Virus record (IMG/VR): IMGVR_UViG_3300046615_000768 | Span: 1-64,000 of that record | DNA from: a virus | Lineage: Duplodnaviria > Caudoviricetes | Reading direction: 5' to 3' (one strand) | DNA: 64,000 bases | Part shown: piece after piece, positions 1 to 64,000 of the stretch | How positions within the stretch are numbered: position 1 is the first letter of the stretch | Layout: every line of letters starts with the position of its first letter | Notes under the pieces: model-generated | Database searches by the model: none | Told to the model about the DNA's origin: nothing | What the model saw: only the letters and a program-made list of their open reading frames with translations | Made by a program: the position numbers and the translations under genes

Positions 1-363
1 TTACTCACCGGCCGCCACCATCAGTTTTTTCAGCGCCGCGATCGAGCACTTGCCCGCGTCGCGCAGCTCGCGGCGCAGCATCGAGGCGATCCGCTCGTGC
101 CCCGCCGCTGCTTCGGCCCAGGTGCGATAGCGGTCCATCGACCCGCTCTCCCCGTCCGTGAACACCATCGTCTCGAACAGGACCGGGTCGCCGTTCGGTC
201 TGAAATTATGGTCCAGTCCCAGGAAAACCGTGCTGACCCAATTGTTGTCGATCGTGTCCTGCGCGACCCGGCGCCGGCTCGTGTCCTCGAACCACATCGC
301 CCACTCCAGCAAGTTGGCGCATGGAATGGCGACCTTGTCCGGGGTAAGAATGTAGTATTTCAT
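1..363 (-). CDS. Conserved phage hypothetical protein
   Basis: STVFLGLDH...LFETMVF...RYRTWAEAAAGH pattern typical of small phage proteins; start overlaps the stop of the upstream gene. Confidence 0.7.
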   Translation of the reverse strand: MKYYILTPDKVAIPCANLLEWAMWFEDTSRRRVAQDTIDNNWVSTVFLGLDHNFRPNGDPVLFETMVFTDGESGSMDRYRTWAEAAAGHERIASMLRRELRDAGKCSIAALKKLMVAAGE

Positions 364-2720
364 GCGCGCTTCTGTTGCGGGTTAAAGGCGGCTTCGGCAG
401 CTGCCAGCTCGGCGCGCTGCTTGAGCCAGATGGCGATGATGCGTTTCAGCTCGGACAGGCCACCGTTGCAGTCAACGTAGCGGTCGCCCGTCAGCTTTTT
501 GAGGTTGCGCTGCGCCGTGTGATCGACGAAGCGCGTCATGCAGACGGCCTTGTCGACGTTCGCCAGCGAGGCCGCCGCGCCGTTCATCGTCACGTCGCCG
601 ATCTTGATCTCGATCTGCGGGAATTCCTTTTCCAGCTCGGCGCGGTACTGGCTTGCGCGGTTCACCATCACGCCGACCACCAGGCGCCGCGGCTTTTCCT
701 CGCGCGGCGTCTCGGGGCCGTAGTTCTTCTTGGGCGCCATCGTCGACACGTTCGACACATTCGACACGTTCGACACGCGTTCCGGGGCTGGGCTTGGCGT
801 CTGCGGAGAAGAAACGACAGGCTCGGCCGGCGGCGCGACACTGGCCGCTGCGGCCGGCGGTTGTGCCGCCAGTGCCAGGGCAACGGCTTCGTTGACGAAT
901 TGCGTCAGCATCGGGCGCAGCTGGTTCGCCACTTCGGCCGCCAGCAGCGACACCAGGGGCGCGAATGCGGCGCGGTACGGGTCCATTGCCGGCACGTCGG
1001 CCGTCGGAGCGATCGGAGCGGCCGGAGCGGCCGGCGCCGGGGATGGGATCTGCACAGCCGGCGCGGCCGCTGCCGTGGCCGGCTGCGGTCCCGGGGCTGG
1101 AGGCTCCACCTGGGCGATCGGCGCGGCCGGTGCCGGCTTCGCCCCGCCTTCCAGTTCCTCGTTGAGGTCAAGGAACGCGCGCTCCAGCGGTTGCTTGAGC
1201 GTGCTGAACGAGGCCACCTTCAAATGCCGCCGTTGCCGTTCGATCGGCAGGACCCGTTGCTGGGCGAAGGCGACATCGTGGCTGTCGAGGCCGGTCAGCG
1301 AGCCGCGTTTAGGGTAATTCGCGGACGGGAACAGGCGGTGCAGCTCGCGTGCCACCGCAAGCCACTCCTCGCGCGTCCATTCCACCTTGCTGAACAGCTT
1401 GTCGGCCGGAATGGCCGGGTTGGTGACGACCGGCCGCGTCGGCATCGTGGCCACGATCGGCGGCAGGTCCGGGTCCACCGGCGCCGGGGCACGCCTGAAT
1501 TGTCCCATCGAGATCCGCGCGCGGGCATCGTCGAGCATCTTGCGCGTCGAGTGGACATGGAAGAAGCGGCGCGGCCGCGCCATCATGCTCGACGCCTCGT
1601 TCAGGCGGGCCAGGGTGAGGCGCCCGGGATGGTCTTCGAGTTCCGGTTCAAGGTCGTGCAGCTTGCGCACCAGGGCGTCCCATTCCTCATCGCACCATTT
1701 GATGCGCGGGCCGGTGCGGTGATCCGGCTTCTGGTCTTCGGTGGCGATCACCCCGCTCTGCACGAACTGCTCGGCGGTCCAGATCGGCCGGCCTGCGATC
1801 GCATCGCGCAGGCGCCGCACAAAGCTGGTGACGTGGGCCTGGTTGGCCATACGACGGCGTCGATGCGCAGGCAGGACCGCGTTCACGGCGCGGGCCAGGT
1901 CGCCGCTTGTCAGGCCTGGCAAATCGCCCTCCATGGCGTTCGGGAACTGCTGCACCAACTCGCGCCCGATCGCAAGGTATTCTTCGGCTGTCCAGAAAAT
2001 CTTCTCTCCGTTGCCGGCCATGGCAATCACGGGAGGCCGTTCTGCTGCCGGCGCCGCGCCCCCCTCGGCCGCTTCAACGCTTGATCCACCCTCTTTTTTT
2101 CCGAAGAACATCGGGTCGCGTTGCTGGCGGGCCGTCGAATACGCATGCAGCAAGCGCGGTGCTACTTCGCTGACGGCGATAAAGTGCCGTTGCCTGCCCT
2201 CCCCCATCATCGACGCCGCCATGTTCAGTTCCCGGGCCGTAACGCCTTTCAGGTCCGTGGCGTTCAACAGGTCGAGCGAAGGGCAGAGATTATGCAGGGC
2301 CAGCGCGTAGAACCGCCATTCGTCGCCGGACCAGTGGATCTTGCGGCGCCGGCCAGTGTCGTCACCGTCGTCAGCGGCCGGTGTTGCCTGGTGTTCCTGC
2401 TCGCCAGTCGGTGCCGGCATGTCGGTAGTGCTTGGGCTTGCCACGGCCTCGATCATATCGTCGTCGTCAGGTGTGGCGGCGCTACGGCCGGTGACGCGCA
2501 TGAAGGCTTGCAGCAGGTCACGCTTGAGGCGGTTCAGCTTTGGCCGCAGGGCTGAACGTGGCGAGGCGATCACGGAATGCAGGACAGGCGTCAGCTCCTG
2601 GTCGCTCAACTCAATCTTGTGAGGCCGCATCACTGTCTCGAAGCCACGGCTCGGATATTTGTGGATCAGCGCGCGTGCCAGGCGGTCAAGTTCGCTATCA
2701 GTCCAGTTTTTCTTGTTCAT
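360..2720 (-). CDS. 786-aa protein with five Trp-containing helical repeats, a Pro/Ala linker and a DUF2325-like C-terminal domain
   Basis: Repeats KKNWTDSEL, KIHWSGDEW, KIFWTAEEY, RIKWCDEEW, KVEWTREEW, each followed by a L..L...(F/Y)P-like segment; C-terminal VDKAVCMTRFVDH. Confidence 0.75.
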   Translation of the reverse strand: MNKKNWTDSELDRLARALIHKYPSRGFETVMRPHKIELSDQELTPVLHSVIASPRSALRPKLNRLKRDLLQAFMRVTGRSAATPDDDDMIEAVASPSTTDMPAPTGEQEHQATPAADDGDDTGRRRKIHWSGDEWRFYALALHNLCPSLDLLNATDLKGVTARELNMAASMMGEGRQRHFIAVSEVAPRLLHAYSTARQQRDPMFFGKKEGGSSVEAAEGGAAPAAERPPVIAMAGNGEKIFWTAEEYLAIGRELVQQFPNAMEGDLPGLTSGDLARAVNAVLPAHRRRRMANQAHVTSFVRRLRDAIAGRPIWTAEQFVQSGVIATEDQKPDHRTGPRIKWCDEEWDALVRKLHDLEPELEDHPGRLTLARLNEASSMMARPRRFFHVHSTRKMLDDARARISMGQFRRAPAPVDPDLPPIVATMPTRPVVTNPAIPADKLFSKVEWTREEWLAVARELHRLFPSANYPKRGSLTGLDSHDVAFAQQRVLPIERQRRHLKVASFSTLKQPLERAFLDLNEELEGGAKPAPAAPIAQVEPPAPGPQPATAAAAPAVQIPSPAPAAPAAPIAPTADVPAMDPYRAAFAPLVSLLAAEVANQLRPMLTQFVNEAVALALAAQPPAAAASVAPPAEPVVSSPQTPSPAPERVSNVSNVSNVSTMAPKKNYGPETPREEKPRRLVVGVMVNRASQYRAELEKEFPQIEIKIGDVTMNGAAASLANVDKAVCMTRFVDHTAQRNLKKLTGDRYVDCNGGLSELKRIIAIWLKQRAELAAAEAAFNPQQKRA
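743..777. repeat. 9-bp tandem repeat x4 (TCGACAC(G/A)T) encoding VSNVSNVSNVS
   Basis: Read directly: units start at 743, 752, 761, 770. Confidence 0.85.
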
Positions 2721-2749
2721 TTCAAGTCCACACTAAGGGCGATGACACA

Positions 2750-3264
2750 TCCTACCGTGTCTTACTTTAATTCCAAAGAGGAAATGCAAGGAATTTATCT
2801 TGCTACCTGTAATTACTGGATTTTACGTTGTTGAGCGCATACATCACGCAAGTCGATGATTCATTTGATATACCTGCTAAACCATCGGTGATTTTTGGTG
2901 AGAATCTGTAGGATCGTTCCTACGGCGCGATCAGACATATCGGAAAGGTGTGTCATTTACTTTAAGTCTGCTTTACAAGTGCCCTTTAATCGACATTACC
3001 TTTGCTTAACGGTTTCGTTACCTTTACCCCTAGGTTTTGGTTAAGAAGATATTAAAAGCTGTTAACGCTTGTGGATAAGTGCCCTAAGTTGTTGATAACG
3101 TGTGCCCATTTGGACCCCCCCGGTGCGTCATTTTCGGAAATTGGTGCGTCGTTTTCGGAAATCGGTGCGTCGTTTTCGGGTCTAGGTGCGTCGTTTTCGG
3201 GTGGCGCACCCCCCAAGGTGCGTCGTTTTCGGCTACTCCCCCGGCAAAGGTGCGTCATTTTCGG
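2750..3264. promoter_or_regulatory. Iteron-type plasmid origin (oriV-like): AT-rich tract, DnaA boxes and iterons
   Basis: AT-rich DNA about 2750-3065; perfect DnaA box TGTGGATAA at 3070-3078; near-match TGTTGATAA at 3090-3098; adjacent iteron array next to a TrfA-like gene. Confidence 0.8.
3122..3264 (+). repeat. Six 16-bp iterons GGTGCGTC(A/G)TTTTCGG
   Basis: Copies start at 3122, 3143, 3164, 3185 (21-bp period), then 3217 and 3249 (32-bp period). Confidence 0.9.
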
Positions 3265-4267
3265 GTGCGTATTTTGCGCGCAAGACCTTGACGGTCGTGT
3301 CGCCTCGGTCTTCGTTCGGCGTTGCTTCGAGCAGGAACCCCGCCTCGACGAGTTCGTCGAGCGCGCGCAAGACCGTGCGCCTGTTCGCCTTGAACTCACC
3401 GTCGAGTTTCAGGTACTCGGCTAGGGTGCTGATGAGAACGTCGAACGGCTTCGCATGGCTGGCGTAATAGGTCAGTAGTACGCGAGCTGACCATGACAGG
3501 GACTCGCGCAGGGGCTGCCCCAAAAAGGTCAGGAACGGCTGGGCAAACAGCATTGCCATTTCCGGCTCGATCACAATCTCCCAGGTGAGGTTCCCCTGCG
3601 GAATGTTGTTGACTGCGCGTCCCTTGCCACCCGAATACACTGCGGAACCGATTAAGGACAGCATCAGGCCGTCCCCATCATCGTCGTCAGGCACTTCCCC
3701 GCGGTCGTAGGCGGCCAGTTTCTCGTACAGCTGAGCCAGTTCTTCGGGAGGGGCGTTGTTCGCGCGCGCACGCCCGCATGCCACTGCCATGACCAGCCGT
3801 TTCGAGCGCACGTTCAACGACGTTGCTTTGAGCCGCTGAAAGGATCTGTAGATTTCCGTGTAATAAGACTGCTTTGGTTCCCACCCGTTGAGCTTGCAGA
3901 TTTCTATGTTGGACATGCTGAAAACCAGCTGATTGCCCTTGAGGCGGCGTGCCTTGTGGATAGCGGTCAGCCATACGCCCTGGTCGAGAGCACGCAGTTC
4001 TTCGCCCGTGTATGTGATTTTTGCATCCTTGCCGATCGAGAACAGGCGGGTATTGCTGTAGTGCAGACGCGGCGAGCGCGGATTTCGAGCGGAGAACAAG
4101 GAGCAGCGGGCCAGCTCGTTGGCGACCGCGCGCACGTCTTCGGGCCAATGCGACATTTGCTCAGGGACCCGCTCCTTGATTTCCTCCTGCGCACGACGTA
4201 TTTTGCCGACGTACTCGATCCTCTGCACGGCGCTCATCGCCGCGTTGTTTTCGTTTTCGTCTATCAT
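3233..4267 (-). CDS. trfA: TrfA-family plasmid replication initiator
   Basis: ELARCSLFSAR and ITYTGEELRALDQGVWL motifs, C-terminal winged-helix-like segment, adjacent iterons. Confidence 0.8.
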   Translation of the reverse strand: MIDENENNAAMSAVQRIEYVGKIRRAQEEIKERVPEQMSHWPEDVRAVANELARCSLFSARNPRSPRLHYSNTRLFSIGKDAKITYTGEELRALDQGVWLTAIHKARRLKGNQLVFSMSNIEICKLNGWEPKQSYYTEIYRSFQRLKATSLNVRSKRLVMAVACGRARANNAPPEELAQLYEKLAAYDRGEVPDDDDGDGLMLSLIGSAVYSGGKGRAVNNIPQGNLTWEIVIEPEMAMLFAQPFLTFLGQPLRESLSWSARVLLTYYASHAKPFDVLISTLAEYLKLDGEFKANRRTVLRALDELVEAGFLLEATPNEDRGDTTVKVLRAKYAPENDAPLPGE

Positions 4268-4276
4268 GCCAGTGCC

Positions 4277-4627
4277 TTACCCCTGCTGTTCGGCTGCGAC
4301 CGGCTTCTCGATCAGGAACTCGCTGTAGACCTTGCCGCGAATCCAGTACGGAATCCGCCCCATGCCAGACCAGGTGTCTCCGCTGACGGGGTCCTGGTAC
4401 TTGGCCACGCCGGCGCCCGGCAGCGTGCGCTTGGTCGTAGCCTTGATCACGTCGTCAGGGTCGAACCCGTTTTGCGCCATCATCTGCGCGACCACGACGC
4501 GGGCCCGGTTCAGCACACGCGGACGCATGGCGGCGATCTTCTTCTCCAGCTCGGCCAGCTGCTGGTTCAGGGCATAAAACTCCTCGATCTCGTCGAGGCC
4601 TGGCAGGTTCAGTGCATCAGTTTTCAT
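4277..4627 (-). CDS. hns: H-NS family nucleoid-associated protein
   Basis: KYQDPVSGDTWSGMGRIPYWI matches the H-NS DNA-binding signature TW(S/T)GxGRxPxW; coiled-coil N-terminus. Confidence 0.9.
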   Translation of the reverse strand: MKTDALNLPGLDEIEEFYALNQQLAELEKKIAAMRPRVLNRARVVVAQMMAQNGFDPDDVIKATTKRTLPGAGVAKYQDPVSGDTWSGMGRIPYWIRGKVYSEFLIEKPVAAEQQG

Positions 4628-4862
4628 TTGGTTCGTCGTTCAGGTGGAAGTAAAGGGCCGCTGCCGTCGCCGCCTGGCGCCGCGTCAGCCCGGGTGGATC
4701 TTCTTCATTGCCGCCGTAGCAGCTGCAACATTTTTTCTGGTGGCCGACCGACCCGATGATCGAGCGCAGGCCACATTCGTAATGCACGCCCCCCATGGAC
4801 GTGCGATCGCCGGGCAGGATCGGTTCGTCGCACCAGGCGCACAGAGGGAACTCGCGTTTCAT
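4617..4862 (-). CDS. Small Cys/His-rich (probable zinc-binding) hypothetical protein
   Basis: CxxC...HxxC...HxxxCCSC pattern; overlapping start and stop with neighbours. Confidence 0.6.
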   Translation of the reverse strand: MKREFPLCAWCDEPILPGDRTSMGGVHYECGLRSIIGSVGHQKKCCSCYGGNEEDPPGLTRRQAATAAALYFHLNDEPNEN

Positions 4863-5254
4863 GGCCGCGCCTTCACTGCAAGCACCCTCTCCAGCTCATG
4901 CCAAAGGGACGAGACGCCGCCGAACTTCCCGCCCAGGTATATGTCGTGCGCTTCCTGGTCGCCGTCCGAGACTTCTTCCATGTTCGCTACTTTGATTTCC
5001 TCGATCAGGCGCCTGGCGGTCGTTTCGACGATCGCACCCAGCTCGTGCCGGTTTGCCGAGGCCCTCGCAGCGCGCCCGACCAGTACGACCACGTGCGACG
5101 TGATCCGGCCGCAGGCGAAGCCGACCGGGGTCGGCGCGACGACCATCACGAAACTGGTCCAGAATGACGGCGGCCAGTAGTGCGAGACGGTGGCCACGAT
5201 CGTCCCGACGATGATGACGAGCAGCAGCAGCAGGGTTTCATGCACGGCGTTCAA
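4859..5254 (-). CDS. Hypothetical membrane protein
   Basis: Two hydrophobic stretches; the likely start is the TTG overlapping the upstream stop, and the longer track ORF overlaps another gene. Confidence 0.55.
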   Translation of the reverse strand: MNAVHETLLLLLVIIVGTIVATVSHYWPPSFWTSFVMVVAPTPVGFACGRITSHVVVLVGRAARASANRHELGAIVETTARRLIEEIKVANMEEVSDGDQEAHDIYLGGKFGGVSSLWHELERVLAVKARP

Positions 5255-5562
5255 TGCGTCGGCCCCGGTGGCGGAATGATGCCTTCTTTCTGCATCCACT
5301 CCTGGGCCTCTTCCTCGTTGTCGAAGCGCTTGCCCAGCACCTGCTGCGCGAATGCGGCATCGACCGCTTCGTGCAGCTTGTCGAGCCCGTCTTCGCCCTG
5401 CATCTGGCTTACCGCCTTGAGGGCAATCACCGACGCGAAGGCAATGTCTTGCAGGGTCAGCCCGTATTGCGACAGCTCGTGAAGTGCCTCGACGTGCATC
5501 TGAGTCATGGAACTGGCCAGCGCGGCCATCTTCTCGGAGTCGATCTTGCTTTCGTAGGTCAT
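5251..5562 (-). CDS. Small acidic helical hypothetical protein
   Basis: Tightly packed operon with host-like codon usage. Confidence 0.65.
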   Translation of the reverse strand: MTYESKIDSEKMAALASSMTQMHVEALHELSQYGLTLQDIAFASVIALKAVSQMQGEDGLDKLHEAVDAAFAQQVLGKRFDNEEEAQEWMQKEGIIPPPGPTH

Positions 5563-5586
5563 GTGTCGTCGTGGTTGTGGTGGAAA

Positions 5587-5868
5587 TCAGTGCGATACGC
5601 GCTTGTCTTCGTCGAGGGTGACGGCCAGCTCTGCATCGTCGGTAGCGCCGAAGCCGTGAGCGAACAGGCGCAGCGCCTCTTCGGCCAGCTGGCGGTATCC
5701 CTCGTCGTCGGCTTTTGTCGCGGCCGCTTCGTGCATGCACATCACCTGCGTGATGACGCCGAAGAGCCGCATGGCGTCACGCGGTTTGATGCCGTGCTGC
5801 GCCGAGAACTTGGCGATCGCTCCGACAAATGCCTTCTCGCCGGCTGTCAGTTCGCTTAATGGGTTCAT
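5587..5868 (-). CDS. Hypothetical protein, paralog of 6352-6678
   Basis: Shared PRxAxxLFG...FxxG(F/L)G motif. Confidence 0.65.
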   Translation of the reverse strand: MNPLSELTAGEKAFVGAIAKFSAQHGIKPRDAMRLFGVITQVMCMHEAAATKADDEGYRQLAEEALRLFAHGFGATDDAELAVTLDEDKRVSH

Positions 5869-6380
5869 TCGTCCTCCCCGAGTATGATCGGCTCGCCTTC
5901 GGCCGCGTTAAAGGTCAGGAACATTTGCCCATCCAGCTCGCCGGCCAGGTCGCCGAGGAAGCACAGGCGGTCGCCGGGCTCGGCTTCGAGGACCGCGTCG
6001 ATGACCTTCTCGCGCAGCGGCGTCTTGCCAACCTTGAGTTCGCGCACGACGAGCCGGCCCTTGTCGGCCAACTGGTCATCCATGCAGGCGGGCAGGCGCA
6101 TGAGCGCGTCGACCGCAGCCTGGCCGACCGGCGTCATCAGGATCTCGCCCGATGGTTCGAGGTGCCCGCCGGCCCAGCAGCACAGCACGCGGCCGGTGGC
6201 GTTGCCGCGCGAGGCCGTGGTCTGGAACACGGACAGCGTGATCTGCACGTCCTTGTCAACGTCGGCCGGGCGAATTGCGTCCAGCAGCGCGGGGTCGCAT
6301 TCGGCGCCGAAGATCATGCGTGAAACAATCATCGAATCGTTCATCTGGTTCTCACTGGATTGGGTGTTCGCCGGTTTCAC
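5865..6380 (-). CDS. Hypothetical protein
   Basis: Coupled start and stop with neighbours. Confidence 0.6.
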   Translation of the reverse strand: MKPANTQSSENQMNDSMIVSRMIFGAECDPALLDAIRPADVDKDVQITLSVFQTTASRGNATGRVLCCWAGGHLEPSGEILMTPVGQAAVDALMRLPACMDDQLADKGRLVVRELKVGKTPLREKVIDAVLEAEPGDRLCFLGDLAGELDGQMFLTFNAAEGEPIILGEDE

Positions 6381-6678
6381 GCTCGATCTCGGCGATCATC
6401 TGCGCGGCTTCTTCGCCTTCGACCTTCTTGATCACGCTGTTTCCGAGCCCGAGCCCAACCAGAAAGTCGTTGAGCGTGCGCATGAACATTTCGTCACGGT
6501 CCTCGCCTCTCGATGCCTCGTTCTCGACGAGGCGATTTGCAAACAGACCGAACAGGTGTATCGCCATGCGCGGGTGCATTTCCATCCGCAACATCATGTT
6601 CCCGATCGTCTCCAGGAATTCCTTTGATATCGCCGCTGCCTCATCAGGGGTGCGGTCGGGTTTAGCTTGGTCTGACAT
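6352..6678 (-). CDS. Hypothetical protein, paralog of 5587-5868
   Basis: HPRMAIHLFG...FLVGLG. Confidence 0.65.
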   Translation of the reverse strand: MSDQAKPDRTPDEAAAISKEFLETIGNMMLRMEMHPRMAIHLFGLFANRLVENEASRGEDRDEMFMRTLNDFLVGLGLGNSVIKKVEGEEAAQMIAEIERETGEHPIQ

Positions 6679-6690
6679 TTTTGGTCCTAG

Positions 6691-7065
6691 TTATTTGCGT
6701 GGAATGATCCACTGCGTGGTGATGAGCAAGCAGAACGCCGACATGGCCGCGATAACCCAGCTCCCTTCGATGACCGCGTTGATCGTGGCATAGGCGTTGC
6801 TGATTCCCGTCACCCACTGCAAGACGAGAAGCGTCCGGCGTCGGGCCCACCACGGGCGGGGCTGGTCCGATACCGGGCTATGGAGCAGGACCCCGACCTG
6901 TTCCAGCACGGCGTCGGCCTCTTGCAGCAGCATCGCCTGACGCCTGGTGTTCAGGAAGCGCACGATCGGGTGCTTGTCCGGGCTCTTCAATGCCTTGGCC
7001 CGTTCGAGCAGGGCTTCTGCACGGGCCAGCAGCTCGACCACCTGTGCGCCGTCGTTCATCGCCAT
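6691..7065 (-). CDS. Hypothetical membrane protein
   Basis: Start MAMNDG overlaps the upstream TGA; two C-terminal hydrophobic helices. Confidence 0.55.
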   Translation of the reverse strand: MAMNDGAQVVELLARAEALLERAKALKSPDKHPIVRFLNTRRQAMLLQEADAVLEQVGVLLHSPVSDQPRPWWARRRTLLVLQWVTGISNAYATINAVIEGSWVIAAMSAFCLLITTQWIIPRK

Positions 7066-7379
7066 CAATGTTTCCTCACCGGGATCGCCTCGGCCTTCAC
7101 GTCCCCGTCCTCGCCGTCGTCGACCACCTGGATGATCCCGCTCGGCATGTGCAGCACTTGCAGGAACTCGCGCAACATCATCGTGCGCGCCTGATCCAGG
7201 GTCATCTTCGGCTCGCGCGACATCACACTTGCCGCCACCCCGCGACAGGCCAGGGACAGCGCAGCCACCGAATGCAGCCACGGCATGTCCCCGTATTCCG
7301 GCTTGCCGACCGTCTCGATCAGGTCCGCGGCCAGTTTCGTCGTCAGTTCGGCCTGCTCTTCCGTCATGCCCCGCGTCAT
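7065..7379 (-). CDS. Hypothetical protein
   Basis: Operon packing. Confidence 0.6.
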   Translation of the reverse strand: MTRGMTEEQAELTTKLAADLIETVGKPEYGDMPWLHSVAALSLACRGVAASVMSREPKMTLDQARTMMLREFLQVLHMPSGIIQVVDDGEDGDVKAEAIPVRKH

Positions 7380-7624
7380 TGCTTGCCCGCGCCGGCCGGG
7401 AGGATCGTCTCGATGTCCTCGCGCGCGGTGAAGCGCACCAGCCGAACGCGCACGCCCGCCGTGTCGGCGACAAGCTGCGCATCCTTGCGCATCAGCGGCA
7501 GCAGCGCTTCGTTCCCCGTGATCAGCGGATACAGCATCGAACCCTTGCTGACAGCGGGCACGCCGTCACCCTCCTTTTCCTCGGCCAAAAAAGCGAACAC
7601 AGCGTCGATTGCGCGGTAAGTCAT
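7376..7624 (-). CDS. Hypothetical protein, first gene of the leftward accessory operon
   Basis: Follows an AT-rich promoter region. Confidence 0.6.
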   Translation of the reverse strand: MTYRAIDAVFAFLAEEKEGDGVPAVSKGSMLYPLITGNEALLPLMRKDAQLVADTAGVRVRLVRFTAREDIETILPAGAGKQ

Positions 7625-7654
7625 AATTAACAGGCGGTAATAAAAAGAAAAAAC

Positions 7655-7684
7655 ATTCTATAGACTGCTTATGCGATATAGCAA
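7655..7684 (-). promoter_or_regulatory. Putative sigma70 promoter
   Basis: Minus strand TTGCTA-N18-TAGAAT upstream of the start at 7624. Confidence 0.5.
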
Positions 7685-7775
7685 TACTTTTTGAGACGAT
7701 AAGGCAATAGATTCAGCACATTAGCGCACCCTGCAACAGCAGGGGCGCACTGTTACTTTTGGTGATAATCAGCAA

Positions 7776-8726
7776 TTATTCAGGCACTGTAAGAGTGTGA
7801 ATATTCTCTTCCAACAATTTGTGAAGCCGTTCGTAGTCGAAGTTACCGCTCAAGCGCGCGCCTTCGGGCGTCACGATCAGGCGTGCACCGCCGGCAAGGT
7901 CGTACTCGCGGCGCTCGGTCCTTGCCTTGGGGTTGATCTGCTTTTCAATCCATCCCACAACGGCAGATTGGCTTAAAGCCTGTTCGTCCTCCTCCTGCTC
8001 TTCGTTCAGTCGTGCTCGTTCAGCCAGGCGTACCAGCGCGTCGAAAACGATCATGCTGTGTTTCTCACAGTAGGGTCGAAGGTTGCGCGCCAAGTTGTAG
8101 CCGATCAGGGTGGGCCGGTCATCCAGGAGCTGCTGCGCTGCTGGCGGTAGTGCACCGAACGAATCGAGCGCCTGAACGGTAGTGCGAGAAATGTTCAGCA
8201 CACGCGCCATCTGCGTGTTGTTCGGGACCGCGCCGGTGGTCTTGAGCATTGCCATGTGTTTGTACAGCTCCCAATCCGAGAGCCCTTTACGGGTCGTGTT
8301 CTCGCTTGTGAGCGCGCGCGCAGCTTCGGTGTCGGTGAGATAGCGGACAAACGCAGGGATCTCGCTGCGCCCGAGAATGCGAAACGCATCGACGCGGTGG
8401 TGGCCAGCGACCAGCTCGAACAGTGGCAGGGGGGGTGTCATAGTATGACACCCCTCTTCCAGTGCTTGAGCGGGCAGCGGACGAACGATAATGGGATCGA
8501 GAAGGCCTTCGGCACGGATGCTTTCGACCAGGTTCTCCATATAGTCCTCGTCACGCTTGCCCCTCGACTGGAACGGTGAGCGCACCAGCTGCTCCAGTTG
8601 CAGCAGGATCGGCGCGCTCGACTCTTGGCCAGCTCGGCCGAGGATCGTGGTGGCTACGTCCTTCTGCAGGTTCTGGCGCGGGCGGTTTCCCAGCGCAGCG
8701 GTCAGTTCCTTTTTCATCTGGTTCAT
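7776..8726 (-). CDS. parB: ParB family partition protein
   Basis: IVRSPFQSR-like box I (LVRSPFQSR), LVESIRAEGLLDPIIVRP, FELVAGHHR (CTP-binding GxxR), downstream HTH. Confidence 0.92.
   Translation of the reverse strand: MNQMKKELTAALGNRPRQNLQKDVATTILGRAGQESSAPILLQLEQLVRSPFQSRGKRDEDYMENLVESIRAEGLLDPIIVRPLPAQALEEGCHTMTPPLPLFELVAGHHRVDAFRILGRSEIPAFVRYLTDTEAARALTSENTTRKGLSDWELYKHMAMLKTTGAVPNNTQMARVLNISRTTVQALDSFGALPPAAQQLLDDRPTLIGYNLARNLRPYCEKHSMIVFDALVRLAERARLNEEQEEDEQALSQSAVVGWIEKQINPKARTERREYDLAGGARLIVTPEGARLSGNFDYERLHKLLEENIHTLTVPE
8432..8454. promoter_or_regulatory. Palindrome GGGGTGTCAT-AGT-ATGACACCCC, candidate parS site inside parB
   Basis: Perfect 10-bp arms; identical core at 9631-9653. 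Confidence 0.65.
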
Positions 8727-9514
8727 GCTACCTCCTCTGCGCGGCCAGCAAGGCCGAGGACAGCCATGACTTCGCGCGCCAGTTCGACCACGTTACGCGA
8801 GACTTGATGCTGGACGTTGGACTTGAGGATCGTTTTGCCGAGGGCTTCGGCCTGCTGGACCGCCGTGCTGTTCGGGATCTGAGTCTTGAAGATATGGTCG
8901 AAATACTGGTGCGCGCTGCCGGCGATCAGGCGGCAAACCGTAGTGCGCCCGTCGTACATGTTGAGCACCGCGCCGTAGCGCAGCGGCCGCGGATTAACGC
9001 TCTTGGCCTGTTCGATGAAGTCGATCATGTCGTCACTCCCGGACAATGACAGCCTGGAGCCGGTGTCGATTGGCACCAGGACCAAGTCGGCCGCGACCAG
9101 TGCGTTCGCGGTCAGGCTGCCCAGCGACGGCGGACAGTCGATCACGACCACGTCGTAGAGCTCGGCGACCTGCTTGAGCTTGTCCGACAGGAGCCGTGTC
9201 GACGTGAACGGGTTCAGTTGCAACGTGCGCTCGATGTTGCTCAGCTTGAGGGTTGAGCCAAGCAGGTGCACGCCGTCGATCCGGGTCTCGGTAATGATCG
9301 CCTCGGCCATCGGCGCCTCGCCCGACAGTACGCGCTCGACCGGCACCGGCGGCGCGAAATCATACGAGTAGGCGATCCGCGTTGCATTGAACTGCGGGTC
9401 GAAGTCGATCAATAGCACCGACAGGCCGGCGCGCGCGATCGCATCGCACAGATTCAGGCTGGCCGAGGTTTTGCCGACCCCGCCCTTGTGTGTAGCCACG
9501 GCGATAGTTTTCAT
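8723..9514 (-). CDS. parA: ParA family partition ATPase
   Basis: Deviant Walker A KGGVGKT, LIDFDPQ, VVIDCPP. Confidence 0.95.
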   Translation of the reverse strand: MKTIAVATHKGGVGKTSASLNLCDAIARAGLSVLLIDFDPQFNATRIAYSYDFAPPVPVERVLSGEAPMAEAIITETRIDGVHLLGSTLKLSNIERTLQLNPFTSTRLLSDKLKQVAELYDVVVIDCPPSLGSLTANALVAADLVLVPIDTGSRLSLSGSDDMIDFIEQAKSVNPRPLRYGAVLNMYDGRTTVCRLIAGSAHQYFDHIFKTQIPNSTAVQQAEALGKTILKSNVQHQVSRNVVELAREVMAVLGLAGRAEEVA

Positions 9515-9627
9515 GATTCCATGGGTAGTTTTGGAAGGACCAAAATTATCTCATGGGAAGTGCATGGATACCAAACGGTAATATGGGGTTTTTACGGATG
9601 GGCGCAGCTGTGCAAGCGCGCAAAAAT

Positions 9628-9656
9628 GGGGGGGTGTCATAGTATGACACCCCCCC
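9628..9656. promoter_or_regulatory. Palindrome GGGGGGGTGTCAT-AGT-ATGACACCCCCCC, candidate parS or operator upstream of parA
   Basis: Perfect 13-bp arms. Confidence 0.7.
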
Positions 9657-9682
9657 TGGCCCAACTCGACATGGCGGGGTGG

Positions 9683-9913
9683 CTACTGTGCGCGTCGCCG
9701 TGCGGCACGGCACGCACGCATGAAAGCCATCCATTCGTACTTTGTTCCGCCCGAGGTGTACTTCAACACGGCCGCTGGAGCGTTGTCACGGCGCGCCTCG
9801 GCCCGTGCGAGGGTTTTGCCTTTCTGCTGTTCGCGCCGTGCCTCGCTTCGCGCCTTTTGCTCACGATGCGCCGCCAGCTCGGCGAGCAGCTTCGGGCTGA
9901 GCTTGGCACTCAT
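9683..9913 (-). CDS. Small basic hypothetical protein
   Basis: Coupled to the upstream gene. Confidence 0.55.
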   Translation of the reverse strand: MSAKLSPKLLAELAAHREQKARSEARREQQKGKTLARAEARRDNAPAAVLKYTSGGTKYEWMAFMRACRAARRRAQ

Positions 9914-10449
9914 CGGTGCCGCTCGTAGGCGCGCATCACGGCCGCCAAGCCGGGCCTACACTCCTTGAACTCAGGACACGTGCCGTTCCTGTAGACGCAC
10001 TCGGGAACCATGTAGTGAGCCAGGTCTGGGTCCACATCAGCCATTTCCTTGCGCAGTCGCCGCCAGGTTGCGACCGTCTTGCCCGACGCGGCGTAGCACA
10101 GACGCTTGCGGCTGATCGTGATGATCGCCTGGGCGTTGATCAGCATGCCGTGGTTGACCGGCGTGTTCCGGTTGACCACATCGTCGCCGGCGCCGCCCCG
10201 ATCGTCGCGCATCGACTGCACGAAATGCTCGACGCCGTGCTTGTGCCGCACCAGGTGCACGGAAACGAACGTCGGGATTGCCGGCAGTTCGATCCAGAAC
10301 AGGCGGGCCCGCACCGGGCTGTGCTCGGTGCGATACCAGGCTTTGAGCGGGGCCTTGACCGGCTGGCCGTGCGTCGTCATCTGCGCGGCGCGCTGCACGA
10401 AGGCCAGGTCGGTCACGGGCGTGATGGTGATAACGCGGCGCGCCGTCAT
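9910..10449 (-). CDS. ThyX-like (FAD-dependent thymidylate synthase fold) protein, divergent
   Basis: EHSPVR, VSVHLVRHK...QSMR, N-x-x-A and PECVYRNGxCPE; the true start is probably MTARRV at 10449. Confidence 0.6.
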   Translation of the reverse strand: MTARRVITITPVTDLAFVQRAAQMTTHGQPVKAPLKAWYRTEHSPVRARLFWIELPAIPTFVSVHLVRHKHGVEHFVQSMRDDRGGAGDDVVNRNTPVNHGMLINAQAIITISRKRLCYAASGKTVATWRRLRKEMADVDPDLAHYMVPECVYRNGTCPEFKECRPGLAAVMRAYERHR

Positions 10450-10715
10450 CGAACGACGTAGTTGGCGCCTTCCTTGTCGGGCGCGTAGAGGATATCGCGC
10501 AGCTGGTTGATCGACAGGCCGGTGGCGTCGTGGGCCTTGATCAGCATGGTCGCGGTGACGCTCAGGCGGCCGTGGCGGATCTTGCTGAGGACGGGCGGGG
10601 CCACGTCCATGAAGCGCGACAGGGCGGCGTCGTTCTTGAGGTTCAGGTGCGACACCAGCGTGTCGATGAAGTAATTCGGGCTTTGGACGCGTGGGTCCGG
10701 TTTCTTCGCGGGCAT
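10446..10715 (-). CDS. Small HTH protein of a type common in Oxalobacteraceae
   Basis: LKNDAALSRFMDVAPPVLSKIRHGRLSV pattern. Confidence 0.75.
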   Translation of the reverse strand: MPAKKPDPRVQSPNYFIDTLVSHLNLKNDAALSRFMDVAPPVLSKIRHGRLSVTATMLIKAHDATGLSINQLRDILYAPDKEGANYVVR

Positions 10716-10730
10716 GTATGGCTCCTTGGT

Positions 10731-11120
10731 TTATGAAAATCGCACGCCGAGTTCCGTCGCGGCATGCGCCTCGACCTCTTGCATGAAAGTGCTGAACTCC
10801 TCGACATCGAGGTTCTTGGACGACATTGGTGTGAGCCCGCCGAACGGCAATTCGACGAACCCGATGAACTTCCCCTTGAAATAGTGGTGCCACTCGCGCT
10901 TGCCGTAGCGGCGCCCATCGACCACGACCTGCTCGACGATCGCGCTCAGGATCGGGCCGAAGTAGCGCTTGTTCTGCTCCCGTGAGCGCTTCGATTTGTA
11001 GAACGAGACCGTCACCGCGAGGAAGCGACCCTCGTCGGCGAAGGCCTTCCAGTTGTCGGTCAGGAAGGCGATGAGCGATGCCAGGTGAACCAGCTCGCGC
11101 AGGACGAATGTGCGGTTCAT
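10731..11120 (-). CDS. ninB: NinB/Orf family recombination mediator
   Basis: KRSREQNKRYF...W...K...SSKNLDVEEFSTFMQEVEA. Confidence 0.8.
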   Translation of the reverse strand: MNRTFVLRELVHLASLIAFLTDNWKAFADEGRFLAVTVSFYKSKRSREQNKRYFGPILSAIVEQVVVDGRRYGKREWHHYFKGKFIGFVELPFGGLTPMSSKNLDVEEFSTFMQEVEAHAATELGVRFS

Positions 11121-11461
11121 CAGTGAGACGGCCCGCTTTCCTCGGCCTGCTGCAGGACCGCTGCCTGCTGGATGCGGGTGACAAACCCTTCCAGCATGGA
11201 GTCGGACGCTTCGCCGAAGTTGTTCACGACGAGGGCCGCGAGCTTGTCGGCCAGGTAGCCCATGGTGCAGACGAACTGGCGGATCTCGTCCTCCATGCCT
11301 TGGTCGTACTCGTCGTCCGGCTCGACGGCGTTCTTCATCACCGTCGGGGCCAGGCCCGGCGCGTGGAAGAGCGACCCGAAGAAGCAGTCGAAACACGGCA
11401 GGCCGTTGTCGTCGAAGTGGATATAGACACCGTCGATGTCGTCCTCGTTGATCTCTTCCAT
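11120..11461 (-). CDS. Hypothetical protein, tandem paralog of 11465-11818
   Basis: GLPCFDCFF motif. Confidence 0.65.
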   Translation of the reverse strand: MEEINEDDIDGVYIHFDDNGLPCFDCFFGSLFHAPGLAPTVMKNAVEPDDEYDQGMEDEIRQFVCTMGYLADKLAALVVNNFGEASDSMLEGFVTRIQQAAVLQQAEESGPSH

Positions 11462-11464
11462 GCT

Positions 11465-11818
11465 TTATTCCCTCGCTCGTTGAATGACTTGGTCTACTTG
11501 CCGCAGCACGTCGATGCGTTTCGTGCAGGTGTGCCGCAGGCGCGCCACGAACGCATCGAGAACGAAGTGGGCGCCGTCCTCGACCTCCTTGACCGCGACC
11601 GTCGCCAGGGCGTCGGCGACATAGGCGATCGCCGCGCCGAAACGGCGCGACTTCGCCTCGGCCTCGTCGTCCAGACCGCTGCGGCCAAGCGGGATGCTCG
11701 CCAGGTGCGCATCGGTGAACAACGTGATGACCGCGTCGAAGAAGCAGTCGAAGCACGGCAGGCCGGCTTCGGTCAGGGGGATGGCCACGGCCATGCCGTC
11801 GTCCGCGTGTTCAGCCAT
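11465..11818 (-). CDS. Hypothetical protein, tandem paralog of 11120-11461
   Basis: GLPCFDCFF motif. Confidence 0.65.
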   Translation of the reverse strand: MAEHADDGMAVAIPLTEAGLPCFDCFFDAVITLFTDAHLASIPLGRSGLDDEAEAKSRRFGAAIAYVADALATVAVKEVEDGAHFVLDAFVARLRHTCTKRIDVLRQVDQVIQRARE

Positions 11819-12392
11819 GCGTCACCGCCAGCGGGATATCCAGAACCTTGCGCAGGTGCGGGTACAGGCCCGGTACGCCCACTCGCTTGTCCCGTTCGAG
11901 CAGGCTGATATAGCCCTGCGGCAGTCCAATGGCCTCGGCCACGTCGTCCTGGAACCAGCCCTTTTTCAAGCGCGCAGCCTTGAGTTCGGCGCCGGTGATG
12001 GACTGCGGACCGCCATCCGAACCCTCCTCTTGCAGCAGGTCGACCAGGCGAGAAACGGCCCACTTGCCGGGCGAGCCGATCGAAGGCGGCTCGATGCTCG
12101 CCAGGTGCAGCTGCCCGACTGGTTCGCTCGGCTCGGCTGGCGCGGCTGGCGTCAGGCGCACTTGCTGCGGGACGCCGTCGACCACGTCGTCGAACTTGCG
12201 CGACAGGTAGGCGACGAAGCGGTCGCGCGCCTTGGGGCAGTCCGACTCGCCGAGCACGTGGCCGCAGACCTTCGCCAGCTCTTCGAGGAAAGCCGCGGCG
12301 CCGGCCGAGTAGTGGAACGGGTTCGGATTCGCGGCCGAGATCACAGCGAGCCGGTCGTGCACGTACTGTTCTGATGGGTTCATTGCGCGCAT
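11811..12392 (-). CDS. Protein with a C-terminal XRE-type HTH
   Basis: LKAARLKKGWFQDDVAEAIGLPQGYISLLERD. Confidence 0.75.
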   Translation of the reverse strand: MRAMNPSEQYVHDRLAVISAANPNPFHYSAGAAAFLEELAKVCGHVLGESDCPKARDRFVAYLSRKFDDVVDGVPQQVRLTPAAPAEPSEPVGQLHLASIEPPSIGSPGKWAVSRLVDLLQEEGSDGGPQSITGAELKAARLKKGWFQDDVAEAIGLPQGYISLLERDKRVGVPGLYPHLRKVLDIPLAVTHG

Positions 12393-12401
12393 AGTTGCTC
12401 C

Positions 12402-12824
12402 TCAGAAAGGCACATCATCTGGTTGCCAATCCTGCTGCGGTGCCTGCTGCTGCGGGCGTGCTTGTGGCGCGCTGCTGCCGGCGCCGTCGGGGCGGCCGCC
12501 CAGCATCTGCATGTTGTCGGCGATGATGTCCGTCGCGTAGCGCTCGATCCCGTCCTTGTCGGTGTACTTGCGCGTCTGCAGGCGACCCTCGATGTAGACC
12601 GACGAGCCCTTTTTCAGGTACTTCCCCATGATCTCGGCGAGCTTGCCGAACGCCGAAATGCGGTGCCATTCGGTCTTTTCCGTCTGCTCGCCGGTGGCCT
12701 TGTCCTTCGACTTGAAGGACGTGGCGACGGCGATGTTGGCGATTGCGTCGCCGCTGGGCATGTAGCGCATTTCGGGGTCGCGGCCGAGGTTGCCGAGGAT
12801 GATGACTTTGTTGACGGAAGCCAT
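12402..12824 (-). CDS. ssb: Single-stranded DNA-binding protein
   Basis: [34 protein letters not shown], acidic tail DDVPF. Confidence 0.97.
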
Positions 12825-12844
12825 GTTCTGGTAAGTCCTTTCGT

Positions 12845-13186
12845 TCAATTGGAGGGGATACGACGGTGCTTCATGCCCAGCAACAGGCCGCGTCGGGACA
12901 GCATGTTCTCGATTTCGTCCACAGAGATGCGCCCCATGTTCGGCATATTTGCCAGCTCCCAGCGGGTAAAGCAGACGAGTTCCTCGACGGTCTCAATGCC
13001 GTGGGTGAGCAGGCAGTTGCGGGCGCGCACACTCAGCTCCAGTTCGGGGACCGGCGTTCTTTTGAGTGCCGTGGGGACGGCCGGGTCGGCGCCGGCAGCC
13101 ACCTCCTGGAGGTGAATGTAGCTACTCAGGACCTGGATGGCCTGGCGCGCCTGTTCCACGTCGGCGATGGTGACGGTCAGCTGCAT
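12845..13186 (-). CDS. RNA polymerase alpha-CTD-like domain protein
   Basis: [23 protein letters not shown]...[12 protein letters not shown] resembles the RpoA CTD (LELTVRSANCL...PNLGKKSLTEI). Confidence 0.85.
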
Positions 13187-13195
13187 GGGATGCCT

Positions 13196-13972
13196 TTATT
13201 TGTCGGGGTGTTGGTCGTAGATGGTTTTCATGTACTGCCCGGCATACGCACGGGCTGCCGTGACCCGCCGCATGACGCGTTCTTCCAGCGCGCGGTCGCG
13301 CCGGTACTGGACGGTCGTGATGCGCAGCTCGATGGCGAGCTGTTCGCGCTTTATCCCGTCCTCGTGCTCGATCAGGTGCCGGCGCTCGAACTTGTGCAGG
13401 TGCCGGTCCTCGAAGCCGATCAGGTCCTCGGGCGTGTCGACCAGGCAGAACGCCACTTCCGCCTCTTCCCGGTCGAACAGCCACATGTAACCGCGCACCT
13501 GCCATTCATAGCCGGGGTCGTGGGCTTCCTCGGCAGTCATCGGGAAGGTCTTGAGCGACCAGCTCGACTTGATGTCGATGATCTTGACCGGCGTGATGAT
13601 GTCCGGCTCGCCCTGTATGTAGTCGTTGAAGCGGCGCCCCTTGTGCTTGATGTGGTAGGTCTGGAAGCGCTCGTTGTACAGCTCGATCGAATCGTTCTCG
13701 ACGTTGTTGCCCTTTGTGGTGTACTTCGAGCTGAACTTCTCCTCGTAGCCGAGCACCTGGGCGCGCACCAGCGACTCGATCATGGTCTTCGCGCCGGCCG
13801 ACAGGGTCATGTCGAACAGCGGGGCCAGGATCGCGTGATCCTCGGGCGTCTTGGCCTTCTTGGCCGCGATCGGACGGGTCACATCATCGAGCAGGGCGGG
13901 GTCGATGCTGCGCGGATCGGTCATCAAGGTTCCGAGCGACGAGCAGCGGCAGAAGAACTCGAAGTCTTTCAT
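13196..13972 (-). CDS. PD-(D/E)xK phage exonuclease (YqaJ/lambda-exo-like)
   Basis: CSSLG, KGNxxE, GEPDII...IIDIKSSW, YEWQVRGYMWL. Confidence 0.8.
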   Translation of the reverse strand: MKDFEFFCRCSSLGTLMTDPRSIDPALLDDVTRPIAAKKAKTPEDHAILAPLFDMTLSAGAKTMIESLVRAQVLGYEEKFSSKYTTKGNNVENDSIELYNERFQTYHIKHKGRRFNDYIQGEPDIITPVKIIDIKSSWSLKTFPMTAEEAHDPGYEWQVRGYMWLFDREEAEVAFCLVDTPEDLIGFEDRHLHKFERRHLIEHEDGIKREQLAIELRITTVQYRRDRALEERVMRRVTAARAYAGQYMKTIYDQHPDK

Positions 13973-14481
13973 TGCGCGCCCTGCGCCGCCTCGGCCGTGG
14001 CGACGCGGGCCAGCTGGTCCTCGGTCAGGGCGAACCTGGCACGCAGCGCCTGCGCGCTGAACTCGCCGCGGGCGATCTTGTCCAGGGCAGCGGTCAGGCG
14101 CGCCTCCGACAGGATCTCCGTCGGCACGGCCGGGGGCGGAACCTTTTCGCGCACGCGCAGGCAATCAACGGTTTCCCGTCCCATCTTCGTCGTGGCCGCG
14201 TAGAGCGTGATGCGCTTGCCGACCCACTTCTGCCAGGCCCAGCCGTACAGGCCTTCGATGATCTTGCCGTTGGTCTTGTTGCAGATCAGGGCTTTTTCCT
14301 CTTCCTCGAACCAGACGTGCATCAGGTTCTCGGACTTGCCGCTGCCGACCGTAACCATCTTCTTCTCGGCGTGCCGGATGGTGAGGGTCAAGTCCTGGCC
14401 ATTGGGCAGCGAATACACGCCGAGAAAGCGCGTATCGACCAGCTGCTTCCAGTGGGTCAGCGTTTCCACTTGCTCGCTCAT
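13969..14481 (-). CDS. Probable single-strand annealing or recombination partner of the exonuclease
   Basis: Position next to the exonuclease; HWK...LICNKTN...WVGKRITLYA pattern. Confidence 0.55.
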   Translation of the reverse strand: MSEQVETLTHWKQLVDTRFLGVYSLPNGQDLTLTIRHAEKKMVTVGSGKSENLMHVWFEEEEKALICNKTNGKIIEGLYGWAWQKWVGKRITLYAATTKMGRETVDCLRVREKVPPPAVPTEILSEARLTAALDKIARGEFSAQALRARFALTEDQLARVATAEAAQGAQ

Positions 14482-14945
14482 GCCCGACCTCCCAGCTGCG
14501 CGCGGCGCCGGCGCGGCCCGGCCGCGTCGATACGGGCCTGGTCGGCCTCGAACTGGCGTTGGGCCATGACGATGCTCTCGACGGCCGCCAGCTCGCTCAG
14601 TGCCAGCATGTCGTGAATGTCGGTGCCTTCCGCGATCAGCGTGCGGATCTTGCCGTCGGTCGACGCCAGGACGAGCGACTCGACCGTCCAGATATGCTTG
14701 AAGTCGAAGTAGGGCGGGCAGCCGGGCTCGCCCGGGTCGCCGTTGGCGAAGGTGTGAACCTCGGGCTCGCCCGGCTCGTAGCAGTACACGACCTGGACAG
14801 GCACAGGCGCGTTGCCACGCACGCTGACGGCCTCATAGGGGCCGACAGGCAGTTCCAGGCAGGGGATTGTGATGCGGGTGGTGTCGTCCAAGACGGGCTC
14901 CTGTTTTTTTCCGTAGGAAACAGAAGCCAGTGTATTTAAATCCAA
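14478..14945 (-). CDS. Hypothetical protein, first gene of the pL-like operon
   Basis: Follows the AT-rich operator region. Confidence 0.55.
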   Translation of the reverse strand: MDLNTLASVSYGKKQEPVLDDTTRITIPCLELPVGPYEAVSVRGNAPVPVQVVYCYEPGEPEVHTFANGDPGEPGCPPYFDFKHIWTVESLVLASTDGKIRTLIAEGTDIHDMLALSELAAVESIVMAQRQFEADQARIDAAGPRRRRAQLGGRA

Positions 14946-14990
14946 ACTTTAAATACAAGCCAAACTTTATATTTGTTAGCAGTACTTTAG
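14936..14990. promoter_or_regulatory. oL-like operator region
   Basis: TACAAG-N5-CTTTAT at 14954-14970 resembles the operator at 15846-15862; CCAAACTTTA occurs twice. Confidence 0.45.
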
Positions 14991-15061
14991 ACCTATTCGT
15001 CGAAATGCTGTTGCATTAAGGGAACAATTGCTACAACTATTGGAACGCAACCGGGGGGGAG

Positions 15062-15092
15062 AAAATAAAAAAGCCGGCGCACGGCCGGCTTT
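15062..15092 (-). terminator. Rho-independent terminator after cI
   Basis: AAGCCGGC-loop-GCCGGCTT stem with an A-run on its left (U-run on the minus strand). Confidence 0.75.
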
Positions 15093-15110
15093 GTGGTGGA
15101 AGGGAGTGGA

Positions 15111-15743
15111 TTAAACCGGGCCTTGATGCGCGATGACCCGGCCGACGATCTGCAATGCGTCAGCTGCGACGACCTGTTCCGGTATGTTCCGGCGATCGGC
15201 CTGCACCCGAACGGTGCCGTCGATCTGTAAGTACAGGCGGCGCACCTGGTGCCCAGCTGGTGTTTTCAGGAGAAACACTTTGTTGTCCTGCACGACTGCC
15301 TGTTGCAGGTCTACCAGCATCTGGTTGCCCAGGTTCATGCTGTCGTCCGAGGTCATGAAGACCCGGCACCACTCCGGTTTTACGCCGAGCTGTTCAAACA
15401 GGTCCCGGCGGTAGGCAAAGCTGTTGTTGTCATCGGCTAGATCGCCGACTTCTTCGTGATGCTGCACCTGTTGCCCTCCTTGGTCTCTTTCAGTTCCCAG
15501 AAGCGGTATGAGTATGTAATTGGCCGCTATAGGTACATTAACATCAATTCCGGCAGTCAACCATTCCACTGTTGCATCTAACACGAAGGCAATCTTTTTT
15601 AACCGATGGTATGAAGGCACGGCATTTTTCTCTTCCCAAAAATAGACGGCCTGTTGGGTTACGCCGACTAGCTCACCTAGTTCAGCGCGACTTTTGCCAA
15701 GTTCTATACGACGATTTTTGATGCGTTCATGGATCGTTGGCAT
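15111..15743 (-). CDS. cI: CI-like repressor (XRE HTH plus degenerate S24 domain)
   Basis: IKNRRIELGKSRAELGELVGVTQQAVYFWE; DDSM and VRRL in the C-terminal domain; divergent from cro; RBS GGGAG. Confidence 0.85.
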   Translation of the reverse strand: MPTIHERIKNRRIELGKSRAELGELVGVTQQAVYFWEEKNAVPSYHRLKKIAFVLDATVEWLTAGIDVNVPIAANYILIPLLGTERDQGGQQVQHHEEVGDLADDNNSFAYRRDLFEQLGVKPEWCRVFMTSDDSMNLGNQMLVDLQQAVVQDNKVFLLKTPAGHQVRRLYLQIDGTVRVQADRRNIPEQVVAADALQIVGRVIAHQGPV

Positions 15744-15815
15744 GCTTCTCCCCTGTTGTACAAAGTTCATAAACAGCAACTTATCACAGGTTGCGCGCAA
15801 CCGAAACTTTGTTCG

Positions 15816-15866
15816 TTAAAGTAGCGCTTAAATTATGCTTGCTTCTACAAGCCCTGCTTGTAAAAT
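15816..15866. promoter_or_regulatory. oR-like operators and pR
   Basis: Perfect palindrome TACAAG-CCCTG-CTTGTA at 15846-15862; related TTAAAG-N5-CTTAAA at 15816-15832; TTGCTT-N16-TAAAAT. Confidence 0.55.
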
Positions 15867-15872
15867 GTGTGC

Positions 15873-16130
15873 ATGAAAAAACTTTCCGCACGGATGCTTG
15901 CCGCTCGCAGGCGCCGCGAAATCAAGCAGTTCGACCGGGTTGTAGCCGTCGTCGGCTCGAAGTCGGCGATCTCGCGTGCGCTCGGCGTCACGGTCCAGGC
16001 GGTGCAGTGGTGGCGTAAAGACGGCGTGCCGCCGAACCGCTGTGCCCAGCTCTACCGCCTCTCGGGCGGTCTGGTGCAGTGCGAGCAGCTGCGTGAAGAC
16101 TTCGGCCAGCTGCCCAAGGTGGGTGGATGA
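15873..16130 (+). CDS. cro: Cro/YdaS-like repressor
   Basis: GSKSAISRALGVTVQAVQWWRKDGVPPNRC; divergent from cI. Confidence 0.8.
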   Translation: MKKLSARMLAARRRREIKQFDRVVAVVGSKSAISRALGVTVQAVQWWRKDGVPPNRCAQLYRLSGGLVQCEQLREDFGQLPKVGG

Positions 16131-16555
16131 AGCGCACGACCCCGCTCAAGCGCACGGCCTTCAAGCCCAAGGACCGCAGCTGGAAGCTGACCAACGGCAC
16201 TCGCTCGCGCGAAAAGGCGCCGCGCAAGAACGCCATGAAGACCAGGCAGCGCGCCGTCACCGTCGAGGAAAAGCGCCTGTGGGATCGCATGGCCAGCGAG
16301 ATCGGCTGCATCGCCTGCCGCGTGGCCGGCCGCGCCACCAGCGACTACGTCTCCATTCACCACATCGACGGCCGCACGAAGAAGAACTGCCACCAGCTGG
16401 TCCTCCCGCTGTGCGCCGGCTGTCACCAGCAGGGCACCGGCACCGATAAGAGCCTGGTCGCCGTCCACCCGAACAAGACGCGTTTCGAGCAGCTGTACGG
16501 CACCCAGCTCGAACTGCTCGCCCGTGTCCACACCATTCTCGGAATCGCATCGTGA
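16127..16555 (+). CDS. ref: Ref-family RecA-dependent HNH nuclease
   Basis: GCIAC...IHHIDGR...VLPLCAGCHQ...AVHPNKTRFEQLYGT. Confidence 0.8.
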   Translation: MKRTTPLKRTAFKPKDRSWKLTNGTRSREKAPRKNAMKTRQRAVTVEEKRLWDRMASEIGCIACRVAGRATSDYVSIHHIDGRTKKNCHQLVLPLCAGCHQQGTGTDKSLVAVHPNKTRFEQLYGTQLELLARVHTILGIAS

Positions 16556-16986
16556 TGAGCCGTAAGAAAGCCGCCGAATATTTCGTTGTCGCCTGGGTCA
16601 AGGACTGGCGCCTGCGCACCTACTTGAACGTCATCGCCGATGGCGGCCCGCGCATCGAGTGGGATCAGGCGCACACCCTGTTTCCCTGGTTGCCGGACGC
16701 AGGCCTGTTCATACGCAACCTCAGCTGCCGCCCGTACCTCGCAGGGGCGAACCGGCCGTTGTCGGACGCACTGTGCGATGCCGGCCCGTCCGCAGCCGAC
16801 CTGCTCGCGTTCGCACCGAAGATCGAGGCCTTCACGTTCAAAACGCATAGCAGTGCCTACGTCGAGCCGGTGCAGAAAGCGGCAGGGCGGGGACGCAAAA
16901 AGCTCGCGCTCGCCAAAACGTTCTTGCCCGAAGCGATGGACCGCGTTGTTCGCCTGAACGGCCACCACTGGAAGGTATGCAAATGA
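16552..16986 (+). CDS. Hypothetical protein
   Basis: Coupled overlaps with neighbours. Confidence 0.55.
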   Translation: MMSRKKAAEYFVVAWVKDWRLRTYLNVIADGGPRIEWDQAHTLFPWLPDAGLFIRNLSCRPYLAGANRPLSDALCDAGPSAADLLAFAPKIEAFTFKTHSSAYVEPVQKAAGRGRKKLALAKTFLPEAMDRVVRLNGHHWKVCK

Positions 16987-17951
16987 ACACGACCCTGTAC
17001 GTCGACGACGAACTGCAAGCATGGATCGACCCGCTGTCGCCGGACGAGCTGGCCCTCCTGGAAGCGAGCCTGCTCGAAGACGGCTGCCGTGATCCGCTGG
17101 TTGTGTGGGGCGGCTACCTGCTCGATGGCCACAACCGCTACGCGCTGTGCACGAAACACGGCATCCCGTTCCAGACCGTTGAGAAAACCGGCCTGGTGAC
17201 GAAGGAAGACGCGATGCTGTGGATGGTCGACAACCAGCTCGGCAAGCGCAACCTGACCGATTTCGCGCGCGTCGCGCTGGCCCTCAAGGCCAAGCCGCTG
17301 ATCGAGGCGCGTGCCAAGGCGCGCATGGTGGCCGGCAAGGCAGACCCTCGTCCCAATTGGGACGAGGGTTCGACCCGTACCGACGACGCGATCGCCAAGG
17401 CCGCGCGGGTCGGCCGCAACACCGTGCGCAAGGTCGAGAAGATCATCGAGAAGGCCGGCGCCGAAGTCATCGCCCAGGTGCGCGCTGGCGAGCTGTCGAT
17501 CAACGCCGCGGCCAAGACGGTCACGCCGCCGAAGCCACCGAAAGCGCCGAAGGCCAAAACCACGGCCGATCCAGCGCCGGAAGTGGCCACGCCGCGCCTG
17601 ACCCCGGAGCAGGGCGCCGTCGCCGTCACCGACGTGGAAGCGCTGCGCGCCGAAAATGCCGAGCTGCGCGCGAAGCTGGCCGAGCGTGACGAACAACTGG
17701 ACGACCTCAAAGAGGAGTTTGCGAAGACCCTGGCCGACAACGTGATGATGGCCCGTGTGTTCGAGACGAACGACCACGTGAAGGCTGCCCTGATCGAGGT
17801 CGAGCGCTACCGCGCCGTTGCCGAGCAGGCGAACCGCACCCTGGCTGCACGCTCGCACGAATTCATCGAACGCGCGAGCAACGTCGCCCAGTGGAAGCGG
17901 CGCGCGGACAAATTCGAGAAAAAGCTCAAGGCGCTCGGACATGAAGTCTGA
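16983..17951 (+). CDS. ParB/Srx-like N-terminal domain protein with a coiled-coil C-terminus
   Basis: LEASLLEDGCRDPLVVW...LLDGHNRY...DNQLGKRNLT. Confidence 0.75.
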   Translation: MNTTLYVDDELQAWIDPLSPDELALLEASLLEDGCRDPLVVWGGYLLDGHNRYALCTKHGIPFQTVEKTGLVTKEDAMLWMVDNQLGKRNLTDFARVALALKAKPLIEARAKARMVAGKADPRPNWDEGSTRTDDAIAKAARVGRNTVRKVEKIIEKAGAEVIAQVRAGELSINAAAKTVTPPKPPKAPKAKTTADPAPEVATPRLTPEQGAVAVTDVEALRAENAELRAKLAERDEQLDDLKEEFAKTLADNVMMARVFETNDHVKAALIEVERYRAVAEQANRTLAARSHEFIERASNVAQWKRRADKFEKKLKALGHEV

Positions 17952-19446
17952 GATCGTCCCTCGCTCCGGGCTCTCGCGCATCACGCCGCGGCCGTTCCAG
18001 GTCACGGCGCGCGAGCAGCTGCGCGAGGGCTTCATGGCCGGGCACCGCTGCCAGATGGTGATGAGCCCGACCGGGTCCGGCAAGACCATCCTGGCGATGT
18101 TCCTCATCAACGAAGCACTTGAACGCGGTCGCCGTGCGCTTTTCGTGGCCGACCGCCGCACCCTGATCAATCAGACCTCGCAGGTGGCCGACTCGCTCGG
18201 ACTGTCGCACGGCATCGTGATGGCCAGCACCCTGCGTTATAACCCGGACGCGCCGTTCCAGATCGCCAGCGCGCAGACCCTGGCCAATCGCCGCTGGCCG
18301 CGCGCCGACCTCATCATCATCGACGAGGCGCATACCCAGCTGTCCGTCTGGACCGAGTATATCCAGACCTGCGGCGCCGCCGTGATCGGCCTGTCGGCCA
18401 CGCCGTTCTCGAAAGGCCTGGGGCGGCTGTTCTCGAACCTGGTCAACGCCACCACCATGGCCGACCTGACCCACTCGGGCGTGCTGGTGCCGATGCGCGT
18501 CCTGACGTGCAAGCAGATCGACATGAAGGGCGCACCGACTTCCGGCGGCGAATGGACCGACCGGGGCGCGGGCGAGCGCGGCATCAAGATCGTCGGCGAC
18601 GTGGTGCAGGAGTGGCTGATGTACGCCGAGGACCGCAAGACCATCGTCTTCGGCGCCACCATCGACCACTGCGAAACGATGTGCCGTGCGTTCGTCGAAG
18701 CCGGCGTCATGGCCGCTGTGTTCACCTCGCACACCACCGAGCAAGAGCGTGCCGCGCTTCTGGCCGAATACGAAAAGCACGACTCCGTCATCCGGGTCCT
18801 GATCTCCGTCGAAGCGCTGGCCAAGGGGTTCGATGTGCCGGACGTTTCGTGCGTCTGCGATGCGAGGCCGCTGCAAAAGTCGCTCTCCACCGCGATCCAG
18901 ATGTGGGGCCGCGGCCTGCGTTCGTCGCCCTCCACGGGCAAGACCGACATGCTGCTGCTCGACTTCTCGGGAAACATTGTCCGGTTCAGCAACGACTTCG
19001 AGGCGATCTTTCACGACGGCCTGGCGTCCCTCGACATGGGCGAAAAGCTCGATCGTGAAGTGCGCAAGGATGCCGAAGGCGACGAGTCGAAAGGATGCCC
19101 AGCGTGCGGCTACCAGCCCTTCTTCAAGCGCTGCATGGCTTGCGGCCACGAACGCCTGCCGACGAACAACATCGTCCCCGAGGCCGGGGAAATGGTCGAG
19201 TTCAAGATCGGACGCGCCACTGTCGGCGACAGTGCCAGTGTGTGGGCGCAGTGCGTGACGCTGATCCGAAACGGCGTCGGTCGACCCGAAACCGCGCCTG
19301 GCCGCGCCGCCCACCTCTACAAGAGCATCACGGGGATCTTCCCGCGCAACCTGCCGGATTACCACGCCGTGCCGGACGTGGCCGTCACCCGTGGCGTGCG
19401 CAACAAGCACATCGCCAACAAGATCGCCTTCAGGAACGCGAAATGA
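17941..19446 (+). CDS. SF2 DEAD/DEAH-box helicase with a C-terminal zinc ribbon
   Basis: SPTGSGKT, IIIDEAH, GLSATP, KGFDVP, QMWGRGLR, CPAC..CxxC. Confidence 0.92.
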   Translation: MKSEIVPRSGLSRITPRPFQVTAREQLREGFMAGHRCQMVMSPTGSGKTILAMFLINEALERGRRALFVADRRTLINQTSQVADSLGLSHGIVMASTLRYNPDAPFQIASAQTLANRRWPRADLIIIDEAHTQLSVWTEYIQTCGAAVIGLSATPFSKGLGRLFSNLVNATTMADLTHSGVLVPMRVLTCKQIDMKGAPTSGGEWTDRGAGERGIKIVGDVVQEWLMYAEDRKTIVFGATIDHCETMCRAFVEAGVMAAVFTSHTTEQERAALLAEYEKHDSVIRVLISVEALAKGFDVPDVSCVCDARPLQKSLSTAIQMWGRGLRSSPSTGKTDMLLLDFSGNIVRFSNDFEAIFHDGLASLDMGEKLDREVRKDAEGDESKGCPACGYQPFFKRCMACGHERLPTNNIVPEAGEMVEFKIGRATVGDSASVWAQCVTLIRNGVGRPETAPGRAAHLYKSITGIFPRNLPDYHAVPDVAVTRGVRNKHIANKIAFRNAK

Positions 19447-20306
19447 CCTTCACCCAATTCGCCGCCCTGTACGGCCTGATCCTGCCAGACCTCTACCCGA
19501 GCGACAAAATCCGTCGCTGCGCCACCGAGGCGCACCCGAACCGCAAGGACGGCACCTACCTGTGGGACGGCCAGCGTGGCTGGGTCTGCGACTGGTCCGT
19601 CAGCGACGAGTGGCACTGGTATGACAACCCGGACGCCAAGGGCTTTACGGACGAGGAAAAGCGCGTATGGGCCGAGCGCAAGCGCGCCCGTGAGAAGGAA
19701 GAGATGGAGATGGCCCGGCGCGCCGCGCACCTGGCCGCCGCGATGCTCAAGCAGTGCAAGCCCGGCGAACACCCCTACCTCGGCTCGAAGAAGCTCGGCC
19801 ACGTCCAGGGGCTGGTCAATGACAAGCACGAGCTGATCGTGCCCATGCGCACGATCGACACGAACCACCTGGTGGGCATGCAGACCATCTGGTTCCAGAT
19901 GGAGGAACGGGCATGGAAGAAGCAGTTCAGCAAGGGCATGCGCGCCAAAAGTGCCGTGTTCCGCCTCGGGAATCCGCGCGCGCCGGAAACCTGGCTGGTC
20001 GAGGGCTATGCCACCGGCCTGACGGTCGAAATGGCCCTGCGCTCGCTGAACGTCAACGCGTGCGTGCTGATCTGCTTCTCGGCGCACAACCTGACCCACG
20101 TGGCCGGCCAGGTCAAAGGCCGCAAGTTCGCCTTCGCCGACAACGACAAGAGCGGCAAAGGCATCGGGGCCGTCGAGGCGGCGCAGCTGCCGTACTCCAT
20201 CAGCCCGGTCGAGGGTGAAGACGCCAACGACTGGTACGTGCGCGCCGGCCTGCTGCCGGTCGCCGCCGAAATCATGCGCGTGCGCCGGGCGGTGCCGACG
20301 CCGTAA
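19443..20306 (+). CDS. Phage primase-like Toprim protein
   Basis: HPYLGSKK, LVEGYATG, FADNDKSGKG, DAND. Confidence 0.8.
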   Translation: MTFTQFAALYGLILPDLYPSDKIRRCATEAHPNRKDGTYLWDGQRGWVCDWSVSDEWHWYDNPDAKGFTDEEKRVWAERKRAREKEEMEMARRAAHLAAAMLKQCKPGEHPYLGSKKLGHVQGLVNDKHELIVPMRTIDTNHLVGMQTIWFQMEERAWKKQFSKGMRAKSAVFRLGNPRAPETWLVEGYATGLTVEMALRSLNVNACVLICFSAHNLTHVAGQVKGRKFAFADNDKSGKGIGAVEAAQLPYSISPVEGEDANDWYVRAGLLPVAAEIMRVRRAVPTP

Positions 20307-20580
20307 CACCAGCAATAAGACAGCGCACTGGTCGGATCGGAAGACGGCAGCGGTGCGTAGTGAGGCCCCTACTGTGGGATCTGTTTCTGAAACAGGGGCG
20401 ATCGGCGGCGAAGACAGCACCGATGAAACGAAAGGCTGTCACGTCATGCGGCTCCGTCGGAGGGGAAGCGTGTAAAGGCAGGCGTAGGAAGGCTACGTCT
20501 GCCCACCATCAGAGGCAACGGGTTTAGCAGGCGGTAGCACAGAGCTAGAAGGCATGCAGTACCACTAACCAGGGGAACAA

Positions 20581-21204
20581 ATGAACATCGAGATCATCAC
20601 CATCCTTGACCGCAGCGGCTCCATGAACAAGCTGCGCAACGACATCATCGGCGGCTACAACGCGTTCCTCGTCGAACAGAAGACGTTGCCAGGCAGTGCG
20701 CGCATCACGCTCGTTCAGTTCAGCGACGAGGTCGAGGAGCTGTATCAGGCCGTGCCGATCCAGCACATCGGCCACCTGACCCTCGGCAGCTACATCACCG
20801 CCGGCAGCACGGCCCTGTACGACGCGATCTGCGAGACGCTGGCCAAGCAGGGCGCGCGCATCGGTGGCGAGTCCTGGGCCGACAAGGTCCTCCTGAACAT
20901 CATCACCGACGGCGAGAACAACGCCAGCAAGACGTTTACGCGCGAACAGGCGCTCCAGATGATCAAGCACAAGCAGGACAAGCTGGGCTGGACCGTGATG
21001 TACCAGGCAGCGGACGAGAAGGCGTTCGAGGAAGGCGCCAAGATGGGCATTAACCCGGCCTTCACCAACATCGTCGGCGCCACCTCGGCCGGCATGGCCG
21101 AGGCCTACGGCAACATCAGCATGGCCACCACGGCCCTGCGCACCGGCGGCAGCCCGTTCGACGCCATCCTGAGCGTCAGCAGCCGGGACGAGAAGACCGC
21201 CTGA
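20581..21204 (+). CDS. Stand-alone von Willebrand A domain protein
   Basis: MIDAS motif ILDRSGSM, GSTALYDAI, IITDGENNAS. Confidence 0.9.
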   Translation: MNIEIITILDRSGSMNKLRNDIIGGYNAFLVEQKTLPGSARITLVQFSDEVEELYQAVPIQHIGHLTLGSYITAGSTALYDAICETLAKQGARIGGESWADKVLLNIITDGENNASKTFTREQALQMIKHKQDKLGWTVMYQAADEKAFEEGAKMGINPAFTNIVGATSAGMAEAYGNISMATTALRTGGSPFDAILSVSSRDEKTA

Positions 21205-21629
21205 TGCAGCGCGCGCCGCGTCCCCAACGTCCCATGCCGCCGGCCGCGCGCCGGATCGGCGTGCCGCGCGAATTTCTGATCGACTTCAACCGGGTCGCTC
21301 ACTTCTTCGACTGGACGCATGCCGAATGCGAGGCCGAGAAGGCGCGCATTCGCGGGGACGCGGCCGCCATGGCCGACGTGCCGCGCCTGGCCCGCGTCGT
21401 GCGCGCGCTGGACGTGGTGGCACGTCACTACGGCTGGACCGACGCCGAGCGCGCCGAGTGGCGTGAGCCGCTGCGCGCCCCTGGCGAGACGCGCGACTAC
21501 ATCGCCACCCTTGGCATGGCCTTGCAGCACGGCTACCGCCAGACCCCCGAGAACAACCACATCAGGCTCGCCGCATGGCTGGCCAAGCACGGCTTTGACC
21601 CGATCAACACCGAGGAAACCCCGACATGA
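21204..21629 (+). CDS. Hypothetical protein
   Basis: Coupled operon. Confidence 0.6.
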   Translation: MQRAPRPQRPMPPAARRIGVPREFLIDFNRVAHFFDWTHAECEAEKARIRGDAAAMADVPRLARVVRALDVVARHYGWTDAERAEWREPLRAPGETRDYIATLGMALQHGYRQTPENNHIRLAAWLAKHGFDPINTEETPT

Positions 21630-22024
21630 AGATGCCACCCGCGAATTCGCGCCAGCGCAAGATCACCAACGTGCTCATCACCGGCGTGAGCATCAGCCCG
21701 CAGGAAGGGGTCGATCACCACGGCATGATGAACCTGACGATCGCCGAGATCGCCAGCTTGTACGTCGACCTGGTGGTGCGCGGCTGCGCGGTGCAGGTGG
21801 GTTCGCGCATCAAGGCGAGCGATGCCCTGCTGGCCAAGTACAAGCTGCTCGACACCCCACCGGAAGACGAGCGCCCGAAGGTGCCACCGCGCACCGTGCC
21901 GGCATTCAAGCCGCTGTCGCCTCAGAACATCGCCTCCTCGCGCGGCATGCGCGAAGGCAGCAACGACATGCGCGAGATCCCGAGCCACTACGGCAACGCG
22001 ACCCCGCGCAAGGAGGGCGCGTAA
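21626..22024 (+). CDS. Hypothetical protein
   Basis: Coupled operon. Confidence 0.55.
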   Translation: MKMPPANSRQRKITNVLITGVSISPQEGVDHHGMMNLTIAEIASLYVDLVVRGCAVQVGSRIKASDALLAKYKLLDTPPEDERPKVPPRTVPAFKPLSPQNIASSRGMREGSNDMREIPSHYGNATPRKEGA

Positions 22025-22287
22025 TGGCGGTCGTCTTTCTCGAAGATTGGCGCCGTGTCAGGAACGCCTGGCAGCTCGCGCAGGTCCTGTCCGGCGACCC
22101 GCAGATCCGCGCGGCCGCACGCGTCGAGAGCCTGAAACGCCTGACCCGCATCCAGCGTCTGGCCACCGGAGGCACGCCGGGAGAGGGTGCCCCGGAAGAC
22201 GAGCTGCGACGGGCGCGCGAACGTGCACGCGAGCAGGCCGAGATCGACGCACGCCGCGCCGCGCGCGCACCCGAGGAGAACGACTGA
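22024..22287 (+). CDS. Hypothetical protein (MAVVFLEDWRR...)
   Basis: TAATG overlap with the upstream gene and TGATG overlap with the downstream gene. Confidence 0.55.
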   Translation: MAVVFLEDWRRVRNAWQLAQVLSGDPQIRAAARVESLKRLTRIQRLATGGTPGEGAPEDELRRARERAREQAEIDARRAARAPEEND

Positions 22288-22628
22288 TGCGAGCCTCGAA
22301 ATACCGTAACCGCAAGACCGAAGTGGACGGCATCACCTTCGACTCGCAGGCCGAGGCGCGCCGCTGGCAGCACCTGAAGGATCTTGAGGCGCGCGGCACG
22401 ATCACCGACCTGTGCCGCCAGGTGTCGTTCGAGCTGGTCCCGGCCGTGCGCTTCTTCGGCTCGAAGCGCGCCACGCCGGCGCTGCGTTATATCGCCGACT
22501 TCGGCTACACCGACGCCGACGGCAAGCGCGTCGTCGAGGACGTAAAAGGCGCGCTCACCCGCGTGTACAAGATTAAGAAGCACCTGATGAAGGCGCTCTT
22601 CAACATCGACATTCTGGAGACACGATGA
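22287..22628 (+). CDS. DUF1064-family nuclease-like protein
   Basis: SKYRNRKTEVDGITFDSQAEARR...RQVSFEL...YIADF...VEDVKG. Confidence 0.85.
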   Translation: MRASKYRNRKTEVDGITFDSQAEARRWQHLKDLEARGTITDLCRQVSFELVPAVRFFGSKRATPALRYIADFGYTDADGKRVVEDVKGALTRVYKIKKHLMKALFNIDILETR

Positions 22629-22819
22629 CGCAAATGGAAGCTGATGCCCGCGACGCCCGCCGCTATCGAATGATGCGGCTCCTGTGCTGCGCGAGCGAGG
22701 AGAAACAGCGTGAAGTGCACGCGCTGATCGCGCACCTGGTGGGGAGCCGGGGCCAGCTGGACCCGCAGCGCATCGACCGCGCCATGGACCTCATCCTCAA
22801 CACCTACAAGCTTGTCTAA
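22625..22819 (+). CDS. Hypothetical protein
   Basis: Coupled operon. Confidence 0.5.
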   Translation: MTQMEADARDARRYRMMRLLCCASEEKQREVHALIAHLVGSRGQLDPQRIDRAMDLILNTYKLV

Positions 22820-22828
22820 GGAGTTCCC

Positions 22829-23344
22829 ATGTCCCTGGCTGAACGCTACGCCCGCGCCACCATTTCGGGCAATCTGCGCAACGACGCGCTGCACGTGGGC
22901 GCCGACGTGCTGATGGCCGTCGCTATGTCCTCGAATTTTGGCGCGATGCTCATGCGTGTCAAGTTCGCCAACGACGTGGGCAGCTACCGCGCTCTGCTCG
23001 ACCAGTGGACGTGGATCGTCTCGACCAAGGCGCTGCGCCGCAACTGGCCGCTGCATATTCCGATCGACAAGGTCGCGTTCCTGTCCCTGCACCGCTGGAT
23101 CTCCTCGGTGTGCCCGGCGTGCACGGGGCTCAAGCACGTCAAGATTCTGGGCGCGCCGGTGCTGGCCGAGCGTGCTTGCCCTGTGTGCCACGGCACCGGC
23201 GAGACGGAACTGCGTTGCAACCCGGCCATCCGTGACTACGTCCTCGACATGATCGAGGAGCTGGAAGCGGACATGCAGCGCTCCGTGGCACGTGCCCGCA
23301 AGAAGCTGCGCAGCGACCGCGAAGAGGCCGAAACGAAACTCTAG
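22829..23344 (+). CDS. Q-like late antiterminator or regulator (zinc finger)
   Basis: CPACTG...CPVCHGTG; last gene before the late leader. Confidence 0.6.
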   Translation: MSLAERYARATISGNLRNDALHVGADVLMAVAMSSNFGAMLMRVKFANDVGSYRALLDQWTWIVSTKALRRNWPLHIPIDKVAFLSLHRWISSVCPACTGLKHVKILGAPVLAERACPVCHGTGETELRCNPAIRDYVLDMIEELEADMQRSVARARKKLRSDREEAETKL

Positions 23345-23695
23345 CGCGCGCGCGAAAACACGTTCTGCGCGCAAATTCAATCCCAAAATGGTGCCATGCG
23401 TAAACACAACAGCGACAAAAGGGGGCTTGAGTTGGGCGCGGCCGTTCAAGTATTCTTGCCGCACTGCTGAGCGTATTGGGTTGTAGTGGATGGTTTCTGG
23501 CCCTTTCGACTCGCATAATTCGGGCGACTACCTGGCAGCGCCGGGTGGGAAGCAACAATCCGTGCAATCGAGGACGGCGCCCACTGCGGCCTTCGCTCGC
23601 CCCGAATTTCCAAACATTCCAGCAGGGGCGCAAGACCGTAAGACAACACCCCTATATCCGCCCGGTCCCGGGTCGCCTATAGAGAGGAACGCGTC

Positions 23696-23971
23696 ATGAG
23701 CGACGTTATGGTCTGCAAACTGCAACTGCATTCGATTCATCCAGCCGGCACCCTGTGCGCGTCGGACAACTCGCAAATCCCGGCCTCGCGCCTGCGCTTC
23801 GGCGCCGTGTGGGAAGGATCGACCGACGCCCAGCGCACGTCCGAGAACGCCATCTTCGGCCACTGGACGCCTTGCGCTGAGTTCACCGCCACCGTGAAGA
23901 ACGCTGGCGTGATCGAACGGCTCAAGGAAGGCAAGAAGTATTACGTCACCTTCACCGAAGCACCCGATTAA
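23696..23971 (+). CDS. Conserved phage protein
   Basis: RBS GAGGA; ENAxFxxWTPC...GKKYYVTF pattern. Confidence 0.7.
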   Translation: MSDVMVCKLQLHSIHPAGTLCASDNSQIPASRLRFGAVWEGSTDAQRTSENAIFGHWTPCAEFTATVKNAGVIERLKEGKKYYVTFTEAPD

Positions 23972-24011
23972 CCATCGTGTCTCGATGCCCCGGACCAACC
24001 GGGGCACCTCA

Positions 24012-24047
24012 ACCCGCGCCCGGGAAACTCGGCGCGGGTTTTTTTTT
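24012..24047 (+). terminator. Rho-independent terminator
   Basis: ACCCGCGCC...GGCGCGGGT followed by a T-run. Confidence 0.8.
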
Positions 24048-24075
24048 GACACCTCAACCGACTTGGAGAACTACC

Positions 24076-24642
24076 GTGGAAAAAGCTAACGGCATTGATA
24101 TGTGCGGCGCGTCCGTCCAGCGCGGCGCAGGCGCCGGCGAACAGGCGCACGCCGAAGGCAAGTACACGGCGGTATGCCGCGCAGCCGACGGCACGATCAA
24201 GTGGACCGACGTGATCGAAAATCTCGTCACGACCCAAGGCAAGAACGACGCGCTAGACAAGTACCTGGCCGGCGCGGGCTACACCGCTGCCTGGTACATC
24301 GGCCTGATCTCGTCGGCCAGCTACAGCAACATCGTCGCCGCTGACACCATGGCCTCGCATGCGGGCTGGCTCGAAGCCGGTGCCACCAACGCACCGGCCT
24401 ATTCCGAGGGCACGCGCCAGGCGCCGACCTTCTCCGCGGCGTCGGGCGGCAGCAAGGCAACCAGCGCGGCCGTCGTCTTCACCATTACCAGCGCAGGCAC
24501 GACGAAGGGCTGCTTCCTGGCGAGCAGCAGCGTCAAGGACGGCACCGCGGGCGTGCTGTACTCCGCGGGCCTGTTCTCGCTCGGCGATAAGGTCTTGGGC
24601 GCGGGCGACACCCTGTCCGTCACCTACTCGGCCAGCCTGTAA
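24076..24642 (+). CDS. Virion structural protein (tail-associated)
   Basis: GTG start after GGAG; W...NLVTTQGKN...WYIGL...F.I......G.FL...G.LYSA. Confidence 0.7.
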   Translation: MEKANGIDMCGASVQRGAGAGEQAHAEGKYTAVCRAADGTIKWTDVIENLVTTQGKNDALDKYLAGAGYTAAWYIGLISSASYSNIVAADTMASHAGWLEAGATNAPAYSEGTRQAPTFSAASGGSKATSAAVVFTITSAGTTKGCFLASSSVKDGTAGVLYSAGLFSLGDKVLGAGDTLSVTYSASL

Positions 24643-24662
24643 CCAGGCGATAAGGAGCTGTC

Positions 24663-25136
24663 ATGTGGATTTTCGTTGAAACCGCCCGCATCGAGAACAA
24701 TTGGGGCCAGTGGTCCGCGCTCGTCACGTTGAGCAACAACGACACCCCGGAATCGTTCTGGATCAACTTCGCGTCCGAGCCGTCCGTGGCAGAGGCCGAC
24801 GCTGCCGGCACGCAGATGGCCGTGTCAAAGAATCTCGCGGCTGCCGAAGAAGAGTTCGAGGCAGTCGTTGGCTCGCCCTACACGGCTCTTAACCTGCAAT
24901 GGCAGACGGCTGCGGAGCTGGCAGCGCGCTTTCGCGCCCGCTACCGCGACGCCACCGGGATCGACGCGGCCAAGCTGGCGTACTGGCTGATCGAACGCGT
25001 CATCGCAAACGACCTGTCCGACGCCCAGATGGAAGACGCCTTCGGGTTGACCGCCACGGAGTACAACAGCGTGGCGGCGCGCATGAGCGCGCTGCACGAT
25101 AGCTGGGCTAACGTCTTGGGTGCGCAAGGCGAGTAA
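24663..25136 (+). CDS. Hypothetical protein in the structural cassette
   Basis: RBS AGGAG; coupled to the next gene. Confidence 0.65.
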   Translation: MWIFVETARIENNWGQWSALVTLSNNDTPESFWINFASEPSVAEADAAGTQMAVSKNLAAAEEEFEAVVGSPYTALNLQWQTAAELAARFRARYRDATGIDAAKLAYWLIERVIANDLSDAQMEDAFGLTATEYNSVAARMSALHDSWANVLGAQGE

Positions 25137-27757
25137 TGGCGTACTCGAACGCGATCTTCTATCTCGATCCTGACCTCGGGAACGATGCCGCACGCACCGC
25201 TCTGACGACGGTGACGGTATCGAACCCGTCGGGCACGATCACGCGATGCAACAAGACGGCCCACGGCCTGGTCACTGGCGCAATCGTGGACCTGACGCTG
25301 TTCACCGCATGGCTGAACGGCGCATGGAAGATCACGGTCGTCGACGCCGACAATTTCGACCTCGACGGCGCCGTCTGGCAAACGACGGCCGACAACAACG
25401 GCACCGTCACCCCTCGGGGCGGATCGTCCATGGCCGATGCCTGGAAGACGGTGGTCAGCGGCGTCACCGCCGCCCGTCATGCGGACGGCGACACCATCCG
25501 TATCAAGGCCAGCCCTGACCCGACCTCGATGGGGCAGAACGCAACGTGGACGGACGGTACGCAGGGGGTCCAGCGCGCCATTGTCAGTAGCACCAACGCA
25601 AGCCCGATCGTCGTCACCCTTTCGTCTGCGAACTACACCCTGCTCGCGCCTGTCGTCGGCGACACCGTCATCGTCAACGCCCACAGCACCAACACCAACG
25701 CCAACGGCGTGTGGACCGTCTCGGCGGTCAATGGCAGCACCTCGATCACGCTGCAAAGCGAACAGGGCGTGAACTCGGTAGGCAACGGTGTGGGCGGGGC
25801 GACCGGCACGGTTCGCAAGATCACCAATGCCGTGGTCCGGCTGACGACGCCGGCGACGAAGAACATCGCCCTGTTCGGCAACCAGGGGCAGAAGCCCAAC
25901 TGGTCGGCGTCGGCCAACGTCACGAACACCGTCATCCAGTCGGACTTCCGGGAGGGTGGCGAGTGCCAGCAGGTCGCCGTCGCGCTCGCTTTCACGACCG
26001 GCCTGGCCGCGTACTTCCCGACCGGCACGCTGGACCTGTCCGGCTACCAGCAGGTAGCGTTCTGGATCAAGCAGACCGCCGGTACGCTCGGCGCTGCCGG
26101 AGCCGTCAGCCTCAAGCTGTGCACGGACGTTGCCGGCGTCACGGGGGTGCATACCCTGAGCGTCCCGGCCATTGTGAACCTGAACCAGTGGACGCCGGTC
26201 GTCGTCGACCTCGGCGCCAACCTGAACGCCGCCATCAAGTCGGTTGCGCTCTACGTAAATACCGACAACGGCGCACAGACCTTCTTGCTCGACAACATCA
26301 TTGCGTGCAAGGCGTCGTCGAGCGCGGATTCGCTGACACTGACCTCTCTCATCAGCAAGAAGACCGGCACGGAGCCATGGTGGGGAATCCAGTCGATCAA
26401 CGACACCCGGATTCTGCTCGAACACACCGTCAACACGATCCCCGGATCGCCCTCGACCTCACGTGGCTACAGCGGCGTGACGGAAACGGTCCCGCTGTAC
26501 AAACGGGAAACCACGAAGCCACCGATGGTTGTTGGCGGTACTTTTTTCATTATCCCGAACAGGGGTGCGAGCGCCTCGGCCTATATCAGCTACTCCGGTG
26601 GCTGGAACCGAACCGATATGTCGACCCAGACCGGGGAAACGTGGTTTGACGGTCAATGCGGCCTCGGCACGGGCTTTTCGGATAACGGCATCGTCCGCTC
26701 CTACCTGAACATCGACAAGATCAACTTCGTCCGGTACGCAGTCGGCTTCACGAATTCGGCGGGGGCGTCGTTCGGCCAGCACATCGGGTCGATGTCGGTC
26801 ATCCACTGTTCATCGTCCAACATCACCCTCAACGGCTGGCAGACCACGGCAGATAACCTGGTCGGACTTGGTTCGTCCACCAACATCACCATCGGGAGTG
26901 GCTGTACGATCGGCACGATTTCGCGGGCAGATGCGTCGGCGAGCAGCGGCGTCGCGCTCGGTTCCGGGTCCAGCATCGCCACGGTGGTCCAAGCCAACAA
27001 CAACGGCTCAAGCGGGGTTGCAGCGTCGTCGATGACCACCATCGGGGCGATCAACACCGCCAACGGCAACAGCCAGTTTGGTTTGGCGGTAGGCAATAAC
27101 TGCGTGGTCGGGTACGTCAACGCGAACAACAACGTGATCGCTAACGTGTCTCTGCAAAGCACTTCGGGCGCAAAAATCCTCGGCGGTACGACTTCAGGGA
27201 ACACAATCGGCGTATCGGCGACGACCTCGGGCGTGTCGCTTGTGCGCAATTTCACTGCGAGCGACTCGACGCCCTACGCTGCGGCCAATTCCTTCTCCAA
27301 CTCGGTGATATGTTGCGAACGCCTGAACGGCATCGCGGACACGCACCTGATCACGACCGACGGCGGCACCATCATTTCTGCCACCGACCAGCGGAAGACG
27401 GCGAGCGGCATTTCGTGGAAATTCCGCCCAGCGAGCACGAACCGCAACAGCGCCTACCCAATGAGCCTCTCGGTGGCCAAGGTTGCTGTGGCGGCGAACA
27501 CGTCGCTCGCGGTGCAGATCAACACGCGGCGTGACAACGTCAACATCAAGGGCCGCATCAGGATCGTCGGTGGCCAGCTCGCCGGGGTGCCCAATGACGT
27601 GACGGTCGCATGCGAACCGGCCATCAACACCTGGGCGCTGTCGGACACGCTGACGGTCACGCCGACCGAATCCGGCGTCGTCGAAGTCATGTTCGACGTG
27701 TGGGACGGCGTCGGCACCACGAACAATTTCTGGATCGACGATCTCGTAATCGCATAA
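25136..27757 (+). CDS. Tail fibre/spike-like protein with a beta-helix and a carbohydrate-binding-like module
   Basis: YLDPDLGND...GSSMADAWKT N-terminus, DLSGYQQVAFWIK jelly-roll motif, Asn/Ser/Gly-rich beta-helix repeats. Confidence 0.65.
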   Translation: MAYSNAIFYLDPDLGNDAARTALTTVTVSNPSGTITRCNKTAHGLVTGAIVDLTLFTAWLNGAWKITVVDADNFDLDGAVWQTTADNNGTVTPRGGSSMADAWKTVVSGVTAARHADGDTIRIKASPDPTSMGQNATWTDGTQGVQRAIVSSTNASPIVVTLSSANYTLLAPVVGDTVIVNAHSTNTNANGVWTVSAVNGSTSITLQSEQGVNSVGNGVGGATGTVRKITNAVVRLTTPATKNIALFGNQGQKPNWSASANVTNTVIQSDFREGGECQQVAVALAFTTGLAAYFPTGTLDLSGYQQVAFWIKQTAGTLGAAGAVSLKLCTDVAGVTGVHTLSVPAIVNLNQWTPVVVDLGANLNAAIKSVALYVNTDNGAQTFLLDNIIACKASSSADSLTLTSLISKKTGTEPWWGIQSINDTRILLEHTVNTIPGSPSTSRGYSGVTETVPLYKRETTKPPMVVGGTFFIIPNRGASASAYISYSGGWNRTDMSTQTGETWFDGQCGLGTGFSDNGIVRSYLNIDKINFVRYAVGFTNSAGASFGQHIGSMSVIHCSSSNITLNGWQTTADNLVGLGSSTNITIGSGCTIGTISRADASASSGVALGSGSSIATVVQANNNGSSGVAASSMTTIGAINTANGNSQFGLAVGNNCVVGYVNANNNVIANVSLQSTSGAKILGGTTSGNTIGVSATTSGVSLVRNFTASDSTPYAAANSFSNSVICCERLNGIADTHLITTDGGTIISATDQRKTASGISWKFRPASTNRNSAYPMSLSVAKVAVAANTSLAVQINTRRDNVNIKGRIRIVGGQLAGVPNDVTVACEPAINTWALSDTLTVTPTESGVVEVMFDVWDGVGTTNNFWIDDLVIA

Positions 27758-27769
27758 AGGGAGGGACCG

Positions 27770-29665
27770 ATGGCTGCGCCCACCCAAGACACGATTCTCG
27801 GCCTCGACCTGGTCTATAACGGCCAGCCCTTCGTTCAGCGCGCACGCGGCGATGCCGGCGGCGCCTCGCTCGACACCGTCTTCAACGGCCAGCCCTTCGT
27901 GGCGACCGTCACCGGCTCGACTGGATCGGCGCAGCAGGGCGCCGTCAGCGAAGCGGCCAGTGCTGCCAGTTCGGCCACGGCCACCGTCAGCGCGGCGCGT
28001 ACCGTCAGCGAGACGGCAGCGGCCGACGCCACTGCCCAGCGCGTGTTCAGCACCGCCGCGCAGGGCACCGCCGCAGCCGCGGCGTCTTCGGCGCAGGATC
28101 GGTTCACCAGCATCGCAGCAGCCCAGGCCGAAACGGCAGGTGCTGCGGCCACGCAGGGCGCAAGCAGGACGACCGCCGGGGCGCAGGCAGAAGCGGCCAG
28201 TGCCGCCACCGCCCAAGACCGGCGCGTCAGTACCGCAGCGACGACCTCGAACCCGGCCAGTGCCGGGGCAGCGCAGGGCGCACAGGCCCAGGTCGCGGCA
28301 AGCGTCTCCGAATCGGCCACGCCTGGCAGCACGCAGGGAGCGGCAACGAACAAGCCCGCCGCCGTCGGCGAAGCGGGCAATGCAGGCTCCAGCAGCAGCG
28401 TCACCGCCGCCCAGCTGGCGGTACGCACCGAAGCGGCCAGCGCCGGAAATACGCAAGGTGCGTACTTCGCAGGCACGGCCACGACGACCGAGGCGGCCAG
28501 CAGTGGCAGCGCACAGAGCGCGGCGCGCACCCAGGCCGCGTCCACGACCGCCGTCGCCAGCGCAGCCGAACAGGTCAGCGCAACGAGCAGCAGGGGAGCA
28601 GCGGTCGCCGAAGCGGCCAGTGCCACCAGCAGCGAACAGGGCCTGACGGCCAACAACCCGGCGCAGGTCGAATCGGCCAACGCGGCCAGCACCGCCACGG
28701 CGATCGTTCGCGCGCTCGCAGGCCAGACCGAGCAGGCCACCGCCCTCGACGCCCGCAGCAGCACCGCGCGCAGCAGCAGGGGCGTGCTTGAGGCCGCAGC
28801 GGCGAGCGACACGCGCTCCGGGGCCACGGCCACGGCAGCAGCGCGACCGGAATCTGGCAACGCCCAGGCAACAGCCGGGGCCAGCGCACGACGCGATGCG
28901 GCCGTCAGCGAAGCGACAGCGGCGACCGACGCGGCAGCGGCGCAGCGCACGGCACCGGCGCAGCGGACCGAACCCGCAGCAGCAGGCGCGCAGCAGGCCG
29001 CGCTTGCGGCAGGCAAGGCCACGCAGGCCGACACAGCCCAGGCAGGGGCAGGGCAGGCCGCGCAGGCAGCGCAGCAGGCCTCGACGGTCGAAGCGGCGAA
29101 CGCACGCGACACCGCGAACGGCCTGGCCGACGGCACCAAGCAGGTCAGCGAACAGGCCAGCGCGCTCGATGCGGCCACCAGCAGCACGCTCGCAAGGTCG
29201 AGCAATGCCGCCATTGCAGCGGCAAACGACTTCATCGAGGCGATGGTCGCGCGCAGTGCCGAGATCCTCGAAGCGGGCAAGGCCGACACCCTCTTGGGCG
29301 CGCACCGCGACGTGTACGCTCTGGCGAGCGAGCAGGCCGACGCCGACGCCGAGCAGGATTCATACGGCAAGAACGAAGATGCTCAGTTCGAGCGCGGCAA
29401 TGCGTTCGACGCCTGCGACGGCGTCCGCACCCAATACGCCACGGTCGGCGAGGCGGCTGCGCCGGGCGACGTTACCGACGTGGTCGTCGCGGGCAACCTG
29501 TCGGCGCATCTGGCGATCTACCCAGCATGCGGGGGCGAGCTGGCCGCGCGTGCAGCGCTCCTCCCGCATCGTCCGCTGCACGTCGCCATACACCCGCAGC
29601 TCGATGCGAAGCTGGCCACGCGCCGCGCGCAGATCCCTCAACCTTTACTGGCAGAACCCGCATGA
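27770..29665 (+). CDS. Ala-rich 20-residue repeat structural protein
   Basis: Duplicated LDxVxNGQPFV at the N-terminus; consecutive 20-aa units such as IAAAQAETAGAAATQGASRT and TAGAQAEAASAATAQDRRVS. Confidence 0.75.
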   Translation: MAAPTQDTILGLDLVYNGQPFVQRARGDAGGASLDTVFNGQPFVATVTGSTGSAQQGAVSEAASAASSATATVSAARTVSETAAADATAQRVFSTAAQGTAAAAASSAQDRFTSIAAAQAETAGAAATQGASRTTAGAQAEAASAATAQDRRVSTAATTSNPASAGAAQGAQAQVAASVSESATPGSTQGAATNKPAAVGEAGNAGSSSSVTAAQLAVRTEAASAGNTQGAYFAGTATTTEAASSGSAQSAARTQAASTTAVASAAEQVSATSSRGAAVAEAASATSSEQGLTANNPAQVESANAASTATAIVRALAGQTEQATALDARSSTARSSRGVLEAAAASDTRSGATATAAARPESGNAQATAGASARRDAAVSEATAATDAAAAQRTAPAQRTEPAAAGAQQAALAAGKATQADTAQAGAGQAAQAAQQASTVEAANARDTANGLADGTKQVSEQASALDAATSSTLARSSNAAIAAANDFIEAMVARSAEILEAGKADTLLGAHRDVYALASEQADADAEQDSYGKNEDAQFERGNAFDACDGVRTQYATVGEAAAPGDVTDVVVAGNLSAHLAIYPACGGELAARAALLPHRPLHVAIHPQLDAKLATRRAQIPQPLLAEPA

Positions 29666-29985
29666 GCGCTATCTACGAAATCTTCGTGGGCAATGACACG
29701 GTGCTCGAAGTGCAGGGCCTGCGCAGCGATGTGACGGGCGAGCCGATGAACGCGGCCACGCTGGCGGTCACGCTGCTTGATGTCGGCGGGGCAGAGGTGG
29801 CGGGCCAGGTATGGCCGAAGCCGATGGCCTATGTTGGGGGCAGCAAGGGCCTGTACCGGGCGATGCTGCCGGCGACATTGCCCCTGGTGGCCGACGCCCG
29901 CTATACGGCGCGCATCACGGCCGACGCGGGGCCGGACCTGATCGGGACGTGGAACATGGAGTGCGTGGCGCGGCTGCGCAATTGA
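29662..29985 (+). CDS. Small Ig/BppU-like structural protein
   Basis: MSAIYEIFVGNDTVLEV...GSKGLYRA...YTARITAD; ATGA overlap. Confidence 0.6.
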   Translation: MSAIYEIFVGNDTVLEVQGLRSDVTGEPMNAATLAVTLLDVGGAEVAGQVWPKPMAYVGGSKGLYRAMLPATLPLVADARYTARITADAGPDLIGTWNMECVARLRN

Positions 29986-30026
29986 AAACCGCCCCGTAGG
30001 GCGGTGGAGAAGAGAGCAGGGCAGGG

Positions 30027-30323
30027 CTAGACGATCTCGAACCCGTGTATCTTCCAGGTGATCGCACTGCCGTCGCCGTCGGCGGCGGCGATCTGCGCGT
30101 CCTCCTCGTTCGTCGTGTAGTGGTAGGCGATGAGCGAAACGCTGTTTTCGTCCCGGTCGTGAAACTCTGCCGACGCGCTCCACTCGCAGAGGCTGTCACC
30201 GTGCACCGCACCGTTGTAGCCGACGCGGCCCGTGGGTTCGCAGTTGTGGGATTCGAGTTCGCGGACATTGTCCTCGCCGAAGACTTCCACGGCCTGCTCG
30301 CGGGTCAAAGTACCTTTTTTCAT
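30027..30323 (-). CDS. Hypothetical protein (antisense island)
   Basis: RBS upstream of MKKGTL. Confidence 0.6.
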   Translation of the reverse strand: MKKGTLTREQAVEVFGEDNVRELESHNCEPTGRVGYNGAVHGDSLCEWSASAEFHDRDENSVSLIAYHYTTNEEDAQIAAADGDGSAITWKIHGFEIV

Positions 30324-30346
30324 GATGTTTTCCTTGAGTGTAAGGG

Positions 30347-30598
30347 TTACGAGGCCCAGCCGCCGATCCCGTCCCACATGCTGTTAAGGTAAAAGCCGAC
30401 GCTGTTGTCGTTGCCGACCAGTGCTTCGGCTTGGTTATGCAGCCGGGTCATGGCGTCGAATCCGCCTACGTGATCGGTGGCGATGCCAATCAGCTCGATG
30501 TCGTGCTTGATTTCCTGGCCACGCGGGCCACGGCGCGCGTCGCTGTCCATCTGGTCCCACTCTTGCGTGAGCTTGACGAGAAGTTCTGGTGTTTTCAT
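30347..30598 (-). CDS. Hypothetical protein
   Basis: RBS AGGAG; IGxxxxxxGGFDAM...WDGIGGW. Confidence 0.65.
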   Translation of the reverse strand: MKTPELLVKLTQEWDQMDSDARRGPRGQEIKHDIELIGIATDHVGGFDAMTRLHNQAEALVGNDNSVGFYLNSMWDGIGGWAS

Positions 30599-30609
30599 GT
30601 CGGATCTCC

Positions 30610-30825
30610 TTAACGTGGGTCGTAGCCAGCTTCGGCCAGGCTGCGAGCGATGGCCTCGATGCCGAGGATCATCATATTGGCGCGGACGCAGCGCTCGTTG
30701 TCGCTCAAGTGGGCCTCGGTGAAATCAAAGAAGGTGTCGAACGTCGAGCGCTTGCAGAACTGCGCGAGCTGCAAGGCGACAGCCGGGTCGAGGGTGACGG
30801 TGATGGTGACGGGTCCTTGGCTCAT
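30610..30825 (-). CDS. Hypothetical protein
   Basis: Start MSQGPV overlaps the upstream stop. Confidence 0.55.
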   Translation of the reverse strand: MSQGPVTITVTLDPAVALQLAQFCKRSTFDTFFDFTEAHLSDNERCVRANMMILGIEAIARSLAEAGYDPR

Positions 30826-31283
30826 GACCGCCTCCGCGTAGGGGGTACTGGCCGACGCGGGGCCGGCGTGACGCTCCGCGCATTCATCGCCTTTTCCTCG
30901 TCCGGGTCCACGAATAGCTCCCGCGTAATGCACATCATTTGGGCGTACACCCACCGCCACGACATATAGCGGTGCGACCTTTGCAGGGCGCCATGCTCCC
31001 TGCACGCCTTCCAGTGCGCGTCGGCCGCTTCCTGAAACCAGACATACTCGCCTTCGAGATCGAAGACCGGGTCGTTTAGCCAGCCTGCAAGCATCTTCTT
31101 GTCCTCATCCGACGCGTTGTCGGGGATGGCGGGAAACGGCGGGCCGTCGTATGGTTCGGGCTCAGGCTCGTACCAGTCAGGAATTTCGGTCGGGGCGTGC
31201 GCAGCGAAATAGTCCATCCGGGTGATTTCGGTGGACAGGAATTCCTCATGGGCGTTTGCCAGAGGGAGATCGGTGTCATTCAT
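30822..31283 (-). CDS. Phage hypothetical protein
   Basis: TRMDYFAAHA motif common in phage proteins. Confidence 0.6.
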   Translation of the reverse strand: MNDTDLPLANAHEEFLSTEITRMDYFAAHAPTEIPDWYEPEPEPYDGPPFPAIPDNASDEDKKMLAGWLNDPVFDLEGEYVWFQEAADAHWKACREHGALQRSHRYMSWRWVYAQMMCITRELFVDPDEEKAMNARSVTPAPRRPVPPTRRRS

Positions 31284-31295
31284 TTTGGAGCCTCT

Positions 31296-31748
31296 CTAGT
31301 GAAGTTGTGCGCGCAGCACGGGTTGCTGGTCGATGAAGCGGGGGTCGAACTCCGGGTCCCACGGGAACTTGCCGCTGGCGTCCGGCCAGACCAGCTGGAT
31401 CGCGGTGTAGTCCTCGTGCCGGCGCCGGGTAGCAAACATGTACTCGTCGGCTTTGGCGCGCGGGACGGCCACGAACTGCGCGGGCAGGCCGTTCGCCACA
31501 TCGTCGACGTTGGTGTCGAGCGGCACCGGGCCCTCTTCCTTCATGCGCAGGCAGATTTGATTGAGGAACGGGTGCGCGATCTGCATGGGCAGGCCGAAGA
31601 CGATCACGTCCGGCAGGCCATGCGCGGCCATGCCGACCGTGTAGGCGAATCCGGGAGTGTCCTCGCCAGGGAAAACGCCCTGAATCGCCCAGCCGTAGCG
31701 GGCGATCATCGCGTCCATTGAAGCGTCTACTTCTTTTCGTGTTTTCAT
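31296..31748 (-). CDS. DUF4262 family protein
   Basis: GWAIQGV...FAYTVGM...HGLPDVIVFGL...QLVWPD..GKFPW. Confidence 0.85.
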   Translation of the reverse strand: MKTRKEVDASMDAMIARYGWAIQGVFPGEDTPGFAYTVGMAAHGLPDVIVFGLPMQIAHPFLNQICLRMKEEGPVPLDTNVDDVANGLPAQFVAVPRAKADEYMFATRRRHEDYTAIQLVWPDASGKFPWDPEFDPRFIDQQPVLRAQLH

Positions 31749-31927
31749 CGTTTCTCCTTTGGGTTGGTGTTCTTCGCCTGTTCGGCCTTGTACGCCTTGT
31801 ACAGCGGGGAACGGTAGATGGTGGACAGGGCGATGTTCATGCGCCTGGCTGCGGCGTAGGGCGTCATGCCCTCCTCCGCGACCAGTTTCATCGCCTCGAC
31901 CGTGTCGGCTGATGGTTTCCCGCTCAT
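31745..31927 (-). CDS. Small HTH protein
   Basis: GMTPYAAARRMNIALSTIYR. Confidence 0.7.
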   Translation of the reverse strand: MSGKPSADTVEAMKLVAEEGMTPYAAARRMNIALSTIYRSPLYKAYKAEQAKNTNPKEKR

Positions 31928-31941
31928 GTTCCTCCTTCGTG

Positions 31942-32136
31942 TTAAAACCAACCCTCGTTCGGGTCGGTCAGGTCATAGTGACGCGCGAAGTTGTCCACGA
32001 ACGCCTCGGGCGTCGACGTGACGCCATAGGTTTCGTAGAGTTCTTCGAGCATGGTCGAATCGTCCCAGCACCAACGCTCCTTGGCATAGGCCAGGATGCG
32101 CTCCAGTACCGGGTCCGACGGGTCGGGATGACGCAT
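31942..32136 (-). CDS. Hypothetical protein
   Basis: Operon packing. Confidence 0.5.
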   Translation of the reverse strand: MRHPDPSDPVLERILAYAKERWCWDDSTMLEELYETYGVTSTPEAFVDNFARHYDLTDPNEGWF

Positions 32137-32139
32137 GGC

Positions 32140-32859
32140 TCAGCCCTCCGGCATGCGGGCGCGCTTCTGACCGTCGGCCAGCGTCAAGGCGCCACCCAGC
32201 TCGTTGTACAGGGCAGCTTCGTCGAGCTGCAGCTCGAACTTCGCGTGCGCCGATTGCACCGCGTCGTACAAGGCCGGCGCCGCAGCGATCAGGCGCGCAT
32301 CGGCGTGGTCGATGGCCTGCAGGCCGGCATCGGCCCGGTTGATCTCTGCGATGTAGCCGTCGCCGTACTTGACGATGGACAGCGAATTCGGGTTGCCGTC
32401 GGTCGGCTCGACGTGCCATGGGCCGTCGGTGAAGCCGGCCACCGGGTGCACGGCAGGCACGGGCGGTTCCAGCAGGTGGTGCGCGGCGACGGTGATGGCT
32501 TCGGCGATGCCTTCGCCGTTCTCGTCACCCTTGCGCACGAAGAAGTCGCGCGTGAGGGTGGCCGCGTACTGGATCATGTCGGCACGTGGTGGCAGTGCGG
32601 CGCTCTCGATGACCCACTCGCCCAGCCAGAGGCCCATCGGGTTGCTGACCTCGTAATCGAACACACCCGGATAACCTTGGTCGCCGATCGCCTCGTCGGC
32701 ATAGTCGCGCATGGCCAGCAGCACGGGAACGCACTCCATAACTGCGTCGACCAGCTCGATTACACCCTGGTCCCACGCCTTGATGACATTCTTGTAGCCC
32801 GCGCTCTGCAAGCCTTCCATCACGAATGCGGCCGTGACAGCCGTATCTGCATGTTGCAT
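32140..32859 (-). CDS. Two-domain hypothetical protein
   Basis: YPGVFDYEV domain fused to a FTDGPW...ANARL-like (DHADARLIAAAPALY) phage domain. Confidence 0.65.
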   Translation of the reverse strand: MQHADTAVTAAFVMEGLQSAGYKNVIKAWDQGVIELVDAVMECVPVLLAMRDYADEAIGDQGYPGVFDYEVSNPMGLWLGEWVIESAALPPRADMIQYAATLTRDFFVRKGDENGEGIAEAITVAAHHLLEPPVPAVHPVAGFTDGPWHVEPTDGNPNSLSIVKYGDGYIAEINRADAGLQAIDHADARLIAAAPALYDAVQSAHAKFELQLDEAALYNELGGALTLADGQKRARMPEG

Positions 32860-32932
32860 GGTGCCTCCTGTTGGTTGACCGGGACCATTCCCGCGTGGGC
32901 GCTCCGACGCGTGTCGAAGCGCTGACGCTGGC

Positions 32933-33436
32933 TTAGTCTTTCAATGCGTCGATCTGGTCGCTGCTGATCCAGACACGTGCTGTCACATAGGCGCCCCACG
33001 GGTGCACGACATTCCCGGAAGGATCGACGTTGTCGATTTCGACGAATGCGTCTTCGTTGACCACCACGTTCGGAGGCAGCGGCTGCGCACGCGCAATGTC
33101 GCGGACTTCGTCGGCCTCTGGCAGCGCCCCGTAGTGGGTCAGGCCAGGCACCACGCCGTGATCGCCGTGGAAATGCAGCAGCTCAAGTTCGAGGCGGTTT
33201 GCGAACTCGAACACCAAGGCCAGATCCTGCGGCAGCAGCGCGAGCGGCTCGGGCTGTTCGGCGGTGGGGTAGGGCAGCGACACGAACAGGCCACCACGGC
33301 AGACGGCGATGTCGAAGTACGGCCACCCCGGCAGGGTTTCGTCCTTGCGAACCAGCCGATTGGCCGCTGTTTGCAGCTGACTGATGGTCGATTCGGTCAG
33401 GTGGTACAGGCACAGTTGCAGGTGAGTCTGAATCAA
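32933..33436 (-). CDS. Hypothetical protein
   Basis: C-terminal VNEDAFV...GAYVTARVWIS pattern. Confidence 0.6.
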   Translation of the reverse strand: MIQTHLQLCLYHLTESTISQLQTAANRLVRKDETLPGWPYFDIAVCRGGLFVSLPYPTAEQPEPLALLPQDLALVFEFANRLELELLHFHGDHGVVPGLTHYGALPEADEVRDIARAQPLPPNVVVNEDAFVEIDNVDPSGNVVHPWGAYVTARVWISSDQIDALKD

Positions 33437-33506
33437 TTCGTTCTCCGTCGGTTATCGGGGACAGCCCCCGCGTGAGCGCCCGCAAGAAGCAGGCGCTGAC
33501 ACTGGA

Positions 33507-33710
33507 TCAGTCCTCTTCTTCGAGCTGCGCTTCGACCCACTGCCAGTAGCCGCGCAGGGTCTGTTCCATATCGACGGCCTGACGCCAGTCGGTGCGCCGG
33601 TATTGCGGATGCTCGCCGTTGTCGCGCTCGGTGCTGTACTTCTGGCACAGCTCCTCGGCGGTCAGCAGCCGGTCGGCGCGTGCCAGTTCAGGCGGATAGT
33701 GCAGGCTCAT
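33507..33710 (-). CDS. Hypothetical protein
   Basis: GEHPxYxRxDW...TxxGYWxWV pattern. Confidence 0.6.
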   Translation of the reverse strand: MSLHYPPELARADRLLTAEELCQKYSTERDNGEHPQYRRTDWRQAVDMEQTLRGYWQWVEAQLEEED

Positions 33711-33720
33711 GGTGTTCTCC

Positions 33721-34233
33721 TCAGAGTTGGCCGTGTTCGACGAAAGAGTAGGACTGGCTGGCGGTGACGATGATGTGGTCGAGGATGCGCACGTCGACGA
33801 GGGCAAGGGCCTGCGTCATCGTGCGGGTCAAAAGAAGATCGGCTTCGCTCGGGTCCGGCGTGCCCGACGGATGGTTATGCGCGAGAAGCAAACTGTTCGC
33901 GTTATGCCGCAGGGCAGACTTCACCACTTCCCGAGGGTAGACGCTGGTCTGTGTCAGCGAACCACGGAACATTTCCTCCGTGGCGATCACGCGATTTTTT
34001 ACGTCCAAGAACAGCACGCAGAACACTTCATGGTCGCGGCTCCCGATGGACAGGCGCAGATAGCTACGCGCCGCATCAGGGCTCCCCAGCAGCTCCCCAG
34101 GTACGCGCATGCGGCGTTCGAGGATGGACAGCGCATGCCGGATCGTGGCGTCTTCGCGCTGACGTTTCAGCTCGTCGGGGTCCGGCGCCGCGACATACGC
34201 GACCTGGGCTTCGGTTGCCTTGCTCGTTCTCAT
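33721..34233 (-). CDS. radC: RadC-like JAB domain protein
   Basis: E-x-F...LFxGS...[27 protein letters not shown]. Confidence 0.92.
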
Positions 34234-34291
34234 CAAATCCTCCGTTATGGGTGGGTGACAGGGCGCCTGCAGGAGACTACCCCACGTCATC

Positions 34292-34320
34292 ACTATATAG
34301 CATGATGCTACATAGCTCAA
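34292..34320 (-). promoter_or_regulatory. Sigma70 promoter with a palindromic operator in the spacer
   Basis: TTGAGC-N17-TATAGT on the minus strand; TAGCAT-N-ATGCTA palindrome at 34298-34310. Confidence 0.7.
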
Positions 34321-34360
34321 GGCCTATCTGCGCACGTGCGGACGGCGGAAGGACACACAC

Positions 34361-35029
34361 ATGGACGACACCCCGAAGATGAAGGCCGATTGGGAGGCCA
34401 TTGAGAAGCAGTACCGCGCTGGCGTTCTGTCGCTGCGCGAGATCGCACGGCAGCATGGCGTGACCGACGCAGCCATTCGCAAGCGGGCCAAGGTCAATGC
34501 GTGGGAGCGTGACCTGACGGCGAAGGTGCAGGAGAAGGTACGGCTAGAGCTGGTACGCACAGAGGTACGCACCCCCAACACGCGCGAGCAAGTGCGTACC
34601 GAGCGCGAGATCGTCGACAGCGCCGCGGCCACCGTCGTCCAGGTGGTGCGCGAACACCGCAAGGACATCAGCAACGGTCGCACGCTTGTATCGCTGCTGG
34701 CGTCCCAGCTGCTCGACGTGGCTGGCCACCGCGATATCTTCATGGACGCGATCGAGGCCGAAACCGCTGACGACGAATCGGGCGAGCGCCGCGCCAAGAT
34801 GCTCAAGGCCGTCTCGCTGCCGGTGCATGCGGCGACGATCCGGGACCTGTCGAACGCGATGAAGAACCTCGTGACGCTGGAGCGGCAGGCGTTCAGCGTC
34901 GGCGACGCACCGATCGAGAAGCCGGAGGAGCCGGCGAGCGCGACCCAGGTCGACGCCGGCTTCGCCGACCTGCGCGCCGCGTTCAACAAGCGCCTGAAAA
35001 AAGACGACGATGCCCCTGCAGCTTCCTGA
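34361..35029 (+). CDS. terS: Terminase small subunit-like protein
   Basis: DWEAIEKQYRAGVLSLREIARQHGVTDAAIRKRAK HTH; directly upstream of terL. Confidence 0.75.
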   Translation: MDDTPKMKADWEAIEKQYRAGVLSLREIARQHGVTDAAIRKRAKVNAWERDLTAKVQEKVRLELVRTEVRTPNTREQVRTEREIVDSAAATVVQVVREHRKDISNGRTLVSLLASQLLDVAGHRDIFMDAIEAETADDESGERRAKMLKAVSLPVHAATIRDLSNAMKNLVTLERQAFSVGDAPIEKPEEPASATQVDAGFADLRAAFNKRLKKDDDAPAAS

Positions 35030-36635
35030 GGAATTCCGCCAGTCCCTGCAAGCGGCACCGTTCGAGGCGGTCGCCGACCTGTGGGAGATCATCGAGCGCA
35101 CCTATGGCATCGAGGGCAAGGCCTGGCTCGGGCGCAACGACCGCTATTACCTGTTGATCCGATTGCTGCACCGGCTTGATGCCGTGCACCCGTGGCTGTA
35201 CGCCCGGTGCCGAGAAGTGGAGGAGCGCCCAGACGGTCATCTTGACCTCTGGGCGCGATGTTGAGAACACTACAAAAGCACGGTCATTACCTACGCCGGC
35301 ATCATCCAGGCCTTGATCATCGACCCGGAAATCACGGTCGGGATTTTCAGCCACACGAAGCCAGTCGCACGTAAATTCCTGCTGCAGATCAAACAGGAGC
35401 TGGAGGCCAACGCGGACCTGAAACTGGTCTACCCGGACGTGTTCTACTCGGACCCGCGCAACGAGTCGCCGAAGTGGTCCGAAGAGAAGGGGATCGTCGT
35501 CAAGCGGCGCTCAAATCCCAAAGAAGCCTCTGTCGAGGCACACGGCCTTGTCGATGGACAGCCCACTGGCGCCCACTTCCTCCTGCGCGTGTATGACGAC
35601 GTTGTCACCCGCGAGTCGGTGAGTACCCCGGAGCAGGTGGCCAAGACGACCTCCGCATGGGAGTTGAGCGATAACCTCGGCGCCCGCGGCCCCGACGGCA
35701 AGAGCCGCGCATGGCACGTGGGCACCCGTTACTCGTTTCAGGACAGCTACCAGTCGATCATCGACCGCGGCGCGCTCATTCCGCGCCTGTACGCAGCCAC
35801 CGACAACGGTATGCCGGACGGGAAGCCGATCCTGCTGACGCCCGAGGCCTGGGCCGATCGCAAGCTCAAACAGGGCCCGGCCACCATCGCCGCGCAGATG
35901 CTGCAGAACCCTGCAGCCGGCAACCAGGCGATGTTCAGGAAGGAGTGGCTCAGCTTCATCGACATCAGGCCGGCCACCCTGAACGTCTACATCATGGTCG
36001 ACCCCGCCCACTCGAAGAAAAAGGGCAGCGACAACACCGCCATGGCCGTCGTCGGCATCGACTCGGGCGGGAACAAGTACCTGCTCGATGGGTTCAGGCA
36101 CAAAATGGGCCTGCGCGAACGCTGGGAGGCCATGCGTGGCCTGCGCAAGGTGTGGATCGCACAGCCAGGCGTGCAAATGGTCAAGGTGGGCTATGAGCGT
36201 TACGGCCTTCAAGCCGACCTCGAATATTTCGAGGAGCAGATGCAGCGCGAGAAGGATGCCTTCCACATCGACGAGCTGAATTGGGTCAGCGAGGGCGGGC
36301 AATCGAAAGACGATCGCGTGCAAAGGCTCCAGCCGGACTTCATGTCCAAGCGGTTCTACCTGGCCGCGGTGGTGCAGGGCGAGACGGCGAACCAGAAGCG
36401 CATCCGCGAGCAGGGCCAGTCGTTCAGGATCTTCCGGCCGGTCAACCGCAGGGACCACGAGGGCAATATCTACAGCCTGAACAAGGGCTTCCTCGAAGAA
36501 TATCTGACGTACCCGTTCAGCGCGAAGAAGGACCTCATTGACGCAGTCTCCCGAGTGTTCGACTTGGAGCCGGTCGCGCCGACCATCATCGACGAACGGG
36601 TCCTCGAACCCGAGGTCTACGATGACGGCATGTAA
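35010..36635 (+). pseudogene. terL: Terminase large subunit with an in-frame TGA at 35262-35264 (readthrough, defect or sequence error)
   Basis: One frame from 35010 to 36635 apart from the TGA; LWAR-C-*-EHYKST (Walker A), VYDDVV (Walker B), nuclease IMVDPAHS and DLIDAVS. Confidence 0.85.
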
Positions 36636-36671
36636 TAGAATCGGTCGGGACAGGCAACCAACGAGGACAGC

Positions 36672-36899
36672 ATGACCGACCGTGATGTGAAGGGCATTTT
36701 CTGTGACAGCGCCTATCTCGCGGCCGCGCTGCGCAACATGGCCGACGAAGCACACGCCGATGGCCAGCACGCGGACAACTACCACCTCGAAGAAGCAGCG
36801 GACCACATCGAGTGCCTGTACGCCGATGCCTGCGACATGCAACGCACCATCAAGCGCCTGCGCGCCGAGCTGGCCGCAAAAGAAAAGCGCGCTGCCTGA
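36672..36899 (+). CDS. Hypothetical protein
   Basis: RBS GAGGA. Confidence 0.55.
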   Translation: MTDRDVKGIFCDSAYLAAALRNMADEAHADGQHADNYHLEEAADHIECLYADACDMQRTIKRLRAELAAKEKRAA

Positions 36900-36935
36900 C
36901 TGGCCAGCGCGCCTGCAAGAGGGAGACGAAGCCGG

Positions 36936-37418
36936 CTAGTGCATGCTGCCGTCATGCTTCTCAAGCGTCCGGCTCTGCCGGATCATCTCGGCCTGCTCCT
37001 TGCCGATCCGGATCAGCTCGGCGCCACTGCCAACTGGCCACGGGAACTGCTCCCAATCGGTGGCCGCGGCCTGCAGCTCCGCAAGTGGCGCGTTCTCGAT
37101 CATGGCCAAGCACTCTTCAAGGTGCAGGTACTGCTGGTCAGGCTCCATCGGGCGCTGTTCCTGATTGCGCAGCATGTCGAGCGCACAGAGGGCAGCTAGC
37201 TGCCAGGCAGCGATAGCCGCGTCGAGATAGGTACGAAAGCGCATCATCGCCACGGCCTGTGCCGCAGCGACCTTGTCCGGCACGAACGGATTCACACTCG
37301 GTTCCGGCGGCAGCAGCGCCGTCACCACGGCAGCTGCGTCTTTCGCCACTTCGAGCACAGTCGCATCGAGGGCAAGGTGGGCTACGTCCTCTTCGCGCAT
37401 GTCACGTTGGAAGTTCAT
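36936..37418 (-). CDS. Hypothetical protein (second antisense island)
   Basis: RBS GGAG. Confidence 0.55.
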   Translation of the reverse strand: MNFQRDMREEDVAHLALDATVLEVAKDAAAVVTALLPPEPSVNPFVPDKVAAAQAVAMMRFRTYLDAAIAAWQLAALCALDMLRNQEQRPMEPDQQYLHLEECLAMIENAPLAELQAAATDWEQFPWPVGSGAELIRIGKEQAEMIRQSRTLEKHDGSMH

Positions 37419-37427
37419 GGCAGTCTC

Positions 37428-37745
37428 CTATGCGTCGACGACATGGTCGGCGAAGTGCTGCTCGATGGCCTCGGTGTCGAGGAACTGCTCGGCCCAGGCC
37501 AGCGCCTCGTCACGATCCATCGGGATCAGGTCCTCGCTGCCGGTCATGCCGTTGCTGCCGACCGGCTTGGCAAAGCGCGTCATCGGGCCACCTTCGCCGA
37601 CCAGGAAGAAGCGCCGCGACTTCGGTGACACGTACAGCGCAGCTTCCCAATCACGAAAGTCGTTGCGCCCCAGGTTCGTCGCGTACTCGCCGACCAGCGT
37701 CGCCTTGTCGCTGTCATACCGCACGCCATTGATGATCTTCTTCAT
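37428..37745 (-). CDS. Conserved mobile-element hypothetical protein
   Basis: MKKIINGVRYDSDKA...LY....FFLVGEGGPMTRFA pattern; RBS GGAGG. Confidence 0.7.
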   Translation of the reverse strand: MKKIINGVRYDSDKATLVGEYATNLGRNDFRDWEAALYVSPKSRRFFLVGEGGPMTRFAKPVGSNGMTGSEDLIPMDRDEALAWAEQFLDTEAIEQHFADHVVDA

Positions 37746-37788
37746 CGCTTCCTCCGTAGGTTGACGCGGGCACGCACCCGCTAAGTGC

Positions 37789-37817
37789 ATCGTAGTACGC
37801 ACCCGCAGGGTGCGCAA
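37789..37817 (-). promoter_or_regulatory. Putative sigma70 promoter with an overlapping palindrome
   Basis: TTGCGC-N17-TACGAT; GCACCC-GCA-GGGTGC at 37799-37813. Confidence 0.5.
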
Positions 37818-37843
37818 GGGGAATCACTCAGCCGTGCGCGGCA

Positions 37844-38000
37844 CCCCGACAAGACCCGGCAAGACCCCGACAAGACCCCGGCAAGGCCCGCTGCCTTGAC
37901 GTTTCATCTGATCCCACTACCGCGACCGCACCGAGATCACGCCGCCCGGCGCGTCCAGGCGCGTCCAGACGCGTCTTGGCGCGTCTTGGCGCGTCCAGCT
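37844..38000. repeat. Two helically phased 10-11 bp repeat tracts
   Basis: CCC(C)G(A/G)CAAG(A/G) x4 at 37844-37886; GCGTC(CA/TT)G(G/A)C-like x5 at 37951-38000. Confidence 0.75.
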
Positions 38001-38016
38001 GAACGAGGAACACGAC

Positions 38017-38286
38017 ATGAAGCCACTTCAACCCGTACTTCCGGTCCAGCCGGTCAAGTCGGTGCAGCCGGCGCGCACGGTCAAGACCGTCAAGCCGGTC
38101 GCCGCGCCGGCCAAGCCGGCCCCGATCTCGTTGCCCAAGCGCTCGAACATGGCACGGCCACCCGTGGCCAAGACCAAGCGCGTGGTGCCGAGCGTGCCGA
38201 GCGGTCGCGGCGTCGTCCGCACCGACACCCATAACGCCGCCAACCAGGTGCCGGCAGCAGCCAAGCACAAGAAGCGCGGCCTGTAA
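38017..38286 (+). CDS. Small basic Lys/Pro-rich protein
   Basis: RBS GAGGA. Confidence 0.55.
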   Translation: MKPLQPVLPVQPVKSVQPARTVKTVKPVAAPAKPAPISLPKRSNMARPPVAKTKRVVPSVPSGRGVVRTDTHNAANQVPAAAKHKKRGL

Positions 38287-38297
38287 GGAGCTATCAC

Positions 38298-38474
38298 ATG
38301 GCAGATCCGACGATCCCGAGCTTTTCCGAGCAGCTGTGGTCCGAGCAGGTGGGACTTGCAGGCGGCACCAACGAGGACGGCCCCGGCTACGTGTTCTCGT
38401 CCGGCCGCACCTTCGTCAAGACCCCGTATGACCCGCCTGTGCCGGTCCCGCTGCCCGAGGAGCCGACGCCTTGA
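38298..38474 (+). CDS. Small hypothetical protein (not in the ORF track)
   Basis: AAGGAG RBS; MADPTIPSFSEQ...PEEPTP*. Confidence 0.55.
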   Translation: MADPTIPSFSEQLWSEQVGLAGGTNEDGPGYVFSSGRTFVKTPYDPPVPVPLPEEPTP

Positions 38475-38626
38475 GCGAGCTGCGCGACCTCGCACGCGAC
38501 GAATACGACGCCCTGCCCGAGGCGATCCGCTGGAACTACACCTGGGACCAGTACCAGTGGCTGTCCGACGCCGAGAAGGCGCGCCTGATCCAAATCGAGA
38601 CGGAGCCCGAACAGTATGTCGACTAG
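38471..38626 (+). CDS. Small hypothetical protein (not in the ORF track)
   Basis: TTG start overlapping the upstream TGA; EYDALPEAIRWNYTWDQYQWLSD. Confidence 0.5.
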   Translation: MSELRDLARDEYDALPEAIRWNYTWDQYQWLSDAEKARLIQIETEPEQYVD

Positions 38627-38840
38627 CCGTCACCCCAGGTTCGAGAAGCGCATCGAGCCGCGCGTCGTCACCTACCGCCTGACCCGCTACCTGAACGCGG
38701 TCCCGTTCGGCATCGAGCTGTGTGTCGTGCGCGAAGAGTACGAGCTGGGCCGCGCCGTCGTGGCACGGCGCCTGCTGCGGGCCCGCACGAAGCTGCGCCA
38801 GATGGCCGCTGCCGTCGCCACCAACAGGGAGTTCGCATGA
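38616..38840 (+). CDS. Hypothetical protein
   Basis: Coupled operon. Confidence 0.5.
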   Translation: MSTSRHPRFEKRIEPRVVTYRLTRYLNAVPFGIELCVVREEYELGRAVVARRLLRARTKLRQMAAAVATNREFA

Positions 38841-39190
38841 CCCGACTACTGAACGGCCTCGACGAGACCGCCATCACCAGCGCGCACGACCACACGCTGG
38901 CGAAAGAAATGGCCGACGCACTGCTGGACCACTACCCCGGCCACCTGTGGGCGGTATCCGCTGACTCCTCGACGGGCATGTGCGACATCAGGAACCTGCT
39001 GTTCAGCGGCGAGTGGGGCTACCGCCTCAAGATCCCGCTGATCTACAGCGCGTCGGCCTTCAAGCAGGACGTGATCCGCGCCGGTGGCGAGATCCTCGAA
39101 CGCTTCCGTACCGCGCGTGGCCGCTTCGATGAGGGCCACTACGCCGGTTTGCAAACCAACTTCGCGGGCGACTTCAAGCCTGACCTCTAA
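38837..39190 (+). CDS. Conserved phage protein upstream of the portal
   Basis: LxxHYPGHLWAV...WGY.L...RAGGEILER. Confidence 0.7.
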   Translation: MTRLLNGLDETAITSAHDHTLAKEMADALLDHYPGHLWAVSADSSTGMCDIRNLLFSGEWGYRLKIPLIYSASAFKQDVIRAGGEILERFRTARGRFDEGHYAGLQTNFAGDFKPDL

Positions 39191-42013
39191 ATGACCTCTA
39201 CCCCCGACTGGCTGACACTGGCGCGCGACGCCTACACTGCCTCGACCGCCTATTTTGATGCGTCGATCCGGCAGCAGATCGAAGCCGATCTGCGCCAGTC
39301 GCAAGGGCAGCACCCGACCGGCTCGAAGTACCTGTCCGACCGCGGCCGCTCGCGCCTGTTCCGACCCAAGACGCGCGCCACGATCCGCAAGAATGAAGCC
39401 CAGGCCGCCGAGGCCTTCTTCTCGACCACGGACGTGGTGGCGATCTCCCCCGAGAACGACAACGACCCGGTGCAAAAGGCGAGCGCTGCCGTCATGGGCG
39501 AGCTGCTGCAGTACAGGCTCACCAAGAGCATCCCGTGGTTCCTCACCCTCGTCGGTGCCTATCAGGACGCGCAGACCGTCGGCGTCGTGGCCTCGTACCA
39601 GTATTGGGAGTACAACGAGAAGCGGAAGATCGACCGGCCAGCGATCCGCCTGATCCCTGTGGAGAATTTGCGCTTCGACCCCGGTGCGAACTGGACCGAC
39701 CCGGTCGGCACCAGCCCCTACATCGTGGAGCTGATCCCGATGTATTTGGGCGAGGTCCGTCGCCGCATGAACAGCCCCGACCCCAAGACCGGCGAGGCCA
39801 AGTGGAAGAACCTGCCCGACGCCGTCATCCTGACCGCGACGAAGTCCTACGGCGACACGATCCGCATGCAGCGCGAGGGCCAGCGCACCGATTCCAAGTA
39901 CCAGACGCAGGCCAACAATTCGTACAACATCGTCTGGGTGCACAAGAACATCGTCAGCGTCGACGACGAGGACTTTGTCTATTACACGCTGGGCGTCGAC
40001 CACCTGCTGTCGGACCCGCGCCCGCTCTCCGAAGTCTACTTCCACGGCAAGCGCCCGTATGTGATCGGTTCCTGCGTGGTCGAGACGCACAAGAACTACC
40101 CGTCCGGCGTGCCGCGCCTGACGCGCGACGTGCAGGCCGAGATCAACGAAGTGGCGAACTCGCGCATCGACAACGTCAAATTGGCGATGAATAAACGCTA
40201 CTTCGCGCGCAGGAACAAACAGGTCGATATCCGCAGCGTCACGCGCAACGTGCCGGGATCAGTGACCCTGATGCAGGACACGGACGATGTGAAGGTCGTC
40301 GAATTCAACGACGTGACCGGCTCCAGCTACAAGGAGCAGGAGGTGTTGAACCTCGATTTCGACGACATGGCCGGTGCCTTCTCGGGATCGAGCGTACAGA
40401 GCAACCGCAAGCTGAACGAGACGGTCGGCGGCATGAACCTGCTGTCCACCACGGCCAATCAGGTGTCCGGCTACCAGCTGCGGACCTTCGTGGAGACGTG
40501 GGTTGAGCCCGTGCTGCGCCAGATCGTCATGCTCGAACAGTATTACGAAACGGACGAAACAGTCCTCGGCCTGTGTGGCCAGGCTGCGGGCCTGTTCCAG
40601 AAGTTCGGCATCGACCAGATCACCGACGACATGCTGATGCAAGAGTTCACCTTGAATGTGAATGTTGGCATGGGAGCAACGAATCCGCAGGAACAGGTGC
40701 AACAGTTCATCAGCGGCATGCAGGCACTGCGCGACATTCTCGCCGACGGTTCCCTCATGGGCCTGGGCCTGAAAGTGGACGAAGTCATCACCGAACTGTT
40801 CGGCAAGCTTGGCTACAAGGATGGCAGTCGCTTCTTCGAGCTGGAACAGCAGGACCCGCAGATCGCGCAGATGCAGCAGACCATCGACCAGCTCAAGGCG
40901 GATCTGGAGAAGAAGATGCCGCAGGAGCTGCTGGAGGCGACGATCCGCCGCATCGACGCCGAGATCGCGTCCATGGGCGTGCGCGACAAGGTGGGCAACG
41001 CCGAAGCGGTCAAGAAGGGCTCCGAGGCGCAGTTCTCGGCCATGCAGACGGCGGAAGTCATCGCCGCCGTGCCAGCCGTGGCACCGATCGCGGACGAACT
41101 GATGAAGGCAGCGGGCTACGTGGTCCCGACGCCGACCGGCGTCGACCCGAACTTCCCGCAGCCGGCCACGCCGGACGCCGCGCTCGGCATCGAGGCGGTC
41201 AAGAACAGGCGCACGGGCATGGCCTTCATGCCTGGAGCGCCCGGACTGCCGGCGCCGTCGACCACCCTGCAGCCAGCCGCGCCCGCGGACTCGAACACCG
41301 GCCAGCGGCAAGGCATCGAGACGGTACGCCCCGACAGCATCGCCCAGGCAGCGTTCGCCGACGGTGGACTGGTCCCGGCCCCGGACGAATACCTGACCTC
41401 GTACACCGCGCCGCACCAGTATTCCGCGCAGCCGGTCCAGCAGGTCGTGCCCCCTTCGGTAATGCAGCAGATGACGCGGGCGATTGACAAGAACGGCGGC
41501 GACTTCATCAACGCGAGCGGCCAGCTCGACAACCTGCACGGCTACAACCTGGCAGCAGCGGGGATCGAGACGAACCTGCCGTACAGCCAGATCAAGGCCG
41601 AAGTGAACAACTCGATGGTCAAGAGCGCGCTGAGTGAGTCGGCGTTCAACACCGGCAAGATGGGCGGCAGGATGAGCGAGGTCGTTGGCTACGCCGACGG
41701 GGGCGTCATCAGCGGCCCCGGCACCGGCACCTCGGATTCGATTGCCGCCATGGCTGCAGGACAGCCACTGGCCGTCTCGAACGGCGAATACCACGTGCCG
41801 GCCGCAGTGGTCGAAGCGCTCGGCGCCGACTTCTTCGAGCGCCTGATCGAGGACTTCCACACGCCGACCGGCTCGCCAGACCCCGCCATGCCCGTCTCGG
41901 GCGAGCCGCTGGCCATGGAACCGGGAGATTTCGTGGTCCCGGCTGATGTCGTCGAGGCCTTGGGCCGTGACTTCTTCGACAAGCTCGTCGCCACGTTCGG
42001 AGGTGCGCAATGA
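39191..42013 (+). CDS. Portal protein with a long C-terminal extension
   Basis: Position between terL and scaffold/capsid; LFRPKTR...E, FxWEY, DPxA, ETxGG...G..LRTFVETW motifs of podovirus-type portals. Confidence 0.8.
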   Translation: MTSTPDWLTLARDAYTASTAYFDASIRQQIEADLRQSQGQHPTGSKYLSDRGRSRLFRPKTRATIRKNEAQAAEAFFSTTDVVAISPENDNDPVQKASAAVMGELLQYRLTKSIPWFLTLVGAYQDAQTVGVVASYQYWEYNEKRKIDRPAIRLIPVENLRFDPGANWTDPVGTSPYIVELIPMYLGEVRRRMNSPDPKTGEAKWKNLPDAVILTATKSYGDTIRMQREGQRTDSKYQTQANNSYNIVWVHKNIVSVDDEDFVYYTLGVDHLLSDPRPLSEVYFHGKRPYVIGSCVVETHKNYPSGVPRLTRDVQAEINEVANSRIDNVKLAMNKRYFARRNKQVDIRSVTRNVPGSVTLMQDTDDVKVVEFNDVTGSSYKEQEVLNLDFDDMAGAFSGSSVQSNRKLNETVGGMNLLSTTANQVSGYQLRTFVETWVEPVLRQIVMLEQYYETDETVLGLCGQAAGLFQKFGIDQITDDMLMQEFTLNVNVGMGATNPQEQVQQFISGMQALRDILADGSLMGLGLKVDEVITELFGKLGYKDGSRFFELEQQDPQIAQMQQTIDQLKADLEKKMPQELLEATIRRIDAEIASMGVRDKVGNAEAVKKGSEAQFSAMQTAEVIAAVPAVAPIADELMKAAGYVVPTPTGVDPNFPQPATPDAALGIEAVKNRRTGMAFMPGAPGLPAPSTTLQPAAPADSNTGQRQGIETVRPDSIAQAAFADGGLVPAPDEYLTSYTAPHQYSAQPVQQVVPPSVMQQMTRAIDKNGGDFINASGQLDNLHGYNLAAAGIETNLPYSQIKAEVNNSMVKSALSESAFNTGKMGGRMSEVVGYADGGVISGPGTGTSDSIAAMAAGQPLAVSNGEYHVPAAVVEALGADFFERLIEDFHTPTGSPDPAMPVSGEPLAMEPGDFVVPADVVEALGRDFFDKLVATFGGAQ

Positions 42014-42303
42014 ATGACCAGTTCGAGCCGGCCGAAGTAGGCGAGCTGCTGAAAACCGTCGAACTCGGCCTCGATGTGGCGCAGTTTCTGCGCTCGCCTG
42101 TTGGCCAGTACCTGATGCAGAAGGCCGACGACGAGCGCGCCGACGCCCTGGCCGACCTCGTCGACGTATCCCCAAGAGACCCCGAAGCGATCCGCGCCCT
42201 GCAATCAACCATCAAGCGCGCCGACAGCATTCAGTTCTGGTTGAAAGACGCAGTACAAGCCGGCATCAACGCCGAAGCACAACTTGACCCCCGTGGAGAG
42301 TGA
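42010..42303 (+). CDS. Conserved small protein downstream of the portal
   Basis: FLRSPVGQYL...L...Q...WL..A...G..A. Confidence 0.65.
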   Translation: MNDQFEPAEVGELLKTVELGLDVAQFLRSPVGQYLMQKADDERADALADLVDVSPRDPEAIRALQSTIKRADSIQFWLKDAVQAGINAEAQLDPRGE

Positions 42304-42579
42304 ATGATCGACCTCGAATCCCTGATGGACCAGCTGGAAGAAGCCGAAGCACTGCTGTTGGAGCCGCGCGAGTTCTTCGATGAAGCGCTGCTCGGGATTT
42401 CCGACAGCGCGCAGGGGCAGCGGGTGGCCGTCTACGAGATCGGCAAGTGCATCGCGGCCCTGATGAAGGGCTACGAGTGGGACTTCGAGACGGCGCAGGA
42501 ATGGTTCGAGTTCAACACCATCGGCGCCTACGTCGGTGAGGGGACGCCGCTGTTCCTCGACCTGCTGGTGCGCGACTGA
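42304..42579 (+). CDS. Conserved phage hypothetical protein
   Basis: DEALLG...VAVY...EAxEWFEFNTxGAYVGEGTP. Confidence 0.7.
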   Translation: MIDLESLMDQLEEAEALLLEPREFFDEALLGISDSAQGQRVAVYEIGKCIAALMKGYEWDFETAQEWFEFNTIGAYVGEGTPLFLDLLVRD

Positions 42580-42593
42580 ACGGAGTCGCGCCA

Positions 42594-42815
42594 GTGAAGA
42601 CCATCGTGCACGTGAACCAGCACGCAGTGAAGCGTAACGCGAAGGAGGGGACCCGCGACCCGGTCCTCACCGTCAAGACCTACAAATCGAACCAGTACGC
42701 GCACCAGGTGGAGATCGACGGCCCGAGTCGCGTTGTCTACTCGCCCGACAAGCCCCTGTCCTGCGGCGCCCGCGTCTGGATCGAGACGACCAGCCCGGTC
42801 CACATCATCGAATAA
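42594..42815 (+). CDS. Conserved phage hypothetical protein
   Basis: VHVNQH..K.N...PVLTVKTYKSN.Y...VYSPDKPLSCGARVWIET. Confidence 0.75.
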   Translation: MKTIVHVNQHAVKRNAKEGTRDPVLTVKTYKSNQYAHQVEIDGPSRVVYSPDKPLSCGARVWIETTSPVHIIE

Positions 42816-42841
42816 CGCACGTCCCACCATCGGGAGCGGCC

Positions 42842-43045
42842 ATGTCACCAGCACTGCAAGGCGTCATGCAAACCCTGCGCGACTTCGCCGCAGATCCGTT
42901 CTCGATTGCCTACGTCTTCGCCACGAAGACCGGCAAGCGAATCCTCGTCTACCCGGAGGAGATCGACGCCCACCCGACCGACGAAGGCCTGCTTGCCTAC
43001 CTGGGCGAGCGCATCAAGGCCAAGGACGAGGGCCGTACCGAATAG
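42842..43045 (+). CDS. Hypothetical protein
   Basis: RBS GGGAG. Confidence 0.5.
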   Translation: MSPALQGVMQTLRDFAADPFSIAYVFATKTGKRILVYPEEIDAHPTDEGLLAYLGERIKAKDEGRTE

Positions 43046-43124
43046 ATTCAGGCCGCCGTCCTGGTGGCCTTCCTGCCCGCTCGGCGCTCTGTCTGGCGGG
43101 CTCTTTTATATCAGGAGTTTCTAA

Positions 43125-44162
43125 ATGGCAGACAGCGCTATCCAACCGGACGTGCAGGAAGCAGCAGCAACCGTCGTAACCGAAGTACCGAAAACCCCAC
43201 GCGAGCTGGCTCTTGAACAGCTCGAACAGCGTCACCAGCAGCAGATGGCCGAATCGAACGGCTACGAGCTGCCGATGGACGACGACGATCCGGCGCCGGC
43301 GCCGCAAGCACAGCCCGAGAAGGTCGACCAGCTCGCCGCGCAGATGGCCGACCCGGTCGTGACCGAGACGCCGGACCGTGTGCGCATCAAGGTCGACGGC
43401 GTCGAAACCGACGTGCCGCTCGATGAAGTGGTGCGCCAGTACCAGAAGCACAGCAGCGCGGACCGCCGCCTGGCCGAAGCGACGCGCCTCCTGCGCGAAG
43501 CCGAAGCCACCCAGGCACGGATCGCACAGGAAGCGCAGGAAGCACAGCTGCGCGCGCAGCAGAACCAGCAACAGCCGCAGCAGCAGGCGGCAGCATCGGA
43601 AGCAGGAACCGACGCTCCAGAGACGGAAGCGTCAGGCAAGGAATTCCTCAAGGCCCTCTTCGAGGGTGACGAGGAGAACGCGTTGGCAGCGTTGCAGAAG
43701 GTTGTGGGAGGACGGCAGCAGGCGCAAGCGCCCGCGCCCACCCTCGACATCGACCAGATCGCACAGGCCGTCACGCACCAAGTGCAGCAAAAGCTCGTCG
43801 TAGAGAGTGCATTGACGCAGAACCAGCAGACGTACCCCGAGTTGTATAGCGATCCCGATATGGAAGCCCTCGCCCTCACCAAGATCCAGCGCCTGCGCGA
43901 GCAGACCGGCACCGATTTTCTCAGTGCCCTGGACACCGTGAGCCGCGACATGGCAACCAAGTTCGGATGGAGCGCGCATGCAGACCAGGGCCGACAGGCT
44001 GATCCTGCACCGACCACATCGAACCGAACGGCAAAGCTGGATGCAAAGCGACAGATCGACAACGTCTCGTCGGTCAACACAAAAACCACGAGCAGCGAAG
44101 TGCAGCCCGAAAATCCAAGCGACGTGATCGCGGCGATGAAGGCGGCACGCGCGGGCGCGTGA
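43125..44162 (+). CDS. Capsid scaffolding protein
   Basis: Acidic, Gln-rich coiled coil, IKVDGVETDVPLDEV, immediately before the capsid gene. Confidence 0.75.
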   Translation: MADSAIQPDVQEAAATVVTEVPKTPRELALEQLEQRHQQQMAESNGYELPMDDDDPAPAPQAQPEKVDQLAAQMADPVVTETPDRVRIKVDGVETDVPLDEVVRQYQKHSSADRRLAEATRLLREAEATQARIAQEAQEAQLRAQQNQQQPQQQAAASEAGTDAPETEASGKEFLKALFEGDEENALAALQKVVGGRQQAQAPAPTLDIDQIAQAVTHQVQQKLVVESALTQNQQTYPELYSDPDMEALALTKIQRLREQTGTDFLSALDTVSRDMATKFGWSAHADQGRQADPAPTTSNRTAKLDAKRQIDNVSSVNTKTTSSEVQPENPSDVIAAMKAARAGA

Positions 44163-44191
44163 TCCATCTTTCTTACTAGGAGTACACAATC

Positions 44192-45902
44192 ATGGCAGGT
44201 CAAGTCTGGCTCACCAACAGCCTGGGTAAATGAAAGCTGCCCCGTCGCCGAGCAATCGGTGACTGATAATTGCGTGAATTGACAGGGAACCCCGACCGCG
44301 TAAAGGCGAGGGCAATCTGCAGCCAAGCGCCGCGCAAGCGGTGAAGGTTCAACGATCATCCCCGAGGGGGGAGTAGGGCCAAGTGGCCCGAAGCGCGCAA
44401 CGTCCCAAGCGGACGATGAAATGATCTGGTCTTGCAGGTAACTGCAAGCTGCCGATGTGGGAATCGGCGGCGCCGGCGTAACGACCCGGCGTGAACTCAT
44501 CAGGGCTATATGTGGTCCCCCAACCTCTCCAAAGTGCTGCGCATGGCAGTGCAGCCCCTCACCAAGTTCCGCCAGTTCAGCGACATCAAGGATGCCGCTG
44601 TCCAGGGCAAGGGCATGGGCGAGGCGTTCCATTAACATACTGGTGGAACTAAAACCGACTCTGATTGACTTCAACCCCCGGCAGCGGGAAAGAAGGGGCA
44701 AGCAAGCCGCAAGGCTGTGCAGCCTGAGAGACTAAGCGAGTTGGCCCCGGCAACGGGGATGCGATAGTCCGAACACGGCATATAACCTGATGAAAGCCGT
44801 GAGGTGGCAGAAATGACCACCCGCCAGCGTCAACCACGCTGGTCATCAAGTAACAGACTGTGGAACGTTTACAGCGATGTGGCAACGCAAGGCACCACCC
44901 TCACCGAGGGCGTCGCCATGCCGACCACGAACTTCGTGATCACGCAGGGCACGATGACGGTCACGGAACTCGGCAATAGTGTTCCGTACAGCTCCAAGCT
45001 GGACGACCTGTCGGAGCAGCCGGTCAAAGAGATCATCTCGAAGGTGTTGAAAAATGACGCGAAAAAGGCGTTCGACACCGCAGCCGAGGCGCAGTTCCGC
45101 CTCACGCCGCTGCGCGTCGTGCCAACCGGCGGCACCTCCACCAGCTCGGTCACGTTGACCACCAACGGCACCGCCGCTGCGGCCAACAACGTCGCTCTGG
45201 GCAAGAACCACGTGAAGTCGATCGTCGACATCATGAAAGAACGAAACGTGCCGCCGTATCTGCAGGACGACTACATTTCGCTCGCCCACCCGACGACCTT
45301 CCGCCAGGTGAAGAACGATCTGGAGCAGGTCCACCAGTACGTCGATCAGGGTTTCCAAATGATCCTGAACGGCGAGATCGGCCGATACGAAAGTGTCCGC
45401 TTCGTGGAGCAGACCAACATCAGCAAGAGGGGCTTCGCATCGGGCGCCTCGAACTGGGCGTATTTTTTTGGGGCCGATACCGTGGCAGAAGGCATCGTTA
45501 TTCCTGAGGAGATGCGCGGGATGATCCCAGGCGACTACGGTCGTCAGCGTGGCGTGGCATGGTACTACTTGGGTAAATAACACTGCCCCGTTCTGGCGAA
45601 AGCCAGGACTGATAACTTCGTGAACTCAGGGGAACTCCCACCCGCACCATGCGGAGGACAATCCTGATCTGAGCCCCGCAAGGGGAAAGAGCAACGACCA
45701 TCCCGGAAGCGGGAGTAGGGCCAAGCGGCCCGAAGTGCGAAGCGCCTTCACTGGCGATGATATGGTCTGATCTTGCAGGTAACTGCAAGCTGCCGAGAGG
45801 CGGCGCAGGGAGTAGCGACCCGGCGTGAACATAATGGGTTTCGGTATCGTCCACACCAACCCGCAGCAGTCGCGGATCGTGATGTGGGACTCGACGACCT
45901 AA
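44192..45902 (+). CDS. Major capsid protein (N4-gp56-like), spliced: join(44192-44227, 44504-44632, 44861-45574, 45837-45902), 314 aa
   Basis: RBS AGGAG; the joined exons read MAGQVWLTNSLG|GYMWSPNLSKVLRMAVQPLTKFRQF...GEAFH|WNVYSDVATQG...GNSVPY...GEIGRYESVRFVEQ...DYGRQRGVAWYYLG|GFGIVH...WDSTT*, all in frame. Confidence 0.9.
44228..44503 (+). ncRNA. Group I intron 1 (276 nt, no ORF; has P7.1/P7.2, IA-like)
   Basis: 5' exon ends in U and the intron ends in G; P1 GGGU/GCCC; P2 with GCAA loop; P3 UUGCGUG/CGCGCAA; P7 GAUCA (44354) / UGAUC (44422); P9 CUUGCAG-GUAA-CUGCAAG. Confidence 0.9.
44633..44860 (+). ncRNA. Group I intron 2 (228 nt, no ORF; lacks P7.1/P7.2)
   Basis: P1 UUCCAU/GUGGAA with a terminal U.G pair; P3 CCGACUC/GAGUUGG; canonical P7 GACUA (44730) / UAGUC (44765); P8 with GCAA loop; terminal G at 44860. 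Confidence 0.9.
45575..45836 (+). ncRNA. Group I intron 3 (262 nt, no ORF; sister of intron 1)
   Basis: 5' exon ends GGU; P2 with GAAA loop; P3 CUUCGUG/UGCGAAG; P7 GACCA (45696) / UGGUC (45763); P7.2 GGGCC-AAGC-GGCCC; same P9 as intron 1; terminal G at 45836. Confidence 0.9.
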
Positions 45903-45921
45903 CAGTCGTCGGCGTCACCTG

Positions 45922-45953
45922 AAAGCCTGTCCCTTCGGGGGCAGGCTTTTTTT
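45922..45953 (+). terminator. Rho-independent terminator after the capsid gene
   Basis: AAAGCCTGTCCC-TTCG-GGGGCAGGCTTT followed by a T-run. Confidence 0.85.
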
Positions 45954-45970
45954 ACAGCTTCACCAGACAA

Positions 45971-46450
45971 CTAGTGGACCTTCGGATTCGGCTTGGCCGA
46001 TGCGAAGAGCTTCAGGACATCATCCGCAGCGCCGTCACCGAACATGCAATCCTCGGACAACGCCTGGTCCACTTCGCAGTAAGCGTCAAGCGCCTTGCAG
46101 GCGCGCGCAAACGATAAGACGAGCGACCCAGCCATCGAATACGGGTGGGCCACGTCCAGATCAAGCTCACTGCCGGCGAAGTGCATCGCCGTCGCCACCA
46201 CGTGATGCACCTCGATATACGGGTTCATGTATTGCGAACCAGGAGCGGCACCCTCGTCGGCCACGCGCACGGCGTCCCGGATGACCGCCCTCGCCGCTGA
46301 AAAGGCGGAAAGAACATCGCGGGTAGCAGCGAGCGTGTCGCCGTCATAGGCCTTTGCGCTCTTGATGCACTCGTGCGCCGCGCTCAATGCCCGCAGCGCG
46401 ATTGCATCGTTTTCAGCTTCCGAAAATTGAAGCCATTCCGTTTTTTCCAT
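45971..46450 (-). CDS. Moron-like hypothetical protein on the opposite strand
   Basis: Isolated minus-strand ORF that shares the bidirectional terminator; different codon usage. Confidence 0.5.
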   Translation of the reverse strand: MEKTEWLQFSEAENDAIALRALSAAHECIKSAKAYDGDTLAATRDVLSAFSAARAVIRDAVRVADEGAAPGSQYMNPYIEVHHVVATAMHFAGSELDLDVAHPYSMAGSLVLSFARACKALDAYCEVDQALSEDCMFGDGAADDVLKLFASAKPNPKVH

Positions 46451-46526
46451 GTGCCGCTCCATCAGGTTGGGGAGCGCCGATTCTAGCCGTAGTTGTGACC
46501 AAAAGAAACGCTACAAGGAGATTATT

Positions 46527-46739
46527 TTGACCATCGAGAACAGCACCCTGAACGACAGCCGCGCCCTGCGCGAATCGAACGCCAGCTACAGCGGCGCATC
46601 GGGCGACGGCTGCCCCGACGTGGCGACCCTGAAACGCGGGTTCGCGGAGCTGCCAGATCCGGCCCCGACGTTCACGCCGTTCGCCGAAGCCCTCGACAAG
46701 GGCGGCTTCCTGACCCGGCCCCAGGGCTGGGAACGCTAA
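46527..46739 (+). CDS. Small hypothetical protein
   Basis: AAGGAG RBS before a TTG start. Confidence 0.5.
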   Translation: MTIENSTLNDSRALRESNASYSGASGDGCPDVATLKRGFAELPDPAPTFTPFAEALDKGGFLTRPQGWER

Positions 46740-46778
46740 GCACACACCGTCGTATCCACCCCCACCAAGGAGAACAGC

Positions 46779-47003
46779 ATGTCCGATTCCAACTACAAGC
46801 CAGACGACACCGGCTTCGTGCACGGCGACCGCAAGCCGATGCCTGACCGTGGCACCACCACCGGCATGACCGGCTACAACACCCACGGCGAAGGCATGGG
46901 CCTCGGCCAGGACGACACGAACTCGATGGGCTCGATCACCGGCGCGACCGGCAGCGACGCCATGGAGAAGTGCTACGCCACCGACCCGAAAGGCTCGAAA
47001 TAA
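46779..47003 (+). CDS. Small hypothetical protein
   Basis: AAGGAG RBS. Confidence 0.6.
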   Translation: MSDSNYKPDDTGFVHGDRKPMPDRGTTTGMTGYNTHGEGMGLGQDDTNSMGSITGATGSDAMEKCYATDPKGSK

Positions 47004-47254
47004 TGGCGGCGCCGACTTTCGACCGAAACCGTCCACACGGCACCGTGTTCGGCGACCCCGAAGGACGCATCTACCACCAGGGCGATCATTTCTTCCGTGG
47101 TGACGGCACGCTCTGGACCGAGCAGGCCACCGCCCAGCCCGACGCCGACGAACCGGCCAAGCCAGTGTCGACCAAGAAGAAGACAGCCGCCGCGGCCGAT
47201 CCGGCGCCGGCCGCAGTCGATGCGCAGCTCGACGCACAGATGGGTGCCGCTTGA
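47003..47254 (+). CDS. Small hypothetical protein
   Basis: TAATG coupling; FDRNRPHGTVFG...YHQGDHFF. Confidence 0.6.
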   Translation: MAAPTFDRNRPHGTVFGDPEGRIYHQGDHFFRGDGTLWTEQATAQPDADEPAKPVSTKKKTAAAADPAPAAVDAQLDAQMGAA

Positions 47255-48888
47255 TCTGGCGCGCCACCGACAGGGAGGGCGAGGAATCCCGAAAATTCAA
47301 GTACGAGGTCGTGCAGTACACGCGCGGCCTCGGCCTTGATCTCGGCTGCGGACCCCACAAGGCTTTCCCGCACATGATCGGCGTGGACAGCAAGAAGGAC
47401 ACCGAGCTGTTCGGCATCCAGATGGAGCCCGATAACGTCGTCGACGACGCCTCGAAGCTGCCCATGATCCCGGACGGGAAACTGGACTTCGTGTTCTCCT
47501 CGCACCTGCTGGAACACATCGAGGACTATCGCGCGGCCCTGGCCGAGTGGTGGCGCGTCATCAAGGCCGGCGGCCACCTGGTGCTGTACCTGCCAGACCG
47601 CAACCTGTACCCGAACATTGGACAACCGGGCGCGAACCCGGACCACAAACACGACTTCATCCCCGACGACATCGTCGAAGCCGTCACCAGCCTCGGCACG
47701 GGTTACGACCTGATGATGAACGAGGTGCGCGACGAGCGCGACGAATACTCCTTCCTGCTGGTGTTCAGGAAGCGCGAGGATGGTTTGTACACCTATCCGT
47801 GCGACGACGTAGCAACGACGGAAGGCTCGTCGTGGCCGGCCAAGACCGTGTGCGTGTCGCGCTTCGGTGGCTTCGGCGACATGCTCATGATGAGCAATAT
47901 CCTGCCGCAGCTGAAACGCGAGGGCTATCACGTCACCGTCAACACCACGCCCAAGGGCATGAGCATCGTCGAACACGACCCGAACATCGACGCGTTCCTG
48001 CTGCAGGACGACAACCAGGTGCCGAACCACGAGCTGCCGCTGTTCTGGGACGCGATCTCGCGCCGCTACGACAAGTTCATCCAGCTCTCCGAAAGCATCG
48101 AAGGCACCTTGCTCGCCATCCCCGGCCGCGCCAATCACATGTGGCCGCACAAGGTCCGCCACATGGAGTTGAACCGCAACTACCTCGAATGGACTTCGCA
48201 GCTGGCCGAGCTGCCTTACCACTCGGAAGCGAAGTTCTACCCGACCGACCACGAACGCGCCAAGCAGGCCGGCTACCTGGGCGGCATCCGTGCCAACCTC
48301 GTGCCGAAAGGCGACGAAATCCTGATCGGCCAGGCCTCGCCCGACGCCTTCTTCATCATGTGGGCGCTCGCCGGCTCCTCGATGCACAAGTTTTATCCGC
48401 ACATGGACGCTGTCATCGCGCGCGTGCTGATGGAAATGCCGGAAGCCATCGTGATCCTCGCCGGCGACGAGCCGTGCCAGATCCTCGAAGCGGGCTGGGA
48501 GCTGGAGCCGCGCGTGTACCGCATGTCGGGCAAGCAGACCATCCGCGAGACGCTGACGCTGGCGACGATGGTTGACCTGGTTGTCGGTCCCGAGACGGGC
48601 GTGCTGAACGCCGTCGCGTTCGAGGACAACGCCAAGATCGTGCTGATGTCGCACTCGTCCATCGAGAACCTGACCAAGCACTGGACCAACGTGACGAGCC
48701 TGTCGGCGCCGTTCGACCCGGACAACCGCGTCTGCAACAATCAAAGTTGCCACCGCCTGCACTACGGCTCGGCCTTCTGCGTCGAGGACAAGGACACCGG
48801 CGCCTCGGCCTGCCAGGTGGCGATCCCGCCGCTGTGGGTGTTCAGCTCGATCGAGAACGCCTACCGCGCGTGGAAGGAGGCCAAATGA
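47251..48888 (+). CDS. Class I SAM methyltransferase fused to a GT9 (heptosyltransferase-like, GT-B) glycosyltransferase
   Basis: GLDLGCG...FVFSSHLLEH..EWWRVIKAGG; GGFGDMLM; IRETLTLATMVDLVVGPETG. Confidence 0.85.
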   Translation: MIWRATDREGEESRKFKYEVVQYTRGLGLDLGCGPHKAFPHMIGVDSKKDTELFGIQMEPDNVVDDASKLPMIPDGKLDFVFSSHLLEHIEDYRAALAEWWRVIKAGGHLVLYLPDRNLYPNIGQPGANPDHKHDFIPDDIVEAVTSLGTGYDLMMNEVRDERDEYSFLLVFRKREDGLYTYPCDDVATTEGSSWPAKTVCVSRFGGFGDMLMMSNILPQLKREGYHVTVNTTPKGMSIVEHDPNIDAFLLQDDNQVPNHELPLFWDAISRRYDKFIQLSESIEGTLLAIPGRANHMWPHKVRHMELNRNYLEWTSQLAELPYHSEAKFYPTDHERAKQAGYLGGIRANLVPKGDEILIGQASPDAFFIMWALAGSSMHKFYPHMDAVIARVLMEMPEAIVILAGDEPCQILEAGWELEPRVYRMSGKQTIRETLTLATMVDLVVGPETGVLNAVAFEDNAKIVLMSHSSIENLTKHWTNVTSLSAPFDPDNRVCNNQSCHRLHYGSAFCVEDKDTGASACQVAIPPLWVFSSIENAYRAWKEAK

Positions 48889-49316
48889 CCATCATCGCCT
48901 ACGACGGCCGCACGCTGGCCACCGACAAGCGCGCAACCCAGGTGGGCTACCCGCTCACCGTGACGAAGCAACGGCGCACCCCGGATGGCATGGCCGCAGC
49001 CTCGGGCGACTCGGAAATCACCTCTGGCCTGCTGACGTGGGCCGAGAAGGGGAGAAAGTACGAGGACTTCCCGGCAGCGGCCAAGGCCAACAACAACGCG
49101 CAGCTGTTCGTCGTCACGCACGAAGGCGAAAAGCTGCTGTACTGCGGCCAGCCCGACCCGATCCGTCTCGAAGACCGCTTCCTGGCCTTCGGCAGCGGGC
49201 GCGACTACGCGCTCGCCGCCATGCACCTGGGCCACGACGCCAAGACGGGCGCGCAGGTCGCCTGCGACCTCGATGTTTTCTGCGGCAACGGCATCGACAC
49301 GATGGAACTGCCGTAA
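48885..49316 (+). CDS. Ntn-hydrolase (HslV/proteasome-beta-like) protein
   Basis: N-terminal M-T-IIAYDG..LATD, K near residue 28, AFGSG..YALAAM. Confidence 0.65.
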   Translation: MTIIAYDGRTLATDKRATQVGYPLTVTKQRRTPDGMAAASGDSEITSGLLTWAEKGRKYEDFPAAAKANNNAQLFVVTHEGEKLLYCGQPDPIRLEDRFLAFGSGRDYALAAMHLGHDAKTGAQVACDLDVFCGNGIDTMELP

Positions 49317-49329
49317 CTCTGGAGCGACC

Positions 49330-49992
49330 ATGCAGCTGATCGACCTGATTAACCTGTTCCGCCGCGAGGTGGACGACACCGTTGCGCCCTACCTCTGGTC
49401 GGACGAGGAGATCATCGACTTCGCCAACGACGCCCAGGACGAGGCGTGCCGGCGCGCGCGCCTCCTGATCGACTCGACCACGCCCGAGCTGTGCCAGCTG
49501 AACGTCCCGCTGGCCAACGAGGGACTGGTCCTGCTCGATGAGCGCACGCTGTTCGTGCGCCACGCGCGCATCGAAGGCGGGCACCGCGCGCTGCAACGCG
49601 CGACCGTGCGCGACCTCGACGCCAAGCACTGGAACTGGCGCGACCACCCGCCGCGCCCGCCCGTGGCCTTCGTAACCGACTACGAGACGGGCAAGCTCTT
49701 GCTCTGGCCACGCCCCGACACCGACGTGACGCTGCGCCTGACGGTCGTGCGCCTGCCGCTGGTACAGATGAACGACGGCCAGGACCGGCCCGAGATCAAC
49801 CCGCGCCTGCAACGCTCGCTGCGCTTCTGGATGATGTTTCGCGCCTACAGCAAGCAGGACAGCCAGGCCAACGACCCGAAGAAAGCGGCCGACAGCCTGG
49901 TCCTCTTCGAGCAGGAGTTCGGCAAGAAGTCCTCGGCCATCGACGAGACGTGGATCGAGCGCGAGCAAACCGATGAAGACGGCACCTTTTAA
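49330..49992 (+). CDS. Head-tail adaptor or head completion protein
   Basis: FRREVDD...YLWSDEEI..FANDAQDEACRR...LWPRP...YSKQD. Confidence 0.7.
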   Translation: MQLIDLINLFRREVDDTVAPYLWSDEEIIDFANDAQDEACRRARLLIDSTTPELCQLNVPLANEGLVLLDERTLFVRHARIEGGHRALQRATVRDLDAKHWNWRDHPPRPPVAFVTDYETGKLLLWPRPDTDVTLRLTVVRLPLVQMNDGQDRPEINPRLQRSLRFWMMFRAYSKQDSQANDPKKAADSLVLFEQEFGKKSSAIDETWIEREQTDEDGTF

Positions 49993-50005
49993 TCAGGGAG
50001 ACACC

Positions 50006-50167
50006 ATGTCCGGCTACAAATACTGGCAGATCGTGCTGAGCACGAAGGCCTGGCGCGCCATCGACGCCGCCACCGGCATCGACCCGCTGCACGCATTCGG
50101 CCGCGGCGCCGTCCTCGGCGCACTCATCGCCGCTCTGGTCACGCTGGCGGTGTCGTGGCTGATGTAA
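50006..50167 (+). CDS. Small membrane protein
   Basis: GGGAG RBS; C-terminal hydrophobic helix. Confidence 0.4.
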   Translation: MSGYKYWQIVLSTKAWRAIDAATGIDPLHAFGRGAVLGALIAALVTLAVSWLM

Positions 50168-51348
50168 GTTTCGGCGCCTTCGCCGGCATCCGCAACACGG
50201 TCCCGGCCGAACGGCTCGAAAGCGCGGACCTGACGGCGGCCGTCAACGTCGATATCGACAACGGCGGGCGTGCGCAGCGCCGCCCAGGCACCGAAATGCG
50301 CCTGCCGGGCCCGGCCCACTCGCTCTGGTCGCAGGGCGAACACTGCCTGTTCGTGCGCGGCGACACGCTGCACCGCCTGCACCTCGACTACGCCATGAGC
50401 ATCCTCGCCACCGGCCTGACGCCGGACCTGCCGATGAACTATCAGGAGGTCAACGGGCGCGTCTACTGGTCCAACGGGGTAGAGACCGGCGTCGTCGCCG
50501 AGGAGGGAAGCCGCAGCTGGGGCATCCCCGTGCCCGATCTGCCGGACGTGTCGCCGATCCGGGGCACGCTCTCTGCCGGCCAGTACCAGCTGGCCCTCAC
50601 TTACCTGCGCAGCGACGGGCAGGAATCCGGCACCGGCATGGCCGCGCAGCTGACGCTGGCCGAGGCCGGCGGCGTGCGCGTGCTCTGGGACACCCCGCAA
50701 GACCCAACCATCATCGAAGTGGCCGTCTACATCACCGAACCGAACGGCAAGGTGCTGTACCAGGCCGGGATCGGCGACGTGGGCGACCGCGGCGCCGACA
50801 TCACCAGCATTCGCCTGTCCCTGCCGTGCGACACGCAGTGGCTCGACGCCCCGCCCGCCGGCCAGTGCCTGGCATACCACCGTGGCCGCATCCTGATCGC
50901 CGTCGGTGCGCACCTGTTCACCACGACCGCGCTCGGCTACGAGTACGTCGACATGCGCGACTACCTCGCCATCGACGACACCACGATCCGCTTCCTCGCC
51001 GGCGTCGAGCACGGCATCTACGTCGGCACCGAGAAGAACGTCTACTTCCTCGCGGGCGACCGCCTGGAGGACATGACGATGAAGGTCGCCGTCGAGGGCG
51101 CGGCCGTCGCGCGCTCGGTTGTCTACGCCGACGGCTTCGCCGCCACCGGCAACGCCGCACTGGCCGGCCAGCAGGTCGTGCTGTTCGCGTGCGCGGCCGG
51201 TGTCTGCATGGGCACCGTCGACGGCACGATCGTCAACATCACCGGCGAACGCTACCGCTTCACGAGCGCCCCGACCGGCGCGGCCGCACTGCGCCAGAGC
51301 GACGCCCTGAGCATGTACATGCTGTTCATGCCCGAAGCGAATCCGTAA
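50155..51348 (+). CDS. Tail nozzle/stabilisation-like virion protein
   Basis: FAGIRN..P......AVNVDI..GG...RR.G N-terminus; beta-rich; follows the adaptor gene. Confidence 0.65.
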   Translation: MADVSFGAFAGIRNTVPAERLESADLTAAVNVDIDNGGRAQRRPGTEMRLPGPAHSLWSQGEHCLFVRGDTLHRLHLDYAMSILATGLTPDLPMNYQEVNGRVYWSNGVETGVVAEEGSRSWGIPVPDLPDVSPIRGTLSAGQYQLALTYLRSDGQESGTGMAAQLTLAEAGGVRVLWDTPQDPTIIEVAVYITEPNGKVLYQAGIGDVGDRGADITSIRLSLPCDTQWLDAPPAGQCLAYHRGRILIAVGAHLFTTTALGYEYVDMRDYLAIDDTTIRFLAGVEHGIYVGTEKNVYFLAGDRLEDMTMKVAVEGAAVARSVVYADGFAATGNAALAGQQVVLFACAAGVCMGTVDGTIVNITGERYRFTSAPTGAAALRQSDALSMYMLFMPEANP

Positions 51349-51389
51349 AAAGCCCGTAAAAACCCCGTATTTCCCCGTTGTACCCGATG

Positions 51390-51450
51390 CCCGCGCCTGC
51401 GGGTTTTTTTTCGTCCGCAGTCTGCCCGCCATGTGCGGGCATTTTCTTTT
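51390..51450 (+). terminator. Two tandem rho-independent terminators
   Basis: CCCGC-GCCT-GCGGG-T8, then TGCCCGC-CATGT-GCGGGCA-TTTTCTTTT. Confidence 0.7.
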
Positions 51451-51461
51451 GGAGAAACACC

Positions 51462-52232
51462 ATGACCTTGCGCATTTCGACCGCCTTGCGGAACCACGTC
51501 CTGTCCGGCGGGTCCCTCAAGGACACCCTCAACGGCGGCAAAATCCTGATCTACTCGGGCGCCCAGCCAGCCACCGCCGACGCGGCCCCGACCGGCACGC
51601 TGCTGGCCACGATCACCGCCAACTCGCTGGCCCACACGGCAGAAGTACAGGCGACCGGCACGATCACCCTGTCCGGCTCGGCCGGCTCGGTCGATGGTGT
51701 CACCGTTGATGGCGTGTCCATCATCGACACGGCCGTGCCATTCGATACCTCGCTCGCTGTCACCGCTGCCAACCTGGCCGCCGCGATCAACAGCTCGGCG
51801 TCGAACCCCGAGTACACCGCGAGCGCTGCCGGCGCCGTCGTCACCATCAAGGCCAAGCGCGGCGCGGGCAGCACCGCCAACGGCCTGGTCATCGCCGCCA
51901 CGCTGACCACCCTGACGGCGACCTATGCGGCCCTGTCGGGCGGCGTGAGCGCTGCCAACGGCCTGAAATTCGGTTCCGCTGCCGCCGGCGTGCTGCCAAA
52001 GCTGCCGGCGCAGGTCTGGTCCGGTGCGGCCGTCGCCACCGGCACCGCTGGCTGGTTCCGTTTCGTCGGCGCCGTGGCTGACTCGGGCGCGCTCGACGCC
52101 GCCGAGAACGAGATCCGCCTGGACGGCTCGATCTCGACCTCGGGCGCGCAGCTCAACATGTCGTCGACCACCGTGACGGCGTCGGCTACGCAGACCATCG
52201 CCAGCTTCCCGATCACGCTGCCGACCTCGTAA
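51462..52232 (+). CDS. Virion structural (tail-associated) protein
   Basis: GGAG RBS; LRISTALRN...IxIYSGAQPATADAAPTG...GTAGWFR...RLDGS. Confidence 0.75.
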   Translation: MTLRISTALRNHVLSGGSLKDTLNGGKILIYSGAQPATADAAPTGTLLATITANSLAHTAEVQATGTITLSGSAGSVDGVTVDGVSIIDTAVPFDTSLAVTAANLAAAINSSASNPEYTASAAGAVVTIKAKRGAGSTANGLVIAATLTTLTATYAALSGGVSAANGLKFGSAAAGVLPKLPAQVWSGAAVATGTAGWFRFVGAVADSGALDAAENEIRLDGSISTSGAQLNMSSTTVTASATQTIASFPITLPTS

Positions 52233-52284
52233 TCGCCGCACCACCGCACCACCGCAGTAACGGGCAACGACCGGAGACAGGTTC

Positions 52285-55200
52285 ATGACGACTTCCAACA
52301 AGTGGCGACTGCTGATCACGGCGAACGCTGGCTATTCCGGCCAGCTGTGCATCGGCGACTGGCAGTTGCGCACGACTCCCGGCGTTGCCCGCCCGTTTGT
52401 CCAGCAGTCGATGACGGCTTCTGTGAACGACGGCGGCGCCGCGTCCCTGCTGGGCGCGGCCAGCCTTACCGAACACATCAGCACCTACACCACGGGCGAC
52501 ATGGTCGCCCTGACGCTGCCATTTAACATCAACGTCGGCGGCCTGGTGACGAACCAGGTCGTCGTCAACAGCTACGGCATGGTCTCGTTCGGCCATGACG
52601 GCACCTCCTACGGCTACGAAGACTGGCTCGACGAGGGCAATGCGATCCCGTACCCGTTCATCGCGCACGGCATGGGGCAGGGCTATGGCGGCAGCGCCTT
52701 CCAGCACCTGTACGCCGGCGCCGAGAACAGCGGCAGCACCTACCGCATCCGCCTCGAAATGTTCGCCGGCTGGGAGGACCCGGGCGACGGCACCGTCAAT
52801 ACCGTCTGGGAAGTGACGTTCGACTCGGCCCAGCCCGACCGCATGCGCATCGACTTCGGCACCAGCGGCTACGCCGCCATTACCGACGGCGGCGGCGTCA
52901 TGGCGTGCGTCGGCGATGGCGTCAACATTGCCCTGGTTGCGCAGTTCCCGAGCGTCGTCAACAAGCAGTACACCCTCATCACCGGCGAGATCCCGGCCGA
53001 CGGCGTCGTCGCTGCCTCCTCGGCCGACTCGTTCAACCCGCCAAGCGGCGCGATTGACGGCGTGGACTACACGTCCTGGGTCGCCAACATGACGCCCTCC
53101 GTCGGCACGCCCGGCTGGATCGAATACACCTTCACTTCGCCGCAGACGATCGCCGAATACACCATCGCCGCGCCGTCTTCCTACTACAGCAACCCGCTCG
53201 ACTCGCTCCCGAAGGACTGGACGCTCCAGTATTGGGACGGCAGCGCGTGGCAGGTGCAGGACACGCAAACGAACCAGACCGGCTGGTCCTACGACCAGGT
53301 GCGCACCTTCGCGGCCCTCCCGCCCAGCAACGACGGCGACGTGCTGCTGCCCCTGATGTCGCTCAGCGCGATCATTGCCGCGCCCGACGCCATCATCGGC
53401 GACAACATGACGACGCAGCCGCTGTCGCTCAGCGGCACACTCGCGCGCGCCCACGACGGCCAGGTCAACCTCGGCAATCCCCTGAACCTCGGCCCGCTCT
53501 ATAACGCCACCCCGTTCACGCTTGCGGCCGTCGGCGAACGCGGCGCGCTCCTCACTGGCGAAGCGACGTTCGAGGAACTGCTGCTCGAAGGCTCGCTGGA
53601 ACCGGCGCTGCCCCTGCCGGGCCTGACGCTGGCCGCCCAAGGCGTCGCCGGCACGGTCGCCACGGCCAGCATCACCCTGTCGTTCCCATCGCTCGAAGCC
53701 GTCACCCTCGACCCGATCACCCTGTCCGCGCTGGGCGTGGCCGCCACCGGCGTGGCCGGCACCGTCGGCACCGTCGCACTTGGCCTGCCGTACCTCGACG
53801 CCGCCGGCACCTTCCTCACCGGCACGGCCGCCGCGGGCGATGTGCGCGTCGGCCCGTTCGTCGTCGATGCCTCCTTCGGCACCGCCGGCGATATCTCCCT
53901 CGCACAGCTGGGTATTGCCGCCACCGCCGTGACCGGCACCGCAGCCGACGCCTCGATCCTCTTCAACCGCGCGACCCTCGACGCCTCCGGCCTGTCCGAC
54001 CAGCTGCCAACCGCCGGCGAAGCGATCCTGCTGCCGCTGGACGCGGCCGGGACCATGCTCGCCGGCCAGATCGGCCAGGGCGCCGCCAACCTGCTCGCGC
54101 CGACACTGGCAGCGATCGGGCAGGGCGATGCGGTCCTCGACGGCGCGCTCCTGTTCGATCCGCTGCTGCTGGCCGGTTCCGGCCTGGCGGGCCCGGTCGC
54201 CAACGGCGCACTGACGCTCTCGCCGTGGACTGTTGCCGCCACCGGCAGCGCGCCCCTGCCTGACAACAATGGCGCCGGCGCCGCGCTCTTCGGCACCCTG
54301 CAAGGCGCGGGCGTCCTGCTCGCCGGGCGAATCGCCGACGGTGCTGTCACGCTCGCGGCGCCGATCCTGCTGGCAACCCTCGTCGGCGACCAGATTGCCG
54401 ACGGGGCACTGGCCCTGCGCGCGCCGAGCCTCGCCGCCACTGCCACCAACAACCCGGCCGGCGTGGCCCCGGGCGAAGCGAGCGGCGCGCTGTCCCTGCC
54501 GGATCTGACCCTTGCCGCGACCGCCACGACCGGCACGCTGGCCAGCGGCGACGGCCTGCTGCCGCGCCTGCAGGTCGACGCCGACCTGCTGGGCGAACGC
54601 ATCGGCACCGGCGCCGTCGCTATGTCTGCCCTGCTGGCCGACGCCCGCATGGTCGAATCGGCCGCCGCACCCGCCACCGGCAGCGCAGCTTTCCCCGTCC
54701 TGCAAGCTGCGGCCGCCATGTTCGGCGACACCACGGCCGACGCCAGCCTGCCGCTGCCGCGCCTGGGCGTGTCTGGGACCATGCCGCCCGAACTGATCGG
54801 CGCCGCCAACGCAGCCCTGCCGGTCCTGCTGGTCGACGCGCGCATGATCGAATCGGCCGCCGCGCCTGCCAACGGCGCCGCGAACTGGTCCATCTGGCAG
54901 ATCGCAGCCACCATGCACGGCGGCACCATCGCCGACGGCAACCTGCCGTTGCCGCGCTTCGGCGTGCTTGGGACCATGCCGCCCGAGCTGATCGGCGACG
55001 CGAACTTGGCCCTGCCGGCCCTGCACCTGGCCGGCGCCCTGATCGAGAGCGCCGCCGCACCGGCCGACGCCGGAGCAACCCTGCCGGCCTTCCAGCTGGC
55101 CGCGACCCTGGCCGCCGGCGGCATGGTCGACGGCGCCGCGCTGCTGCGCGCGCCCGTCGTTGCCGCCGAAGCCTACGCCAGCACCGAGGCGAGCGCGGAC

Positions 55201-56028
55201 CTGCGCCTGCCACAGCCGGGCCTTGCAGCCTTTGCCACGGCCGACAGTGTGACCCACGGCGCCGTGTCCCTGCGGCAGCTCGAAGCCGACGGCAACCTGA
55301 CCGCCACCATCGAGGGCGCGGCGACACTGCGCCAACTCGACCTTGTCGCATTCGGCAACGCTGCCGCCGTCATCCATGGCGACGTGCAGCTGGTGGCGAT
55401 CGAAACAAGCGCCGCCGCCGTGCCTGGCAACATCGCCATGGCGTCGATCACGGTCCCGCTGCTGCACGTCGACGCCGACGGCTACCTCGACACGGTCGGC
55501 ACGGCCACCGTCGCGCTGCCGCTGTTGGCCATGGAGGGTGTGGGCATCGCCTCCGTGCCGGCGCCCGTGTTCACCGCCGTGGCCGTCAATACGCGCAACC
55601 AGGCCGCCACGACCTACGAAGGGCTGGGCTTCAACAGCGTCACCAGCTTCAACGGCATGGTCCTGGCCGCCACTGCCGACGGCATCGTGGCCCTTGCCGG
55701 CGACACCGACCAGGGCGCGCCGATCGCGGCGATGCTCGCCTCGGGCGTGACCAGCATGGACAGCGAGCAGATGAAACGCGTCCTGTGCGGCTACGCCGGC
55801 TACAGCGCGACGGGCAACCTTGAACTGACCCTGATCACCGATACCCACCACGAATACGTCTATGCGCTCGTGCCGGAACAGGTCGGCCAGCTGCACGCCG
55901 CGCGCGTGAAGTTCGGCCGCGGCGTTGAGGGCCGCTACTGGCAGTGGAAGCTGGCCAACAAGGCCGGCGCCCACTTCGCCCTGGACAAGCTGACGCTGGA
56001 CGTATCCCCCCTGTCGAGACGTACATGA
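52285..56028 (+). CDS. 1247-aa tail protein with a discoidin/F5-8C-like module and about 21-aa repeats
   Basis: AIDG...TSW...WIEYTF.SPQTIAEYTI...PKDWTLQYWDGSAW; internal 63-aa duplication; C-terminal GRYWQWKL. Confidence 0.75.
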   Translation: MTTSNKWRLLITANAGYSGQLCIGDWQLRTTPGVARPFVQQSMTASVNDGGAASLLGAASLTEHISTYTTGDMVALTLPFNINVGGLVTNQVVVNSYGMVSFGHDGTSYGYEDWLDEGNAIPYPFIAHGMGQGYGGSAFQHLYAGAENSGSTYRIRLEMFAGWEDPGDGTVNTVWEVTFDSAQPDRMRIDFGTSGYAAITDGGGVMACVGDGVNIALVAQFPSVVNKQYTLITGEIPADGVVAASSADSFNPPSGAIDGVDYTSWVANMTPSVGTPGWIEYTFTSPQTIAEYTIAAPSSYYSNPLDSLPKDWTLQYWDGSAWQVQDTQTNQTGWSYDQVRTFAALPPSNDGDVLLPLMSLSAIIAAPDAIIGDNMTTQPLSLSGTLARAHDGQVNLGNPLNLGPLYNATPFTLAAVGERGALLTGEATFEELLLEGSLEPALPLPGLTLAAQGVAGTVATASITLSFPSLEAVTLDPITLSALGVAATGVAGTVGTVALGLPYLDAAGTFLTGTAAAGDVRVGPFVVDASFGTAGDISLAQLGIAATAVTGTAADASILFNRATLDASGLSDQLPTAGEAILLPLDAAGTMLAGQIGQGAANLLAPTLAAIGQGDAVLDGALLFDPLLLAGSGLAGPVANGALTLSPWTVAATGSAPLPDNNGAGAALFGTLQGAGVLLAGRIADGAVTLAAPILLATLVGDQIADGALALRAPSLAATATNNPAGVAPGEASGALSLPDLTLAATATTGTLASGDGLLPRLQVDADLLGERIGTGAVAMSALLADARMVESAAAPATGSAAFPVLQAAAAMFGDTTADASLPLPRLGVSGTMPPELIGAANAALPVLLVDARMIESAAAPANGAANWSIWQIAATMHGGTIADGNLPLPRFGVLGTMPPELIGDANLALPALHLAGALIESAAAPADAGATLPAFQLAATLAAGGMVDGAALLRAPVVAAEAYASTEASADLRLPQPGLAAFATADSVTHGAVSLRQLEADGNLTATIEGAATLRQLDLVAFGNAAAVIHGDVQLVAIETSAAAVPGNIAMASITVPLLHVDADGYLDTVGTATVALPLLAMEGVGIASVPAPVFTAVAVNTRNQAATTYEGLGFNSVTSFNGMVLAATADGIVALAGDTDQGAPIAAMLASGVTSMDSEQMKRVLCGYAGYSATGNLELTLITDTHHEYVYALVPEQVGQLHAARVKFGRGVEGRYWQWKLANKAGAHFALDKLTLDVSPLSRRT

Positions 56029-58022
56029 GCGACCGCAACGACGACGACCTGGTCTACAACGAGTCCATCGCCACCGGCCCGGTGCGCATGCAGCTCTACG
56101 GCGACGAAGCGCTCGCCGAGAGCCACATGCGCAACGCCCGCGCTGTGCTGGGCAAGATGAAGACGGCCTATGGCGTCAACGAACGCATGGCAGCCGGCGA
56201 ACCCGGCGGCTACTTCCGCACCCAGCGCATCATGGCCGATGGCACCCGCATCGAAGCGTTCACAAACGATGGGCTCGACAGCGTGCGGATCACCGCGCCG
56301 GTCAAGCGCGAAGTCGTCGCGCCCATCCCCGAGCCACAGGGCGAATCGACCGACTTCACCCCGACGCCGGTTGACTTCGAGTACGAGCCCGAGTGGCCCG
56401 AGAAGAGCGAGAAGAAGGGCAAGCCGCCAGTGCTTGAATTCACGCCCTACCTCTGGATCGGCGTGCGCATCGTCTCGGGCAGCGACCCGCTGGAGTCCGA
56501 CGAGATCAAGTACCCACAGAAGTGGGCCCAGCAGCTGCATGTGTGCGTGTGGGAGCCCACGCCGCCGGATGAAGACCCCGTCATCCTCTCGAACCGCAAC
56601 GACTTCGAGCCGCTCGTCACGCCCCCGCTCCAGCATCTGGAAGACAAAGAGGTCTATCCGCTCCAGCACTGGAAGCAGTTCATTCCGTCCGACTTCGAGG
56701 ACCCGCGCAAGGAAGAACGCGCCAACCAGGACTTCGACAAGCCGCTGCCGACGGCGATCGCCTACACCGACCGCAAGCTGGTCATGATCCAGCCGGACAA
56801 CGTCTATGACGTGGAAATGCGCGTGCCCAACTACGACCCAAGGCACGACCCGGACGTGAAGTGGGACATCATGTTCATTTCCGACCCGGACAACGACCTG
56901 AAGCTGGCCGACACGGCCGACCCGACCGTCACCATGGAAGCCGACTACAGCGGCGGCGAGTACCTGATCAAGGTCATGTGTGTCGGCCCCGACTGCCACC
57001 AGCTCGCTCCGGTCGAGGTGGAAATCATGATCATCATCGGCAAGGACCACGAAGAGATCCGGGACTCGAAGCGCTTCACGATCCAGGAGCACACGAACTA
57101 CCGCATGGGCATCATGCCGCTGGGCTGGTTCAAGGAAAAGCAGCCGGCGCCGGATCACCCGTGCGACGAGTGCAACTACCGCGCCCAGGATTACGGACCC
57201 AACCCGCACGCCGACCACTGGTGGCAGGGCATGGCCGTGGCCACCGTGCCGCCCATCCAGCGAGAAGTGTCCCAGGAGGAGTATTTCCCGCCCGTCATTT
57301 CGTTCAGCAAGGATGGCGTAGTCGAGTACCCCGAACCAGGCTTCTTCGAGCCGGCCGCCTTCCATGACCGCGCCGCGATCTGCCCCGGTTGCAACATCAC
57401 CAGCGTGCGCTATTTCCAGGATGCGTTCCAGACCGCACAGATCTGGTGGGAGATGCAGCCCAACGATGCGTGCGACTACAACACGCACGTCCTCGGCGAC
57501 TTTTTCGACTCGAAACACTATGTCACGGTCAAAAAGATCAACTACGAAGTCGGCGGCTCGAAGCCCTACGAGACGATGGACGGCTACACCTTCAGCATGC
57601 CGGAGGGTGGGGACGCCGCGCCGATTGTCGACGAATACACGTTCGCGTGGACGGACGGCATTGGCGGCCGCTGCGTCGGCAAGGACCACGACCCCTGGTA
57701 TGCCGATGTCAACTATACCGAGCTGGGCGAGCTGCTGTTCAACGACACGGTGGCCTTCATCGCCAGGATGGAACAGCATTTCGGTGGTCCGCCGGAACGA
57801 ACGATGGCCTATTCCAGCTGGACCATCACAACGGAAACCTACGCGAACGGGGATTCCAGCGGAGAAAGAAAGTCGTACATCAGCCTGGGCGAATTCATCG
57901 GCGGGCCGTTCAATGTGCACAACAACCCGGATGCAAAGGGTTACGACATTTGCAGCAAGAGCGAGCGCTGGACCTGGAGCGTGCTCGACATCGACAACCT
58001 CCCTCCAAATCATCAGAAGTAA
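56025..58022 (+). CDS. Hypothetical virion-associated protein
   Basis: ATGA overlap with the upstream gene; acidic. Confidence 0.7.
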   Translation: MSDRNDDDLVYNESIATGPVRMQLYGDEALAESHMRNARAVLGKMKTAYGVNERMAAGEPGGYFRTQRIMADGTRIEAFTNDGLDSVRITAPVKREVVAPIPEPQGESTDFTPTPVDFEYEPEWPEKSEKKGKPPVLEFTPYLWIGVRIVSGSDPLESDEIKYPQKWAQQLHVCVWEPTPPDEDPVILSNRNDFEPLVTPPLQHLEDKEVYPLQHWKQFIPSDFEDPRKEERANQDFDKPLPTAIAYTDRKLVMIQPDNVYDVEMRVPNYDPRHDPDVKWDIMFISDPDNDLKLADTADPTVTMEADYSGGEYLIKVMCVGPDCHQLAPVEVEIMIIIGKDHEEIRDSKRFTIQEHTNYRMGIMPLGWFKEKQPAPDHPCDECNYRAQDYGPNPHADHWWQGMAVATVPPIQREVSQEEYFPPVISFSKDGVVEYPEPGFFEPAAFHDRAAICPGCNITSVRYFQDAFQTAQIWWEMQPNDACDYNTHVLGDFFDSKHYVTVKKINYEVGGSKPYETMDGYTFSMPEGGDAAPIVDEYTFAWTDGIGGRCVGKDHDPWYADVNYTELGELLFNDTVAFIARMEQHFGGPPERTMAYSSWTITTETYANGDSSGERKSYISLGEFIGGPFNVHNNPDAKGYDICSKSERWTWSVLDIDNLPPNHQK

Positions 58023-58046
58023 TTCACCTTTCTCTCGGAGTTCACT

Positions 58047-61000
58047 ATGGCTGGACGTATCGGCGGCGGTTTTACGCCTGTAGGACCCGTCGCGCCTGCG
58101 ACGGCGGCCGGCCCGGCACCCGGAGCCGATCCCGCGCGGCCGGCCGATCCCGCGCGGCCGGCCGATGCCGCGAAGCCGGCCGAACCCGCAACTGCGGTCG
58201 ACCAGGCGCCCTGGATCGAAGGACGTGCCACCGGCGTCGTCGAGGGCTACATGTCCAGCTCGCAGTCGCTGGCAGAGGAGGCTCACCGCGAAGCCATGAG
58301 GGCGATCACGGAGCTGGGCATGTTCCAGGCGAACCTGCCGTTCCTCGGCATGCCGAACATTCCGATCCCGGAGGTGCCGCTCGAACCGCTGGGCCAGGCC
58401 CCGGTCGAGCCGGATAACCTGGTCGCGGCCTTCCCGAGCGCGCCGACCGCGCCGCAGATCGGCACGCTGCCAGCGATCGAGGTCGGCCCTGCGCCCGAGT
58501 TCAACGTCGCCACCCCGTTCCTGCTCGATATCCCGCTGCCGGACCCGCTCGCCGCCGTCCCGCCGACCGCGCCAGTGCTGACGCCCGTGCCGGTGCCGTC
58601 CGCGCTGACCGCCACCGTCCCGACCGCGCCGACCCTGGCCGACGTGCCCGCACCCGACGCCTTCACCGCCCAGGTGCCCGACAGCCCCGTCATCACCGCC
58701 CCGGACATGCCGACGCCGCTGTCGGCCAACCTGCCGGGCGCACCGAGCCTGTCGCAGCTGCAGGCACCGTCGAACCTGTCCGTCAGCGCGCCGGCCGCAC
58801 CGCAGATCAACGTCGTGCCGGTCCCGGGCGCACTCGACGCGACCCTGCCGGCCGCCCCGACGCTGGCCGCGCTCGACGCGCCGTCGCCGCTGGCCAGCAC
58901 GCTCCCGAGCGCGCCGCAGCGTAACGTCGTGCCGGTCCCGGGCGCCCTCGCCGCCGAAGCCCCGGGCGCGCTCACGCTCAACGAAGTGCCGGTGCCGGCG
59001 CCGCTCACGGCCACCGCGCCGCAAGCGCCGACCCTGAACGCGATCGTCGTGCCAGATCCACTGGCCGCGACCCTGCCATCCGTTCCAACGCTGTCCGAAC
59101 TCGTCCAACCGAGTCCACTCGACGCCCAGCTGCCAGTCGCCCCGGACCAGACCGCCGTCGCCGTGCCGCAGCCCTTGCAGGCAAGCGCGCCACTCGTGCC
59201 AAACCTGGTCGAGCCGGACCGCCCGGCGCCGCTGGCCGCCGTCCTGCCGCAGGCGCCGCAACTGACGCCGGTGGACGTGCCGGCCGCGTTCGACGCGAGT
59301 CTGCCGGGCCTGCCGGTCCTGAACGACCCGAGCGCACCGAGCCCGCTGGCCATCGACGCGCCGCTGCCGCCGCAGCTGTCGGCGATCGCCGCGCCGTCGT
59401 CGCTGGCCGTGAACCTGCCGGGCGCGCCCGTGCTCGACCAGTTCGCCGTCCCGGCCGCGCTGGCCGTCGACGCCCCGGCCGCTCCCGAGCTGGCCACGAT
59501 CGCCGCGCCGGCACCGCTCAACGCCACGCTGCCGGGCGCGCCGACGCTGAGTCAGTTCGCCGTCCCGACGCCGTTCGACACCCCCGCCCCGGTCGCGCCG
59601 GAGCTGGCCGTCATCGCGGTGCCCGGTGCGATCACGACCGCGCTGCCGGACGCGCCGGTCCTCGACCAGTTCGCCGCGCCGGCCGCGCTCGCTCTTGACG
59701 CGCCGGTCGCGCCCGAGCTGGCCACGCCAGCCGTCCCGGCGCCGCTCGACGCCACCGTGCCAGGCGCGCCGACCCTGAGCCAGTTCGCGGTCCCGACGCC
59801 TTTTGACACCGCCGCCCCGGTCGCACCCGAGCTTTCCGTCATCGCCGTACCCGGCGCACTCACGACTGCGCTGCCGGACGCGCCGCTCTTGGCCGAGATC
59901 CCGGCGCCGTCGCCGTTCGACCTGGCCCCGCCCGAAGTGCCGCAGCTGGCGGCGATCGCCGTCCCCGCGCCGCTCGACGCGACCCTGCCGACGGCCCCCG
60001 TCGTCAACGAGATCGAGACCCCGGCGCCGCTCGACGCCGCGCTGCCGGCCGCGCCACAGCTGGCCGATGTCGTCCTGCCGCTCGAACCGGACTTCGTGTT
60101 CCCGAGCGTGCCGACCATGGCCGGCCTGAACCTGCCGGACGTGCCGATCCTCGACCTGCCGCTCTACAACGACACCCTGCGCGCCGGCCCCGACGCGCCT
60201 GACACGAACTTCACCTGGGCCGAGGTCGAGTACAACACCACGCTGCTCGGCACAATGAACAGCCGCCTGGTCGAACTGGTCAACGGCGCGACCACCGGCC
60301 TCGATCCGGTCGTCGAGCAGGCCATCTGGAACCGCGGGCGCGACCGCCAGGCATTGATCACCCAGCGCGGCGTCGAGGAGGCAACGCGCCTGTTCGCCGG
60401 GCGCGGCTTCAAGATCCCGGGCGGCACGCTGGTGCGCATCGTGCAGCAGGCCGTGCAGGAAGGCATGAACGCCGACAGCGATCTCTCGCGCGACGTGATG
60501 ATCAAACAGGCCGAACTTGAACAGGCGAATTTCCAGTTTGCATTTAACCTGGCAATGCAGCTTGAGTCGCGTTTGATCGAACACTACAATTCTGTGCAGA
60601 CTCGTTCGCTCGACGCCGCCAAGTTCACTGTCGCGTCCGCGATCGACCTCTTCAACGCACGCATTTCTCTCTTCCAGGCCGATGTGCAGGCCTTCTCGGC
60701 CAAGGCCGAAGTGTTCAAGACCAGGCTCCAGGCTGCGCTCGCGCAGCTGGATATCTATAAAGCAGAACTGGAAGGGCAGAAACTGATCGGTGAGATCAAT
60801 TCCCAGGCCGTTGCCGTGTACACCGCGCAAATCGACGCGGTTAAATCCATGGCCGACGTGTACCGCACCCGTGTGGACGCGGTGAAGGTACGAATTGAGG
60901 CCGATGCTTCCAAAGTGGAAATGTACCGCGCCCAGCTGGCCGGGTTCGAGTCGCAGGTGCGCGCCAAGTCCTCCGAGTACGAGGGCTACGCCACCCGCGT

Positions 61001-64000
61001 AAAAGCCGAGCTGACGAAGGTGGAAATGTTCTCGGCCCAGCTGGCCGGCTACGACAGCCAGGTCAAGGCCAAGTCCTCCGAGTACGAGGGCTACAAACAC
61101 CAGGTGGACGCGCAGAACATCAAGGGCGACCTGTACAAGTCGCAGATGATGGGCTTCGATTCCATGGTGAAAGCCAAAGGCCAGGAATTCGAGAACTACG
61201 CCAACCTGTCCAGGAACGAACTGAACAAGGTCGAAGCCTACCGGGCCGAGCTGCTCGGCTTCGATTCGGCGGTGAAAGCCAAGGGGCAGGAATACGCCAA
61301 CTACGAAGCGCAGACGCGCGCCGAAGGCATCAAGGCCGATCTCTACCGCGCCGACGTGGCCGGCTTCGAGGCGCAGGTGCGGGCGAAGGGGCAGGAGTAC
61401 GAGAATTACGCCAACCTGACCCGTGCCGAGCTGAACAAGGTGGAGGCCTTCCGTGCCGAACTGCTCGGGTTCGACTCCCTGGTCAAGGCCAAAGGGCAGG
61501 AATACACGAACTACGAGGCGCAGGCCCGTGCCGAGCTGACCAAGGTCGAGGCCTACCGCGCCGCGGTGTCCGCGTTCGAGGCGCAAGTGCGCGCCAAAGG
61601 GCAGGAATACGAGAACTTCAACATTCTGTCCAAGACCGAGCTGAACAAGCTCGAAGTCTACCGTGCCGAACTGCTCGGGTACGACTCGGCGGTCAAGGCG
61701 AAGGGCCAGGAAGTGGCGACCTACGAGGCGCAAACCCGCGCCGAGTCCGTCAAGGCCGACCTGTACCGCGCCGACGTGGCCGGCTTCGAGGCGCAGGTCC
61801 GTGCGAAGGGCCAGGAGTACGAGAACTACGCCAACTTGTCGAAAAACGAACTGAACAAGATCGAGGCGTTCCGCGCCGAACTGCTCGGTTTCGATTCGCT
61901 GGTCAAGGCCAAGGGCCAGGAGTACCAGAACTATGAAGCGCAAACGCGCGCCGAGCTGACGAAAGTCGAGGCCTTCCGCGCTGCCGTGGCCGCGTTCGAG
62001 GCACAGGTCCGCGCCAAGGGACAGGAGTACGAGAATTTCAATATCCTGTCCAAGACCGAACTGAACAAGCTGGAGGTCTACCGCGCCGAGCTGCTGGGCG
62101 TCGATTCCGTCATCAAGGCGCACGGCCAGGAAGTGGCGAGCTACGAGGCGCAGACCCGCGCCGAGGGCGTCAAAGCCGACCTGTACCGGGCCGAAGTGGC
62201 CGGCTACGAGGCCACCGTGCGCGCCAAGGGACAGGAATACGAGAATTTTGCGACCCTGTCCAAGAACGAGCTGAACAAGGTCGAGGTGTTCCGCGCCGCG
62301 CTGCTCGGGTTCGATTCGCTCGTGAAAGCGAAAGGGCAGGAGTACCAGAACTACGAGGCGCAGGCGCGCGCCCAGGCCGTCAACGCCGACTTCTACCGGG
62401 CCGAGATCGCCGGCTTCGAGGCGCAGGTCGCGGCCAAGCGCGCCGAGTACGAGCACTACACCCAGCAGGCGACCGTGGACGCCCGCAAGGTCGACCTGTA
62501 CCGGGCCGAGATTGCCGGCTTCGAGGCGCAGATCCGCGCCAAGGAATCGGAATACGCCGCCTATAAAGCGCAGGTCGACGCGCAGATGGTCATGGCCGAA
62601 ATCTACAAGGCCAGCCTGGCCGGTTTCGACAGCCAGGTGCGCGCGAAGATCGCCGAGTTCGACAATTTTAAAACCCTCTCGCAGGTGCAGCTGAACATCG
62701 TCGAGGTCTACAAGGCCGAGCTGGTGGGTTACGAGGCGCAGGTCAAGGCGAAGGGCCAGGAATACCAGAACTACGAGGCGCAAACGCGGGCCGAAGGCAT
62801 CAAGGCCGACCTGTTCCGCGCGGAAGTGGCCGGGTTCGATTCGCAGGTGGGCGCCAAGCGGGCCGAGTACGAAAATTACTCGCAGCAGGTGCGCGCCGAA
62901 TTGAACAAGGTCGAGGCCTACCGCGCCATGCTGTCGGGCTTCGAGGCGCAGATCAAGGCCAAGGAGGTCGAGTTCAGCGGTTACGAGGCGCAGAACCGCG
63001 CGCAGACGGTCGACGCCGAGATTTACAAGGCGCAGATCAGCGGCTTCGACGCCGAAGTGCGCGCCAAGTCGGCCGAATACGAGCAGTTCGCCACCCTGTC
63101 GAAGACCCAGCTCAACGAGATCGAGGTCTACCGCGCCCAGCTGCTCGGGTTCGACTCGCAGGTGAAAGCCAAGGGCCAGGAATACGGCAACTACGAGGCA
63201 CAGGCACGGGCGGAAGCGGTCAAGGCCGATATCTACCGGGCCGAAATCGCCGGTTTCGAGGCGCAGGTGAAGGCCAAGAGCGCCGAGTTCGAGAACTTCG
63301 CCACCCTGACGCGCGCCGAGCTGAACAAGATCGAGGCCTTCAAGGCCGAACTGCTCGGTTTCGACAGCCAGGTCCGTGCCAAGGGGCAGGAATACGCGCA
63401 CTACGAGGTCCAGTACAAGGGCGAGGCCCTGAAAGCGGAAGTGTTCCGCAACCAGCTGGCCGGCTTCGAGACGATGGTGCGCGCCAAGGCCGCCGAGTAC
63501 GAGGCCTACCGCTCGCGCATCCAGGCCGAACTGTCCAAGATCGAGGTCTACAAGGGCCAGCTGATGGGCTTCGAGGCCCAGGTCAAGGCGAAGGATTCCG
63601 AGTTCAGCAACTACGAACAGCGCGTGCGCGCCGAACTGGTTCACTCGGAAATCTACCGCAACCAGCTGCTCGGCTTCGATTCTCTGGTCAAGGCCAAGGC
63701 GACCGAATACGAGGCCTACGGCACGCGCGTCAAAGCCGAGGCGATCAAGGTCGACATGTTCGGGCAGGAGGTTGGCGCGTTCAAGTCGCGCACCGACGCC
63801 TACGGCATGCTGGTCAACGCCAAGCTCGGCCAGGCCAACCTGAACTTCAAGCAGAGCGCGGAATATCCGCTCGAAGTGTTCAAGAGCCAGGTGCAGGGCT
63901 ACCAGTCCGGCGTGGCGGCCGAGGCCGAACGATTGCGCGCCAATGCCACGCTCTTCGATACGAGGGTGAAGGCCTACGCCGCGACCGAGAACACGCACAA
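58047..64000 (+). CDS. Giant repeat protein (>1980 aa, 3' end outside the window); absent from the ORF track
   Basis: GGAG RBS, start MAGRIGGG; 19-aa Pro-rich repeats followed by 35-aa helical repeats; strong host-like codon pattern. Confidence 0.85.
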   Translation, partial: MAGRIGGGFTPVGPVAPATAAGPAPGADPARPADPARPADAAKPAEPATAVDQAPWIEGRATGVVEGYMSSSQSLAEEAHREAMRAITELGMFQANLPFLGMPNIPIPEVPLEPLGQAPVEPDNLVAAFPSAPTAPQIGTLPAIEVGPAPEFNVATPFLLDIPLPDPLAAVPPTAPVLTPVPVPSALTATVPTAPTLADVPAPDAFTAQVPDSPVITAPDMPTPLSANLPGAPSLSQLQAPSNLSVSAPAAPQINVVPVPGALDATLPAAPTLAALDAPSPLASTLPSAPQRNVVPVPGALAAEAPGALTLNEVPVPAPLTATAPQAPTLNAIVVPDPLAATLPSVPTLSELVQPSPLDAQLPVAPDQTAVAVPQPLQASAPLVPNLVEPDRPAPLAAVLPQAPQLTPVDVPAAFDASLPGLPVLNDPSAPSPLAIDAPLPPQLSAIAAPSSLAVNLPGAPVLDQFAVPAALAVDAPAAPELATIAAPAPLNATLPGAPTLSQFAVPTPFDTPAPVAPELAVIAVPGAITTALPDAPVLDQFAAPAALALDAPVAPELATPAVPAPLDATVPGAPTLSQFAVPTPFDTAAPVAPELSVIAVPGALTTALPDAPLLAEIPAPSPFDLAPPEVPQLAAIAVPAPLDATLPTAPVVNEIETPAPLDAALPAAPQLADVVLPLEPDFVFPSVPTMAGLNLPDVPILDLPLYNDTLRAGPDAPDTNFTWAEVEYNTTLLGTMNSRLVELVNGATTGLDPVVEQAIWNRGRDRQALITQRGVEEATRLFAGRGFKIPGGTLVRIVQQAVQEGMNADSDLSRDVMIKQAELEQANFQFAFNLAMQLESRLIEHYNSVQTRSLDAAKFTVASAIDLFNARISLFQADVQAFSAKAEVFKTRLQAALAQLDIYKAELEGQKLIGEINSQAVAVYTAQIDAVKSMADVYRTRVDAVKVRIEADASKVEMYRAQLAGFESQVRAKSSEYEGYATRVKAELTKVEMFSAQLAGYDSQVKAKSSEYEGYKHQVDAQNIKGDLYKSQMMGFDSMVKAKGQEFENYANLSRNELNKVEAYRAELLGFDSAVKAKGQEYANYEAQTRAEGIKADLYRADVAGFEAQVRAKGQEYENYANLTRAELNKVEAFRAELLGFDSLVKAKGQEYTNYEAQARAELTKVEAYRAAVSAFEAQVRAKGQEYENFNILSKTELNKLEVYRAELLGYDSAVKAKGQEVATYEAQTRAESVKADLYRADVAGFEAQVRAKGQEYENYANLSKNELNKIEAFRAELLGFDSLVKAKGQEYQNYEAQTRAELTKVEAFRAAVAAFEAQVRAKGQEYENFNILSKTELNKLEVYRAELLGVDSVIKAHGQEVASYEAQTRAEGVKADLYRAEVAGYEATVRAKGQEYENFATLSKNELNKVEVFRAALLGFDSLVKAKGQEYQNYEAQARAQAVNADFYRAEIAGFEAQVAAKRAEYEHYTQQATVDARKVDLYRAEIAGFEAQIRAKESEYAAYKAQVDAQMVMAEIYKASLAGFDSQVRAKIAEFDNFKTLSQVQLNIVEVYKAELVGYEAQVKAKGQEYQNYEAQTRAEGIKADLFRAEVAGFDSQVGAKRAEYENYSQQVRAELNKVEAYRAMLSGFEAQIKAKEVEFSGYEAQNRAQTVDAEIYKAQISGFDAEVRAKSAEYEQFATLSKTQLNEIEVYRAQLLGFDSQVKAKGQEYGNYEAQARAEAVKADIYRAEIAGFEAQVKAKSAEFENFATLTRAELNKIEAFKAELLGFDSQVRAKGQEYAHYEVQYKGEALKAEVFRNQLAGFETMVRAKAAEYEAYRSRIQAELSKIEVYKGQLMGFEAQVKAKDSEFSNYEQRVRAELVHSEIYRNQLLGFDSLVKAKATEYEAYGTRVKAEAIKVDMFGQEVGAFKSRTDAYGMLVNAKLGQANLNFKQSAEYPLEVFKSQVQGYQSGVAAEAERLRANATLFDTRVKAYAATENTH
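60900..63800 (+). repeat. 105-bp (35-aa) tandem coding repeat, about 27 units
   Basis: GC(C/G)AA(G/A) of the AK motif recurs every 105 bp (for example 61172, 61277, 61382 ... 63692). Confidence 0.9.

Follow-up and report, generated by a model that had tools for sequence, protein, structure and literature searches.

How a phage could build its capsid when the reading frame of its major capsid gene is broken in three places is the question raised by positions 44192-45902 of the 64,000-nt stretch of DNA analysed here (herein referred to as the window), which is part of a 79.8-kb IMG/VR record annotated as a provirus, ~80% complete and derived from a metagenome assembly. A preceding reading of the letters alone (the sequence-only reading) had proposed that the gene is interrupted by three self-splicing group I introns. 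Taking homologue alignments, covariance models and protein structure prediction together, we consider it very probable that the sole capsid gene is cut by three ORF-less group I introns belonging to two unrelated families, and that these are spliced to give an mRNA frame of 314 aa.

The split capsid gene and its uninterrupted homologues

Joining exons 44192-44227, 44504-44632, 44861-45574 and 45837-45902 yields 945 nt encoding 314 aa and a TAA stop with zero internal stops, exactly the protein that the sequence-only reading had obtained by removing 44228-44503 (276 nt), 44633-44860 (228 nt) and 45575-45836 (262 nt). As it had also described, every insert is preceded by U and has G as its last base (3/3), none of the three (228-276 nt) contains an ORF, and the truncated ORF at 44804-45580 is present in the ORF list as a 258-aa frame. 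Inteins are ruled out by an in-frame stop at the start of every insert, at most two codons in (AAA-UGA, a lysine and a stop; UAA, a stop; and AAA-UAA, a lysine and a stop, respectively). The gene is laid out as follows:

44178..44182, plus strand: Shine-Dalgarno sequence AGGAG, 9 nt 5' of the ATG at 44192 (read from sequence)
44192..44227, plus strand: exon 1, 12 aa, MAGQVWLTNSLG, whose last codon is GGU, its U being the U•G partner in P1
44504..44632, plus strand: exon 2, 43 aa (joined frame and homologue alignment)
44861..45574, plus strand: exon 3, 238 aa, encoding most of the HK97-fold capsid protein (PHROG 1357, TIGR04387)
45837..45902, plus strand: exon 4, 21 aa and TAA (joined frame and homologue alignment)
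45924..45953, plus strand: terminator-like hairpin with a 10-bp stem and UUCG loop, then a T run (read from sequence)

The hairpin at 45924-45953 aligns with the terminator portion of a weak Rfam match and is absent from the output of a simple scan. Directly past it lies a 163-aa ORF (45971-46462, minus strand) that is convergent to the capsid gene and has no Pfam or PHROG match.

Exon 3 matches uninterrupted genes in Vibrio phages, and the Vibrio phage D279 protein (317 aa) can be aligned to the joined product over its full length, through all three junctions (NELGGFMY in D279 vs NSLG-GYMW at junction 1, TFMWNIY vs AFH-WNVY at junction 2 and YYLGGFGI vs YYLG-GFGI at junction 3). A total of 103 related loci (labelled in the style of L004) emerged from scans of IMG/VR and GTDB genomes; most of the GTDB matches are prophages, and their hosts are Betaproteobacteria such as Zoogloea, Pseudothauera, Aromatoleum and Paraburkholderia. 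When plasmid records were queried with exon 3 by tblastn, no match was obtained. An intact gene of ~314 aa, colinear with the joined product across the junctions, is found in 79 of the 103 loci, and such colinearity of 79 uninterrupted homologues is far beyond chance. The sequence-only reading had staked its proposal on the colinearity of intron-less homologues at these junctions, and this is what we find in the 79 homologues and in D279. The nearest homologue, L004 (97% amino acid identity), is itself intron-less, and its DNA alignment to the window has gaps at exactly 44228-44503 and 44633-44860; the third gap is set off-site by MAFFT, and protein alignments place junction 3 unambiguously at YYLG-GFGI. 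Immediately 5' of sites 1 and 3, intron-bearing alleles have the codon GGU and L004 has GGC; the U at the splice site therefore accompanies the intron.

The joined product is an HK97-fold, N4-gp56-type major capsid protein. Exon 3 and the L004 protein match PHROG 1357 ("major head protein") at 4.5e-17 and 2.9e-20, respectively, and TIGR04387 ("N4-gp56 family major capsid protein") at 1.6e-13 (exon 3) and 2.8e-16 (the 97% identical L004 protein). The family assignment made in the sequence-only reading is upheld, with strict TIGR04387 equivalog membership being borderline (59.7 bits for the L004 protein vs a cutoff of 60). A PDB sequence search with a full-length homologue returned chance-level matches only. 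With an AlphaFold2 model built from 35 homologues (mean pLDDT 64), the top Foldseek matches in the PDB are HK97-fold phage capsids (9vye, 8h89 and 8i4l, probability 1.00), the best fold matches being the capsids of Pan3, Ralstonia phage GP4 and P-SCSP1u.

The surrounding genes follow the order TerS, TerL, portal, an acidic scaffold-like ORF and capsid, then structural and head-closure genes, and the neighbouring head genes are intact. The 79.8-kb record holds no second capsid gene, which makes the split gene the sole copy and disposes of the idea that an intact second copy renders splicing dispensable. A dN/dS of 0.045 (at dS 0.71) relative to the intron-less L004 points to purifying selection on the exons, a signal that could partly predate the insertions. 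Two other ORFs of this region have further profile matches: the C-terminal part (approximately aa 817-885) of the 940-aa portal ORF (39191-42013) matches tape-measure and endolysin PHROG profiles, and a 545-aa ORF in the head module (47251-48888) is weakly matched by a methyltransferase PHROG profile over aa 61-119.

The same record carries a plasmid maintenance module (3233-9514, minus strand) alongside TerS, TerL, portal and capsid:

3233-4267, minus strand: TrfA-like initiator (1.7e-22)
7776-8726, minus strand: ParB (ParB_N, 5.4e-13)
8723-9514, minus strand: ParA-type ATPase (2.4e-42)

The presence of TrfA, ParA and ParB together with virion genes makes the phage-plasmid label given by the sequence-only reading plausible. 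No further copies of either intron family described below occur elsewhere on the record. An extra intron in terL was considered, since its 440-aa ORF covers just the C-terminal half of a long PHROG profile, and was rejected: the upstream ORF is TerS, and positions 33000-39500 contain no RNA family match at E ≤ 1. A Betaproteobacteria-1 sRNA (RF02932) is present at 20321-20444 on the plus strand (85.5 bits vs a gathering score of 49.4).

Introns 1 and 3, a pair of IA-like paralogues

Introns 1 and 3 belong to one family (family A) and contain the following elements:

44228..44503, plus strand: intron 1, 276 nt, ORF-less, IA-like group I (RF00028, 51.2 bits)
44238-44243: internal guide sequence (IGS) of intron 1
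44244-44263: P2 of intron 1
44354-44359: P7 of intron 1, GAUCAU, pairing with AUGAUC inside 44416-44426
44359-44372: P7.1 of intron 1
44376-44389: P7.2 of intron 1
44401-44415: P8 of intron 1
44431-44448: P9 of intron 1
44503: terminal G of intron 1, ending its 3' extension (P9.1/P9.2)
45575..45836, plus strand: intron 3, 262 nt, ORF-less, IA-like, paralogue of intron 1 (RF00028, 52.9 bits)
45584-45589: IGS of intron 3
45590-45609: P2 of intron 3
45696-45701: P7 of intron 3, GACCAU, pairing with AUGGUC inside 45757-45767
45701-45714: P7.1 of intron 3
45718-45731: P7.2 of intron 3
45772-45789: P9 of intron 3
45836: terminal G of intron 3

The sequence-only reading had suggested a search with Rfam covariance models, in which both of these inserts exceed the RF00028 gathering score of 50 bits, albeit narrowly, each across the full model (1-253; 51.2 bits at 44218-44448 and 52.9 bits at 45565-45789). 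Orthologues at the same sites in other phages reach 72-77 bits (L011, L013 and L014 at site 1; L023, with 77.2, at site 3). Applied to six family A copies, RNAalifold recovers P1 with its U•G pair, P2, P3, P4-P6, P7.1, P7.2, P8, P9 and P9.1/P9.2, and 30 of the 77 pairs are compensatory. P7 covaries from GAUCAU/AUGAUC in intron 1 to GACCAU/AUGGUC in intron 3 and GACUAU/AUAGUC in L011, and GGGU pairs with GCCC in P1 of introns 1 and 3, the U•G being kept in all six sequences.

Between P7 and the 3' strand of P3 lie two conserved hairpins with compensatory pairs, P7.1 and P7.2, a region that constitutes a 33-nt insertion relative to the RF00028 consensus and that places introns 1 and 3 in the IA class; they belong to subgroup IA and are IA2-like. 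This assignment is in keeping with the wider record, in which IA2 accounts for more than half of the group I introns of viruses and IA introns are typical of phages (PMC11835236). The two introns share 71% identity with one another vs ~80% with same-site copies in other phages, and hence group by site.

Intron 2 and a second family of group I introns

The remaining insert represents a second family (family B), for which we propose the following structure, all of whose pairs are standard:

44633..44860, plus strand: intron 2, 228 nt, ORF-less, second group I family (covariation, fold and homologues)
44626-44632 / 44643-44649: P1, GUUCCAU/GUGGAAC, with U•G at the splice site
44655-44661 / 44738-44744: P3, CCGACUC/GAGUUGG
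44669-44724: P4-P6, including a GCAA loop
44730-44734 / 44765-44769: P7, GACUA/UAGUC, crossing P3 as the group I pseudoknot
44745-44758: P8, with a GCAA loop
44759-44764: J8/7, AUGCGA
44774-44801: P9
44803-44821: P9.1
44824-44842: P9.2
44860: terminal G

By inspection, P2 is absent from this structure, as are P7.1 and P7.2. The Rfam search that separates introns 1 and 3 from background gives no RF00028 match to insert 2 at E ≤ 10, so that this part of the expectation set out in the sequence-only reading did not hold; close homologues in L010, L011, L013, L023, L031 and L088 likewise have no RF00028 match. A group II intron or another Rfam family is rejected for insert 2, as E ≤ 10 brings up just noise.

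Evidence for the proposed structure comes instead from its fold and from covariation. The fold z-score of intron 2 is -4.1, and among four close homologues aligned with MAFFT 12 of the 59 pairs are compensatory vs 0-2 in slid controls. A covariance model built from the intron 2 structure without P7 (model R1) finds 39 copies in 33 sources; in their alignment 94.9% of cells are paired (vs 36-44% when slid) and 52 of the 59 pairs are changed on both sides, percentages that are inflated since the model fitted the alignment to the proposed structure, P7 excepted. The results for P7, which lies outside the model and is 100% paired across the 39 copies with six compensatory cells, and those for the four MAFFT-aligned sequences consequently weigh most. 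The IGS also tracks the exon to which it pairs, as GUUCCAU/GUGGAAC in intron 2, AUUCCAU/GUGGAAU in L011 and UUCCGU/GCGGAA in L010 (at a site between aa 35 and 36). Furthermore, one family B member (L134, 464-646) is matched both by model R1 (E=1.9e-23) and by RF00028 (65.4 bits). With a U•G pair in P1, a P3-P7 pseudoknot, P4-P6, P8, J8/7, P9 and a terminal G, the predicted core topology of insert 2 is that of a group I intron. The P1, P3, P7, P8 and P9 pairings that the sequence-only reading had drawn are thus present and backed by covariation in both families, and its attribution of all three inserts to group I withstands the comparison, with introns 1 and 3 passing RF00028 and intron 2 having a covariation-backed core and a relative that passes.

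Long family B versions in L023, L088 and L031 contain ORFs of 180-206 aa with a LAGLIDADG motif in peripheral loops (Pfam LAGLIDADG_3 scores 22.9 bits vs a cutoff of 22.5 in L088 and is weak in L023), which indicates that intron 2 descends, in stripped form, from a mobile group I intron; none of the three introns in the window has a homing endonuclease ORF. The intron 2 target (44618-44640 joined to 44861-44875) is a perfect 7+1+7 palindrome of 15 bp (CGTTCCA-T-TGGAACG) within the codons for F-H-W-N, and the intron sits right after the central T. Such a target would suit cleavage by a single-motif, homodimeric LAGLIDADG enzyme, as in the L023 and L088 versions, and the palindrome also explains the pairing of the 5' exon with the 3' exon in the predicted intron 2 fold. 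Intron 2 shares 91% identity with its L011 counterpart vs 80% for the exons, which hints at recent horizontal movement.

Splicing, precedents and the spread of introns in the capsid family

We hypothesize that, following late transcription, each intron would fold and its internal guide sequence would pair with the 3' end of the preceding exon, where the U at the splice site would form a U•G wobble. An external guanosine would then attack the 5' splice site, the freed exon would attack after the terminal G, and the four exons would be joined into one mRNA for the 314-aa HK97-fold capsid protein, with the in-frame stops at the intron starts possibly serving to keep ribosomes off the ribozyme cores. 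We infer from sequence that all three introns are catalytically active and spliced in vivo, and that capsid production would need three reactions.

One rival explanation accepts group I ancestry and supposes that at least one intron is inactive, leaving the capsid gene a pseudogene in a decaying, non-inducible element. Its appeal lies in the lack of a homing endonuclease in any of the three introns, in the lower scores of introns 1 and 3 (51-53 bits vs 72-77 for orthologues) and in a record that is labelled a provirus and is ~80% complete; however, every core helix is intact in the window copies (the pairs of intron 2 are all standard), the changes in P7 are compensated, U•G is kept at the splice sites and G at the intron ends, the adjoining head genes are intact and dN/dS is 0.045. 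We therefore regard decay of the gene as improbable.

It is less probable still that insert 2 is some other small mobile insertion or structured RNA, removed or tolerated by another route. Although the silence of RF00028 toward insert 2 and its six homologues speaks for such an origin, it fits poorly with a group I helix order that includes the P3-P7 pseudoknot (P7 GACUA/UAGUC), with the U•G in P1, the IGS that covaries with the exon and the terminal G, with a relative (L134, 464-646) that passes RF00028, and with LAGLIDADG genes located in peripheral loops, where classical mobile group I introns also have them; colinearity with homologues, moreover, requires excision. That the whole arrangement is an assembly artefact or chimeric contig is a concern for any metagenome assembly, but is scarcely credible here, given that independent contigs from other samples (L010, L011, L013, L014 and L023) share introns at the same sites and that the boundaries are base-exact. 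Three group I introns in a functional capsid gene hence remain the reading that we carry forward.

In T4, td, nrdB and nrdD (sunY) are nucleotide-metabolism genes with one IA2 intron per gene, two of the T4 introns encoding endonucleases of the GIY-YIG or HNH type. The window resembles T4 in its IA introns with P7.1/P7.2 and in-frame stops soon past the 5' splice site, and differs in having three introns in one capsid gene. The sequence-only reading regarded Staphylococcus phage Twort as the closest precedent, and three group I introns in one late gene, orf142, are indeed reported there (Landthaler & Shub 1999, PMC22036, as cited in PMC6669764 and PMC3706429); that priority is, however, shared with the capsid-gene introns of LittleE and Tuc2009 and the split terL of Jug phages. 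Both Twort and the window have three introns of the self-splicing group I type in a single late phage gene, predominantly of IA type; Twort is a Gram-positive virulent myovirus in which splicing was shown, whereas the window holds the capsid gene of a betaproteobacterial phage-plasmid with two unrelated intron families and predicted splicing.

Mycobacteriophage LittleE has a group I intron in its major capsid gene, with splicing established by RT-PCR and N-terminal sequencing, and mycobacteriophage BAKA has a tail-gene intron (PMC3706429); that paper also cites a capsid-gene intron of Tuc2009. Like these, the introns studied here are group I introns in a temperate-phage major capsid gene that were found by comparison with intron-less genes, with U preceding them and G as their last base, and with endonuclease-encoding and ORF-less copies both occurring. 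LittleE, unlike the window, has one intron per gene and is proven at the bench; the three introns here are known from sequence. In Jug (jumbo gut) phages, ~18.5 group I introns per genome are found, terL is in two to three fragments and splicing is seen in metatranscriptomes (PMC12880540). Here too, essential packaging or structural genes are split by small ORF-less group I introns whose load varies among close relatives, but Jug phages are 360-402 kb and belong with Bacteroidota, whereas the present phage is ~80 kb or more with introns in one gene only. Since capsid-gene introns and multi-intron phage genes are both published and at least three introns occur in the relatives L151, L207 and L127, the arrangement is genuine and not unprecedented. 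What sets it apart is that the only capsid gene of a proteobacterial phage-plasmid contains three introns drawn from two families, one family being missed by RF00028 and exposed here as a second group that the general Rfam model does not detect.

Gene callers would miss this capsid gene and give a truncated ORF only, and such phage-plasmids and prophages may consequently be scored as capsid-less or defective. If the gene is spliced as predicted, this Gram-negative, temperate and plasmid-like phage would join the few in which several ribozyme reactions are required by the most highly expressed structural gene.

Introns are unevenly spread across this capsid family. Conserved motifs of one intron family are present in 29 IMG/VR stretches and those of the other in >119, and the capsid family has at least 12 intron sites (at or near aa 12, 35, ~38-49, 53, 55, 83, ~93, ~185, ~230-236, 259, 275 and 293), with 0 to at least 4 introns per allele and none in the closest allele, L004. 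In the independent contigs L010, L011, L013, L014 and L023, these introns recur at unchanged sites and in different combinations, and the L116 allele has two interruptions. Three RF00028 matches and a gap without Rfam match are found in each of L151 (3057-6425, gap of 1.1 kb) and L207 (5507-8072, gap of 0.6 kb). In a distant, lower-GC phage, an N4-gp56-type capsid gene (L127, 1800-3310; TIGR04387 pieces and PHROG 1357) is split by three family B introns (1987-2229, 2530-2756 and 3071-3308). Such alleles, with 0 to at least 4 introns at 12 or more sites and with endonuclease-bearing and stripped copies, form a comparative system for intron gain, loss and site choice.

Introns 1 and 3 occupy two look-alike sites (UGGGU/GG). 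In each of the two families, what is common to copies at different positions in the gene is confined almost wholly to the 6-7 nt of 5' exon with which the guide sequence pairs (CCUGGGU vs CUUGGGU; GUUCCAU vs GUUCCGU). We tentatively suggest, as a possible though doubtful scenario, that the capsid family is an arena of group I spread comparable to organellar cox1 and rRNA genes, in which guide-directed reverse splicing might seed new sites and homing endonucleases (single-motif LAGLIDADG enzymes acting on the palindromic FHWN site) might only maintain introns afterwards. Dense arrangements also occur within single contigs: two RF00028 matches lie ~70 nt apart inside one gap of L207, and five family B copies are packed into 2.6 kb of one IMG/VR contig (L134, 1-2637, minus strand).

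Follow-up and report, generated by a model that had tools for sequence, protein, structure and literature searches.

The window analysed here, 64,000 nt of a soil phage record (IMGVR_UViG_3300046615_000768), contains a capsid gene that is split by three introns (Table 1). Its spliced CDS, 945 nt long and encoding 314 aa, aligns colinearly with homologues that lack interruptions, such as that of L002 (97% aa identity, residues 1-314); every spliced CDS that we compared was 945 nt long and exactly colinear. Exon 3 shows about 55% identity to Vibrio phage capsid proteins and 69-97% to IMG/VR relatives, and the DNA of exon 1 is 100% identical to exon 1 of the intron-bearing relatives L009 and L011, to which the whole CDS is only ~80% identical. 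Codons 12 and 13 flank insertion site 1, and codons 293 and 294 flank site 3. Across this one capsid gene family there are at least seven intron insertion points, and the same sites are found empty, with ORF-less introns and with endonuclease-bearing introns.

Table 1. Exons, predicted introns and intron elements of the capsid gene (positions in the window)
Feature	Position	Strand	Description	Basis
Exon 1	44192-44227	+	12 codons, ending Leu-Gly (GGT)	Colinear with intronless homologues
Intron 1	44228-44503	+	276 nt; site-1 lineage; ORF-less group I, IA2-like, with P7.1 and P7.2	RF00028, covariation
Internal guide GCCC, intron 1	44239-44242	+	Pairs with exon GGGU to form P1	Folding
P7 5' strand GAUCA, intron 1	44354-44358	+	Partner UGAUC at 44422-44426	
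26-nt block, intron 1	44430-44455	+	J7/9, P9 and first part of P9.1; same sequence as 45771-45796 of intron 3	
15-nt P9.2 block, intron 1	44482-44496	+	Identical to 45816-45830 in intron 3	
Exon 2	44504-44632	+	43 codons	Colinear with intronless homologues
Intron 2	44633-44860	+	228 nt; ORF-less, different family	Colinearity with intronless homologues
Exon 3	44861-45574	+	238 codons, ending Tyr-Tyr-Leu-Gly (GGT)	
Intron 3	45575-45836	+	262 nt; site-3 lineage; ORF-less group I	RF00028
Internal guide GCCC, intron 3	45585-45588	+		Folding
P7 5' strand GACCA, intron 3	45696-45700	+	Partner UGGUC at 45763-45767	
Exon 4	45837-45902	+	21 codons and stop	Colinear with intronless homologues

Fold and target sites of the introns

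Searches with the RF00028 covariance model gave 51.2 bits for intron 1 and 52.9 bits for intron 3 (gathering score 50), and both are genuine ORF-less group I introns. Each has G as its terminal base and its precise excision keeps the reading frame. The conserved core helices P3-P9, including the P3/P7 pseudoknot, are present with covariation, and between P7 and the P3 3' strand lie the hairpins P7.1 and P7.2 (90% of cells paired), where the Rfam alignment also has an insertion after P7. By virtue of P7.1 and P7.2 the architecture is IA2-like, which is a likeness and not a formal subgroup assignment. Both introns are probably intact group I ribozymes that carry no nuclease gene, and we infer their splicing from the sequence.

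An earlier, sequence-only reading of this DNA had proposed that pairing in P7 is kept through double substitutions. This is indeed what distinguishes the P7 helices of introns 1 and 3 (Table 1) and that of intron 2 (GACUA/UAGUC) from one another, and among eight family members all five P7 pairs are paired in each sequence, two of them covarying (CG:6/UA:2 and CG:5/UA:3). The whole fold comprises 72 pairs in 14 helices with 94% of cells paired, and double changes occur in 35 of the 72 pairs, a fold signal that was reached by 0 of 500 shuffles. The further proposal that the structure is under selection is borne out because of this covariation across family members. The structure used for the covariation count was written by hand, RNAalifold being unable to draw the P7 pseudoknot; the program's own pairing of the guide with the P9.1 3' strand was set aside and replaced by the hand-written structure.

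Folding gives GGGUA/UGCCC in both introns, a 5-bp P1 that consists of GGGU/GCCC and one A-U pair and has a U-G wobble at the splice site, while P10 is GG/CU. The matching target sites that had been described are present: TGGGT precedes and GG follows introns 1 and 3, whose 5' splice sites are 1347 nt apart, and in the spliced CDS TGGGTGG occurs only at these two junctions. Sites 1 and 3 have 9 of 12 bases around the junction in common, the likeness being confined to the guide-pairing bases (TGGGT^GG, where ^ marks the splice site) with flanks that otherwise differ. At position -1 every intron-bearing allele has GGT and most empty alleles have GGC.

Intron 2, whose guide GUGGAA serves the exon sequence UUCCAU, was not detected in the RF00028 search even at E<=1, and its status as a putative intron rests on colinearity and on orthologues. 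Those in L009, L011 and L012 are 93% identical to it, and the orthologue in L021 is 754 nt long with a LAGLIDADG-like ORF. Members of this family are found at UUCCAU^ and, in L008, at UUCCGU^, two sites separated by 60 nt, and the guide changes in step with the site, from GUGGAA to GCGGAA.

One intron family with lineages faithful to their sites

Introns 1 and 3 had been called sister ribozymes on the strength of five long shared blocks. All five blocks are found in both introns, which match each other at E=2e-33 with a global identity of 67% and 74% in conserved core columns. As judged from their scores (239-241 bits, full length) they belong to one HMM-defined family that is widespread in phages. 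One of the blocks, GGAGTAGGGCCAAGYGGCCCGAAG, was found in more than 118 phage contigs, many contigs carry two to four family introns, and the GCCC guide occurs also in family introns of unrelated genes (e.g. L156 and L130). Both GGAGTAGGGCCAAGYGGCCCGAAG and the J8/7-P7 region are conserved throughout the family, a pattern that would be expected if the similarity of introns 1 and 3 were due to chance or to generic group I conservation between unrelated elements. The E=2e-33 match, the full-length scores of both introns against the family HMM and the guide and P1 loop that they have in common leave such a reading with a negligible probability, and we regard it as refuted.

Membership of one family therefore stands, whereas sister status does not follow from the phylogeny. 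The best ML tree of 78 family introns, based on 239 columns of a sequence-only profile (HMM) alignment and with weak deep support, leaves the site-1 and site-3 lineages unjoined; a tree constrained to unite them was 14.6 lnL units worse and was not rejected (AU p=0.18). In the best tree a support of 58 is given to the site-3 clade that excludes L087. A core identity of 74% is also reached by intron 3 and the DNA-polymerase intron of Ralstonia phage BOESR1, and in the P3-P6 domain the nearest non-orthologue of each lineage sits in another gene. The HMM alignment was used in place of a MAFFT alignment, which was misaligned around the large insert of the Xanthomonas CP1 intron.

Surveyed site by site, related phages carry orthologues of their own at each site as well as empty alleles. 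L008, L009, L011 and L012 carry orthologues of intron 1 at its site (76-81% identical), and orthologues of intron 3 occupy its site in L085 (92%), L021, L087, L211 and L213. Identities are 76-81% among site-1 introns and 77-92% among site-3 introns, compared with 65-67% between the two sites. With orthologues at their own site 76-92% identical and only about 67% identity between sites, any duplication would therefore be old. Site 3 is occupied in capsid genes down to 37-65% aa identity (L211, L087, L213, L214) and site 1 only in capsid genes that are at least 83% identical. From these comparisons, introns 1 and 3 are best described as old site-specific lineages. Intronless alleles of all three sites are present in the same metagenome (DNA contigs), and intronless site-3 DNA occurs in CTGGGCGGC and CTGGGTGGC forms.

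Endonuclease genes and DNA-level spread

An HNH homing-endonuclease gene lies inside the site-3 orthologues of L113, L194, L212 and L214. The ORFs of L113 and L194 match Pfam HNH_3, and the homologues in L212 and L214 are 53-67% identical. An endonuclease-free clade formed by the window intron 3, L085 and L211 nests among these HNH-bearing members (support 92-94). The window introns 1 and 3 (262-276 nt) themselves contain no endonuclease ORF, and no homologues of HNH_3, HNH, GIY-YIG or LAGLIDADG were found in the 79.8-kb record; the L113 HNH gave a weak match (E=0.01, 27% identity) within the region of the portal gene, which was dismissed as chance. All five site-1 introns are likewise free of an endonuclease gene or ORF, and no endonuclease-bearing site-1 intron was found in IMG/VR or in the metagenome and genome scans. 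The metagenome and genome contig scans, which looked for the shared 5' end, gave one new contig each. The case for an endonuclease at site 1 would thus be no more than an indirect one.

The intron-bearing L009 and its intronless sibling L010 are 96% identical, and 27 of their 37 differences fall within CDS nt 21-174, mostly in the exon tract that flanks introns 1 and 2. This concentration of differences around introns 1 and 2 argues that the spread was DNA-based. The sequence-only reading had held that the second site was colonised by guide-directed reverse splicing rather than by endonuclease homing. Reverse splicing carries the expectation of no endonuclease and no DNA-level signature, whereas we found HNH genes at site 3 and co-conversion at sites 1 and 2. 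For spread between phages, the HNH-bearing site-3 orthologues and the co-converted tract of L009 and L010 contradict the exclusion of endonuclease homing. The introns would appear to move between phages as DNA, often together with the gene for a DNA-cutting enzyme.

Mosaic 3' blocks

Two blocks in the 3' part of intron 1 are identical to intron 3 (Table 1). Other site-1 introns differ from the 26-nt block at 6-7 positions, and the 15-nt P9.2 block is not common to other site-1 introns either. Between introns 1 and 3, P9 is 100% identical and P9.1-P9.2 84%. Site-3-like positions of intron 1 cluster in the 26-nt block (runs test, permutation p <0.0001 to 0.009), with the caveat that such clustering in stems may partly reflect paired, non-independent changes and that the runs and sum-of-squares mosaic statistics were chosen post hoc, after a single-segment test. 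The latter, a maximum chi-square test for mosaicism, gave a marginal result (p 0.01-0.2) owing to the presence of two distinct patches. P9 types have a patchy distribution over both lineages. The identity of the P9 and P9.2 blocks is specific to the window and looks like the product of gene conversion between the two introns.

Origin of the two introns

We favour, with a probability of about 0.7, the overall reading that introns 1 and 3 are local copies of old site-faithful lineages that spread at the DNA level, with gene conversion between the co-resident copies. Each would be the local copy of an older lineage that has kept to its site in this capsid gene group. The guide (GCCC) is common to both lineages and their P1 loop and P2 are similar, and therefore both would need, and do occupy, TGGGT^GG. 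An HNH homing endonuclease whose gene lies in the P9.1 loop would drive, or would once have driven, the site-3 lineage, from which the window intron 3 would descend with its HNH gene presumably lost. Introns 1 and 2 travel with a co-converted flanking exon tract. The long identical 3' blocks, which add to the core conserved family-wide, may have arisen by gene conversion between the co-resident introns 1 and 3.

How site 1 came to be colonised can be pictured in several ways. Many homing enzymes tolerate sequence variation, and ectopic homing is a possible, if rather doubtful, route: a variation-tolerant site-3 HNH enzyme would have made a nick or a cut in the similar-looking site 1 (YTGGGTGGYT), DNA repair would have copied the intron and the endonuclease gene would later have been lost. 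The HNH-bearing site-3 introns of four phages, the 9/12 junction bases common to both sites and the co-converted flanks in the spread of site-1 and site-2 introns are consistent with such an event, and relaxed endonuclease specificity has been put forward as an alternative route to new sites (PMC3984707). However, the IMG/VR, metagenome and genome scans revealed only endonuclease-free introns at site 1, and the core phylogeny does not put the site-1 introns within the site-3 lineage. We entertain just as tentatively an independent invasion by different family members, after which the 5' guide module (P1 and P2) and the 3' blocks were exchanged between introns in one genome. For site-1 introns, the nearest P2 is that of site-3 introns and the nearest P3-P6 that of introns in other genes (77% vs <=73%); the domains compared, at 19-81 columns, are short, however, and the differences in identity small. 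The match of P9 and P9.2 to intron 3 in the window only, the patchy distribution of P9 types across both lineages and the presence of 2-4 family introns in many contigs, which gives scope for exchange, point in the same direction. Nevertheless, the joining of the lineages is not rejected (AU p=0.18), and a working guide for site 1 would have been needed before any swap.

Reverse splicing seems unlikely as the founding event. Here the RNA of a site-3-type intron would have reverse-spliced into the second GGGU^GG of the capsid mRNA; reverse transcription of the product and its recombination into the genome would then have given rise to the site-1 lineage, with no endonuclease involved. The restriction of the likeness between the sites to the guide-pairing bases suggests it, as do the identical guide, the nearly identical P1 loop (18/18 nt between the L009 site-1 and the L085 site-3 intron), the similar P2 and the ORF-less state of five out of five site-1 introns; the intron-2 family, with its two sites 60 nt apart and matching guide change, offers a parallel. 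Related introns at two sites of one gene are also considered the strongest circumstantial support for reverse splicing (PMC3984707). Matching sites are, however, expected under every route, DNA-level ones included, because any copy must pair with its exon to splice, and the GCCC guide is found in family introns of unrelated genes (L156, L130) too. In addition the tree does not group the site-1 with the site-3 lineage, their P3-P6 cores have different nearest relatives, and the site-3 lineage is endonuclease-driven. No reverse transcriptase (RVT_1 match) was found in the 79.8-kb record, which is ~80% complete, and the reverse-splicing pathway to new sites is described as being without direct experimental evidence (PMC3984707). 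That a site-3-type intron entered the only other GGGU^GG of the capsid mRNA and became fixed as DNA is therefore an improbable origin for site 1. If true, a group I intron would here have transposed naturally at the RNA level, directed by its guide, in a phage gene that codes for protein, and the same gene family would contain a further example in the intron-2 family (UUCCAU^, UUCCGU^).

Relation to known systems

The element itself is ordinary, since group I introns, their homing endonucleases and phage genes with several introns are all well established. Staphylococcus phage Twort orf142, as summarised in later accounts (Landthaler and Shub 1999, via PMC10136302, PMC11878797), is a late structural gene that contains three group I introns, all of them ORF-less. 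The capsid gene resembles it in having several ORF-less group I introns in a phage structural gene, with scope for exon skipping. Unlike the introns described there, the related introns lie 1.3 kb and not 23 nt apart and have one guide and one target heptamer in common, relatives provide empty sites and endonuclease-bearing forms, and splicing of the capsid gene is predicted. With phage IA2 introns such as those of T4 td, nrdB and nrdD and the I-PfoP3I polymerase intron (PMC3428280) they have in common the P7.1 and P7.2 architecture, an HNH ORF in a peripheral loop (in the orthologues), a co-converted flanking exon and a patchy distribution. They differ from these in that the window copies are ORF-less in a record without an endonuclease gene, and in that the host is a capsid gene and not a gene of nucleotide metabolism or replication.

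Group I introns of rDNA that are related at two positions have been cited as circumstantial evidence for reverse splicing (Bhattacharya et al. 2005, via PMC3984707). As in the cases outlined there, we find related introns at two sites of one gene that are alike over 4-6 guide-pairing bases. In contrast to them, the host here is a protein-coding phage gene, one lineage is associated with an endonuclease and the sister relation is neither supported nor rejected. The capsid and tail gene introns of cluster J mycobacteriophages (PMC3706429) are likewise group I introns in phage capsid genes, and by their description they belong to another phage group and intron family.

In collaborative homing, ORF-less introns are paired with a free-standing endonuclease (reviewed in PMC3984707). 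Vibrio phage 1.232.O is reminiscent of this arrangement, having an ORF-less family intron 11 nt upstream of site 3 and, just downstream of the capsid gene, a free-standing HNH that is 51-58% identical to the intron-encoded ones. The window differs, with no free-standing endonuclease gene beside its capsid gene; a Pfam search with the downstream ORF at 45971-46462 (minus strand) gave no match.

The value of the locus lies in the comparative set, in which empty, ORF-less and endonuclease-bearing forms of the same sites are found in one gene family. A co-conversion tract is also clearly visible in the set, co-resident introns show signs of gene conversion with each other, and there are two cases in which a pair of related introns occupies guide-matched sites. 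As a system it offers defined substrates for comparing RNA-level with endonuclease-level transposition. In several public annotations, for example that of Vibrio phage 1.232.O, the capsid gene is truncated or split.

Results

The capsid gene of the window encodes a major capsid protein of 314 aa in four exons. Taken by itself, exon 3 shares about 55% identity with Vibrio phage capsid proteins and 47-51% with their counterparts in coliphages PTXU04, Pondi and HelliStehle; matches in 80 IMG/VR contigs range from 69% to 97% identity. Alignment of the spliced protein to these contigs showed that the gene is uninterrupted in the majority, with contig L002 (97% over residues 1-314), the closest relative, among them, and taking the predicted introns out of intron-bearing relatives left a colinear 945-nt coding sequence every time, which fixes the intron junctions. 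Introns 1 and 3 were scored against Rfam RF00028 with its gathering score of 50; intron 2 gave no match to this model even at E<=1, and it is the colinearity of the predicted product that proves it to be an intron. The stretch comes from an IMG/VR provirus record of 79.8 kb, and a rhizosphere metagenome was the only run covering most of it.

Features of the capsid gene, its downstream neighbor and a further RNA match in the window
Feature	Coordinates	Strand	Basis or remark
Capsid gene (four exons)	44192-45902	+	
Intron 1	44228-44503	+	Colinearity; RF00028, 51.2 bits
Intron 2	44633-44860	+	Colinearity
Intron 3	45575-45836	+	Colinearity; RF00028, 52.9 bits
163-aa ORF directly downstream of capsid gene	45971-46462	-	No Pfam match; not an endonuclease by the Pfam test
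Betaproteobacteria-1 RNA	20321-20444	+	Rfam RF02932, 85.5 bits

The sequence-only reading took introns 1 and 3 for sister ribozymes at matching target sites. Every block it listed as shared was found in both introns, and intron 1 as query retrieved intron 3 at E=2e-33. The target sites do match: TGGGT precedes both 5' splice sites, GG opens both 3' exons, and TGGGTGG occurs in the spliced coding sequence only at these two junctions. Folding of the exon-intron boundary predicted the same 5-bp P1 in both introns (GGGUA with UGCCC, then P2); the pair at the splice site is a U-G wobble. By eye, a P10 is possible between the 3' exon GG and the CU just upstream of the guide, extending in intron 1 to 4 bp (GGCU with AGCU). 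The P7 helices were as had been read, their pairing kept by double substitutions. Eight family members residing in these capsid genes were aligned, and we annotated their structure by hand from P2 to P9.2, drawing P7 as a pseudoknot; 94% of cells were paired and 35 of the 72 pairs changed on both sides. None of 500 shuffles reached the observed pairing and covariation, and in slid controls the paired share dropped to 35-42%. P7 pairs fully in every one of the eight members and two of its pairs covary; at its guanosine-binding end the G-C and A-U pairs are invariant and the changes lie in pairs 3 and 4. These checks bear out the observation itself, and the covariation supports the proposal that the structure is under selection.

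Membership of introns 1 and 3 in one large family of phage group I introns is well supported by their sequences. More than 118 IMG/VR contigs contain the block GGAGTAGGGCCAAGYGGCCCGAAG, and a profile built from the eight capsid introns gave 171 family matches, including DNA-polymerase introns of Xanthomonas and Ralstonia phages; many of the matched contigs carry two to four copies. Two to four family introns lie within 1-2 kb in many IMG/VR contigs (L147, L099, L095, L205, L125, L130, L154 and others), and the four in L147 have differing guides and target sequences, unlike the window pair. In a maximum-likelihood tree of 78 distinct family introns (239 columns) the introns at the insertion point of intron 1 (site 1) formed a clade with support 100, those at site 3 without contig L087 a clade with support 58, and the two clades were not joined. 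Joining them by constraint cost 14.6 lnL units and was not rejected (AU p=0.18), but was rejected with L087 included (p=0.03). Identity between introns 1 and 3 over the conserved columns is 74%, the value also obtained between intron 3 and the polymerase intron of Ralstonia phage BOESR1, and intron 1 reaches 73% against an unrelated contig. Judged by the refuting outcome that the sequence-only reading had set, the core does not stand out. By domain, P2 of the site-1 introns is closest to that of the site-3 introns, and both lineages have the guide and P1 loop in common, whereas the P3-P6 core of either lineage finds its nearest relatives among introns of other genes. What stands of the sister relationship is a single family and a shared 5' guide module, and this module is the specific link between introns 1 and 3.

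Site 1 is also filled in contigs L008, L009, L011 and L012, whose introns share 76-81% identity with intron 1, and site 3 in L085 (92%), L021 (77-78%), L087, L211, L213, L113, L194, L212 and L214. Across the two sites identity is only 65-67%. These comparisons offer good support for each intron being a member of an older, site-faithful lineage and, since identity within sites lies above that between them, place the event that brought related introns to sites 1 and 3 long before the window phage. Site 3 is filled even in capsid genes with no more than 37-65% aa identity, site 1 only in those at least 83% identical; site 3 looks like the older, more widely used site. Empty alleles seldom offer GGGTGG (2/75 at site 1, 3/79 at site 3), most having GGC at position -1. 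Across the capsid gene family, introns occupy at least seven different points, near codons 12/13, ~30, 35/36, ~53, 55/56, ~275, ~289 and 293/294 (L214, L211, L213, L029 and L062 among the bearers). L214, a Bryobacterales MAG contig, has three family introns in its capsid gene, and those of L062 and L029 hold an HNH-bearing and a LAGLIDADG-type intron, respectively. A further insertion of ~820 nt near capsid codon 96 of L194 (6250-7070), with an HNH (PF01844) ORF on the opposite strand, is a candidate intron or gene-splitting free-standing endonuclease.

As to how the introns spread between phages, the exclusion of endonuclease homing in the earlier reading does not hold, given HNH-bearing site-3 orthologues and a co-conversion tract around sites 1 and 2. 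Four site-3 orthologues (L113, L194, L212, L214) are 759-795 nt long with a 164-190-aa ORF in the P9.1 loop; those of L113 and L194 are HNH_3 by Pfam, and the ORFs of L212 and L214 share 53-67% identity with these. A free-standing HNH gene that directly follows the capsid gene of Vibrio phage 1.232.O shows 51-58% identity to all four, an arrangement resembling collaborative homing; the capsid gene itself is interrupted by an unannotated family intron (83 bits), inserted 11 nt upstream of site 3. In that phage (MG592596, 1342-3140) the deposited capsid coding sequence ends at the 5' splice site of the intron and the last exon is unannotated. The endonuclease-free site-3 introns of the window, L085 and L211 are nested within HNH-bearing members (support 92-94), so that loss of the endonuclease gene from a mobile ancestor is the most likely origin of window intron 3. 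The family of intron 2 shows the same range, its orthologue in L021 (618-1371) being 754 nt long with a LAGLIDADG-like ORF.

The window and L009/L011 have the same exon 1 (100% identity) in genes ~80% identical overall. L009 bears introns at sites 1 and 2 and shares 96% identity with the intronless L010; 27 of their 37 differences, including C/T at position -1 of both sites, fall in nt 21-174, a co-conversion tract flanking the two introns. DNA contigs of the rhizosphere run (window 44100-45950) hold intronless alleles of all three sites, one at a depth of ~254 against ~8-12 for the intron-bearing form. The 79.8-kb record yielded no HNH, GIY-YIG, LAGLIDADG-type or reverse-transcriptase gene. 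Spread at the DNA level is well supported for these introns by comparison of the alleles, and is indicated indirectly for site 1.

Window intron 1 is 100% identical to intron 3 in P9 and 84% identical in P9.2, a match that other site-1 introns lack. At positions where intron 1 matches only one of the two, a site-1 orthologue or a site-3 intron, the intron-3-like states cluster in two patches (44430-44455 and 44482-44496). A runs test with permuted order gave p from <0.0001 to 0.009 and summed squared run lengths p 0.00015-0.04, values that are optimistic because paired stem changes are not independent; a single-segment mosaicism test was marginal. These data argue well for a mosaic intron 1, and gene conversion between the co-resident introns is the best reading of its perfect identities of 26 nt and 15 nt with intron 3, set against 6-7 differences in the orthologues.

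Discussion

The match between sites 1 and 3 is real and confined to the guide-pairing bases. A second guide-matched pair exists in the intron-2 family, at UUCCAU| in the window and UUCCGU| in L008 (2208-2440; codons 35/36), 60 nt upstream, with a shift in the guide (GUGGAA to GCGGAA) and 78% identity between the introns. Such a match does not discriminate between routes by which site 1 was founded, because any intron copy must pair with its exon to be tolerated. Reverse splicing, the route originally proposed, is listed in a review as a way to new sites, with "no direct experimental evidence" (PMC3984707), and we give it a low probability here. The same review also lists relaxed endonuclease specificity; ectopic homing through an HNH enzyme of the kind carried by site-3 orthologues is an alternative of slightly higher but still low probability. 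The third route, independent invasion of site 1 followed by exchange of the guide module, would bring a common guide to cores related to introns of other genes, and we hold it to be as likely as ectopic homing. We rate the three as roughly comparable.

Group I introns in phage capsid genes have been reported (e.g. PMC3706429), and the window element belongs to an already known kind. The closest precedent is Twort orf142, described as a late gene that shows exon skipping and whose three ORF-less group I introns include two highly similar ones of type IA2 (PMC10136302, PMC11878797). Introns 1 and 3 are both in phase 0 and have their guide and Leu-Gly|Gly flanks in common, so that exon 1 joined to exon 4 (44227/45837) would be in frame and give a 33-aa product. 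With an in-frame junction and a common guide, exon skipping of the Twort type may occur in the window capsid gene.
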